A stretch of 62,814 bases of DNA, counting the filler, from Asterionella formosa (Eukaryota), in the NCBI GenBank assembly GCA_002256025.1. It is 34 parts of 34 records of this genome, joined end to end, with 100 filler letters (N's around TTAATTAATTAA, not from the genome) between each part and the next. Parts side by side here need not be neighbours in the genome. Positions count along the whole stretch, not along the records: positions 57,679 to 58,887 come from NKIB01003656.1; 33 more parts are not named here. One strand, given 5' to 3'. A model generated the notes under the pieces. The model worked only from the letters and a program-made list of their open reading frames with translations, had not been told where the DNA came from and did no database searches. Made by a program: the position numbers and the translations under genes. Positions 1 to 62,814 of this stretch are shown here, one piece after another (positions within the stretch are counted from its first letter, which is position 1; every line of letters begins with the position of its first letter).

Positions 1-1214
1 CCCTCTCTCGCCATTGCAAACATTTAAACGTGTTGCGCTTGCACGCTTGAAACTTCCCTTTGGAATGTTCTTGAAATTAAACTGACTTCTTTGGGGCTTT
101 CGCACTTGCTTTGTGTAACGAATTTATGGGGATTGACATCACAGCATTGTCTTCAATCCTCATGCGGGACAAAAGTCTATACAATAGAGCAGCATAGTTA
201 CTGTAATTTGTAAAAGACTACAAAGCTTTATCTGAGTATGTGAGAAAACTATATCTGAGTATGCGAGAAAACGAAGCTTTACCGTACCGTTAGTACTGGT
301 AGTTTACCTGGTACTGGTACTCTTCTACCTTTCGGACGGGCGGCGGGTCAGCCAATCATAATATCTCCACTTGTACATTTTTCATCTGTGATAGTGCTGT
401 AGGTTTAGAAGGTGACGTAACACGATACATTCATAGGGACAGGTACCTGGAGAACCAGTGACATGTTTCTGTCTCACCAACAACCCGCTATCATGCCGCA
501 TGCGTCTGTATCGTTTTATTAGGAGCGGTAGGAATACGGTAGCGTCTACTACAGTAACAGGTACCCCGTACATGTCACATTCAGGTTCAGCGCACTCTGG
601 TATTTACCAGTATATCTAGCCGGCACAAATAGATTGTAAAGACAGTACACAGCTACCTGGTACGGTACGGGTAAATTGTTGTTACTTCGGTGTACATGTA
701 CATACCGGTATACCTAATACAGCATAGGAGTAAGTATCTCTACATCAAGATCCCTCTCTATCAAGATGTTTGATGCAGTTTTTGGGTCCAGCCAACATAG
801 CCTTCATATAAACCACCAATATTTTGTTTGCCACACGAAACTCAGCGACTATCCTGACTCTTTGAAGAACAAGGAGACAGCCACTGCTCTCAGAAAAGGC
901 AGGCGACTTCGCAGGCAGTCTCCACCCTCGGTCGCGTATTACCTTCAGAAGCTCGACGGGGGGCTGTATCACATTGTGACATCCAAAATTGGTCGGGTGC
1001 CGGTTTGGTCAGGACAACGTCTAGTGCATACAAACATATGTGATACACCAAAGTTCCGGCATGCTGATGACTGAGTGAATTTGGAGCATGCATGTAGAAA
1101 ATTCAACGACAGATGGTAGAGACTCAAGTATACAAACTCGGCCACAACGAAAACGGCCTTTCATCACACGTGCGTTCACAAACAACAAAAGCAATCAACG
1201 AGAACAAATCAAAC

Positions 1215-1314
1215 NNNNNNNNNNNNNNNNNNNNNNNNNNNNNNNNNNNNNNNNNNNNTTAATTAATTAANNNNNNNNNNNNNNNNNNNNNNNNNNNNNN
1301 NNNNNNNNNNNNNN
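1215..1314. other. Artificial contig spacer (44 N + TTAATTAATTAA + 44 N); first of 33 identical spacers
   Basis: The same 100-bp linker, with stops in all six frames, recurs about every 1.31 kb except across 17075-36607. It produces the XXX...LIN tails in the ORF track. Confidence 0.99.
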
Positions 1315-1635
1315 TGCTGTAAGACTCCAAATGTCGACCTGGCTTGTAAGGATACACGAAGAAGCTTGAATCTTTATGTTTAGTATGTTGTTATCCTTCA
1401 TCAATGGGACCACTGGAACTTGAGAGGACATCAACACTATTTATTCTAATTTGACTCTTTTTGAATTCAAAGTGAAGTATCTAACTAGAAGTAGTAGTAT
1501 TCATTGAATATATGATGAGCTTATTTGTTAATCCTTGTGTGTAACTCGTTCTCTAAGTCGACACCAAAGTATACAATGAGTGTTAGTCGAGTTCTCTCAT
1601 TATACATCTGTATTGATGCGCAAGATCGCTTACCA
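1315..1635 (-). mobile_element. Degenerate Ty3/Gypsy-like 5' LTR (1473-1635) plus decayed gag N-terminus
   Basis: 1445-1635 aligns with 5740-5965, lacking the TATA segment. The minus strand then reads SSQVPVVPLMKDNNILNIKI, matching YSRVPVIPLIKDYNVLTIKT of the gag at 5727. Confidence 0.75.
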
Positions 1636-2635
1636 GGTACTCCTACCAGGTACCTGGTACCATTGTTGCTCGTCTCGACTGGTACCAGGTACCTGGTACC
1701 TGGGTACGTTTATGTGGGGAATAGAACATCGTAAATTTTTAGAATACTTAATATGGATTCACCACAAGAACATATACTATAGCACTATATTACATACAGT
1801 AAATAGAGAACCAAGTCTATTACTGGTAGGCATGTAGATGTATAATATACATATACCCGAAATGAAGTGAAAACAAGCAATGTAGTATATAGCTAATGAA
1901 AAATAGTGAAAAAAAGTAACATAACTTCAGTAGAATAAAATCATACATCTTTTTAATAATAACCTAAATACATACTAACTGTGTATGACAACCAGAGTGA
2001 TGATCAGCAGATATAAATTGATTGGCAATCTAATCTGTGGCACTGTTCTATCTCGAATACATACCTCATACATTTTGTCAATTTGCAATATGGCAGTGAA
2101 AAGAACGCAGCTCAATGTAGGGCAGTCATTGTATCCCACACAAAGTTGTGCCAAGCAACAATTCTCCACCTTTCTCACTTTATCCTGCTCAACCATTGTA
2201 ACTTTTTTAGCCACCTTACCAACCTAATTCCATCTTTTCATTCCTACCAAAGAACAAATAGTTTTTGGTGTAACGGAAAGACTAAAATAGTGACAGAATC
2301 ATAGATTGTCTTAGCCACTGTGTAAGACTAGTCTATTGCTGGGTAGGCGCCCGAATAGCGCTTCCTGGCATTGCCAGCCTAGCTAGGTGTTATTGAATAC
2401 TCACCAACCCAATATCAACCCAGCAAAGAAGGGTTACTTTGGGCACTGGAATATGGGGAAACAGCAGATTTTGCAATAGCCACCAACATCAATTTTCCCA
2501 GCGCTCTGCCCCAGCTCAATGTACAACANNNNNNNNNNNNNNNNNNNNNNNNNNNNNNNNNNNNNNNNNNNNTTAATTAATTAANNNNNNNNNNNNNNNN
2601 NNNNNNNNNNNNNNNNNNNNNNNNNNNNTGGCAGG

Positions 2636-3842
2636 TTGACAGAGAAAGGAAACGAATTTGTGGCTGGAAAAGAAGGATCCAAGATATTAAATGATTCTGG
2701 TGGCATCATGAGTTTTGAGACAGGAACCGATGGTATGGCTTATCTGATTGCACAGCGTGTTGCTGGAGCAAAAGAGGTCTACAATATTGAAGAAACTAAA
2801 AATGATGATGGAATGATTAAGAAACAGAAGAGAGAACTAATGAACATTAATGAGGCACACAAAAAATTCGGGCATGCAACAGAAAAAGTGGTGCGAAAAA
2901 TGCTGCAAGCACTTAAGATTATACCAGTTGGAAAAATGTTGGTGTGTGATGGCTGTGCACGAGCAAAAGCTACCCAGAAACGAACAAACAAGGTGACTAC
3001 AGTGGTAGCAGAAAAACCTGGCGAGAGAATCTACATGGATACAAGTGGCCCATATTCAGAGACAGTGATGGGGTCACGTTATTGGTATAAATTTGTTGAT
3101 GACAAAACAAGGAAATCATGGGATTTTCATGGAGCAAGAAAGAATGGCATAACAAAAGTACTGAAGGAAATTTTGGACAAGTTGAAGGCTGCTGGGAAGC
3201 CAGTAAAATATCTACGGTGTGACAATGCGGGCGAGCATATGTTTGAATTACGAAAAATATGTGAAGGAGAATATGGAATTCAGTTGGAGTACACAGCACC
3301 TCACACACCACAGCACAATGGAGTGGTGGAAAGGATGTTTTCACGTGATGCAAAGCGTGCACTGGCAATGATGATATCTGCTGCATGGACCAAAGAGATG
3401 CAAGCTAAATTATGGGCTGAAGCGACAAAAACAGCAGCAATACTAGGAAATTCCCTTCCAAACACCCGAAGTGCAGTACCACCTGATGAGTTATTTTATG
3501 GAAAACCAAGTGACATCTACACACACTTGATTGAGTTTGGAAGAGTTGGTTATGTTACAAACAGGTCCACAATGAAAGGGAAGTTCAAAGAGAAAGCAAA
3601 TCCCATGGTAGTGATTGGCTACTATGGTGAGAACCATGCCAGGGATGTGTATCGTATGTACAATCCAGTAACCAGTAAAGTGGTTGAAACAAGAGATATT
3701 TATGCTTGGGCAGACATAACGAATGCTACCAACGATATCAGATTGACTATGAGTGAAATTTATGACCCTGAGTTGATTTTGGAGGAGCCAGAACCTCCAG
3801 AAGTGATTGAAGAACCTGATGAGGACAGTCCTCCTATCCAAA
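2636..3842 (+). CDS. Ty1/Copia retrotransposon pol fragment (GAG-pre-integrase, rve integrase core, post-integrase SH3 region); partial at both ends
   Basis: HKKFGH...CDGC zinc finger; YMDTSGP, LRCDNAGE and PQHNGVVER DDE motifs; LWAEA; YRMYNP. Frame is open across the contig. Confidence 0.95.
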
Positions 3843-3989
3843 NNNNNNNNNNNNNNNNNNNNNNNNNNNNNNNNNNNNNNNNNNNNTTAATTAATTAANN
3901 NNNNNNNNNNNNNNNNNNNNNNNNNNNNNNNNNNNNNNNNNNAAATTGTCAGTAAAATCTTGAATAAGTAAGTTTCATGTTTCCAATGT

Positions 3990-5155
3990 TCCCAAATAAA
4001 ACTTACCGATTCATTTTCGTTAGCTTAACTTTGAGAGAAGGTAAAGTGGCGTGTCCGTCAGTGATGTTCCATCAGAAGTGAATAAGTCCAATGATAAGAG
4101 CACTTACCAATTTTGTTTTGTTTTACATTGGTGCTCCCCAACCAGCGAAACGAGCTGTTGATTCAAATGAGAAAAAAGGAAATATGCGTTTAGTTTACAA
4201 TTTGTTGTTGTCCTGCCTCCCAACGATTTTCATCCAAGCACCACATTGATGGCTTCATTACCTTAAACATACTCCATCCTTCGAAGGCGCAATGTGTCGA
4301 AGCCACAATGTTTTTCGTTATTGCGTAAACTTTTCCTTCCTTGTCATGTGCTTTACTACGATATTTCTTTTCATGAAGCAGGTATTGTTTGTTAACACGA
4401 CAGAACGATTTCAAATATATTTGCCATGTAGAATTTGTATATATATAAATATATCAAGTGTCGTACATTTATAGAAATCAAAGGCACTCTCAATATGGAA
4501 CATCTGGTATTGTTGAGATGATCATATTTGCATATAGATAATTCGATGTCCATTGTTTTCCACGACTTCGCGTACCGGTACTGTTTTTTTGAAATTTGTT
4601 TGCATCATGAACTAATTATTTAGACCATTCAATTTGTGTACTAAGTCATAACCCATATGTATCATTATTTATACGCAAAGATTTTGGTAGCAAATTGTTT
4701 AAGCCCCTTTTTGGGGCGGGAGTTCTTCATGTGTACCGGTACATCATATGACAATAACAATGTATCATTTATACATACAGGGTACCAGTAGCAGGTAGTA
4801 AGTGATATACTGGGGGTAGTCGGAGTAGTACCGGTAAACTAGCAACAGAACACCATATGTTCAGGACTGTTGCTACTGCAGTGGGACAGTAAATCATCAT
4901 ATTTTTAGGATCGTATGATCATAAAATTGAAAACCAAAAGAACACCATATGTTTATGACTCTTGTAATTACATTGGGACAGTAAATCATCATAGTTTTAG
5001 GATCGTATGATCGTAAAACTAAAAACAAATAGAACACCATATGTTCATGACTGTTGCAATTTCAGTGGGACAGTAAATCATCATGTTTTAGGATTGTATG
5101 ATCGTGAAACTGAAAAGCGGTACCGGTAGTCGGAGTAATAAGCAAGCAATAGAAC
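3990..5155. repeat. Interspersed repeat family, copy 1 (copy 2 at 52441-53600), ending in a 92-bp tandem array (4848-5155)
   Basis: Colinear similarity with contig 52441-53650. The unit GAACACCATATGTT...GGGACAGTAAATCATCAT starts at 4848, 4940 and 5032. Confidence 0.9.
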
Positions 5156-5255
5156 NNNNNNNNNNNNNNNNNNNNNNNNNNNNNNNNNNNNNNNNNNNNT
5201 TAATTAATTAANNNNNNNNNNNNNNNNNNNNNNNNNNNNNNNNNNNNNNNNNNNN

Positions 5256-5727
5256 GAGGCATTAGTTGAAGTAGCCTGTTTAAAGTTTTAATACGAGCTC
5301 CGTAATCCATTACCAACATGGAAAAGGGTTTAGATAAATAACGTAGCATCCATTGTCGTTGATGTTGAAAACTCTCATTTGGCAAACGATCGTCTAACCA
5401 TAAAACCATCGCTTCTTCGAAACTATCGTAAGATTGATCTTCTGGGTGTACTTCCACATTCAACCAATCCGATAAGGCAATGTCTGTCAAACACCTTTTA
5501 AAATAGGAAAAGGTATCTGCAGGGCTAAAGTCACATGTGTTAGCCATATCACGAAATTGACTAACTCCAATTAACAATGCTTCCACTGAGCTTCCATCGA
5601 TCATATCTTGATCAAACGATTCAAACCTTCCACCGGTTAAAGCAACTCTGAACGTTTTAGTTTTGATAGTCAATACATTGTAGTCTTTGATCAAAGGAAT
5701 CACAGGAACCCTTGAATACATTGCCAT
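5256..5727 (-). CDS. Ty3/Gypsy-like retrotransposon Gag, N-terminal part (3'-partial)
   Basis: ATG lies directly after an LTR-like repeat. The QRQWM...LSKPFSMLVMDYGARIKTLNRLLQLMP segment resembles diatom Gypsy capsid sequences. Confidence 0.7.
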
Positions 5728-5766
5728 GTTTGTTGTCTTCTAATTCGACTCTTTTTGAATTCAAAG

Positions 5767-5965
5767 TGAAGTATCTAACTAGAAGTAGTAGTATTTGTTG
5801 AATATATGAGCTTATTAATTAATCCTTATGTATAACTCATTTCCTGAACTGACATCAAAAGTATAGAATGGGTGTTAGTCGAGTTCTCTCATTATTGAAT
5901 TCCGATATATTTGACATAACCCCAACTCTATATATATCTGTATCGATGTGCAGGATTGCTCACCA
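5767..5965 (-). mobile_element. 5' LTR of the Gypsy-like element
   Basis: Minus strand runs TGGTGAGCAATCC...AGATACTTCA (TG...CA) and contains TATATATA. Homologous to 1473-1635 and 32045-32230. Confidence 0.75.
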
Positions 5966-7449
5966 GGTACCAGGGTACCGGTAGTATCATGGCTAATAAT
6001 ACATTTGAAATACGTTCCTTGTACCACCGGTAGATTTGTTGACTTACTGAATAGTCGACCGCAGCCAATTCACGAATTGATCCAATTCCGATTTCCGTTC
6101 TTATTATGCTATTGTTCATTAATTAATATGATACATGCAATATTTAAAAATTTCCCGGGTACTGACTTGCTAGCGCGCACGTATTATGTTTAAACATGTA
6201 CAGATATTGCGCTATTTACGGAGTCATTTGATAGTATCGGCTTGGTGTCGGCCGCATTCCATTGCTGCCCTGCGTGCGTGCGTGATTGCTTGTATCAAAG
6301 ATACCCCGGTACCTGGTATGGTACCGGTCAAGATGGCGAGAGTCGAACTGCACAGTTTTACCACGCGACCTTCCGCGTGCAGCAGTGTCGACTTTTTTCA
6401 CAATTTTTCACACAACTCAAAACCTTCCGTGTACAATTATACGTCGTGTACAATTATAGACTGATACTANNNNNNNNNNNNNNNNNNNNNNNNNNNNNNN
6501 NNNNNNNNNNNNNTTAATTAATTAANNNNNNNNNNNNNNNNNNNNNNNNNNNNNNNNNNNNNNNNNNNNACCAGGTACCTGATGCCAGGAACATGGTATC
6601 AGCCTACCGGCGGTACCTGGTACCTGGTACCAGGTACCGGTAACTGAATTTGTGTGGAGCGATATACATACCGGTTCTGGTACCTGGTACCAGGTACCAG
6701 TACTGGTACCGGTACCTTCCTTTGCGTCGTCATTCTTGCTCTATGACATGTGTATTTTAGTGCCGATGCAAGAAAAACAGTGCCGTCATGGTGGGCGATC
6801 TGTTCAAATGAATCTTCACAAATCATCGTGATCAGTAGTCTAATAATACCGGTAATAATAATGAGAATATTATTTCCGGTACACTTTTGCACTTATGTTC
6901 ATGAAATAAATAAATAAACCTATAAAATGTAAAGTACAAACAAACCATCCACATGCGAAATCTTGATGCTTTTTTAAATATCGCATCTAACGCTTGTCTT
7001 ATTGCGCGCTTGTTCGTACAATCCCTCGTGATGAGCGATCCCCACCACATCTACGAAAAAAAGGCTGGCTCCCTGTGGTCCAACCTCGATTAGCGTGTGA
7101 GTACCGGCATGTGCACTGTCGACTTTAGTACAATACAGGCGGAGTGACTTCGCTACTACCAAGACATCATAGAAAATTAATCAAGCAATCATAAAGTATG
7201 TTAATTAATATATGTGTTTGTCGTTTAATGTATACAGTTAAAGTCAACAGTTAGCTAATATGATAGTATTATACAGTGGATAGCAAGTGTTGGTCGATCA
7301 ATCGGCGAAATCACTGGAGAAACAGATGTAATAGGACCCTCTGTGATTAGGCTAGGAGAAGCGACTGGAGATGCAGAAGAAACTGGGGGTGCATCAGGAG
7401 GAAGTGTAGCAAGTGTTGGTCGATCAATAGGCGAAATCACTGGAGAAAG

Positions 7450-7783
7450 CAATGAATTTACCAGGGAAGAGAAGCTCCTCTGTAATAAATTTAGATCCGG
7501 TGTAGAGGAACGGAGTGCCAATGAGGAGGAAGAACAACGGGTTGATTCTCAACACAGTCGACAAGAGTTCGAAACCAATACCAAGCCAAACACTTGTGAG
7601 AACAATAATGGCGGGAAGGTAGAGAAGATTTGATCTGAATTGGTCTTCTTTCAATGTGACAGTGCAAATTCCAGTGTCGATCTAGCATTTTGGAGATGTT
7701 GAGACTGCAAACTTCGATCCAGTTTCCTTGAGCTCCGTCTTCAATGCGTCAAACTCAGCATCTGGCATCATCGGTTCACCTTT
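7450..7783 (-). pseudogene. PGRL1: PGRL1 (PGR5-like 1) pseudogene fragment with an in-frame stop and a truncated C-terminus
   Basis: Reads KGEPMMPDAEFDALKTELKETGSKFAVSTSPKC*IDTGICTVTLKEDQFRSNLLYLPA followed by two hydrophobic helices, matching the PGRL1 core. TAG at 7682-7684. The expected GPCPxC motif is absent. Confidence 0.8.
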
Positions 7784-9374
7784 NNNNNNNNNNNNNNNNN
7801 NNNNNNNNNNNNNNNNNNNNNNNNNNNTTAATTAATTAANNNNNNNNNNNNNNNNNNNNNNNNNNNNNNNNNNNNNNNNNNNNGATTACGTACCAGCAGT
7901 TGTGATTGTTCGACGAACACAATCGACTGTGTACATACGACGGTAAAGGAATTCGTATGTATGCTGATGTGAGACTTTGTTATGTGTTACTCCCACCAAG
8001 ATCAGCCATTTTTTTACGATCATGAATTGCACAAGGCTGATGGCAGATTTTGCTCGGATTACTGAGTAGGGAGTACTGTACTACCGGTAGCTAAATTACA
8101 CCGGGTGGTATTGGTTTTTCACATGATTTGGCTTTATAAAAGACTATATATACATGAATATTGAGAAACATACTAATTTAAATTTATACGAACTGCAATT
8201 GCTCGCTCGCTCATAGAAGCATGAGGACGGTACCTGGTACCTCGTTCAGTCATTACCGGTGCCAGGTACCTGGTACTCCGTACTCCCGGTACCCGAAGAT
8301 CCCCGAGCGATATGCAGTACCTGGTACCGGTTCCTGGCTAGTACTGGTACTCTTACGGTACCGCCCAGGTTCTCACTACACACCAAGCAAAGATCCAAAC
8401 GAAGAAAAGCAAAGCAATCTGCTGCATGTACGGCTATACAATACTGCTAGGATACATACCGGTATACATATTCAAGTACCCGTATATTAGCCAGTGTACC
8501 ACCTGTGACGGATCCACGTATGATGTGTGTACAGTATGTGATTCATGAGGTACGGTAAACAATCCATTTGCGGGTGTCTGGATACCAAATATAGAGGGGG
8601 GTGGATGCAAGAAGGAATGTACCGGTATATCATTTAATCCAGAAGACTGACTTCCCTGTGCATACACACCAGAACATATATTCATACCTGAATAGTATCA
8701 GTAAATTTAGTATTACTAATTAATATCGACGATCATCATAATTTCACCAACATCAATCATCAACATTCAGGACCAGCAAGCACCAGTACATATGTAATGG
8801 TCATATCATTATCGTAAGACATGCTCCATGTATCTGGTACCGGTGTATGATAGATAGTACAGTGGTATTGCTTACCGGTACCTGGTACTGTACTACGGTA
8901 TGCTGTGGTGTCTGCTTCGCTTCGTTGATACCGGTATCATCCTCAAGAAAAAGAAAAAGAAGACGAGAACTGACACAACACAACAGCACACAGAGCAACA
9001 AACAGTACCTGGTACCTACCGCATTATTCGCTCCTCACCATGCCGACCATGTCCCCCTTCATGACTGCCTTGCTGGCTCACGATGTGGAGGCTCACNNNN
9101 NNNNNNNNNNNNNNNNNNNNNNNNNNNNNNNNNNNNNNNNTTAATTAATTAANNNNNNNNNNNNNNNNNNNNNNNNNNNNNNNNNNNNNNNNNNNNACAA
9201 TGATTATATAACAACTAAGAAGTGATTTCAATGGGTCATGGCAGTACCAGTTGTGATCTTCATGGCTCAATACACTGAATTAAAACTGATTACTTAAATA
9301 GTACAGCAGAAAGCATCATATTACATGCACTTTGTATTTGCATCAAGTTTTGATCTTTGTGTAAAACATGAATA

Positions 9375-10000
9375 CCGTATACTTCATTGTCCTGGACCCC
9401 CCAATGTACACTGCCGTGACTGAATTTGACTGATTTTACTTAAGGGGGGCCCAGGACAATGAAGAGATTTCCCTTATAATGGACCTAAGTAAATTTCTTT
9501 AGTTGTACAGGATAGCGCACATTTTTCTAAGATGTATTAATATGACAATTATTTCCGTCTTGTGAAAAATGAGAGAGTTCTTCACCTCGCAAGAAAAACG
9601 CGACTTCATGTTGTTATCGGCGATCTCAATTTTCGTTGTCATTATTAGTGTTATTACTTTACTTCTTTTACGATTGTATTTTCCATGTCATTGTCAATAC
9701 AGGTAGCAAGTAGCAAAGCGTCGTTCTCTATTTTCGTGGAGATAATTCGTATTTTCGTCATGGTCAAGGTTGCGACAACATCATGAAGGATTCTCCAGCT
9801 GCTCACAGCCACTACCTGTCGTCTCTTGTGTTTTGTATGTACAAAAGAATCGCAAAATGGTAGCTAAATTATTACATACTAGTGCCTACGAGGACAAAAA
9901 GAATTATGGCACGTTACTTTGTCTATGACAAGAAAATTATTGGGTGTTTGGTTCCACCTCGAGAAAAATGTACAGGGGTCCAGGACAATGAAGTATACGG
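9375..10000. mobile_element. 626-bp non-autonomous Tc1/mariner-superfamily MITE (Tc2/pogo-like CCGTA termini)
   Basis: Perfect 26-bp TIRs CCGTATACTTCATTGTCCTGGACCCC at 9375-9400 and 9975-10000. TA duplicated at 9373-9374 and 10001-10002. An extra inverted TIR copy lies near 9445-9463. Confidence 0.92.
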
Positions 10001-10848
10001 TATCTTTAGTCAGAATATAGAGCAAAATAACAGTGGCTAGCAGTTTTTAAGTGGTACAGTACTGGTGGCATTTGTTACAGAGTCGTCTCCACAAAAATTT
10101 CGGTGAAACTCGAAGAAGTTTGACATACATTCAAATAGGTATATACCGGTAAACAAAAACCAGACTAAAACAACCCGGAAACTACAGACTCTTGACAACC
10201 GGTACTGACGAGTTAAATCCTTTAAGCGAGGTGATGACGAGTGAAATGATAGCGAACCCCAAGTCGCCGCTGTCCAATAGACTGAAATTGCTTGTTCCTG
10301 TCAGCATCGCTCTCCAAAGGTATTTTTCCTGGATCTTATCGTTGAATAGAGCGAAGAAAGTGGAGATCCCCAGCTGAGCCTTTGGGAAATCGGAATCCAC
10401 GAGCATGGANNNNNNNNNNNNNNNNNNNNNNNNNNNNNNNNNNNNNNNNNNNNTTAATTAATTAANNNNNNNNNNNNNNNNNNNNNNNNNNNNNNNNNNN
10501 NNNNNNNNNCAATGCCTTTTTTGCAGTAATAGTTCATGGAATAATACTGGCCAAGTGTTTGGTTATCATCCTTGTTTTCCCCAGGCTCCTCTACACTAAA
10601 CTCACAGCTTGTAGTACTATCATTGGCTATTTGCCAAATACTCTGTACAACATCATGGAAATAAATACATTTTTGTAAGCATGGGAATGTGTCAGTTCAT
10701 TTACTCTCCTGGTCAACATTGCTTGTTGCCATGCTGATGTTTAAGTTTATTTTAATTTATGATGTTTTACCAGTAGTATAATCCCTCAACATAACATAAC
10801 ACAGCCAGTGCACCAGGTACCGGTACACAGGTACAGGTACGAGTCGTG

Positions 10849-10943
10849 CCCAAAAGTACTCACCAGCTACACATGCCTGGTACCAGGGCAGCGTACCAAA
10901 AGTACTCACCAGCTACACATGCCTGGTACCAGGGCAGCGTACC
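10849..10943. repeat. 46-bp tandem duplication within a GGTACC-rich tract
   Basis: CCAAAAGTACTCACCAGCTACACATGCCTGGTACCAGGGCAGCGTA occurs twice in tandem. Confidence 0.9.
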
Positions 10944-11267
10944 AGGTACCCCTGGTACTGTACTGGTACTGGTACCACTACCGGTACTCCAGTACGAGGT
11001 ACCAGGTACCCCTGGTAGAATTTCTTGGACAATACCATGGCATACTGCAGGGTTCCATCGGTCCGTTGGTAGAATATTCTACCAAAATGTGAAAAAAAAT
11101 TCTACCCCCAGTACTACTGGGTAGAATTTTTGCCTGTCTCTATACCATATTTTCACCACGGTCAAGCAAGGGAGGGGTACCGGACAGTATTGACCTGTCC
11201 AGAGTAGAACACTACCGGAGCCCTACAGAAAAATACTACTTTGGTAGAATTTCGTCAATAATGTATC

Positions 11268-11722
11268 TGTTAGAAAATGAACTGATGCTGGCTGTTTTTC
11301 CAAGCCATAGTAGGGCAACAGTCTTCTGAAATGTTCTTTCATGTGGCTGGGGTGTTTCTATTTCCTTGTGCTGTTAATGCAGGAGGGCAATTGCATCCTT
11401 GTCAAGGGGCAGAAGAATGTTGAAATATATGGCATCTACTCTAGCACACTTCAGTACTGCCCTGGAATGACTTGTCAAGATCTTTCTCGTGCAGCTCATT
11501 TGCGTATTATTCTGCTATATAAATCCTGTCTATTTCCGTTTACCGGTAGACATTCCCCAGACTACCTACGCAGCATTCGGACACCTGTCGACATTAACAG
11601 CCTAACAGACACACTCTGACACCCTCCTGTTGATGCTCCACATACACATCATCCTAATGTGTATGCTCGACACATCTTTTCCTACAGGAATTCTCATATT
11701 GCCCTCTCGTTTTCTTCGTCTC
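11268..11722 (-). mobile_element. Copia 3' end: decayed pol tail, polypurine tract and 3' LTR (11268-11621)
   Basis: Minus strand has ACAGGAGGG (PPT) immediately followed by TGTCAGAGTGTGTC...TTTTCTAACA. The same LTR family occurs at 41512-41700. Confidence 0.7.
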
Positions 11723-12129
11723 NNNNNNNNNNNNNNNNNNNNNNNNNNNNNNNNNNNNNNNNNNNNTTAATTAATTAANNNNNNNNNNNNNNNNNNNNNN
11801 NNNNNNNNNNNNNNNNNNNNNNTTTTGTGAGTGCAGTCCATGGTGACCAACAGCAGAGCGACTCGTTGACTCAACAATGTTAGACATGGACATTGCAAGC
11901 TATGTCACTATTGATGATGCAAACAAGGTTTATGGCAGGGGTACAAAAGACAGCCTATAATTGGAGGATTGTTGATTTGTCAGGTATGTTGTGCATAGCT
12001 ATTGATTTTGCTTCATAGGAAATTACTGTCAGACAAACGACTAGAATGAATATTGCGCTACTTAGTGCGTTGGTTAGATATTATCAGTGAGCAGTCCAAT
12101 GTTATGATTGGGATATTGCCCTAGCAAAA

Positions 12130-13035
12130 CTAGAAAGACATAGCAATGGACTCTTCATCACCATTGGTAGCAACATGGCTGTACTTTGACAGCATTGAAA
12201 CAATGGATTCCCTATCACCCCGTGAGTGAAACAGTGCTGCCATGGGAATGAAGTCATCAGCTTCATCAGACATTTTGTCGCCATCTTTCTGACAACGCCC
12301 TATTTCAAGCACATAAAGAAGCATCCTTGTCTCCCCGATCCAAGACAATTCGTGCTCATCAGTGAGTTGGTTGTAGCATCCGTCCTTTATATTTCTGTAC
12401 AGATCCCACTGGGATTGTCGGTTCGCTTGACCAAGAAATAGCAATAAGCCGTCACTCGATAAGTGCGCAGTTGCTGTGTCCATTAATGGCCGCAGTAAAT
12501 GATGATAATATGCGACATCCGTTCCCAGAACAATGTCAGCGGATCCTTTATCATCAAATTGATCTCTCCAGTCCAAATTTTTAGCACTCGTAGAGCATCC
12601 ATGGAGGACGTTCGTGTCACTATTGCGGTGAATTGCTCGTTCAAGGAAACCGATAGTTTCTTCTGCGTTGTCCGTCAGTAAACATGTCTTACAAGAAGTT
12701 GCAGCTACAAGCCCTGCCAGTCCAACTCCTGATCCAAGCTCCATAACTCTTTGATTTGTCAGTCTCGACTTCATGTCCGGAGATCGCAACAAAATAGAAC
12801 CAGCGATTCCTGCTGGCCATAACGACTCACTGAGCTGCTCCGCATTTTCAAAATACGGTATGCTGATGGTAAGCGGGGCTTCTAGTTTTTCCAGGGTCCA
12901 TTGTATCGAAATTTCCATGCAATTATCAACGAGCCTTTCAGTGGCTCGTCCCAACTCTGTTGACTCGCCCCAAACACGGAGTTTGTTTATCCTCGATTCC
13001 CCGACATTCAACGCAAGACATTTGCCGACGATACA
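12130..13035 (-). CDS. SAM-dependent protein-lysine methyltransferase (Methyltransf_16, METTL21/EEF2KMT-like), 5'-partial
   Basis: Motifs LWPAG, RVMELGSGVGLAGL, LLTDN and DIVLGTDVAY. Frame is open to the contig edge. Confidence 0.9.
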   Translation of the reverse strand, partial: CIVGKCLALNVGESRINKLRVWGESTELGRATERLVDNCMEISIQWTLEKLEAPLTISIPYFENAEQLSESLWPAGIAGSILLRSPDMKSRLTNQRVMELGSGVGLAGLVAATSCKTCLLTDNAEETIGFLERAIHRNSDTNVLHGCSTSAKNLDWRDQFDDKGSADIVLGTDVAYYHHLLRPLMDTATAHLSSDGLLLFLGQANRQSQWDLYRNIKDGCYNQLTDEHELSWIGETRMLLYVLEIGRCQKDGDKMSDEADDFIPMAALFHSRGDRESIVSMLSKYSHVATNGDEESIAMSF

Positions 13036-13135
13036 NNNNNNNNNNNNNNNNNNNNNNNNNNNNNNNNNNNNNNNNNNNNTTAATTAATTAANNNNNNNNN
13101 NNNNNNNNNNNNNNNNNNNNNNNNNNNNNNNNNNN

Positions 13136-14082
13136 GGTTTTTTAACTATGCTGAAAATAATGGATTTTACCGGGCTAACTCGTTTATTTGGCCTAGTAAA
13201 AAAACCGAAGTTCCTTTCTGCAGTTTCTCGCCGAAAGTTAACTTCTGGGGCTATGTGAAGATTACCTATGTACTTAACTCTTCTTCAAACCCTGCCAACG
13301 TTGAGCTATCGTCGTCCAAAAATTCGACAATATCGGCCTTTTCAACGGTCACCCAAACGTCGGAATCAGAATCACTAATCGCCGAAACGTCATGATCGCA
13401 ATGGTAGTCTTGTGCTAAAATTTGTAGTCGTAAAATCTCGTGTACAAAAAGTTCCAATGTAATTGCCCGCTGTAAAAATCATATTCTGATTGGTTATCCT
13501 TACATCCGTTCGATTGGCACGGTTTGCGAGGTCGTGCAATCCCACGCCGGCCACACTGGATACACATGAAGCATTTTCTTGGGTGTTGGCCGATCCTACC
13601 CGTATACCGGTATCCGTACGGAGTGGGAATATCGAGTACCGGGTAGGTTTACCCGTAAACCGGAATCCGTACGGAGTAGGAATACCGAGTACCGGGTAGA
13701 CCTACCGGTTCCAGGTAACTGATCATCATTCGTCATAGTAAATGGTAGTGCACGCTAACCAGTACCTTAGTAGCGATAGTTTGCACATTCAAATATATTT
13801 TGCAGCCGCCGGGTCGTGCATGTGAAACATATTTATGATACGAGTAGGTATACTATCGGTAGAGTAGCAATATAAAACATCCAGCGATGTAGAATCTATC
13901 TTTACATATTTTATGCATTTGAAATGGAATCTATACACGTACGCGCAAATTTCCACTCATTTGAATTTTTCAAACGGAATCATTGATATTCAAATTAGCA
14001 CATAAAAGTTCTTGGTTCCAGGGAATTTCGGCAACCCTAAGCAATATTTTAATTTTTGCCTAGGGGTTCAAATGCAGGAACC
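13136..14082 (-). mobile_element. Short non-autonomous Kolobok-type element, same family as 22772-29336; one end lies off the contig
   Basis: 13136-13470 matches about 23010-23300 and 13890-14082 matches about 29140-29336. Ends in AAATGCAGGAACC followed by TTAA (14083-14086). Confidence 0.8.
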
Positions 14083-15762
14083 TTAAGGGTTTTATCAAAA
14101 AGAGGGGGACGAAATATCTTTTTCCTTTTAATAATCTAAACTAAATACATTTATAGCTACCAGTAATGTAATCACATACCAGCAATATAGACACAGCTTC
14201 CGTTCAGACCTCTGTACTTCAGTACCAGTAGGCAGAAAGGCCAGTACGATGCCTGCATTTCCCGAGCGAGATCGAACGCTGTGTTGTTCATGTGCGTAAA
14301 AACACCTGTGTGTGACGCAACGGTATGTTTTCGATCAACATCGTGTCGNNNNNNNNNNNNNNNNNNNNNNNNNNNNNNNNNNNNNNNNNNNNTTAATTAA
14401 TTAANNNNNNNNNNNNNNNNNNNNNNNNNNNNNNNNNNNNNNNNNNNNATCAAGCCCTTCTTCTAATTCATTACAAATAGGCAATGCCTGCGCTAACAAT
14501 TCCGAACAAAGACGAAGGAGAATAGGAGAGGAGATCTGCCCACAACAAGCAACAGCAAACAATATCAGCAGAAGGCAAGAAAACATTGCACTTGCTTACC
14601 ATGTATACAGTTGTCCCCTATGCACCAGAGGAATCCTTTCAACAATGTAAATAACAAATGATTGATAGCCTGCCTGACACAGGATAGCCATCCTGACACA
14701 GGCAGAGCACGACGCATTTCATTATTCCCAAGGTTCAACCCTGCCCTGCCAAAAACAGATTGATTGTCTGTAGAAAAAGAAAAAGGTTCGCAGAGTATGT
14801 TCATGACTGACCACTTTTCCAATTCCAAACGGCACAAGTAAGAGGAAGAACGAAATGGAGGTAAGGGAACTACAACAGCAATCAAACATATTTCCAAACA
14901 CAAGACGAAGAAAACGAGCGACGGTGCAGAGCAACAACAAAAAGAACAACAGCAATGTGACAAAAGACCTGTTTCCATTTCCCAAAATTTTAACTGCTTA
15001 CCATAATTTCTCGAACTTTCAGATGCATCCTTTCTGTGATGACACCAAGCAAGGAGAAACAAAAAATGCCTGCCTGTTTCTTCCAGAGGAACCGGCCCAC
15101 AACAGAATCCTTCTTGTTATCTGGAAGCGAAGAACAAGATTCACAGAGTCAGATGATGGCTGGTTTTTAACAAACAAGACCTTTTTACATTCCATATCAA
15201 ACAATGCATGTTCAAGTTCAAACGCAGGGCGAGGAACACCAAGGAAGAGAAGGTTTTACAGCCACAGTAACCATAACGAAAGAACAATAGAATAAGAACA
15301 AGAAAAATGACAGCAGAAACAGCAGGGACAGCGGTAACGAAAACGAGAACACAACCATGATAGCAGAAAAGACGACAAAAACGACAACAATAACAATAAC
15401 AATAACAATAATTTCATTTTACCATGAATGTGATATTTTGTTCCTTTCATTCCAGCAGCTGCTTTTCGTTAAGAAAACTGGCGCGGACGGTCCTCCTCGC
15501 CAACATTCATTTTGTACTAAATTTTTGTACATTGTACTTCAGAAAAAGCTGGCGCAGTCTATGCTTAGTCAGTATTGATCAAATTCGTCATCAGGATGCG
15601 TAAAATTTTCGGTGCTTGCTGTGGACTGATGACCAGTGCTGTAGCAACCTAAATTCCAATTNNNNNNNNNNNNNNNNNNNNNNNNNNNNNNNNNNNNNNN
15701 NNNNNTTAATTAATTAANNNNNNNNNNNNNNNNNNNNNNNNNNNNNNNNNNNNNNNNNNNNA

Positions 15763-16779
15763 TCCATTGTCAAGTACTACACAAAATTAGTCAAGATTTT
15801 CCCAAGAGAAACGACAGAGCAAGGCTGGAAAATGACAAAGTTTCATCAGCAGATGCATACTGTCCGAAATATCGAACGGTTTGGCAGTCCGCAAGTTTTC
15901 AATGGTGGACCAATGGAAAAAAATTTAAAATTCCTTTGCAAGTTACCAGCTAAAACATCTCAAAAACGACATCACCTAATGGACCTTCAATCTGGACAAC
16001 GAATTATCGAAAACATTGCCATAGGTGTTGCATGTCGGGAATTTTTGGGAAAAGATCCTTTTGAACATGACGATACAGATTCGCTCGCCGATGATGGTTC
16101 TACTAATGAAACACCAAGCACTGGGACTGACAGTATAAGCACATCTACAGGTGGTGCACGCTTTATCTTAAAGTTACAGGAAAATAATGGTGGATTCGCT
16201 ATTGCATCTGTCACTTCCAATTCGGCGACTATAAAGACATCAGGAGTTGACCTTGATTTAATTCGATTTCTAGGAAAGGAAGTGCTTCCCTTCATAACCA
16301 AAAAGTCAATTGAGGTCCTGTGTGAACACAAACGAGATGGAAATACTTTCCATGCCCATCCCAATTATTTGGGACAGGGGTCTTGGTATGATTGGGCCGA
16401 CTTCAAATGGATAGACGAGGAAAGTGGTATACCTTACATAGTGTTGGGGAAAATCTTTGGTTTTGTATTGCTTGGGCCTGAATTTGATTTTACTGATCCA
16501 CGATTGTGTGCATCACTCCGCAACGAAACAACTGGAATCTTTGCAATTGTGAACTCATGTAAGGATCCAAGTGAGAGTTTATTTAATAGCCGTCGTTCTA
16601 AAATGTTTGAGATAGCTCACCTGATGGGTTATGAATCAGGAAAGAGAAAACAGCTCATGTTTGTTACAGTCGATTGTATTTCTGCTCCTGCTGTTGTTGT
16701 CCCTAATATTGGAGGAATACCTGGGTCGGTATTACAAGTTAAACCTCAGCATACTTGGCAATCTTTTTTCTCATTTTGA
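15763..16779 (+). CDS. Plavaka/CMC (EnSpm-like) transposase, C-terminal part (5'-partial)
   Basis: GWKMTKFHQQMH..RNIERFGSP...GPME motif and FHAHPNY..GSWYDW tail. A near-identical second copy lies at 47200-48285. Confidence 0.7.
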   Translation, partial: SIVKYYTKLVKIFPRETTEQGWKMTKFHQQMHTVRNIERFGSPQVFNGGPMEKNLKFLCKLPAKTSQKRHHLMDLQSGQRIIENIAIGVACREFLGKDPFEHDDTDSLADDGSTNETPSTGTDSISTSTGGARFILKLQENNGGFAIASVTSNSATIKTSGVDLDLIRFLGKEVLPFITKKSIEVLCEHKRDGNTFHAHPNYLGQGSWYDWADFKWIDEESGIPYIVLGKIFGFVLLGPEFDFTDPRLCASLRNETTGIFAIVNSCKDPSESLFNSRRSKMFEIAHLMGYESGKRKQLMFVTVDCISAPAVVVPNIGGIPGSVLQVKPQHTWQSFFSF

Positions 16780-17074
16780 GATTCTAGATATGCATGCACA
16801 CAACACAGCAGTACTAGTTATTTCTATTAATATATATATTAGCTACCGGTAGCTATATGTATGAACGTTGTATGCTACACGAAGGCCAAAGCGAGCGCTG
16901 GTCAATGTGTACGACAGGGTCTCCAATAAATCAGTTCTCGACCATGCCCGGAAGCCTTCCGAAATCAAGAAAATNNNNNNNNNNNNNNNNNNNNNNNNNN
17001 NNNNNNNNNNNNNNNNNNTTAATTAATTAANNNNNNNNNNNNNNNNNNNNNNNNNNNNNNNNNNNNNNNNNNNN

Positions 17075-18649
17075 TTTCATTCTCGCAAAAATGGCCGCTG
17101 CTTTTACTGCAGCATCTCGATCTCGACTTTTTGCAAAGGCATTGATAACAATGTTGAATGAGATTGTGTTTGGCATAACATGAATATCTCCTGCATTGTA
17201 TTGTTCAAGCATAACTTCCAAAAGGGCTTCCGCTCGAGTTGAAGCGTCTTTGGATCGTGACTTGGCAAGACAGTCAAGCACTGTGTTGCATGTTAGCACA
17301 TTCGGTTTAACTCCAGGGAAACCTGATTTGTCAATTTCATACATTCGTTGCAAGATAGCTTCTGCACGGGATACAGCAAATGCCTCATTGGATTTGGCCC
17401 ATGCGTTAATGACTGCATTGAAGGAAATGACATCTGGAAACAAAGTGGAATTGTTTGTCGCAGTTGCCATGGTGTGCATCTTCTGTAGAAGGGCCTCAGC
17501 CCTTTGAGCAGCTCCTTGCTCGCCACTTTGAGCCCAGGCATTAATCAGAGAATTGAAAAGTATTCGATTTGGGGCCAGGTTGGGGTCGTTTGTCCTCTCA
17601 AAGTCATCAAGAAGTTCTTGCATAATTGATTCTGCTTCTTTGGCCCTTCCATTTTTTGCAAAGGCAGCGATAACGGTTCCATATGATGTTTTGCTTGGCG
17701 ATAAATCACTATTGCCATTGATCTTGCTTAGTTTCTTCACATGCTGAAGTATCTGGTAGCATCGATCTGCCGCTCCAACATCGTCACTCTTGGACCACGC
17801 ATCCATCACTATGTTGAAACTTATTGCGCTGGGTTCCGGGGATTCTTTTAGAAGCGCCTCTGTTCGTTGGGCTGCTCCTGGTTGTTGACTATTGGCCCAG
17901 GCTGACATTACTGTACTGTATGTTTTCATGTTTGGCTTCAACCCATGCCATCCGTTTGCTGTCAAATCTTTCATCTGCTGCAACAATGCTTCAGCTCGTT
18001 GTGGCGCGTCCGATGCCCCACTCTTGGCGAGAGCATCAATGGCAATTGTAAACGTAATAGTGTCTGGCCTCGCCATTGGATTTTCCAGTCTGCCATGCAT
18101 CAATGATTGAATCATTTCTTCGCCGAGTTCATGTGCGTTGGGCTCACCATGTTTAATTGCAGTGTCAAGTATAGTGTTGTAGACCCATATATCTGGATTA
18201 AATTCTGGTATCCTGACCCGATATGACTCTATTTTTTCCAGCACGTCTCGTGCCTTCACCGAGCCCATTCCTGCTTTCCATACATGGATGGAACTGTTCA
18301 GTAGTTTAGCTACTTCGACGGTTCTGCGACTAGTGCTGCAAGTTTTTTGTTTTTCTTCATCCTCCATTACGGCTCGGTCCATCAGTTTCCACAAGTTGAC
18401 AATATCCGCGGAGCCTTTGCAGCACCGCACTTCTGAAAACACGTTGTTCCATTCTTGATTTCCCCATGATCCAACGTCCAGTTGAAAAAGTCGCCGAGAT
18501 TTGTCAGACCAGTTATCTTGATTCGATGCTGATAGATTCAATCTTCTCGTAGTATGGACACCACAGCTAATAGGAAAAAACTCTGTCGCAATGAGGCTGC
18601 TCAGAGGTCGTTGTGATGCTCGTTCTAAAAGTCTTTGAACCTTTCTCAT
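17075..18649 (-). CDS. Pentatricopeptide-repeat (PPR) protein, N-terminal part (3'-partial), with a probable organellar targeting peptide
   Basis: Many repeats of the form PDxISFNxVInAWAKSg...AqRAEALL. ATG at 18649 gives an R/S/L-rich N-terminus (MRKVQRLLERASQRPLSS). Confidence 0.93.
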
Positions 18650-19949
18650 GGCGCACCAAAAAGGGGGACAGAAGAGGTTGTTATAGTATGGAAATACACT
18701 TATTTTGCAGTCCTCGTCCAATGTAGTCCGAGTAGCCAGCACTCGTGGTATATCCCAGGCATAGGAAACCGAGGGGCAATTGGAGTAAATTGTAGGATCG
18801 CTAAAAAGAGAACATGTGAAATACTATACAATAAATATTTTAATGATAGGGAATGTAGGACCCATTTGCAAATTTCGATGTGAAGATAGGAAATATTCAT
18901 TTCAATTTTATATGATGGGCTATATAGCAAGCTAAAATTGACATTTTCCCTTTTTGACTAGGCAGTAGGTAATCGAATGGAATTGCCTCAACCATACCCC
19001 TCTTGGTGGCTACATCCCTTCTTCAAAGCATATGTATACGCAAGGACTAGACCCCCGCCTGGGGCACGTATTGCCTTCAGCAATCCCCACCCTAGATAGC
19101 TGTCGTCTTGCTTTTCGATTAAAACAATGGTGTCTAAGTAATTTTTGGTTTCTCGAAGTAATTTTTATTTAGGGGCAATATAGGGGCATATTTGATTTTT
19201 CCGGAATCACAGCGTTGGGTGTGGTGTGGCAAAGGAGCATGGTACCTGGTTGTACATTTTAGGTCATGTTCTTGGCATGAATGATTTAGTTCATAATGAT
19301 TCCAATTTTTGGAAATCATTCAGTTGCTGCTTTGACTGGAAAGTACAAATCCAACAGGGCTATTTTTGTTCAGCAATGTCAACAGGAAAAATAAATTACA
19401 ACAGATATTGAGTTTCAGAGAAGATGAAGAATGGAAGCACACATGTACAACAATCAACAGACTTTCCCACTGCTTGGGGTCGATTTGAGATATTAGGAAC
19501 ATTGCAGCTATAGTTGGAAAGTACAAATTTGATGTTTGCTCCTTGGAAATTCGAATGTGAGTAAAATATACCGTCATTGAGCTGTTCTAGTATGTAAAAA
19601 AAGGTTTGATTATTGATATTGCCATAATTCGCATGGACGCGACAAACAACAATCAACAGAACATATCATGATAAACCAATCTAGAAAACATGAGCAGTTT
19701 TATGACTACTGTTGTCTTCCTGGGTGGTGTTTCTCACCTCAAGCTCCTGATGACTAACTCATTTTGCATATTGCAAAAAGCAATTAATTTCCCAGTCCCT
19801 GAGAATTTTACTCCTGGTCAATTGTCCACCATATCTCTGCCCTCTTTAATGTTAAAAAGCCTAAACCATATGAAATTGAAAGGATAAATTCAGTTTTGGA
19901 AGTGGAGATCTAAGCATGTTATGATCAGGATTTACGCTATCTTTTCTTT

Positions 19950-22438
19950 GTTCACATCCATTGAATAATTGCCCTTGTTAATTTCATGAGGCAGCGAAAG
20001 GTCCCTACTATAAAGGAGAATGGTTGGATTCCTTTTTACACACCTTGACAACTGTCATGGCATTCTTGGTACATTTGGTAAACCCTACGATCCCGTCCAA
20101 AGGGATTAATTTTTTGCCCACAGTACTGTTCATACAGTATGTCGTAAATGGTGCTAAACACGATGAAATAAATATTCGCCTTTGTGTCAATGGGAGCTTT
20201 CAAATAAAAGGGGTTGATTACAGTTAATCATTTGCTCCCACAATCCTTGCAAAGTCAATCAAAGTCTTTCTCAGTATAAGAACATATAAAAACTATTATG
20301 TCTATCCTTTCAACATCAGTAATGCATTCCGAAATTCACCGGCTCCACCAAATATGACCAGAAATCGCATGTGGTTACGACCTTTTCCTGAATACTTCTC
20401 ATGGTTTCAAGTACGCTAGCTAGTACCCACAAGAATACTATGTCCAACTTGAGATTCTACTCCGCCAATCCAAATGCTCATTGAAAGATACTTCCGTAGA
20501 AATGGTTGCTCATGTGCAAGGTCGTAAAGATGCATCCGGTAAACGGGGAGAACATAATGATATTGTAATTTGTGGCGAACTCGGATTCACCAGAAATAGA
20601 GCTGATAAATGTATCTATCAAGGGTTTGATTATGGGTGGCCAGGGCAACTGATGACATGATATTAGTTGCTTGTGCATCTATATAAGCATATGAATTCGC
20701 TCATTGTAACTAGTAGAGTCGTGGAAGCCCATTGGAAGGTTTATAATATGGGTCTGGTGTCTCAGTTTTTGCACTACGCTTTGTGATCAGTCGTAACTGC
20801 ATGACTATCAATCAAACCCATCTGGTGCATGAAGTTTTAACAAATGTGTATGGGGATTCATGGCTACAAGAAATTCTTTCATCCATGGTGACCATGGCCA
20901 TAGTGCCTATGATAGCCGGCATTCAACATGAAGAAAGCCTCGCCACCACATGTTTTCCTAATGATTCAGAAGGTCTCAAACATGCTATGGCTAAACATGG
21001 GTTTTCATATAGAACCCTACATGTACAATTACAATATCAATGGACTCTCGTCTTGACATTCAAACTGCTGTGCAACGACTGGCGCAATATCAAAATGCTC
21101 CTGCGGGGGAACTGCATTTCTTGTTGGATCGTTTACATATTGTGGAATATTAACTGTCCCATCCTGATCTTCCATTGTTATTTAACTGAAATTTGTCTAC
21201 TCTTCCCATATTTACATTATCATCAATGGCCCAAGCAGTCCATGTTTGATTCTTAGTTTCCCGCTATAATCAGTGTTGACGCTCATGACTCAAACATTTT
21301 CGAAAACACTTGTGATATCAGTCAAATCAGTATCATCAAGAAATCCAAAAGTGATCAGAAAATTTGTTCTGGTATAGTTCCTAATATTAAAGCGTATGCT
21401 GATGCGAATTTCGGTGGTGCAGTTTTTGATTGAATTGCATATTCTGGAGGGGTTGTGCTGATAAATGGCACTGCTGTGGTGATCACTCTTTGTCGAAAAC
21501 AAATTACCAATGCATAGTATAATACCACAGAGGCTGAATTGCATGCTGCTACTGGCTACATTGACGAAATTAATTCTATGGTTACGCATATATATGGATG
21601 ATGATACTATCATGTCACTTCCTTATACTGAAGCAATCCCTATTAGTGAGCGAGGATGATACAGTCACTCAAATGTTTGCGCATGCAGGTAAATCGATTT
21701 GCAATATTTTGCATTACAAGAACATGTCCGTCACGAAAGAGTTGCCTTCACCAGAGTTTCGTTTACTAGCTATGAATCTAAGTGATCATTTTACCAAAAA
21801 GCAAGACTCTCCCATATGTCGCACTCCAAATCCACTGTAAAACAATGATGAGGTATGGATTCATTGACAGTGTCCATCAACAAGCCATGCAAATTTTTCA
21901 GGAGCAATCAAAAGCTCTTGAGTCCTGACATTTTATATTATTCTACTTATCTCATCAATCTACTATGAGATGGGGTGGATGTTATGAATTGGTCATGACT
22001 TGTATGTCTACTGCTCAACTGACTGGCTGTGGCTGTTTCTTGTCTAGTTGTCTATATGATTATGTGTCTGCTTCTTGCAGAATCTGCCTTTTAAACTTTC
22101 TAAAAAAAACTCACTTTCTCAACTCATATTGAGCTTATCAGGTTTGCTAACTGCTCTCTGATTCCTTCGTCTTGTTCTTCTTGTCTTCACCCTCGTTCAT
22201 AAGAACAAAGAATGAGACGACAAAGGAATTAGACATTTAATGAGCCTGACAAGCTCAATAGGAGTTTAGAAAGGTATATTTTAACAGAAAAATGAGTTAG
22301 ATAGCTAGTTAAGTTTTTACAGAATGTGTAGACTGCTTGAAGCAGAAACAGTACCAGGTACCACGTAGGCAGTCAGTCAATGAGACAAAATCTGTACAGC
22401 AGTCATACTACCGGTATAAGTATGTACAATTCATAACA
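19950..22438 (+). mobile_element. Heavily decayed Ty1/Copia element: RT, RNase H, PPT and 3' LTR (21980-22438)
   Basis: RT remnant RLCVNGSFQIKGVDYS*SFAP...FNISNAF; RNase H remnants CRKQITNA*YNTTEAELHAA and NLSDHFTK; purine tract GAGATGGGGTGGA then TGTTATGAATTG. Many stops and frameshifts. The 5' limit is approximate. Confidence 0.8.
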
Positions 22439-22771
22439 ACAATTTGTTTATAGACTATGATAGTATACTGGTGCCAGTTAAAAATAGCTTTGAGTCACTT
22501 AACCTATTATTCACAATGTTTACATAGATTTTTTCTAATTTTCCAGTTATGACTAGTATTTTTAGTACGAAAAAGGTGTTCCTGATGTTGCACCGGATAC
22601 AACATATTTAGTTGTTGTCCGATAGGGATTCTGCTTTAGATAATCAGATAAATGTGTCGGAAAGTAGTGATCGGCCCAAGAGTGGCAAACTATTATACCA
22701 TTGAACCGTCATCTCCCGGAAATACACATATACTTTTGTGTAGAATCTAATATATATGAAGTTGCATTTAA

Positions 22772-25700
22772 GGTTCCTGCATTTTAACCTTAGATTAGAG
22801 TTAGGGTTTCAAAAATAATATTGAGTCAGACTAATCCAGCGCATCCTTTTCACTTATAAACTAAATACATACATCGCTACTCGGAGCTTTCACCATTAGA
22901 CACCCTTTCCAAAGGCTTAGATACAGTCATTGATCGAAGTAGGGGTATAGAACAACTCTAAATAACGACAGTATATAGGTTCTGGCGAATAACTATAGAA
23001 AGGAACTTCGGTTTTTTCCCTATGCTGAAAATAGTGGATTTTACCAGGCCAACTCGTCTATTTGGCCTAGTACTTCTGGGGATATATGAAGATTACCTAG
23101 GTAATTCACTCTTCTTCAACCCAACCAAAGTTGAGCTATCGTCCTCCAAAAATTCTACAGAATCGGCCTTTTCAACGGTCTTCAAAATGTCGGAATCAGA
23201 ATCACTATTCGCCAAAACGTCATCATCTGAATGGTAGTCTTGTGATGCAATATTTAGTCGTATAATCTCCTGTACGAAAAATTCCATTGTATGTGTCCGC
23301 TTCCACATATATAATATGATTGGGCAACATGAATTACTAACCTCCATTTTATTGGCCCGGTTTGCGCGGTAGTTCAAACCAGCGCTGTTTGCAGGTTCTG
23401 TATCCACTACCGGTAGCTGATCATCATTGATCGTATGTGTACCAATACTAGAATGCAGTTTGCCTTCAAAGAATGGACAGAGTGCCCTGCTTTTCCTTCA
23501 ATGATCATTTCGACAGCAATGTTTACATTGACCAATTATCATGTTGACTTTTCTTGCTGTCTCATCACTTTCTGTTAGCGCCACACCAGAGCCGTAAGTC
23601 TTACCTGATTTGTCTCGATATTGCAGGCCACCGGATCCAGCAACCACCTTTTTTTTGACATAGTCATGACACTGCATTGTTCATTGCCTCATGAATTTGA
23701 ATGCCAAAGGGATGATGCTATGTTCGCCTTCGACTTTTGTTGCAAACAGCCATTCACATAATTTCGATTCTTTTTTCTTGTCATGATATTTTCTGTTGCC
23801 AACAGTTTTTCCTGCTTTTACAGGCAGGGCACCGAGTCTCAGAGCAGAAATCACGGCAGCCAAACAAGTGGTTGATTGGTGGTGCCTTGGAGGATTCTGT
23901 GAATTTGGTCAGAGCAAGGTTGCGATTTTCCTTGATCCAGGCCCCATAGTGAATCTTTAGTCAGAGACAATCTGCTTTTGAAGGCCGTTCGAGGTAGACT
24001 GGGCCATTGGCTTTCAGAAATGCAGGGCGGAGTAGTAGGACTCGTCATATTCTGTGGGATGGGTCAGATGATTCCTGTTTGGTTGAGAATTTGATTTGAT
24101 TGATGATGTGATTGTTTTGGGGGGATGGAATGGTATTTTAGAGGACTCCCAAATCTGATTTTCATCCCGATTATATTTCAACCTCCATGTCCACCAGTTC
24201 CAATTTCAGAAACAAGTCACGTCTGTGAATAGATTTTCCATTAGATCTAACGTTTTACTCAGCATACGTTAAAAAACTGATTTATTATTCAAATATTTTG
24301 GTATTTTGATGATAATTTTGATATATCAACGGCAGTGTCTGTATGATCAATCAAATTTGTACATTAGGTTAGTAGCATACACATGTTATGTTATGCGTTT
24401 ATAAGAACTCGTATATATTAGTTACCAAATCTAATCGGATAATCCAAATTGTTGATATATTGATCAAATGTTTTATATCATGTTGATGATAATTATGATA
24501 TATCAATGACCGTGTCGGCGTAGTCAATCAAATTTGTTTGTAAGATTATTTGCTTACACACGTCAGGTTACGCATAGATAGAAGTCATATATAATTGTTA
24601 TCAAATCCAAACTTCTAACCAAATGCTTTGATATGTTGATACGTTGTTTGATTGATCAATAGCTGTTGCTCTTTGATCAATTATTGTTTTAGCGAAGGTT
24701 ATGACTTTACACAGATCACCTTACGTGTATGTAAACCTAGTACCCGACGATGCTATTAGAATGAATTCTGTGCAACAAAGGTGTGTTACTTGTTGCCATT
24801 CCGATTTGAATGCTCTACCGGTACATGCTTTGATCCAATTTTTGTACCGGTAGTATTAGTCATTATCTCTCCATTCGCATATCAGTAATCAAATTTCTTA
24901 CAAGCCATGTGCGTTTGTTGAACAATCCCCTACGAGCTACCTTCTTGCGGGGACGACGATGATCTCAGTCATATTACGAATGATATGGTCTCGATATTGA
25001 TGAAGAATTATGCTGGGTTTGATTGTTTGTTTGTTACTCGAAATCAAAAAGCTTTGGTCAATTTATACGACAGAATTTGAGAACGATGCATTGAAGGCCA
25101 TACCCGATTCCATTTCCAACCGAAATCAAGAAGATAATACCTTTTGATCATAATTCGCCCATTGCGAACATCGATCTGTATTTCGAAACTGTTCTTCAAG
25201 ATGAGATGTGGATCAAAGTGAAGATGGACCAGATGGCGGCACAGTTTGTTGCTCATGGCCTTAATCATGGGCCTTCCATTCTCCTTGACTAGCTATTGGC
25301 GAGCACGTTTGTATGCTGCAGAATTAGAGCCGCAACATCACTAATCAGGAAGTAGCTTCATTTAATTCAGGAAATAGTAGCACCACATGAACCTTGAAAA
25401 GCAGGGGGTTCGAAATAACAATGGTAACTTTGCTTTATAACATTGTACTATCCCATTGTTTTAAGAAATCTCTTTATCGGCAACATCAGAGGCACTACAT
25501 AGGACAGCCTAACCCCATTGCCACACATATACTTTCCACAAAGTGACCGCTTTATGTATATATAGCTTATATATACGTAGTGTAGCTTGTCCCACACATA
25601 TGTTCTTGCCACTCCGAAGAAGTGTATAATATTTAAGAGGGTACCAGAACCATTATTCAATCAACATCTGATTCCAATGTCGTACAGCAACAATGGTTGT

Positions 25701-28700
25701 CGAAAGGAGTCCAATGATGTTGATAAACTTCTCCGTTACTGGGACGTTATATTGTTGGTGCTGGTATTGATAAAGAAGAAAAGAGGAACAAGCTCCTTCT
25801 GTGCACCATTACGGCCACATTTGAGAAGCATCACCAAAATTGGGAAACTTCTTTTCTGACGAGCCGATGGAATTCGTCATACCTGTCATTCCAAAAAAAG
25901 ATCACAACGTCGTGTATTCTCCGTTTATGCATTGACACAGGCGAGTGAAAACGAAATAGTTGATGCCAGTTCATCTTCTCCCAATACCATTCCAAAAAGT
26001 AAAGATTGTGCTGCTTGCGTGCCCCTGGTAGATCTTGTCTCTAATTTCGTCTATCAAATCTGATAGACTTGATATAAAATCTCCCTCTTCCAAAGCAAAA
26101 TCAAAATGCAAATTAAAGGCAACTCCAGACATCGTTGCCAATCCGGAAGAAGCAGTCCATGATTTGTCACCAAAGAGATCCGCAATTGTAGGAGTGATTG
26201 AGAAAGTAAATAAAGCACAGGTCAAGGACGAAAGTGATTTGTCCTATTTATCCAGTAAGGAGATGGAAATATTGAAACAGGACATGGTCGTCAGTCTGGA
26301 TTTAGTTCATGGGTGCATTTAGTGGCATATTGTTGTCTTTCTGATGTAGTCTAAAATCTCGAGTAAAGTGAGTTTTCATCGCTGGTCCTACATGTTTCCG
26401 ATATTGCCTTGAAGTTTCAAATGATGTTTTGTTAAACAAGCTAGACTCTAGGACCACATAGAATTTGTTGAGAACAAAATCCAGGACAATTTAATCTAGT
26501 CTCTTCTCCTTGCCTTTGTCATCATGATCAAAGTATCTAACCAGTAAGAGTTAGTCCTTACTCTTTCGTTGTCTCTTGAACAGACATGAAATAAGCCATA
26601 GAAACACGTTTTCCCTGTTTGAAAAATCTGCGATTGGTATCCCCTTCACAACCAAGATCGTTCCATTCCTTGTAGCACTCGGAACATTTGCCATTCCAGA
26701 TGATAACAAGTGATATATGCCACTATCGATAGCGTGCAAATGTCAAGTTGTCAAGAAAATCGTGACTGTAACAGAACAAGGAAGCAGAAAGGGATAAAGG
26801 TCTGTCAACTATAGGATTAGACAGTGGGTGAGTGCTGGTTCGGAAGCGATGCAGCACCAACATACTCAGTGATAGACATTTGATTGGTAGCGCAAAGCTA
26901 CAGTTTCATAGTACCAGCTTAGTAATAGGTACAGTTTCACTGTAGCCACGTCATTTTCCGACCGGTTATTGAGACAAGGGGAAGAATGGAATGCTGGTAG
27001 GGCAAACCTACAGTTTCACAGTCGTACCAGCGTACTAGTGATAGGTAGAGTTTCACAGTACCGGGTATTCGAATTCCTGTTAAGTCTTGTATATGTTATC
27101 TAATCACACATACTGTTAGGGTATTAAATGTTCCTTCGAAAAAGTTACTAGACATACAGAGATGTATGTTATGCACACTTTTTGAAGAAGAGGATATGTT
27201 GAGATATTGTTTAAAAAATTCATGCCGGTAATGCATACTATTCCACATAACAAACAGATGAGGGAATGATGATAGAGAGCCTGCCTTCTACCAGTATCTA
27301 TCAAACCAACCGGTGAGAAGAGGTAAGTTATGTGATTGTTTTGCTTCTCAACTGTGGCTGGCTACCAAGGGGCTTATGATCAGTACCGTGTGAGACCGGA
27401 AGCAAATTATAAAATTGTATCGCTGTTCGTGTGCACTGCTACCACTCAAAACTTCTTCACTTCCTCAGGACGAACGATAAAAAATCAACCTAATTACGAG
27501 GTAAGAAACCGCACTTAATATCTTTGTGCACAATTCTGCAGTGGCTTTGTAGTGTCTGTGTCCAATAATTTGGATTTCGACATTAATAACATCTTTCCCT
27601 TCCATAAATGCAGATGTGAGGGTTAACAACGCTACCCTGTAACCCATCAATCAACAGTGAGAGCATAGGTAAGTTACTATACTCTCATTTGACGCTCTTT
27701 ATTTCGATTAGAACGACGTGAAGTTACTATAAAGATTGTTTATGTCATCAGTTCGTGGCACATGTGTGGCTGGAGATGCTTTAATCGTTACAACACTTTT
27801 GCTAACATTGATATTAGTATCTCCTCAAAATCACACAGGAACCTTGGAGAATGTGGCTTGCTACCATTCTTAATGGAAGCAACAATCAACCATGAGAGCA
27901 CAGGTAAGTTGTTATATGCACATTGCCTGCTCATGAGGAAATTGGAGTGATGGACTGTTCATGTGATCGTTTCGTTGCACATATATACGTTTAGATGCCT
28001 TGCTTACTTGATGCAACAGTTTTGATAACATTGTTGCTATTATCTCTTACAGGAAAGTTGTACAAGAACATTGGAGAATGTGACTTGCTGCCATTCGCAA
28101 TGGTAGAGGTTCGAATAAAGCATCATCAATTTCGTTTACTCTCTCATTTCATTTTGAATTGGCAATGATCTAAACATAGCTACCGGAAGTGAAAATTATG
28201 GTATTGAAGACCACTGTGTGCTCATTCTGATAGAGGATGCACAGTGGAAAGTATGGGTGACCAGAAGTAGAATATTTGAGTATTAGCTAAATGGCAATCC
28301 ATTTAATTCGATTTGTATCATTGATCGAACATGATAGTAGGTTTGATCAATGAGAGAAATAAGTTAGATCAGTAGTAATGAACGTTAGATCCAAAGCTAA
28401 AAATTCTATTTGATATTAGCATTCCAAAGGTTAGACCGAATGAATAAGTGATTTGATCTCATGATTACTATCTTTAGATCGAACACCAAAATGTTAGTTG
28501 ATATCAGTCAGTTATTTTTAATGATCAATCAGTATTTCTGTATGATCAATCAATGTTTCTGTATGATCAATCAGTTTTTTTGTATGTTCAATCAAAAATA
28601 ATACGTCATACTGAGAATTTTTGGGGCAGTGGGTCTTATAGCAAAACTGTTAGGCCTAACGGCTTTTTAATTTACAGACGCAAGCACCTCTGGAACGCGG

Positions 28701-29336
28701 CATTTTTCTGTTTCTGTTGTTGTTGCTTGTTAAAATATAGAGCAAAACTGTAATATAAAAGACGATTGTGACATAAGAAATCATTTCGAATAAATGCCAC
28801 CTCACTTCTGAAAGTTTTTGAAATGACATACATAGGTGGGCTTTTGAAATGGCAACAAAAATCACAGCATTCACAGAAGATGCAATCCTCACACCCCTCC
28901 AGTTCCGACTCTACTACAATCAACAAGTCTTGGCATGTAGAACAGCTATCATGAACGGAGATAAATTTGATGACACCATTGTTGTCCAAATGATGTTTAT
29001 TTTCAATCTTGGTGGATTGTTGCGACTGTTTGTTTCTTAACGGTACATTGAAACTAATCAACAATATTTGCCATCATGCTGCCAGCTCGAATGAATCATA
29101 TTTGTTGATCCTATTATAGGGTTCATATACATCGAGCGATGTACTAGACTATATCTATATATTTAGCGATTTCGAAAAGGAATCTATCTAAACACAAGCA
29201 AATTTCCACTGATTTAAATATTTCAAATGAAATCATGTCATCCAAAATTATTCCATAGAAATTCGTAGTTCCGGGGAATTTCGGCAACCCTAAGCAATAT
29301 TGTAAATTTTTGGCTTAGGGTTGAAATGCAGGAACC
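22772..29336 (-). mobile_element. 6.6-kb non-autonomous Kolobok-type DNA transposon carrying internal cargo
   Basis: TIRs GGTTCCTGCATTTYAACCYTA. TTAA on both sides (22768-22771 and 29337-29340). GG...CC termini. A Cys-rich remnant near 28850-28960 is homologous to the KolX-like ORF at 32748. Confidence 0.8.
24306..24740. repeat. Diverged AT-rich tandem repeat with a period of about 177 bp (about 2.5 units)
   Basis: TTGATGATAATT.TGATATATCAA starts at 24306 and 24483. Units are colinear, with a partial third unit after about 24650. Confidence 0.75.
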
Positions 29337-29674
29337 TTAACCGCCATGGACCATAAACTTTAGAAATAAATGAATCAATTTGTCACTCTTAGTAAATAAA
29401 TGCAATATTTCCCAAAGTCCAAAAAATGGAGCCATATTTTATAATGTCAGAGACCGTAATTTACAGCAGAGTTGCTTCCGACACACCAAAAAATGAAGCA
29501 AGCAAATCGCAGTCATCTCATTAAGCAACAACGATAAAGCCTACAGTAAGAAAACAGCCTCAACCACCCAAAAAGTACAAGTTGACACCCGTTTCTTTGG
29601 ATAAGACTGTAGTGTCACTTATTTAAGAAAATATTTAGTTATGGAATTAGAAACTAGAAAGGCAAAATAACAAT

Positions 29675-30683
29675 GGCGGGGATATTACGTCGATGAAGTC
29701 GCCTTTTATTTTGGTTGGATTGGATTCCTGACGGCGCGGCTCCTCGTCTCTGACTTCCTTGGAACTTGTGCATCATTTTATCGATGCCAACGAAATGATA
29801 CCATTGACAATGACGAATACACACCATTTTATGGATAAATCACTTTCCTTTGGGCAATTTGTTTTTGCAGTTTTGGGGACGTCAAGAGTACCAATGGTCA
29901 TACCAATGGGGAACACTAGTGAATGAATACGAACGACAAACCTGTTTTGAAGTGCGCACTGAGTTCAAGGGGAAATTGATAATATCTCCAGTGACGGGAC
30001 GGATAGAAGTACACTATCCACAGTTCAAGCGACGGCTAAAAATTACTGTGTCTGCCATTTTGACCCCATGATTGCTCAGCGTTTGACTAGAAATAATTCT
30101 AAAACTTCTTTTCGCTTTCAATTGAAGCAGAGCTTGATGAATATGAACAGTTTGACGACGACATGGAAATCGTGATTCAGTATGGTTACGTGACACTCTT
30201 TGCATCGGCCTATCCATTGGCATCACTAATTGCAATCGTGGCCAACTTGATCGAAATTCGAGCTGATTGTTTCAAGCGGATATTTTTGTGTCGAAAGCCC
30301 AAGTCGACACGGAGTAATGGCTTGAGAATGTGGAAGACTTTGTTACTAGGAATTACATGGTTCTCGGCTCTCACAAATTGTCTCATCTTTGATTTCACGT
30401 CCGGTCAAATGCGAGAGTACCTTCCTGGATTTTACCATTATGACGATTCGGGTCACTTACGTTTGATACCAGGCAAGGGCTGGATTGTTTTTTTTTAATC
30501 ATTTTTGTTGTTTGTATCATTTTTGGAATGGAACGTAGCTTTTTTTATACAGGGTTACTGATCCGTGCGGTTGTTCCTGAGATTCCAGAAATCATCATGA
30601 AGGAGCTGGAGCGAACACAATTTGTGCATGAGGAAGACTCACGCATTCTCAGAGATTTGGCGGTTCAACAGAAGGACCAATAA
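29675..30683 (+). pseudogene. Anoctamin/TMEM16 pseudogene (C-terminal part, internal deletion, frameshifts)
   Basis: Segments DEVAFYFGW, WGT...RTEFKG...SPVTG, MEIVIQYGYVTLFASAYPLA...NLIEIRAD and ALTNCLIF...VPEIP. Stops and frameshifts are present and the middle TM segments are missing near 30070-30120. Confidence 0.85.
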
Positions 30684-31079
30684 TTTCGCAACTACTCATG
30701 CATGAATGAGATTAGATCAGTGTTGCATATCTTTGAAAGAAACACACCTCCTCCATGGGCTTGTGTGCATACAGCACTCCACTCCCAGTTGTCGTCCACC
30801 TGAACGCATACTTTTTAAGCATACATACCACATCTCTTTTTATCTTGTGTTTTAATTGGTCAAGCCTAAGGAATTTGAATATTTTGCGTTGACGTTCGGC
30901 ATCTAAGAAAAAATGAGGTTACCTTAACTCATGCACCATAAACCACATTTCTCCATCCATGTTGCTGTGCCTTGCTGCGATTATTGATTTGATTAAATCC
31001 TTGATTTTGATGCGTCTTAAAGCCGTTGACTACTTGCCATACCAGAAAAAAAATCATGCAATCCCATCTACCAGGAACG

Positions 31080-31813
31080 CTATCTTCTACCCTTGAGCAA
31101 ACCGATGGCCTCCAGCGGAACCAACAGATCAACTTCGTTGGGTATACGCCCAGTCTCCCACTTACTGTAGACTGTGACTCCATCTAAAATCATTTCGAAA
31201 GCACCCGTCTTTTCATACTTATTCAGTACTCTCGGAATGACAAAGAAAACTAGGACGAATGAAACAAAATAATTTTCCTTCACCTTATAGTAAAACGTAG
31301 GAACCGATCGAAATCTCAATATGTTGGTCCACAGTCCATCTCCAAAAATGATGAGTCCCATCGCGAAAAGTTGCGTGCCCTTCATGAACATCATGAGCAG
31401 CTCAATGATTGGTGGTGGAGGGTAATTGCCACCGTCAACGTGAATCCCAGGAAACTCGGCTTCAAGAAAATCCTTGAGGTAGTGGAAATTCATTTGCAAT
31501 TCCCATTCCATACCAAATAGGAATTTGACTGAATGTTCAGCGGGATTAGGTGGGGGAGTAGTCAAATCTTGAGGGAGGACAGTAGCATCATCCTGTCCAG
31601 GGATTCAAATAGTTCCATTCATGGAAAGTCATTGTGAGTACACAACTGTGTCTGAGACAAAAACATTAAGCCAATTTAAAGAATCGATTTATTCCGCCAT
31701 AAACTTACTTTTTGAGAAAAAGCGATACCAGAGAGTAAGATGCAAAGGAAGACACAAAGAACTCTCTGGCGGTCGAACCGGAACGAGATACCGGTACTCG
31801 AAGTGCCTATCAT
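31080..31813 (-). CDS. Selenoprotein T (SelT/Rdx) family homologue with two exons (31813-31709, 31592-31080) and no CxxU motif
   Basis: A 35-aa signal-peptide exon is followed by a 116-nt GTAAGT...CAG phase-0 intron. SelT hallmarks GGNYPPPP, TGAFE and VYSKxxTGRIP are present. The motif position reads FLF-GMEW. Confidence 0.88.
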
Positions 31814-32044
31814 GGTCAATACAAATGAAGTTTTGTCACTGATGGCGAAACATGTGAAAGAAGAAAGCAAGATTTTGTCTGAACGATGAGCGATCTGGTT
31901 AGTAGTACTCGGAGTACCACACGAGAATTCAATAGTTACCTGGTATCGCGGTATGCTACATGCCGTTACTATGATATGTTTTATTCTCCTGAGATACCGG
32001 TACCTGGTACTGGTACCTGGACCATCAGGCACCCCGGTCCTAGT

Positions 32045-32230
32045 TGGTATCTAACTAGAAGTAGGACGGTAGTATTTGTTGAATTACACCAAGGTGTACA
32101 AAAAGTTTTATGTAGTTATTGCAGTCATCGAGTTCTCTCGATATTGTTGGGTTCTGATATATAGGATATAACTCCAACCCTATATATATACCGGAATATC
32201 TGTATTCATTTTAGGCGGGATCGCTCACCA
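32045..32230 (-). mobile_element. Diverged solo LTR of the Gypsy-like family at 5767-5965
   Basis: TGGT...ACCA termini. Shares GTATCTAACTAGAAGTAG, TCGAGTTCTCTC and GATCGCTCACCA with the other copies. No clear TSD. Confidence 0.7.
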
Positions 32231-32747
32231 CGTATCGGTTCCTGGTACCAGGTACCAGGTACCGTACCAGTACCCTGGTACCATTTGAAACAGTGAAGTC
32301 AAATTAATCTTGTTGTATCTCCAAAATCAGGCTAGACATGGTCTCTTTTTTAGTCATGAACATGAATCAATCTTTGAGTCTTGTCGTGAATATGACTCGA
32401 TTTTCTCATTTATGACTTAATTGAGGCTGTGGCCCAGGCTTGATCCTAGTTTGAAGAAAAAATCGTTGCAAAATTGACGTGAAACAGGGAATTTGTTTCT
32501 GTGTCTTCCCATGATGCAAGTATCTGTCTGAATATTTAAACTAAGTAGAAAATGGCGCCACATTGACAGAGTTCTATTTCAAAAAGAATGAAGGCATTTA
32601 TGTTTTATCTACATTGCTCTATTTAGATATAAATTTAATCCCCTCCCCCAAATACACATGTATAGTCTCTAGCTATATATACCTCAAGCATATCATATAG
32701 TCATCCTTTGAGCAACAAAATAACATTGAACAATGCAACAATCAACC

Positions 32748-33203
32748 ATGAGTTCTGTTGGATTACCCATAGTGAATGCCGAGAACTCTCTTTCATACAA
32801 TCATGTTCTGTGCCCTACTTGTGTTGATCATGTCATTGTTGAATCCGAAGTTGTTGCAGGCTGTGGGAATCGCATATTCTGCGAATGATGTGACTTCGCA
32901 TGCCCAGAGTGTCAATGTTGATGGAACGAGATGGAGGAGTGAGTTGAGCAATGCATGGAGACAGAATTGGTTCAGCTTCGACTTGACGAAGATGCCATGG
33001 TCACGCCGGTGGGTCAAGGAAAAAACCTTAAATATAAGTTTCTTGTTAAGACAATCTATGGTTCACTTAGTAAAGACATCCGAATAAAATCCCCAGATTC
33101 TTGCCTAAAGTGGGTTTGTTCGCTTCTCAAGAATAAGGATCCCAAAGACAAGTACACTGGTTACCAACCAGTGTCAAAAAGGATTAAACATTGTAGCAAA
33201 TAA
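32748..33203 (+). pseudogene. Kolobok accessory KolX-like ORF (Cys-rich, P2X7 C-terminal-like), interrupted by three in-frame TGA codons
   Basis: Single frame from ATG 32748: CPTC...FCE*CDFACPECQC*...KYKFLVKTIYGSLSKDIRIKSPDSCLKWVCSLL...KYTGYQP, resembling the KolX YR..WG.LG..R..LP.C...IR..FP...Y.GF pattern. Confidence 0.6.
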
Positions 33204-33399
33204 ATTTTTGTTATCAATAAATTTTATTTGAAGTCATCATTAGATTTTTGAAAAATTTCCTCTATCATGTTCAATCTTTCAATGAATACTCGAATACTCA
33301 AACATTTTAATCATAGATCATAAAAAATTAAAATCCTCATTAATTTATTACATCATTACTGCATTTCAAAACTATTGACAATGACGAGATAAACCTTGC

Positions 33400-34700
33400 C
33401 TCGATTACTTATGGCGGAAAAGGACGCCGCAGTCGAAATGAAAGTAATGAAACAAATTGACGAATCTGAAACACTGGCTGATACGACAGAAGTCAGACCT
33501 CCACTAGCAGCGACACTGAACAGACATCGTTTACTCCTGTCAATAGAATCTTTGCAGAAATTTCAACAAACCGGTATTAGCTGTAGTAAATGCAATGAAA
33601 AGGTAAGATCGCAATCGTATAACAATGGCTGCAAAACAAGCAATAGCAGATTTTCACACTGTAGTACCTCTGAGTACTATTCAAAACAACTGGACTACTG
33701 CGTATATTCTAAGTTATGCAACACTTATGACTAACAAGCTGCCCAGTGATTTGCGTCCGACAATCATCATGTCGAATGCCCTAAGAATCACCACTTGGGT
33801 AGTTCCAAGCAATCAATGGAACCTGATGCCGGGGTTGACATGGTGATCAAGGCAGTGGATAAATATCAAGTTTTCTACACTACAATGATGGTTTGTGATG
33901 ACGATTCCACTATAAGAGCTAAATGCAAATGGTCTTATAAGGATTTACAACTACAAAATCCATTGTTATATGGCCAAAAAAACAATGGCGCAAAAAGGCG
34001 AACCATGGATGCCTCCTCCCACTACATGTCAAAGAACAGGTTTTTAATTTTTTCAATCAGATCTCTCTCACCAAGTTTGCGTATTACTACGCCCATGCTA
34101 CTTGATTTCTCAAGTTCCAAAATCCAATGTTAGATGACAAAACAGGACTGCCTGTAACTGAAACTTTATTACAGTTCTTGCTTCATCAAGAAAAACCGAG
34201 CATAAACATTTGAAGATTTCCTTGGAGCATCAATGGCGCCAATCCACCACTTATTTGACAGTCATGAGCACTGTAATCCGGAATGGTGTCCTGCAAAAGC
34301 AAATAAAATGTCAGTACAGGAAAATATTGGGGCAATGAAGACAAGCATGGTGATTGAGGAATCATAGCTAGTATACAAGTACAATACACCAACATAACCT
34401 TCACAAATTTGGATCATTACATAATTTTGCATGTAAGAACCAAAGCTGGCTGTTTCCTTTCCAATCACTCAACAATTCAATGATCCATCAATTTCATCGA
34501 AAGGACGAGCAATGAGTGAGTGAGAACAAGATGGTGTTTTTGAAGCTCTCCTGAAGTGAACAGAATCACCATGACAGGTGAGAAATAATGCACTGACAAA
34601 TATTTAGTAAGTCCAAGAATGTGGAAGGAGGACCTACATGCTTTGGCATGAACAAATTTCAATTCCTCGAACATGGCATGACCTTGTTGTCTATGATTGT
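33400..34700 (+). pseudogene. Decayed Kolobok-type DDE transposase
   Basis: HVECPKNHH.GSSKQSMEPDAGVDM...MVCDDDSTIRA matches the C.KN..GSS..ME and xDxDS motifs of Kolobok transposases. Many frameshifts; limits are approximate. Confidence 0.75.
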
Positions 34701-35181
34701 GTGCATTCCCTGTTCAGCTGGAGATGAGTAAAGCAGTAAGAAAATCGTTGAGACACATCATTGTAATGGATATGAAATAATTTAGAGGTTTTTTTGGTGA
34801 TTTCAAAAATAATATCAATAGTATGTATACTTTACTCTCTCATTGTAGAATTATTTGAGCAGCACAATATGCCAGCTAATAGAAACACTGTCAAATGTTT
34901 TTGAAATTGTTGAATACATAACTGGATGATCATCATGTACTCGAAAAATGACGGTTTTATACCATCAATATGCATTACAATGATTCGTTTGTACCATAGC
35001 ATATACCAGAGTCGACCTTGAATTACAAAATATCATCAGTCACCTATTATACGAGGCCGTAGACAATGTGCGCTTGTACATAGGAACAACAAGGAAGTAC
35101 ATTATCTGACATAATTTTTACTTACACAACATGAATTCACAAAAGGCATTCTGAATGTATTTTTAGTCGACTAATCGCAAC

Positions 35182-35865
35182 ATGACGTTTACCAACAAGC
35201 CCGTCATCCCCCGGCGTTTGCTGAGTTTCTTTGGTGTATTGCTTGTAACGATGATGACATCAGCCTACACATGCCACGCGTATCTAATGACGCTCCCTTG
35301 TCGTCGAACCGAAGTAAATGACATGGCGTCAAGAACAAGTTCATCTCTGATTGTCTTACTTTCAAACGACAGCGACGAAGAACAAGAGGACCACAGCATG
35401 GTTGAAGATTCACCGCTTCAAACGATTGGAAAAGGGATTGATGTCGTTTGGAGCTCCTCTATGTTTCCAGCATTTTTATTTATGGCTCCATTTTTGTCCA
35501 ACCCCAATATCCGAATGCACTTGTCTCCACCCCTTTTGGGTATTATTATTACAGCAGTGAGTGCTTGGTATTTTGTACCGACGCGGTTGGCCGAGATTAG
35601 CAATATTCTAGATCATCGACTAGAAGCCTTGCGACAAATTAAGCTGGCTCGACAAGCGCAACTGGCTGGATCTGGAACCGGGGAAAGTGTTGCCGGGGCC
35701 ATGAAGGTGTATCAGGACATTGTGCAACAGGAGTTGGCCTTACGGTATATTTTGCCTGGTATACCCATACTGGCTCCTCCAGAAGAATTAGTTATTGATG
35801 TTCGCCAATATCTCAAGTGTGATATTAACCAATTTGGTGAACTTGTTCCAATACAATTGGACTGA
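35182..35865 (+). CDS. Hypothetical membrane protein with an N-terminal signal peptide (possible bipartite plastid presequence)
   Basis: Uninterrupted 227-aa ORF with a hydrophobic N-terminus and two further hydrophobic segments. No family recognised. Confidence 0.6.
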   Translation: MTFTNKPVIPRRLLSFFGVLLVTMMTSAYTCHAYLMTLPCRRTEVNDMASRTSSSLIVLLSNDSDEEQEDHSMVEDSPLQTIGKGIDVVWSSSMFPAFLFMAPFLSNPNIRMHLSPPLLGIIITAVSAWYFVPTRLAEISNILDHRLEALRQIKLARQAQLAGSGTGESVAGAMKVYQDIVQQELALRYILPGIPILAPPEELVIDVRQYLKCDINQFGELVPIQLD

Positions 35866-36204
35866 ATTAAATTGAAATGAAAGTGAAGGACCCCATAAAG
35901 AGCACAAGGGAGAAAGGGGTCGTCATCAACAGACATGATGTAATATGAAAGCATAGTCACAAAATGATTCTGCATGTGTTAAATATTGCCAGCTATTTCA
36001 AAATGGAAATCGATGGCTTGCCGAAAATAAAAGTTCCATTTACTTTCTACATTGTGAGCATGAATCAAGAGTCCTTTAACAACGGATATCTTAACTTGGT
36101 TTAAAATCAACAAGATGAGTTTTTCAAGAAAATTCGAACAAGGTGAAGAAAATCTGCAGTTATATTGAGTCATGTTCATACAAAGTGTCCACAAGAATGT
36201 CATT

Positions 36205-36606
36205 TTAGCAATTATTAGTGGTCACCTCAGAGGGCTCAGTAAGGCTCCGAGATAGGTGAGGGGCCATAATTTTTATGTAATGTCTTATTGATTCATCATT
36301 CTCAAAGCCAGCCTGACAGCATAGCTTGTAAATATCCTCCACTTCCTTGTCATGGCCTAACCCTGCTGCAGCCCGAAAGAAAAAACAATAAGTTTCTGCA
36401 GAGGGTTTGTCATTCAATTGACTATTGGCCCGCTGAAATATTTCTGATGCAACCATGAATGCCTTCTCGCGACTTTGCAAATCAAAGGATTCAGAAAATG
36501 CACATGCCATCATTGCAGAATTGTAACTTTTGATGTTTGGGGGGATCGACTGTTCCTCCATTTCAGATAAAATATCCCATGCCATTTGGGCTTTATCCAA
36601 TGATTT
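36205..36606 (-). CDS. PPR protein, C-terminal part (5'-partial)
   Basis: PPR motifs PNIKSYNSAMMACAF and KPSAETYCFFFRAA, and the IYKLCCQAG tail typical of these proteins. Open to the contig edge. Confidence 0.85.
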   Translation of the reverse strand, partial: KSLDKAQMAWDILSEMEEQSIPPNIKSYNSAMMACAFSESFDLQSREKAFMVASEIFQRANSQLNDKPSAETYCFFFRAAAGLGHDKEVEDIYKLCCQAGFENDESIRHYIKIMAPHLSRSLTEPSEVTTNNC

Positions 36607-36707
36607 GNNNNNNNNNNNNNNNNNNNNNNNNNNNNNNNNNNNNNNNNNNNNTTAATTAATTAANNNNNNNNNNNNNNNNNNNNNNNNNNNNNNNNNNNNN
36701 NNNNNNN

Positions 36708-37857
36708 CCGAACCGCTGACGCGAGCCTTTACAGCCACGGTGGCTACCTGACCTACGTTGTAGAAGGCATTGTTGATGCGCTCCTGGTAGTCTGGCGGGT
36801 CGAAGGTGGTCACCGTGCTCGTGTTGGCCGCTGGCGTAGTGGCACCGACGTAGGCGCCGGTCACCGGGTTGTAGTAGGTCGTGCTGCTGGCGGTGACGCC
36901 ATTGGTTGTGGTGGTCACATTCATGCCCAGCACAGACTGCCCCTGGAAGCTGGCATTGACATAGTCGTACTTCATGCCCATGGTGCCTGCACCGGGGTTG
37001 GACGTGGTGGTGTAGGTCAAGGAATCGCCGGCCTTGGGAACCAGTGGCGCGCACTCGTTGGCGGTGGCTGGTGGTGTCACCACGGGTGGGGTTACGACTG
37101 GCGGTGTGACGACCGGTGGTGTCACCACAGGTGGAGTGACAACGGGTGGAGTCACTACGGGCGGAACGACGATGGGTGGAACCACCACCGGCGGAACAAT
37201 GGCAATCAACGATTTGAGCGCAGCACCTTGGGCCGCACCTGCCCGCAGGTCGGCCAGTGTTTTGCCCGCGCTGGCGGTCACAGTGGCCAGGCTATCGAGG
37301 ATTTTGTCGTCGACATCGCCGACTTTGAAGGCGCCTACCAACAGGTCGAGCAGAGGGCTCTGTCCCGTAAGCGCGACCACCTGGGTGGTGACGTAGATCT
37401 TGGCTGCGTCCAGGCTGGCTTTGATGGCGTTGCCCTTGGCCGCATCAAACGCGGCAAAAGCGGTGGTGGGTAAGCCGCCCAGCGCTTTGGTGACTACGAG
37501 GTCGGTGAACGGGGTGATGTTGACGCGCCCGGGGTCGGTGGCAAAGCCGTGCAGGGTCACGCTAGGCGTACCACCCACTACCTGTAACATGCAAGGTGTC
37601 GTTTGCCCGCCGTTCAAACTCAATGTAAAGCTACCGTCCGCGGCGGTGGTGCCCACCAGGGGGGCGCCCGTGGCGCATTTGGCGGTGACCGACGCATTCG
37701 CCAGACCGGCCCCGGTGGCCGCCAGGCCTTGTAAGCTGGCAACAGTGGGCGTGGAGTCTGCGTTGCCGCCACCGCCGCAAGCCACCATCAACAGGCAGGC
37801 CGCACTAGAGGCAGCGAGAAGAAATCCCTTGCGGGGCAGGGCTGAAGAACGTGGCAT
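36708..37857 (-). CDS. Bacterial (probably Burkholderiales-like) surface lipoprotein with a (PPVVT)n linker; 3'-partial; foreign contig
   Basis: Contig is strongly GC-rich. AGGAG RBS lies 5 nt before the ATG. Lipobox LMVA-C followed by GGGG. GLAATGA..ANASVTAKC domain. No introns. Confidence 0.85.
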
Positions 37858-38019
37858 GAAGGCTCCTGAAGATGTGGACAGTACTGAAATTGTCCAGTCC
37901 GCAGGAGCAGATGCCTACCNNNNNNNNNNNNNNNNNNNNNNNNNNNNNNNNNNNNNNNNNNNNTTAATTAATTAANNNNNNNNNNNNNNNNNNNNNNNNN
38001 NNNNNNNNNNNNNNNNNNN

Positions 38020-39231
38020 TATTCGCAAAGGACCGGCTCCTTTGAATTTGGAGATTCCGCCATATAAGTTTATTGATGAAGCAAAGGTGTTGATTGGTTA
38101 ATTTAAGAGAAAGGACATGAATGTGGCTGGTGTGTGATCAGATACATTATGATGTAGCAGGTCAATGGTTGATCTTTGCAAAGGATGACAAGTAGAATTA
38201 ATAAAATTACCCACGTGTTGCACAACAGTCACAATGTAACACTCCATCCTTCATCTCCTATCATATGATCTACCATATACATAGTTTACTCACTACATAT
38301 TTTTATGGTTGTGGTCCCTGGAAACCCTATATATTTAAAATAACAAATTGCCTATTTAGGGTTTGCGAAAATCATGCTGGAATGATTGGGCACATTTACA
38401 CTGAAACAATATAAAAACTCTGGTTGAATGTTTAAGTACTATTTGAAATACACCAAACAAGGATAAGCTCCTCCTGAACCAATACAACCTACCGATTGGA
38501 TAAACCATTTTCTTTCCATAGATTGTTCAATTCAATGGATTTATAACTTTTCTCATACATTCAATTGGCAGATGTACATATATCTCTACATAATGTGTTT
38601 GTGTAATTGAAATCCATCAAGAGTTGATTTAGCAATCACATTTCTAATTTAAGTAGCAAAGTAATCATCAAATAGTAGGTACTTATTGCACTTTGATAAT
38701 GATGGGTTTCAGTCCATTCCTTGTACATGGGTTAAGCAACTATTTGCTTCAACTGATTCATAGAAACACTAGACTAGCTACATGGTGCATCAAGAATACA
38801 AAGAATATACCTGTACTAGATTCAAAATTGATTCAACAAAGCCATGTTTCGTCATTGTTATTCTTGAATGGCTGATGGTGGGTCTATTAGCTAGGAATTT
38901 TTATGTAGTAATAGTTGTCTGAGTAATAGAATGCCAGTAGTATTAGTTTGTCCATCCATTAATAATTATTGCTATGATCCACAATCCACACTAGGTCCGC
39001 CAAAGAACTATCACAATTTAGGATTGTTTTATTGAGCGAATATATTTTTGTTATTGCTTTCATCATCATATATTATATTATATAAATATAAATTATAACT
39101 TATAAAACACCAAACTCGGCTCATACATCGCCATACTTCTCCTGTTGCTGGCTGCAGCATCACACATCCATTTATGTATACATACACATACACAGCTACC
39201 CATCAAGCATGTCCATGAGCACCACCAGCAC
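38020..39231. repeat. Near-duplicate of contig 57679-58887 (allelic haplotig or repeat variant)
   Basis: Both start TATTCGCAAAGGACCGG and end GAGCACCACCAGCAC. They differ by SNPs and small indels. Confidence 0.95.
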
Positions 39232-39412
39232 NNNNNNNNNNNNNNNNNNNNNNNNNNNNNNNNNNNNNNNNNNNNTTAATTAATTAANNNNNNNNNNNNN
39301 NNNNNNNNNNNNNNNNNNNNNNNNNNNNNNNGATACTATCAACAATAGCAACTTCCAAAAGGTCTTGAAAAGCAGAAAACAAAACAAAACAAGACCAAGA
39401 ATCTACAAAACA

Positions 39413-39528
39413 TTCACATGGAGGTCTTCATGATATAAGTCGGTACCCCATCAAGTGCTAATACTGCATCTTCACATGGAGGTCTTCATGATATAAGTCG
39501 GTACCCCATCAAGTGCTAATACTGCATC
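39413..39528. repeat. Perfect 58-bp tandem duplication
   Basis: TTCACATGGAGGTCTTC...AATACTGCATC starts at 39413 and 39471. Confidence 0.95.
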
Positions 39529-41511
39529 ACTAAGTGGAAGAATGCCATATTACGATCCTCGTTTTCACTCTCAGAGATCCACTACACCATCGTCAAAAGA
39601 TACATCATGTGACCGATATGGTCTTGTCAATACTGATAGGAGCGATGATGAAGTTTCTTCTCTTGTAGTTGACATCAGAAAAGCGCCTCTAGTTGCTTCC
39701 TCAATTGATAATTCCCAAGGGCGTTCCATTTCATAAATTTTCTAATCGTGTGGACCAAGCAATACATGAAAAATTGAGAGAGAAGTATCTTGCACTTGCT
39801 AGAGGATTTTATCAAGTGACAACTGAACTTGATTATTACAAAGGTCTTTAGTCAGCCAGTGCAAAACTCATCATTACTTGGTTACAAAGCTTCATCAAGT
39901 GCAGCAATATCAGCTCAACGTGCATTGCTCTCTAAAATCGAACCTTCTGTTGTGACGAAGATTATGAGCTACAGTGAAACAGTAAGTTTTCGGGTCGATA
40001 GTTTGTTTTAAAGCCCATTCATGCTCTCCTATTTCTAGGCAAGTTGTTCATTGTGCTACTTCCTGACACGACCTGTTCTTCCCTAGCTAGTTTTGCTTGT
40101 GTAGGTAAGTCCGCAACCACCTTTCGCAATTGGCGATTGTCTTAGCCGCAGCATTACTAGTAAGGGAAACTCCGACCGCATAGGAAGGCGGAACAAGCTG
40201 CTTGTAGGGGGCAACCAACCATTTCTTGCACACCAGGCAATATCGTGCGGTACGGTAATGAGTGTGGGAGTCAAACCAAACAAGGCCAAACAACTGGTAG
40301 TTATAACAGTTTAATTGCTTGGGCTGGTGCTATGATGATGCTGGCAGTTACGAATTTCCAATTCCAAAGACTTTGATAAGTATTAATTAAGATAGATTGT
40401 TTTCATCACTTCGGCAAAATAAGGAGATCAATTTTGAGTTTGGAGAGAATAATGCAAAGTAAGCAAGACTATCTAACTTGTGCTTTGGGCTGCCCCTCTA
40501 TTGTCCCAGTCATTGTCATTTTCTTTTTTCAGCCATTTGCCTCNNNNNNNNNNNNNNNNNNNNNNNNNNNNNNNNNNNNNNNNNNNNTTAATTAATTAAN
40601 NNNNNNNNNNNNNNNNNNNNNNNNNNNNNNNNNNNNNNNNNNNCACCCAGATGGCTCAGAGAAAACGACCTTGTCATTGTGACGATTACTGGTGCAGCAA
40701 GTACAGCGAAGGCTAGAGCGATGCTCCCCACTTCTGCTCCTGCCATTACTGTCATGGTCTATCGAAGAAGATACTCAGAGTTGCAAAGACAACGATGATG
40801 GCGAAATAGTGTTGTGTACTCCCTGTAAATGAGTTGATGATAGTCGATGGAGGTGAATCACATCACACCATTACACAATGACGGGTAAAGTACCGGTACT
40901 CCATTTTGCTGACAGGTACTTGCCTGGTACCAGTTACAAGGGTTCAAGGGTACGTACTGGTAGTGGGACAATCATGGGAGGAGTTAATCTGGTCGCCTAT
41001 GTATGCAGTATCAAACCGGTATTAACCCTCTGCCTGCCTGCGTGCTCCCTTCGTACCTGGCAAGTTGCGGTAATTTTGCTGAAATTAAAGATTTAGCTAT
41101 CTTTATCTCAGATTAAAATGTTAGTTAAAGCAAAACGATCGCAACTTGCAGGTACCATGGTACTTCGAGTACCGGTACCAGGTACCTGGTACCAGGGTAC
41201 CGGTGCTACACCTATTTCTCCGTACTGTACTACACACTGCGGAAAAAATGGCGCGCTCCCACGAATGATCCAATTGGTCGGAGTTGGACACCATCACTCT
41301 ACCAGGTACTCGTCGTAAAGAAGTGTTTCTCCGTTTGAAAGAAAAATAATTAATATATATATATCTATACACAGATATTGAGCATGAAACGTTTTTCACC
41401 CTTAACTGTGTAAATATGTACTTACTCCGTAAAACCGGTACCTGGTAGTATAGCTTAGAGGGATTGGATGATTCGAAACCGACAATTTCGAAGACTTTCT
41501 ATACATAGAGG

Positions 41512-41700
41512 TGTCAGAATGTGTCGGTTAGGCTGTTAATGTCGAAACGATCGGCACGGCGAGAAGAAAGATCTTGACCGGTCATTCCAAGGCACGACTA
41601 TTATGTAAGCACATGATCCAACCGTAAAATGAACATAGCTACCAGTAGGAGCGAATACAGTGAGTCCGTGGACAGCCAGCTTGTCCAATTCTTTCCAGCA
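41512..41700 (+). mobile_element. Diverged, shortened Copia LTR (family of 11268-11621)
   Basis: Starts TGTCAGAATGTGTCGGTTAGGCTGTTAATGTCGA, contains AGAAAGATCTTGAC..GTCATTCCA, and ends ACAGCCAGC...CAGCA. Confidence 0.7.
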
Positions 41701-43266
41701 AAGCAAATAACCGCATGTGGTTGCAGTGCGTACCGGTATGTAATATACCGGTATTATAGTTCGTACGTATCATGCTGGTCTAGATATATTCTATTATGTA
41801 CCTCTTCTCTCACTTCGATACCCTCCATGCTTGATGAATCAAATGAAGGCATTCCNNNNNNNNNNNNNNNNNNNNNNNNNNNNNNNNNNNNNNNNNNNNT
41901 TAATTAATTAANNNNNNNNNNNNNNNNNNNNNNNNNNNNNNNNNNNNNNNNNNNNGGAGTCGTCTTTATTAGAGTTCGCCCCTTCTATCACGAATCCATG
42001 TACCAGTATTTGTGGGTCTAGCTATGTAATTCGGGTGTCAATCTCGATTATAGATTTCCCTCCAGCCATATTATTCTTTCCTTTGTTTGACGGGAAAGAT
42101 GTCACATGTTCATGGACCTGACAGCGTGGCCCCGTTGTTATGACTTCGGTCGAAGCAAAGCATTTTGTACCCTGGTACCGTACTCCAGTGGGTTTAGGAA
42201 TACAGCAGACTATACTCTGATACCAGATACTTACAAGTCACGGCTCCACTCTCGGGTTTGACTGCACAATTTAAATTTGGCTATCTACGATACACTTCAG
42301 TGGGTCATTAATCAACTGATATGGATTTCATTCACCAATCTAGCAACCGGTAGCTAAATACAACTGAGGTACATCCACATCTGTAGGTACTTTGTAGTAT
42401 TGAGATAGAAGGAAGTAAACCCTAGATTTCATCTGACCCACTACCGGTATGCCAGGCGAAGGCCTTTGCTTAGATCTACTACGGTACCTAGAAACATCCT
42501 TGTTTTTTTTTCTGATAGAAGGACCAGGTACCGAAACCATGGAGTGACTGGTATAAGTGGCACTATAGCGGTACACACCAGTACGTAGGCTAGCCAACAA
42601 CAGGTCCCTGGTACCTTATTTATTAAGTCCCGTCGTTCATGCAGAACTGGTTGAGAAGAGGAAGGCATCGTACATTCTAGGATGCACGAATAGAGTCATT
42701 TATTTTACAGACCAACTGATGACACTTTCGACGGCACTTGGTGGCCAAATTTCTTCGATTGTCCTACGTCGGACAGAGGACCAGTGCGCACGTGAGTGAA
42801 AAAGTCACAACGATTGTGAGAAAAAGTGCGTATGTATGAAATGAGGCTCGGCTGGCTCGCTTCTTTAGCAATATCTCACATGTACTGTGTTGTTAGCCAA
42901 TACAATAATAATAATGCTGCTGACATTTAACTTTTTGACACCTTTGGTCATCAAGCTTGACACTCTTGTTTCGTGCGTTGATTCCTGGCAGCTGACGATC
43001 GCATTACTTTTCTCACAATTCCTCCTGTGATACCGGCAGTTTAGTAGAGCCTAGCTTGATAGCTACCCCGAATTCGGTTGGCGATCAAAGCTCATACATA
43101 AAGTGCCACGGACCAAACGTGTCTGGGAAGTCTCGATTGGCCTTTGAGTGATTTTCATTCACTTACNNNNNNNNNNNNNNNNNNNNNNNNNNNNNNNNNN
43201 NNNNNNNNNNTTAATTAATTAANNNNNNNNNNNNNNNNNNNNNNNNNNNNNNNNNNNNNNNNNNNN

Positions 43267-44477
43267 GAACGTAGCCTTTCACTACAATACGTCCTTTGTA
43301 TCGAATACTCTTATCCTGCTCGGATTTCTTCTTGAATACCCAGCGTGTGCCTAAGGGTTTTCTGCCCTTGAGATTGTCACGAGGAACCATTTTCCAAACA
43401 TTTCGCTTGTAGAAATTGTTGATTTCATTTTTAATAGCAACGGTCCACTGCTTGCTCTCGTCTCCTTTCATAGCCTCCTTGTAATGCTTTGGCTCCCCAG
43501 GATCGGAAGCAAGCGTTGTAGAATATGCATAGAACCTCTCTACTCCTTCTTCACTTTGAAATAGTTCATCATCATCTTGATAGGCCGCTTCAGAATAATC
43601 TATTTCTTCAATTGATCCTTTGTCCTTGTCATCTACTTGTAAGCTGCGCCGAGCACTGCGTTTGCCAGTAACTTCTTTCCAACCATCAAGGCGTTTCAAT
43701 TCTCGTTCCAATTTTGCTTTCTTCGAAGCATCTTTGTTGATCTCATCACCTAACTTCCCCACTGCTTCGGATAGCTGAAATCTTGTTTGTTTCACAACTG
43801 GAACAGGTGTTTCCAAATCAACATCCTGCTGGATAGGTGGGACAACAGGAAGAACATCTTCGTCCTGCTTTTCATCATCAATTGGAATAACAACCACTTC
43901 TGTGTCCCCTTCCACATTGAAATCCCTCAAACCTGCGATTGGACTTGTTTGGCCATGCCAATCAGCCCAGCGAATGTTTCGACTATTTAAAATCTTTCTT
44001 GTCTGAGGGTTAAACATTCGTTAAGTGTCTCCAGAATGATCATGAGAATAACCAACCATCACACATTTAATGGCCTTTTCTTCGAGTTTATTTGTTTTCT
44101 TAGCACCAATTTTCACCCATCCGATTCTGCCAAAATGCATTAGATGATCGTAAATCATTGGAACCTTTTTGTAAAACTTCTCATCTGCACTTTTTTTGAT
44201 GCTTGCATGGTGTGCTTGATTGATCTCTTCATCCTCAATTTCAATCGTCACTCCAATAAATGCATATTCTGTTTCTTCGCATGTAATGTAGACCTTTGTG
44301 TCTTCAACATATTCATAGTCAAAAAACGTCTTGTTGTTTGTAGTCAAGTTAATTATTTCAAAATCATCATCTGTATCAGACTTTTCATCATGGATTTCGA
44401 TCGTTTCAACAATACCAACAAACATTCCAGTTTCTTTCTTTTCCTTTGTTTTCTTTTCTTCAGGACAATCCTTAGCA
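43267..44477 (-). pseudogene. Defective Ty1/Copia: gag tail joined to the post-integrase SH3 region and RT start
   Basis: AKDCPE knuckle end, then SADEKFY...FGRIGWV...CVMVGYS.DHSGDT*RMFNP (TAA at 44021-44023), then EPKHYKEAM...RWVFKKK...YKGRIVVKGY. Protease and rve core are absent. Confidence 0.85.
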
Positions 44478-44577
44478 NNNNNNNNNNNNNNNNNNNNNNN
44501 NNNNNNNNNNNNNNNNNNNNNTTAATTAATTAANNNNNNNNNNNNNNNNNNNNNNNNNNNNNNNNNNNNNNNNNNNN

Positions 44578-45788
44578 CAAAACTAGATTCCCGAATCTTC
44601 ACCGTTGAATTTCAAGATGGAGAACAACAAGATATAGCATACAATATTCTTGCAGAACACATGTACTCCCAAATTGACACTGAGGGTAAACAACACCGTC
44701 TTTTAGTTGCAATAATTAACCATCGCAAGAACAACAGGGCTATAGACAAAGCAGATCAATTTAGGTCTGTTCAAGGAAAACGAGTAACGAAAAAGACGAC
44801 AGCAGGATGGCAATTTGAAGTGGAATGGAAAGACGGCACCACTTCCTGGCTACCATTAAAGGCACTGAAGGAATCAAATCCTGTGGAAATAGCGAATTAC
44901 GCCATTGCGAACAAGATTGACACCGAACCAGCTTTTGACTGGTGGTCTAAAGATTTACTCCATAAACAACGACGACTAATTAAACTATCTCAGAAGAGGT
45001 CAATCCAAACTGGGTTTAAATTCGGTCTCCCTTTGCCCCTCACGGTGGCAGAAGCATTAGAAATTGACCGTAGAAACAATAACAGTTTATGGCATAGAAA
45101 TTGACCGTAGAAACAATAACAGTTTATGGCATAGAAATTGACCGTAGAAACAATAACAGTTTATGGCATGAAGCAATTATGAAGGAAATGACGAATGTCC
45201 GCATTGCATTTGATCTCAAGGAGAGAAACTGTCAGCCACCTGTTGGATACAAACAAATTCCTATGAAAATGATTTTCGATATCAAGATGGATTTTACCAG
45301 AAAGGCTCGTTTGGTTGCAGGAGGCCACAAAACCGACCCCCCTGTATCCCTTACCTACTCATCCGTTGTTTCCAGAGACAGTGTCCGAATCGCCTTTCTC
45401 ATTGCTGCAGTTAACCAACTAAGTATTATGATGGCAGACATAGGCAACGCCTATTTAAATGCAAGCACGGAAGAGAAAGTTTATGCGATAGCCGGACCTG
45501 AATTTGGAGAAGACGAAGGCAAACTGGCCATCATTGTTCGTGCCTTATATGGCTTAAAGAGCTCTGGTGCCGCGTGGCGCTCGCACTTTGCAGCCACGCT
45601 GCGAGACATCGGTTTCATCCCAAGTTACGCAGACCCTGATATGTGGTATCGAGAGGCTGTCACAAGAGAGGGTTTCGAGTACTATGAATACGTACTTGTT
45701 TATGTTGATGACATCCTATGTATTTCCAAGGATCCCAGCACAATCATACACTCATTTTCAGATCCTCCCTTCCTATATCGTTTAAAAG
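44578..45788 (+). mobile_element. CoDi-type (diatom) Copia pol fragment (chromo-like region and RT), frameshifted by a triple 37-bp repeat
   Basis: Motifs VEWKDGTTSWLPLKALKESNP, FDIKMDFTRKARLVAGGH, ADIGNAYL, ALYGLKSSGAAW and YVDD. The 37-bp unit starts at 45058, 45095 and 45132. Confidence 0.92.
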
Positions 45789-46459
45789 NNNNNNNNNNNN
45801 NNNNNNNNNNNNNNNNNNNNNNNNNNNNNNNNTTAATTAATTAANNNNNNNNNNNNNNNNNNNNNNNNNNNNNNNNNNNNNNNNNNNNGTAGCCTTTGTG
45901 CTACGATCTGCTGAGGTTCAGCCTCTGTTCCGGGATTTGTGCGATGCCGCAGCTAATATGTGTGATTGTGCTTGTGTGTGAGTGTGTGTTTACGCATTGC
46001 ATTGCATTACATTACGCATCACTCCATGTTTGCCTTGTGTGTGTTGTCAATTCACCCCCCCCTCCCCAAAAACTATACACAGTATATATAATCTATCTAT
46101 ACTTGTTGGTACACTTGTACACACTGGTACACTCCCCCTAATATTTGTATATTTAAATTAAAGTACACATATGCAACAACCAAAACAAACCATGAAAGGT
46201 TTAAAATGCAAAATGCGTTTCTTACTCTCCCACCTCTATAATAACTAACCAATATCAATTCAACATCGGGAGTCTTAGACTACTTGGACTTGGTTGGACT
46301 TTGATATTCTGGTATTTCGTTTCGCTTGTTACCCCCCCTTATATTTCCTATATTGTTCTTAATTAAGTAAAAAGCTTAAATAAAAGAAACGCCCACCCTG
46401 TTGTGCTTCTCCTTCAGTACTATAAAAACACATGAAGGAAAATTATGTCTATCAAACAT

Positions 46460-47010
46460 CGAAATCCGGGTTTTTTCATGTGCACAATCCTGGTAAGACA
46501 ATACACAACAATCAACCACAAAGATGGAAACTTCTTGGCCATACTTCAACTTGGCCGTAATTCTATTACAGGAATAAATCCGGGTTTCTTCATGTGCAGC
46601 AACCCCTCCCCTGGCCAGGAGGGCAGGGGATGTGCCATCAGTAGGCCTGTGGAAGGAGGCACGGATGTTGCCCCCTCACGGGATGGAAACTTGGCCTCCA
46701 CCGGAAACGTGGTTAAACTATCTCACCGAAATGTGGCAAAACTAGGTGGGTGGGATAGGATTCTTGATGCTATGGGTTCCACCGGAAACGTGGTTAAACT
46801 ATCTCACCGACCCCTCACGGGATGGAAACTTGGCCGTAGTTGAGGGGCCCTCTCCCTTGATGTGTTGGCGGAATCTGCGTATTTCGTCCACACAAGGTGA
46901 CCAATGTCCATCCACGAGCTGATAGGATCCACCGGAAACGTGGTTAAACTATCTCACCGAAATGTGGCAAAACTAGGTGGGTGGGATAGGATTCTTGATG
47001 CTATGGGGGG
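46460..47010. repeat. Mosaic of shuffled, hairpin-forming repeat modules
   Basis: CCACCGGAAACGTGGTTAAACTATCTCACCGA x3; AATGTGGCAAAACTAGGTGGGTGGGATAGG... x2; CCCCTCACGGGATGGAAACTTGGCC x2; AATCCGGGTTT x2. Confidence 0.8.
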
Positions 47011-47394
47011 CATGCACTGGAGTTCTGTCTCCTACCCCACTCCCACCTGAGTATTCACTATCATGACTACTCGCGGGACCTCTCTCTAAGCCTGGCAGGN
47101 NNNNNNNNNNNNNNNNNNNNNNNNNNNNNNNNNNNNNNNNNNNTTAATTAATTAANNNNNNNNNNNNNNNNNNNNNNNNNNNNNNNNNNNNNNNNNNNNA
47201 TTTTCTTGATTTCGGAAGGCTTCCGGGCATGGTCGAGAACTGATTTATTGGAGACCCTGTCGTACACATTGACCAACGCTCGCTTTGGCCTTCGTGTAGC
47301 ATACAACGTTCATACATATAGCTACCGGTAGCTAATATATATATTAATAGAAACAACTAGTACTGCTGTGTTGTGTGCATGCATATCTAGAATC

Positions 47395-48285
47395 TCAAAA
47401 TGAGAAAAAAGATTGCCAAGTATGCTGAGGTTTAACTTGTAATACCGACCCAGGTATTCCTCCAATATTAGGGACAACAACAGCAGGAGCAGAAATACAA
47501 TCGACTGTAACAAACATGAGCTGTTTTCTCTTTCCTGATTCATAACCCATCAGGTGAGCTATCTCAAACATTTTAGAACGACGGCTATTAAATAAACTCT
47601 CACTTGGATCCTTACATGAGTTCACAATTGCAAAGATTCCAGTTGTTTCGTTGCGGAGTGATGCACACAATCGTGGATCAGTAAAATCAAATTCAGGCCC
47701 AAGCAATACAAAACCAAAGATTTTCCCCAACACTATGTAAGGTATACCACTTTCCTAGTCTATCCATTTGAAGTCGGCCCAATCATACCAAGACCCCTGT
47801 CCCAAATAATTGGGATGGGCATGGAAAGTATTTCCATCTCGTTTGTGTTCACACAGGACCTCAATTGACTTTTTGGTTATGAAGGGAAGCACTTCCTTTC
47901 CTAGAAATCGAATTAAATCAATGTCAACTCCTGATGTCTTTATAGTCGCCGAATTGGAAGTGACAGATGCAATAGCGAATCCACCATTATTTTCCTGTAA
48001 CTTTAAGATAAAGCGTGCACCACCTGTAGATGTGCTTATACTGTCAGTCCCAGTGCTTGGTGTTTCATTACTAGAACCATCATCGGCGAGCAAATCTGTA
48101 TCGTCATGTTCAAAAGGATCTTTTCCCAAAAATTCCCGACATGCAACACCTATGGCAATGTTTTCGATAATTCGTTGTCCAGATTGAAGGTCCATTAGGT
48201 GATGTCGTTTTTGAGATGTTTTAGCTGGTAACTTGCAAAGGAATTTTAAATTCTTTTCCATTGGTCCACCATTGAAAACTTGCGG
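47395..48285 (-). pseudogene. Second, inactivated copy of the Plavaka/CMC-like transposase
   Basis: 47200-48285 is the reverse complement of about 15890-16974. GAG to TAG change at 47755-47757. 5'-truncated where it joins unrelated DNA near 48285. Confidence 0.85.
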
Positions 48286-48821
48286 AACTCACAACATGTG
48301 ACTTGACCTCGTAGCGAAAACCTGGTACATAGCTCATAGGCATTGGTACAAGGTTCGAGTACCAGGAACTGGTACCGGTAGGTAAATGGTACTCCTCCTT
48401 TCGTAACGGTNNNNNNNNNNNNNNNNNNNNNNNNNNNNNNNNNNNNNNNNNNNNTTAATTAATTAANNNNNNNNNNNNNNNNNNNNNNNNNNNNNNNNNN
48501 NNNNNNNNNNATTCATTCTCATACCAGTTTCCATCTATAGGATTAGTCATACTGTGTGCTACAGTTACATGCCCAGCCCTAGAAGGGCTGGATGCTCTAT
48601 AGGGATGACGCCCAGAGGCGTCGTCCCTTTTCCCTAACCCTAACCCTAAAAAGTATTTGTAATGAAAGAAAAAAAACGATGTAACCGTAGCATACAATCC
48701 CTTTCATCACTCCTAGTCCAATCGTATGCCGGTACATACCGGTATTTGTTGTGACGTACCGGCTCTTAGTTAAAAACATGTGACAATCATGCATCATATG
48801 ATAGATAGGTGTCGTGTCTGA

Positions 48822-49720
48822 ATGAAGAATTACAAAAACACGAAGGCGTTTCATCACACGTTCGATAAAACTCCTGTTCCAACGACTCCAATGCCTCAGT
48901 ATCCTCCTCGTGCGCCAGGAAGACAATCTCAGCCTTCAAACCAAAAACCAACCACTTCAATTTCGTCTCCGACTGCTGCAATTCTTTCAAAGATGCAAAT
49001 GAACAAGCAGGATGCTGACATTCAAGGAGATGGTCTCAAAGAGATTGCGAACTTGGCTCATACTAATGACAACAACGGGGTGACAATTGCTAGAACAGAA
49101 AGTATCACTGCGATTCTGTCGGCAATGAGGATTCATGTCTTAAATGCTAATGTGCAAGAGTATGGTTGTGCAGCACTTAATAACTTGGCTTTGAATAATG
49201 ACGAGAACAATGAGAGGATAGCCTCTTTTGGTGGAAACGCCGTAATTTATAATGCTATTCAAAATCACTCATCCAATGCTGGTGTCACTAAAAAAGTTTA
49301 TAAAGCACTTCGTAAGTTTCGAGCAATCTCAACAACAACCAAGATTCCGTTCTTAACAACTCCATCACCAAGCAGTAGCAATCCCACTAATGTTAATCTG
49401 CAAGAACGTCTCTTAATGCTTCAGAACGACTACAAGAAGGTGGCAATTGCAAAAGCAGATCGTATGAAAAACCAGATTCCAACCACGTCAATTACATTTA
49501 AGACAAAAAAGTTTGAGAAAGAATTCGAACGGTTTAAAGCAAATGATCCCACTTTGACTACATTTTATCTAAAAAGTGAGTCAATTGGTGATACTGGCAC
49601 CACAGCCATTGCAAAGGCTCTCAAGGACAATAATGTCGTGACTGAACTTTATCTCGGAGATAATTCGATTGGTGATGACGGAGCCGAGGCCATTGCAGAG
49701 GCTCTCAAGGACAATACTGC
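48822..49720 (+). CDS. Armadillo-repeat plus RI-like leucine-rich-repeat protein (3'-partial, start uncertain)
   Basis: ARM repeat NANVQEYGCAALNNLA..NDENNERIA..GG; LRR repeats LYLGDNSIGDDGAEAIAEALKDN. Confidence 0.8.
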
Positions 49721-50353
49721 NNNNNNNNNNNNNNNNNNNNNNNNNNNNNNNNNNNNNNNNNNNNTTAATTAATTAANNNNNNNNNNNNNNNNNNNNNNNN
49801 NNNNNNNNNNNNNNNNNNNNGGTTCAAGGTTTTGCAGCAATGCATTGTCATTCATGTCTTTTTGAACCATCATCAACATCATGTCGGTATCAGCCGATAC
49901 TGCGTCATCATTGTCATCTTGTGAGGACAAAAGTTTCATTTGTGTCATCAAACCACTATAGTTTAAATACGATGCCATCCCCAGCCAAACCATCCCCACG
50001 ACGTAGCAATAAAAAATCCTGGTAACCGTTATCATTTCTTTAGGAGAAACAAGGATCAATTTATCGGTCGTGATTCAAATGATTTTGTGAGCACATGATT
50101 TTGTCCATTTACCGGTATCCTTGATGAACCGACGTACCTTTTTGGCAGTTGGAACAACTCGATTTTCGGCGAACATAGATTTTATAACATGCATGTATAA
50201 GTACCAGTACTCCTGCTACATTAGCATGCTTATCGAACCGGGTTGCTAGAATACCGGTATATTAATATATATCTCTCTACCGGTATGTATATGCATGATC
50301 CAGTGGTGCGAGAACACATGACTAAAAGTATATAGCATAGTTTTGCTCTATTA

Positions 50354-51030
50354 GAGCATCGCCACCGCATCGACCAAATACCAATCCAATTGAAGTTGCG
50401 GGTCATTACACGTCATGATGCGTTGTGTTGGTCGAAAAAGCAAAACAATTTTAGCCACCGCATCGACCAAGACCAAATATGCTTTGGTCTTGATCGAGGA
50501 TGACCCCCTTATCGACCAAATATCAGGTAGTTGGTCGATTAGACTCCGACCGTAGCCAAATAAAAGGAGCATTTCTATTGGTTTAGATTGTGGCTCGCGC
50601 CGGCAAGCTAACGTTTATAGTTCAATGAGTGCATACATAATCACAGTACATTCACTATTGTCTCTTCATGTAGAACTCTATAGGCCAATGTGATCCTGGT
50701 GTGGTGTATACATCATATTGAGTCAACATCATAAAACAACAATCATCATTGTCAGGATGGGTTCCGGTGTCACGTGGGAGAAGGAAGAGGACGAAGCACT
50801 CTCTCGGGCCTGGGTAGATGCAAGTGAAGACGCAATCACTGGGACTGGTCAGAAAGCAAGCAAGTTTTGGAGCAGGGTATTCGAGATTTATGTTGAGCTT
50901 ATCCCAGATGGGAAGGATCGCACCTCAACAGCGTGCACTGCTCGATGGGGAACAATCAATCAAGATGTGACAAAGTTTTGCGGCCTCTATTCACAGGTTA
51001 CGTCCATTGCTAAGTCAGGATGGACAGACG
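50354..51030 (+). mobile_element. Left end of a PIF/Harbinger transposon
   Basis: TTA target (50351-50353) followed by GAGCATCGCCA, resembling the PIF/Tourist GAGCATCTCCA TIR. Subterminal TCGACCA repeats, then a Myb-like ORF. Confidence 0.85.
50757..51030 (+). CDS. Harbinger accessory Myb/SANT-like DNA-binding protein (3'-partial)
   Basis: WEKEEDEALSRAWVDASEDAITGTGQKASKFWSRV...RWGTINQDVTKFCG...SGW signature. Confidence 0.88.
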
Positions 51031-51214
51031 NNNNNNNNNNNNNNNNNNNNNNNNNNNNNNNNNNNNNNNNNNNNTTAATTAATTAANNNNNNNNNNNNNN
51101 NNNNNNNNNNNNNNNNNNNNNNNNNNNNNNGGTCTTCTCCCTCTCAATGACAGAAGTGTGCACGTTTGTTTCGCTCTTTCTGAAGGTACTTGGAGTAGGA
51201 GTGTATCCGCAAAC

Positions 51215-51647
51215 CTACACATCGACATCAATTGGATAGATAACAGGAGCACACCATACCCCAGTAAAGGTCATATCGTCGAGTGGTTCAGTGGTAGTGG
51301 AAGGAGCAGGTGTAGTGATATCAGGAGGACCGGCAGGAATGGGGTTAGGGTTGGCAACTGCTGACAAATTACTCTGTGGAGTGTCTGGTGGAGCAGTTTC
51401 GTGCTTCGTGCGACGTGGGACCAATGGTGGTGTCCAAAAGGGAACTGGCAGGTTGATTGGTTGCGGCAGCTTGCTGACGGGCACGATAGTTATCAAGGTG
51501 AGCCGAGTCCAATTGACTAAGCTGATAATATCCAATCTTGTTGATGGCCCGACACTTACACTTCGTGCAGAATTTCCAAACACGTCCAAGGTCATCAGTT
51601 TTGGTTGTAGTAAGGTTAGCTGGTTTGATGTATTTCAAATCAGCCAC
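51215..51647 (-). pseudogene. Frameshifted CoDi-type Copia gag C-terminal fragment
   Basis: VWKFCTKCKCRA...G.YQLS..DSAH knuckle-like motif. A Pro-rich linker ending DMTFTGVW continues in another frame. Confidence 0.55.
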
Positions 51648-51669
51648 ATCTAAGCCGCGAAATACGCCA

Positions 51670-51865
51670 CTTTTCGAAATTTCGTCTATGTATGAGTGTT
51701 AATTATGTGGTACTTCACATGCATTAATGCAACTATTCACGTAAAAAAGATTACTTTTAACGGTTTCATGTGAAGTTTTAACTGTTTCATGTGAAGTTTT
51801 CACAATGAATTTTGAACGCGAGACTGAATTATTTGATGTTTCAAATAATTCATTTGAAAGTTCAA
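51670..51865. repeat. AT-rich satellite-like unit with 21-bp subrepeats; inverted copy of about 54660-54895
   Basis: Tandem AACNGTTTCATGTGAAGTTTT subunits; reverse-complement similarity with contig 53751-54960. Confidence 0.85.
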
Positions 51866-52440
51866 CTTAGATTCTGCTCTTGAGGCTAATACATTCACAA
51901 CACGCATTTTACTTAATGAAATAGTAAGGATATTTGTGGTGTCTAAGGTCATCCATCTGAGATCAAAGTGTTACAGTTGTACACATCACATGAAGAACTC
52001 ACACTTACCGGTTAAAAAGCTCCCTCTTCCCAGTTTTCATGTTATGTAGGTTATTACCGGTACTAGGTAAATGTACTACTAGCCAGTGGTAGGCAACCCA
52101 TTCATAATCATTCAATTAACAGTTTACAGGAGAGAAGAAATCATTCAAACTTGTAATGGTTCCGCACACAGCACACAAAGTATATCCGTTTCGTCCACTT
52201 CAGCATGACAATCTCGCCAATCAACCCGTAAACAAACACATTCTACTTGTTCTCGTTGAAATTTTCAATTCTCACATGATACTACATCTACTATTGAGAT
52301 TCAGCATAGAAGGAGATACGAAAATGTGAGTAACAGACTANNNNNNNNNNNNNNNNNNNNNNNNNNNNNNNNNNNNNNNNNNNNTTAATTAATTAANNNN
52401 NNNNNNNNNNNNNNNNNNNNNNNNNNNNNNNNNNNNNNNN

Positions 52441-53600
52441 AAACTAACCGGTACATTTTTGTCATCTTAACTTTGAGAGAAAGTAAACGTTTTGTCAGCT
52501 TTGTTCCAACAGAAGTGAATAGGTCCAACGAGCGACAAGAGCACTTACGCAATTTGGTTTGGTTTTGTTTTACATTGGTGCTCCCTAACAAGCGAAACGA
52601 GCTGTTGAATCAACTGAGAAAAAAGGAAATGTGGCTGCGTTTAGTTAACAATTTGTTGTTGTGCTGCCTGTCTCCCAACGATTGTCATCCAAGTAGCTAC
52701 CACATTGATGGCTTCATTACCTTAAACATTCTCCATCCTTCGAATGCGCAATGTGTCGAAGTCACAATGTTTTTCGTTATGTATTGTGAAAATTTTCTTT
52801 TCTCTTAATGTGCTTTACTACGACGTATCTTTTCATGAAGCAGCAGGCATTGTCTGTTAACATGACAGAACGATTTCAAAAATATATATGCCATGAATAT
52901 AGAAATAAAATTTGTAAATATATATATATTAAGTGTTGTACATTTATAAAATTCAAACGCGCTCTCGACATGGAACATCTGTCGATATTTTCTACGTCCG
53001 TTGAAACTAATTATTTAGACCGTTAAATAGCCGCCAGGGTTTTGGTAGCAAATTGTTTAAGCCCCTTTTTTGGTAGGGAGCTCTTCATGTGTACCGGTAC
53101 ATCATACCGGTATGACAATAACAATATATCATATATATATTCAGAGTACCAGTAGCAGGTAGTAAGTGATATACTGGGGGTAGTCGGAGTAGTAAACTAA
53201 CAACAGAACACCATATGTTCAGGACTGTTGCTACTGCAGTGGGACAGTAAATCATCATATTTTTAGGATCGTATGATCGTAAAAAACACCATATGTTCAT
53301 GACTGTTGTAATTACATTGGGACAGTAAATTATCATAGTTTGAGGATCAAATAATCGTAAAACTAAAAACAAATAGAACACCATATGTTCATGACTGTTG
53401 CAATTACAGTGGGACAGTAAATCATCATAGTTTTAGGATTGTATGATCGTGAAACTGAAAAGCGGTACCGGTAGTCGGAGTAATAAGCATGCAATAGAAC
53501 ACCATAGTAAATCATCATAGTTTTAGGATTGTATAAATAGAACACCATATACATATGTCTATGACTGCTGCTACTACAGCGGGACAGTACCGGTAAATGA
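52441..53600. repeat. Interspersed repeat family, copy 2 (see 3990-5155), with the 92-bp-family tandem array
   Basis: Colinear with about 4000-5155. The ACACCATATG/GGGACAGTAAATCATCAT units recur about five times, some truncated. Confidence 0.9.
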
Positions 53601-54019
53601 ATTTAAGATCATCGAACTTTAAGGAAGACAACGACAACAGCTGGTCGTGTNNNNNNNNNNNNNNNNNNNNNNNNNNNNNNNNNNNNNNNNNNNNTTAATT
53701 AATTAANNNNNNNNNNNNNNNNNNNNNNNNNNNNNNNNNNNNNNNNNNNNAATGACGATACAGATATCAAATTCTTCCTACGAGCAAACAACAGTGAAAA
53801 GAGCCACTTGCTTTCGCTCTCTTGATGGTATCAAAGATGCGGACAAGTTCAATAGTTAATTAAAGTACAGTATGCCAAATGCAGAAACGAGCGAGCGATA
53901 TGAAAATGAAATGCGTTCTAATCAGAATCATTCTATAACTATAGCTATGTGGACAGTAGTCTGTTACGCACATTTTCGTATCTCCTTCTATGCTGAATCT
54001 CAATAGTAGATGTAGTATC

Positions 54020-54371
54020 TGTTGTAACAACTACCGTATTCGACCGTATCGTAGGCCTTGAAACTAGTACTGTGTTAATCGAATACAGTTGATGAAATTG
54101 ATAGCAACGAGGAAGTTGTCAAACTTAAACTTTCACTTTACTAACTGGATTGTTTCGAGATAATGGTCTCGAAACACTCTTATTACTCACACTGCATTTT
54201 AACATTTTTTCTTGACCTCTGATTGCTTTTCCTTGCGTTGTGCCTTTTACCACGTCAGCCCAGGTAACTCTTGGTAGCGGCTGTACGGTTTTAACTGTAG
54301 TACTGTACTCTCTCGTGTCCACTATACCCTTCACTCCTGTCCTGTGGCAGTCAGCTCGAATTTTTTCAACA
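54020..54371 (-). mobile_element. 352-bp Copia-type solo LTR with a 5-bp TSD (GTATC)
   Basis: TGTTG...CAACA termini. GTATC at 54015-54019 and 54372-54376. The empty site is visible at 52278-52282 in reverse orientation. Confidence 0.93.
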
Positions 54372-54663
54372 GTATCATGTGAGAATTGAAAATGTCAACG
54401 AGAACAAGTAGAATGTGTTTGTTTACGGGTTGATTGGCGAGATTGTCATGCTGAAGTGGACGAAACGGATATACTTTGTGCGCAAAATCGGAAGTTGGTA
54501 GGGTTTATAATGTCGTTTATTTCTCAGTTCTGAATGATTGGACCATTAATAGCAGCAGCATCATGATCTACTAAACTATCAAGGAATAAACCATTATCAT
54601 AGTCAACCATTATCATAGTCATCGGCATCAAAACAAACTGTTTGAACGAAATCAATTGAACTT

Positions 54664-54960
54664 TCAAATGAATTATTTGAAACATCAACTAATTCAGTCT
54701 CGCGTTCAAAATTCATTGTGAAAACTTCACATGAAACAGTTAAAACTTCACATGAAACCGTTGAAACTTCACATGAAACAGTTAAAACTTCACATGAAAC
54801 CGTTAAAAGTAACCTTTTTTACGTGAAGAGTGGCATTAATGCATGTGAAGTACCACATAATTAACACTCGTACGTAGACGAAATTTCGAAAAGTCAAATG
54901 AATTATTTGAAACATCAACTAATTCAGTCTCGCGTTCAAAATTCATTGTGAAAACTTCAC
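54664..54960. repeat. Tandem repeat of about 230 bp containing four 21-bp subrepeats
   Basis: TCAAATGAATTATTTGAAACATC starts at 54664 and 54894. AAAACTTCACATGAAAC(A/C)GTT occurs four times. Confidence 0.85.
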
Positions 54961-55060
54961 NNNNNNNNNNNNNNNNNNNNNNNNNNNNNNNNNNNNNNNN
55001 NNNNTTAATTAATTAANNNNNNNNNNNNNNNNNNNNNNNNNNNNNNNNNNNNNNNNNNNN

Positions 55061-55335
55061 CTAGCAGGAGCTTTTGCTTCTTGTACCGCTCAAAGGAGTA
55101 CACCGTTTCTACTGACGGTCCCTATTCTACCTGGTTGTCATCATGCCGGATTGTCATCAGGTGGTGGGGGACATTATATGTCCCTATTTCCCGTGCTTGG
55201 TGCAGAGAAGGAAATCGTGCCTTTGCAGCCCTAATCCCTACCTATGAGTCCTGATGCAGTTCGGGGCATTCGACAGTATCGAACCCCCGACCTCACCCCT
55301 ACTGGGTGGGCCTGCCAATCTTAGAGAAACATTCA
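55061..55335 (-). mobile_element. Candidate tRNA-derived SINE or structured non-LTR element head
   Basis: Minus strand: A-box-like TAAGATTGG, CACCC-AGTAG-GGGTG stem, AGGTC, B-box GGTTCGAT, then further hairpins. No acceptor stem. Confidence 0.4.
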
Positions 55336-56052
55336 TTATATATAAACCCTGGAAAGTTTCAGTTTCAGTTGCCGTTTCCGTTTCAGTTTGAAATGGCATG
55401 AATTGTGAGGCAGCGGTTATCTAGTGTTTCATGATTTACGAAAATGACCGATCGATTATTTTAGCCGTCATACATAGGTACCGCTATTGTTGAATAATTC
55501 TGCCCCCTCCTGTGCATCGAGGAGGAAGGCAACTATCTTACTATCCTGGTGCAATCCATATTCATATGTACTTATACACACGGCTACCCCGGTTTTCGTT
55601 ACAATACACACAGCATCATGGTTCCAGTAATGATACCTGGTCCTGGTATGGCACCTGGTACCGGTACTGTTACTGGTATGTAGTATCGTCATGTCACCGT
55701 CGTTACTTGCTTGGAGAGCGGAGGATTACCTAATGAAGAACATACGTACACCAACAGAGGGGGGTATCCGATTATGTATACATCGACAATAAGCAATCCA
55801 GAATTCTTCATTAACATCTACCTATAGTTACTCTAGGGTAATGATCTTGGCCAATCACTACCAGAATCGATGGGGAAAAGGCAAGTTAGACATGCCCCCG
55901 AGATCGAGAGTAAATCACATTCCAAGTCACGAAGTCACAAAAATCCTTCTGATGCTCACAAATTACAATAAGTAATGTATAAGCAAGCAAACTGCCTACT
56001 AAGCTTTTCTGCTTCGGATATATATGTCTATTTATTGTGCCAATCTTTAAAA

Positions 56053-56268
56053 TTAGGGTTTCCTCGGTTCCTCACAATTCCTCCGCTCCTCATTTTCTAG
56101 ATGCTTATCATTGCTGGAACCATTCTCGATATCAAGATTTTTTTGTTTCTCAGAGTTGTCAATGTTGCAACCATTTTCGATATCTTGAGGATCCTTTGGT
56201 TGCTCAACTTCTTTGCCGAAGCTATTTTCGATATCATCAAGATCCTTCGGTTGGAATAAATGCTTCTT
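56053..56268 (-). CDS. C-terminal tail of an unknown protein with DIEN repeats (5'-partial)
   Basis: 72 open codons from the contig edge: QPKDLDDIENS...QPKDPQDIENG...NLDIENG...EEPRKP*. Confidence 0.55.
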   Translation of the reverse strand, partial: KKHLFQPKDLDDIENSFGKEVEQPKDPQDIENGCNIDNSEKQKNLDIENGSSNDKHLENEERRNCEEPRKP

Positions 56269-57678
56269 GNNNNNNNNNNNNNNNNNNNNNNNNNNNNNNN
56301 NNNNNNNNNNNNNTTAATTAATTAANNNNNNNNNNNNNNNNNNNNNNNNNNNNNNNNNNNNNNNNNNNNCAAGGGGAATGGATGTTGAGGCCCTCTGATG
56401 ACATTGACACGGATGGGGCCATTTGGGTAGTTGTAGTGCTGACCGGCGGTAGTACTGACCACACAGGAAGATTGGTCGGTTGCAAGAAGTATTGGACTGC
56501 ATCTTGTGGAGGCATGGTTGATTAATAGTAGTTAAAAATAAATGAAAACATAAATGTTGGAGAAATCGAAATTGTGAGATCTCAAACTGTTTCACGGACA
56601 AATTCATATTGCTATTATGATTGATTACTCTCATTTTACTTTATGGCAAGAACCGACTATACTCTGCAAACCACGACCCTTTTGTATCGCTAACCATCAT
56701 CTAATCAATCTTGCGTGCATTGGTGGTAAGCTTTGTTCCAAATCATGAGGAACGATTCCCCCCTCTCAACAGAATTTGGTTTCCTTTGTCTGAGAATGTA
56801 CCAGCTTATGGGACAATGTGCATTAGCGAACAGGCACGACGAGTCCCATGAAACCAATTCAAAAGCGATGCTTGCTGCTTATTCCATAGCTACAAACAGC
56901 AATTCCCAGTCCAGCTACCGGTATTGTCGTTAGCATTTTGTTATCTAGGGACAATATGGGGCACATGGAATTTTTCGGAATTAAAATTGCCGATTTTAGC
57001 ATGAGACAGCCAGAATGACGATAAAATACACGGAATGGGTATATACAATAAGTGTAAAACACACGAGAATGATTGTAATATGCAACATCAATGAAAATTG
57101 AACATGATGTTTGGAGCAACCAAAGTATGAATGATTATTTGAAATACTTCACGTAATTATTTGAATTACTTTACAAAATTATTTGAAATACTTCAATTAA
57201 TTCTGTAATTCAATTCACATTGCCTTAAATTTTTGTTCACGTAATTCTATAATATGGTTCACGTAATTTAATAAATTTTTTTACGTATTTTAAAAGGACT
57301 ATCAAATAATGTTGATTACTAATTCAACAACCGGTATTTCACATTACATGGGAAACAAATCTCGATATGCAATCAAACGAAGCAGTTCTTTCAGAATGGC
57401 ATCTTCAGTCTTGAGAAGGCAGGCATTATGAGAAGGCTGTAAGGACAATGCAAGACAAACAGAAGCCATGCATTCTGAATGAAAAAATCATTCATTCTTG
57501 AAGAGGCATTATTGCATGAAGTTGCAACATGAATGCATCACACACTGGCTTCCTTCTTGTCCTTGAAATGACTTGCTTNNNNNNNNNNNNNNNNNNNNNN
57601 NNNNNNNNNNNNNNNNNNNNNNTTAATTAATTAANNNNNNNNNNNNNNNNNNNNNNNNNNNNNNNNNNNNNNNNNNNN

Positions 57679-58887
57679 TATTCGCAAAGGACCGGCTCCT
57701 TTGAATTTGGAGATTCCGCCATATAAGTTTATTGATGAAGCAAAGGTGTTGATTGGTTAATTTAAGAGAAAGGACATGAATGTGGCTGGTGTGTGATCAG
57801 ATACAATATGATGTAGCAGGTCAATGGTTGATCTTTGCAAAGGATGACAAGTAGAATTAACAAAATTACCCACGTGTTGCACAACAGTCACAATGTAACA
57901 CTCCATCCTTCATCTCCTATCATATGATCTACCATATATATAGTTTACTCACTACATATTTTTATGGTTGTGGTCCCTGGAAACCCTATATATTTAAAAT
58001 AACAAATTGCCTATTTAGGGTTTGCGAAAATAATGCTGGAATGATTGGGCACATTTACACTGGAACAATATATAAATGTTTAAGTACTATTTGAAATACA
58101 CGAAACAAGGATAAGCTCCTCCTGAACCAATACAACCTACCCATTGGATAAACCATTTTCTTTCCATAGAGATTGTTCAATTCAATGGATTTATAACTTT
58201 TCTCATACATTCAATTGGCAGATGTACATATATCTCTACATAATGTGTTTGTGTAATTGAAATCCATCAAGAGTTGATGTAGCAATCACATTTCTAATTT
58301 AAGTAGCAAAGTAATCATCAAATAGTAGGTACTTATTGCACTTTGATAATGTTGGGTTTCAGTCCATTCCTTGTACATGGGTTAAGCAACTATTTGCTTC
58401 AACTGATTAGACTAGCTACATGGTGCATCAAGAATACAAAAAATGTACCTGTAGATTCAAAATTGATTTAGCAAAACCATGTTTCGTCATTGTTATTCTT
58501 GAATGGGTGATGGTGGGTCTATTAGCTAGGAATTGTTATGTAGTAATAGTTCTCTGAGTAATAGAATGCCAGTAGTATTACCGGTAGTTTGTGTGTCCAC
58601 TAATAATTATACCTATGATCCACAATCCACACTACCTGGTACCCGGTAGGTCCGCCAAAGAAATATCACAATTTAGGATTGTTTTATTGAGCGAATATAT
58701 TTTTGTTATTGCTTTCATCATCATAAATTATATTATATAAATATAAATTACTACTTATTCAAACACCAAACTCGGCTCATACATCGCCATACTTCTCCTG
58801 TTGCTGGCTGCAGCATCACACATCCATTTATGTATACATACACATACACAGCTACCCATCAAGCATGTCCATGAGCACCACCAGCAC
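57679..58887. repeat. Near-duplicate of contig 38020-39231
   Basis: Same start and end sequences. Carries extra TA-CC(N)GG-TA insertions. Confidence 0.95.
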
Positions 58888-58989
58888 NNNNNNNNNNNNN
58901 NNNNNNNNNNNNNNNNNNNNNNNNNNNNNNNTTAATTAATTAANNNNNNNNNNNNNNNNNNNNNNNNNNNNNNNNNNNNNNNNNNNNAC

Positions 58990-59421
58990 TTGCAACTCTT
59001 GCAATACGAAGTTGGCCAGTATTATAGAACCCACCATGATTATATCGAGCATCAAGTAACACGTCAGCAAGGAGTCCGGTTATTGACAGTTTTCCTTTAC
59101 TTGAATGATGTTGAGGCTGGTGGGGGGACCAACTTTCCCGCTTTGGATATTACTGGTACGTTATTCCTGCTCCATTAAGCAAGCCTATTACGTTCATTCC
59201 CTGGACAACCATTCTCATCCTTCCCTTCGTTCTATCACGTAGTCATGCCGAAGAGGGGGCGCGCTCTCGTTTGGCCTTCGGTGAAGAATGAAAATCCAGA
59301 TGAAAAGGATGGGAGAACAACTCATCAAGCCCTGAAGGTGGAGGCTGGAATCAAGTATGGAGCTAATGCATGGCTTCATCAACGTGATTTCAAAGGACCA
59401 AACAAAAGTGGTTGTCAGTAG
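58990..59421 (+). CDS. Prolyl 4-hydroxylase alpha-like 2OG-Fe(II) dioxygenase, C-terminal exons (to 59155; 59243-59421), 5'-partial
   Basis: QYYRTHHDY (HxD), TVFLYLNDVEAGGGTNFP, an 87-nt GTACGT...TAG intron, then PKRGRALVW...RTTHQA...KYGANAWLH. Confidence 0.93.
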
Positions 59422-60102
59422 ATAGACCCATGAGTTTCACCAACTTCATATATGTATGACCATGGAATATGAATTTCTTGTTTCTATGGATTTTTGGCTC
59501 GTGTTGGATTATTTAGGGCGAAGGGTGCCACTTACTGACTACCGGTATGATTACCCCAGTTTGATCATTATGTGCTGAACAGATCATATCCCAGTATTTT
59601 CCGCATCCTGACCCTTTGGAAACAGCATTATTTAGCTACCGGTATGTTGTTTTCTTTGCCCCTCTTTCCAAGATCATTATAAGCAAAGCATTGTGTTATT
59701 TCAAAGTGCGTTTTACCGTGGTTGCACGTGGAGCGCCGTGCACGTAACTTTTTGTTATGGATAGGATTCGGATGTCAGGGCAATAGTATTTCAAAAATTG
59801 ACGAACTTAACTAAATATGGCTAATTATATATTTTCTTTCTTACTCCACCATGCAAGGGAAAATTGCCCCTCATCCATTAGCCAAGCTTACAATTTTTAC
59901 TTTCTTCTGAATACCGGCAATGAAACTGAACTGTTGGTAACCAATTCTACAACCGGTATACCGGTACTGGAATACCGTTCTGTGTGGGTGAGTAACAAAG
60001 TTTTTTTGACAAAAGCAACATCAATGATCACCTGTGCAAAAGAGGAGTTTCTGGAATACTAAGACGCTGCAAAAAGCTACTAATACCATTACTCCCGGTA
60101 CC

Positions 60103-60196
60103 ATGATGCTTCGCATTGCTGCCGTCCTCATGGCACTTGTTGCTCTTGCCATCGCACAGGACAACGAGCAAACCTGTCTAGCCGACGGAACCCAGT
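60103..60196 (+). CDS. N-terminus of a secreted protein (signal peptide), 3'-partial
   Basis: MMLRIAAVLMALVALAIA-QDNEQTC is a textbook signal peptide and runs off the contig. Confidence 0.65.
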
Positions 60197-60899
60197 NNNN
60201 NNNNNNNNNNNNNNNNNNNNNNNNNNNNNNNNNNNNNNNNTTAATTAATTAANNNNNNNNNNNNNNNNNNNNNNNNNNNNNNNNNNNNNNNNNNNNGGAA
60301 CACTGAATATGCTCATGTGTTTAGGATCATTTGATCATATTTTTTAAGATCAATTAATCCTAATTCCTGAAAATAATTTTGATCTTTCATTTTCTCATCA
60401 ATGACACCATTTATCATATGATCAATATGTTATGATCAATGGTATAGGATAAACGAATCAAAATTTATTGATTAAAAATCATAGTTTATACCAGAGTAGT
60501 TGCTCATGCATGCAACCTCCCCCCCTGTATACAGTACGGAAGTGATTACCCCAAAGCTACCAAATTTTTATGTCTTGTAAGAATTATCACAGCATGCATG
60601 CATAAATGACGACTCCTACTGGTATATACAATGCGGAAATGATGACCACCAGACTACCAATCCTATAGGTCTTGTAGGAATATCGCAACATGGCTGCATA
60701 TCTAATGAAAGGGCGGGAGGAGTCATCCATGCACCTGTATAGTATGAAATATGGAAATGATCAAATATAGCCTTCAAAAGGAGCAGTGCATCATATATGC
60801 CCTGCTCTTGTTATTTTAATTCCTATGAAATCTCTTGATCTGTTCTGCGCTTTTTCGCCACAATTGTTTTCATTGTTTCACTGGACAGCATTCGAATTG

Positions 60900-61505
60900 A
60901 TTTTGCTTCGAACGAAGCAATGATCAAAGTCCACCCCATTGCAGAATGGTGAGTCTCAAAACTATGTATCAGCCAGTTAATTAAAATGGGACCATCTTTT
61001 TTGCACCCTTGTTGTGCTTGTACATTGAGTTGGCAACTGTCATCCAAGAGCAGCCATGGTATGCCACCATATATTGTCTGTACGAAATTTCGAATGTGTT
61101 CAGCTATGATAACTTTTGCTCCTAGACACTATCTCCCCAACCTTGTCTTTGATTTTTCTTTGTCCTTTGGCTGCACAGGCCCAGATTACTCCATGCCTTC
61201 ATCTGCAAGTTCAGCCAAGCACGTTGGCGTCAAGAAAACCTTAACACCGATTTTCCTCACCACATGCTCCACCCATTGACATCTTCATTGATGAAGTCGA
61301 GGTAGCTATATTGACGTCGTCAGCTGGCGCAGGCTTGTGTATAGATTGATGATGCCGAAAGCATTGCTTCCTTTTCCGGCAGGTACCTATTTGTCAACAT
61401 TGTTTGGGTCAATCCATTCTTGTTCCCGCAAGACCAGCAGCAATTATCCCTTTACTTCCTCTCCTCCCAAGAACCTTCATTTCTCTTTCACAATTGTCCT
61501 GATGT
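60900..61505 (-). pseudogene. Decayed IS630-Tc1-mariner (ITm) DDE transposase C-terminus
   Basis: KG*LLLVLREQEWID...DFINE...IGVKVFLTPTCLAELADEGME*S resembles the KGL.QVL.ERGWID / TPK.H.ELAGEGIEYSW motifs. Stops and frameshifts are present. Confidence 0.65.
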
Positions 61506-61739
61506 NNNNNNNNNNNNNNNNNNNNNNNNNNNNNNNNNNNNNNNNNNNNTTAATTAATTAANNNNNNNNNNNNNNNNNNNNNNNNNNNNNNNNNNNNNNN
61601 NNNNNACATAGTACCACCATAACCGTAGGTGCTACTTAAAGGTGCTGATAAAAGATGTAGACGTACTACCTGGTACCGGTAGTAACTCGTCAGCCTGGCT
61701 AATTATCACGCCAGTTAAATTCATAAAAGCAAGGAAGCC

Positions 61740-62061
61740 ATGACAAAACGTATGGAACGTCATTACCTGACAGTTCCCAAAGAACACCAAGAGATGTTAA
61801 AGGCAAACAACAACTATAAAGCATTCTACCAGATGACTATGGAGGATCTCCATGACAGTGACATTCCTGAGTATAGGCGACTCGATAAAAAAAGATTCAA
61901 GAAATATTTCATTGAGTGCTATGCTGAGACATCCGGCAATTTCTCTGCTTACAATATAAGGGAACGAGCTTGCCATACTGAGGAGCTGAACAGAAGATAT
62001 GCTGCTGCAAGAGAAGAAAATGTTCATCTACCTTATGAACATTACCTTACTACGGGTAGTA
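61740..62061 (+). pseudogene. Unknown ORF interrupted by a Copia insertion at 62062
   Basis: 107 open codons read straight into the LTR TGTTG. The last about 40 aa of the 148-aa track ORF are LTR sequence. Confidence 0.45.
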
Positions 62062-62814
62062 TGTTGGAGGCTATAAAGACTCCGGGTGACGTTGAGAGTC
62101 TGATGAGTCAAGTCGTGAAATGTTTCATGGGACTGACAGTGGGATCAAAATTAGTTGGAGTAGAAGTCTTGAATTGTATTTGGTAAGATTGAATTTGACA
62201 GGATTAAGTTTGGCAGGACCAGTTGGCAGGATTGAAGGTTTAGATATAATTACAATTAGTTCACAATCTGAGAAACCTTGCTGACTTGAATACTAAGGTA
62301 CTAGTCTTTGGAGCCCTTCAACATACTTCGAAGTATAAAGGTTAGGACCCAGAGGCTGATTGTCGGTGAAAGAAAGAAAACAAAAGTTTGTACTAAGTCA
62401 CAATGGATGGATCCAAGGAGCGATAGTGACAAGATGAGTGTGAGACTTCCAATGTTTGATGGAGACCAGCCACAAGAAATTTCAAATGTGGAATACTCGA
62501 TTTAGAGCATTTGCCACTGTTAGCAGATTTGCTGAGGCATTAGCTCCACAGGCTATGATGCCAGCAAGAGAAGATGAGTTGATTGATGAAACAACTGATG
62601 ATGGCAGGTTGAAAGCATTGGCTGGCCATCAGGAGAAATGGTGTAGCTATGGCTAATTTGTCAATGGCTTTCACATCTGAAGGAACAATGGGATTGGTGT
62701 ACAAGGCGATGACTCCAGAGTGGCCAGGTGGGCTTGCTTATTTAGTAATGGAAGCTCTGAACAAGAAGTATCGACCTCAAGACACAATTACAAGAGTTGA
62801 GCTCAGGCAGAAGC
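62062..62814 (+). mobile_element. 5' end of a Ty1/Copia element: LTR (62062-62323), PBS-like site (62340-62352) and frameshifted gag from ATG 62407
   Basis: LTR TGTTGGAGGCT...AGCCCTTCAACA. GGTTAGGACCCAG resembles the copia GGTTATGGGCCCAG PBS. Gag motifs VRLPMFDG, FQMWNTRFRAFA and WPGGLAYLVMEALNKKYRPQD. Confidence 0.92.

Follow-up and report, generated by a model that had tools for sequence, protein, structure and literature searches.

Older work on the footprints of Tc1 is said to come from Plasterk, and on the scars of mariner from Bryan and colleagues. Mariner-like elements have also reportedly been found in the diatom Amphora, for which our literature search gave no match. The scar of a Tc1/mariner element is textbook knowledge: as described in PMC7827188 and PMC4561436, it consists of a duplicated TA and a few terminal bases. 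In Mos1 the overhangs are 3 nt long and the transferred strand of the left end finishes in T-G-G (according to PMC4505599), and in Sleeping Beauty, on the account of PMC7827188, the footprints equal the 3' overhangs and the products of NHEJ repair are stereotyped. The Stowaway footprints of the Triticeae, as PMC1925063 presents them, have the form TA plus 1-4 bp of the TIR plus TA, and the same source describes an intron in which a new Stowaway element has entered next to an older footprint, at the same TA, with several distinct footprints at one site. For rice, PMC4423477 takes excision, that of Mariner/Stowaway elements included, to be a source of small indels throughout the genome; of the 94 excisions there, 8 were clean, and the majority carried deletions or filler DNA. 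Among the algae, active Tc1-Mariner elements are described in the haptophyte Tisochrysis (PMC10138859).

Regarding diatoms, a search of main texts, which covered few subscription journals, gave no description of such scars. The sequence-only reading of this DNA had proposed a process undescribed for diatoms. As far as that search goes the proposal stands, but in kind the process is known from the Stowaway elements of the Triticeae, at least as PMC1925063 presents them. Thus the mechanism is known in kind, and what is unusual for a diatom is the density of the scars, their uniformity and the building of arrays.

The window, that is, the whole stretch of 62,814 bases from Asterionella formosa that we analysed, is made of 33 pieces of 1209-1214 nt, in decreasing size, and one piece of 19,533 nt at 17075-36607. 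The pieces are linked by N44-TTAATTAATTAA-N44, and the linkers occur every ~1313 nt across 1215-61605. The window is thus a join of short unplaced contigs, in which distances and neighbourhoods across linkers are meaningless, and the sample is one of 60 kb, mainly of unplaced repeat-rich contigs. Copia-type retrotransposon fragments (integrase, SH3-like and RVT_2 domains) lie at 2630-3841 and 43268-45787, and a fragment of a Mutator-like transposase at 33750-34130. The PPR protein at 17075-18823 has named relatives in diatoms only, including Ditylum, Pseudo-nitzschia multistriata, Amphora coffeaeformis and Attheya, and its top matches reach 51-53% identity. The piece at 36708-37919 has a GC content of 63% (34-45% in the other pieces) and long ORFs on both strands, one of them weakly matching bacterial Ig-like; it probably entered the assembly as bacterial contamination, and the number of footprint motifs in it is zero. 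For comparison with other samples, the Logan contigs of four runs of four studies (X1, X2, X6 and X7) were placed on 17075-36607, with contigs 38020 and 57679 outside the comparison. The runs that match 17075-27074 are labelled as algae, freshwater or lake metagenomes, and X1 may be the source sample.

The palindrome TACCGGTA is the most frequent 8-mer of the window, with 49 copies, whereas 100 dinucleotide-preserving shuffles gave 0.36 on average and at most 2; the next 8-mer, ATATATAT, has 21. TACCWGGTA occurs 31 times (shuffle mean 0.36, maximum 3), TACCSGGTA 4 times and GGTACC 70 times in the whole window, and seven further TA-NNNN-TA palindromes have 0-2 copies each. When the segments between two TAs were compared with expectation, the outliers were CCGG (49 observed, 0.8 expected), CCTGG (19 and 0.2), CCAGG (12 and 0.2), CCAG (12 and 1.2) and CTGG (12 and 1.1), and segments of the form C...G made up 90 of the 310 of length 4 and 56 of the 238 of length 5. 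Altogether there are 75 tracts with 92 units, and the scars reach ~1.4 per kb; 23 of the 34 pieces have at least one unit, and the flanks of the tracts are diverse and unrelated. As a control, TACC(N0-1)GGTA is found 84 times in 59.9 kb here and 6 times in 119 unrelated metagenome loci (333,421 nt). The enrichment appears in those joins to which both sides contribute (CGG 10, CCGG 49, CCAG 12, CTGG 12, CCAGG 12, CCTGG 19, CCATGG 1), and in the same table of joins across the window the one-sided forms are not enriched (TA-CCA-TA 5, TA-TGG-TA 2, TA-CC-TA 12, TA-GG-TA 14). None of the 75 tracts falls within a Pfam-supported ORF, against ~10.8 expected from the 8607 of 59,910 bases (14.4%) in such ORFs, which is a rough test because the tracts are clustered.

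In addition, TA-GC-TA occurs 36 times in the whole window against 19 expected, and TAGCTA frequently adjoins TACCGGTA, for example in TAGCTACCGGTAGCTA at 16840-16855. This excess may be a second scar type or a target preference.

Five differences between copies, each a TA in one copy and TA-CC(N)GG-TA in the other, had been named from the sequence alone, and alignment of contig pairs and of tandem units recovered all of them at the same positions (Table 1). The contigs concerned are 95-97.5% identical. The pair 57679/38020 has 1186 aligned bases, with 29 mismatches and 7 gap events, and the pair 53032/4674 has 462 aligned bases, with 23 mismatches and 4 gap events; a TACCGGTA at 4734/53092 is common to both members of the latter. 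Of the 11 gap events in these two best pairs, 4 are changes from TA to TA-CC(N)GG-TA, with a two-unit compound among them; one more, at 38814 in the pair 57679/38020, is a change from TA to TA-C-TA. Taking all non-redundant self-matches together we counted 55 gap events, 31 of them of at least 3 bp, and 4 of those 31 belong to the TA-CC(N)GG-TA type. In all 4 of the CC(N)GG indels, and also in the 6:1 case of a tandem repeat, a duplicated TA bounds the insert and a single TA stands in the unoccupied copy. The anchoring of the indels at TA thus holds throughout. It had also been claimed that the inserted bases are not copied from the flank; apart from the TA itself this is what we found, the insert being the same at every flank. 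Hairpin footprints of the hAT type were discarded, as they would be inverted copies of the flank and the insert here is CCGG or CCWGG at every flank.

Regarding the nature of the copies, 38020-39231 and 57679-58887 are two entire contigs whose terminal 20 nt are identical at each end. Rather than proven paralogues, they could be two alleles, copies of a repeat or bubbles of the assembly. The pair 47200/16974 has 7 mismatches, 0 gaps and one TACCGGTA common to both. Here 15888-16974 and 47200-48286, which run in opposite orientation, show 99.4% identity across 1087 nt, with one contig end exactly common and divergence after it, a picture that resembles the edge of a repeat or a branch point in the assembly.

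Table 1. Positions in the window of the candidate footprints, their mosaics and the candidate source element.
Positions	Feature	Basis
58579-58586	TACCGGTA, a 6-bp CCGGTA gain at TA relative to the sister contig	sister contig has TA at 38944-38945
58633-58648	TA-CCTGG-TA-CCCGG-TA, a two-unit 14-bp gain relative to the sister contig	sister contig has TA at 38992-38993
38944-38993	TA sites 38944-38945 and 38992-38993 of contig 38020-39231, both unoccupied	alignment to sister contig
4829-4836	TACCGGTA	contig 52441-53650 has TA at 53193-53194
53105-53112	TACCGGTA, reciprocal of the event at 4829	contig 3943-5155 has TA at 4747-4748
53588-53595	TACCGGTA in one tandem-repeat unit	TA in siblings at 4883, 4975, 5067, 53241, 53319 and 53411
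1631-1706	mosaic TA-CCAGG-TA-CTCC-TA-CCAGG-TA-CCTGG-TA ... TA-CCAGG-TA-CCTGG-TA-CCTGGG-TA	sequence
6576-6714	densest mosaic, including TA-CCTGG-TA-CCTGG-TA-CCAGG-TA-CCGG-TA and TA-CCTGG-TA-CCAGG-TA-CCAG-TA-CTGG-TA-CCGG-TA	sequence
41153-41199	mosaic TA-CCATGG-TA-CTTCGAG-TA-CCGG-TA-CCAGG-TA-CCTGG-TA-CCAGGG-TA	sequence
9373-10002	TA-flanked MITE-like element, ~626 bp, inverted ends starting 5'-CCGTATACTTCATTGTCCTGGAC, no Pfam-matching ORF	perfect TIR and second copy
31937-32280	tracts 31937, 31995-32009, 32246-32261 and 32271-32280 in the 19.5-kb piece	gap-free bridging in three metagenome runs

We read the TA-CC(N)GG-TA units as probable excision footprints of cut-and-paste elements that duplicate TA, Tc1/mariner-like and including Stowaway-like MITEs, with CC...GG termini, and we give this reading a probability of roughly two thirds (0.68). 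It draws on the pattern in the sequence together with one low-copy element.

The units are not spread at random over the available TAs. We counted 13 pairs of strict units (CC N0-1 GG) that share a TA, where simulations with random use of TAs gave 1.7 such pairs on average and never more than 7 in 2000 runs. This is an excess of ~8-fold, and the arrays hold up to 4 units. The base preceding a tract is G in 46% (26% at all TAs) and the base following it is C in 42% (26%). Identical neighbouring units are found in 2 of 17 pairs, where permutation gives 5.8 on average (P=0.035), and because neighbours are so seldom copies of each other, slippage of a micro- or minisatellite was rejected as the main source of the arrays. 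CCAGG and CCTGG occur as neighbours in all four orders, and on these grounds we rejected the view that a double unit is simply one large scar with six bases per end. The sequence-only reading had held that each cycle makes new TA targets and so builds the mosaics. The excess of units sharing a TA and the small number of identical neighbours do fit repeated cycles better than slippage; these counts speak of the building of the arrays, and re-insertion itself is not demonstrated by them.

The two main classes of unit behave differently, with 43 single CCGG units and 6 in arrays against 13 single CCWGG units and 18 in arrays (Fisher p=3e-5). One simple process does not predict this contrast, which may reflect two or more source families or else two contexts of repair. 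CCAG/CTGG units (24) outnumber CCTG/CAGG units (5), which was not accepted as proof of CCA...TGG ends, because CCAG/CTGG are also expected as CpG-transition products of CCGG. Moreover they are dispersed like CCGG, a core neighbour being present in 4/24 of them, in 5/49 CCGG units and in 16/31 CCWGG units; therefore the excess does not fix the third base of the ends of the W class. The CCAG/CTGG forms are compatible with decay of CCGG by CpG transition.

Among the other explanations, one is that the motif spreads inside repeated DNA, the arrays growing when units of 6-7 bp slip or are exchanged unequally and the copies being mostly inherited with transposon or segmental copies. Many tracts do lie on short unplaced contigs, which are probably repeats. 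At 27289 a copy of a very-high-copy repeat reads TACCAGTA, and TACCGGTA stands in the loose ends of its other copies; hence one unit or more has been carried within a repeat family. Units also lie within a 55-bp tandem duplication of the contig 10510-11722. Nevertheless, the 75 tracts have unrelated flanks and the self-comparison gave few repeat pairs, identical neighbours fall short of the expected number, all four CCAGG/CCTGG orders occur, and the single 6-bp gains at TA between near-identical contigs would be left unexplained. We consider this explanation improbable.

The excision reading calls for a source element. The sequence-only reading had placed a MITE with TA-CC...GG-TA ends at 9375-10000, and this was borne out, as the arms at 9372-9400 and 9975-10003 form a TIR of 29 nt, 100% complementary and reading TA-CCG...CGG-TA. 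The TIR core is also found inside the element, as a third copy at 9444-9464. When metagenomes were scanned for the 14-nt TIR core, at least 119 loci matched, and among the matches listed one is a true copy (locus L081) and 118 are chance matches. L081 agrees with 28 of the 29 TIR positions, its likeness to both ends stops directly outside TA|CCG, and it has other flanks. This boundary of homology rules out that the MITE starts at CTTC instead of CCG, and its termini are therefore CCG...CGG beside TA. Being short and non-coding, with perfect TIRs, TA flanks and more than one copy (two are known), the element can be classed as a putative Stowaway-like MITE. At 250-300 of L081 the MITE copy lies within TA-C-TA-CTG-TA-CTG-TA-AAG-TA, that is, amid scar-like units. 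In viral contigs the 25-nt TIR of the MITE had 0 matches, and the 16-nt palindrome had one unrelated match and no enrichment.

The sequence-only reading also calls for an abundant TA-targeting element with CC...GG ends. An element with such ends exists, but we found one copy in the window and one (L081) among the metagenome matches listed. Its CCG...CGG ends match the CCGG units, whereas CCWGG is not derivable from them, and no TIR element with CCW ends was found in the window. Within the window there was likewise no site at which one copy carries the complete element and another copy the scar. Regarding the enzyme, 0 of 222 ORFs match a Tc1/mariner transposase family by Pfam (153 ORFs of at least 75 aa across the window and 69 of 40-74 aa in 22300-29500). 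The families matched by the 153 longer ORFs were copia-type RT and integrase fragments, PPR, anoctamin, methyltransferase and a Mutator fragment; the 69 shorter ones in 22300-29500 gave no Pfam match whatsoever. The claim of excision footprints at TA is thus supported by the constant insert, the TA anchoring, the 6:1 polarity, the reciprocal gains and the CCG...CGG MITE; on the side of the source, neither a transposase nor an abundant or CCW-ended element came to light in these searches.

Another element of the window lies at 22768-29340. It is ~6.6 kb long, with 25-nt inverted ends (92% complementary), TTAA on either side and no Pfam match among ORFs of at least 40 aa, and its contig depth, summed over the four metagenome runs, exceeds that of the single-copy sequence nearby by a factor of hundreds. 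In X1 and X2 there are contigs that link 22745 to 29375, possibly an empty site of this element. As a source of the scars we rejected it, because its flanks are TTAA rather than TA-CC and it has no Pfam match.

The excision reading can be put as four steps. The element would enter at a TA and duplicate it, as the MITE at 9373-10002 shows with a TA on either side. The transposase would then cut 2-3 nt within the element on the non-transferred strand, a cut geometry established for Mos1 and Sleeping Beauty, so that the flanks would retain the first bases of the element as a 3' overhang. In the third step, end joining, a stagger of 3 nt like that of Mos1 and Sleeping Beauty would let overhangs CCG and CGG pair via CG and give exactly TA-CCGG-TA, and ends starting with CCW, of which no example was seen, would give TA-CCWGG-TA. 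The scar would replace one TA by two, and further cycles at or beside old scars would yield the GGTACC and CCWGG mosaics; the excess of adjacent units is what is observed, and such cycles are its proposed cause.

A process specific for TA could also write short CC(N)GG palindromes by micro-insertion without a full transposon, through aborted transposition or the capture of end fragments in break repair. That our search of ORFs and copies gave neither a transposase nor an abundant source element would suit it, and so would the restriction of the enrichment to two-sided palindromic products and the strong clustering of CCWGG. However, a duplicated TA with a constant insert that matches the ends of a resident TA-flanked element is the ordinary prediction of excision. 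We know of no TA-specific process that writes CC(N)GG palindromes in this way, and we regard this explanation as unlikely.

A stronger form of the excision reading is a self-reinforcing writer of sequence in the diatom lineage, in which scars would be the preferred or the more numerous targets, arrays would be built from nothing, and the process would account for the top 8-mer of the genome and for a large share of the small indels in non-coding DNA. In this strong form it is a tentative proposal that we rather doubt; a self-amplifying component as such is plausible and partly supported.

The direction of the changes bears on a further explanation, namely that the indels are deletions, an ancestral TACCGGTA having been lost by recombination between its TAs. 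Any XY...XY structure may collapse by microhomology, and at 58579 and 58633 the polarity cannot be set without an outgroup. A ~92-bp tandem repeat is common to two contigs, at 4843-5116 and 53194-53600; six of its units have GGGACAGTAAAT and one has GGGACAGTA-CCGGTA-AAT (53581-53598). As TA stands in six sibling units and TACCGGTA in one, the event at 53588 is polarised as an insertion. The reciprocal presence and absence at 4829 and 53105 within one pair would require either two gains or two exact losses, and the roughly 60-fold excess of the 8-mer cannot arise by loss. Therefore deletion is very improbable as the general explanation, and the earlier claim that these are insertions, rather than mostly deletions from an ancestral TACCGGTA, is sustained by the tandem units and the reciprocal gains, with 58579 and 58633 standing without an outgroup.

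Six tracts of the 19.5-kb piece could be compared with the contigs of other runs. The tracts within 31937-32280 are bridged with 0 gaps by contigs of X1, X2 and X7, with 9 substitutions in X7, and the tracts 22352 and 22409 are bridged with 0 gaps by X1, X2 and X6. For tract 31789, X7 is the sole run that bridges it by at least 31 letters. Among the 12 of 126 rows listed, the indels of 17075-36607 relative to the run contigs are dominated by the high-copy repeat. The six tracts are hence real in independent assemblies and look fixed; as they are fixed across samples and the CCAG/CTGG forms fit CpG decay, some of the scars would be old; others differ between contigs of 95-97.5% identity. That sequencing data might fail to support the tracts was a doubt raised from the start, and for these six the contigs of other runs speak against it. 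An artefact of sequencing, assembly or contamination, which the fragmentary assembly of joined short contigs might suggest, has a next to negligible probability, given that these six tracts are found in gap-free contigs of runs from other studies (X2, X6, X7) and that the motif is missing from the 63% GC piece 36708-37919 and from recognisable coding ORFs.

If the scars are true, the genome would hold a dense and readable record of transposon excisions, from which excision rates relative to substitutions and the end-joining spectrum of diatoms could be estimated. They would also show what share of the non-coding sequence, including new palindromes and CpG sites, has been written by transposon traffic. 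Indels of the TACCGGTA type would then be a major and predictable class of haplotype differences that complicates assembly, and they may explain why many contigs stayed unplaced.

Compared with the known systems, the scars resemble those of Tc1/mariner elements, since here too there is a duplicated TA with a stereotyped insert of terminal bases (as in PMC7827188), and the CC...GG termini recall the left end of Mos1 as given in PMC4505599, a likeness to mariner ends that is to be taken as a resemblance and not as a test. They differ from them in that the scars reach the density given above and include the top 8-mer, no transposase or autonomous element was seen in the window, and one-sided scars are not enriched. 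The rice study shares with ours the treatment of excision as a source of small indels, but the products here are uniform, either CCGG or CCWGG (compare PMC4423477). The Stowaway elements of the Triticeae offer a comparable TA-flanked MITE to that at 9373-10002 and the same form of scar bounded by TA. However, the Triticeae case, as PMC1925063 presents it, concerns a single intron locus across genera, whereas here 60 kb contain dozens of sites, with arrays of up to 4 units.
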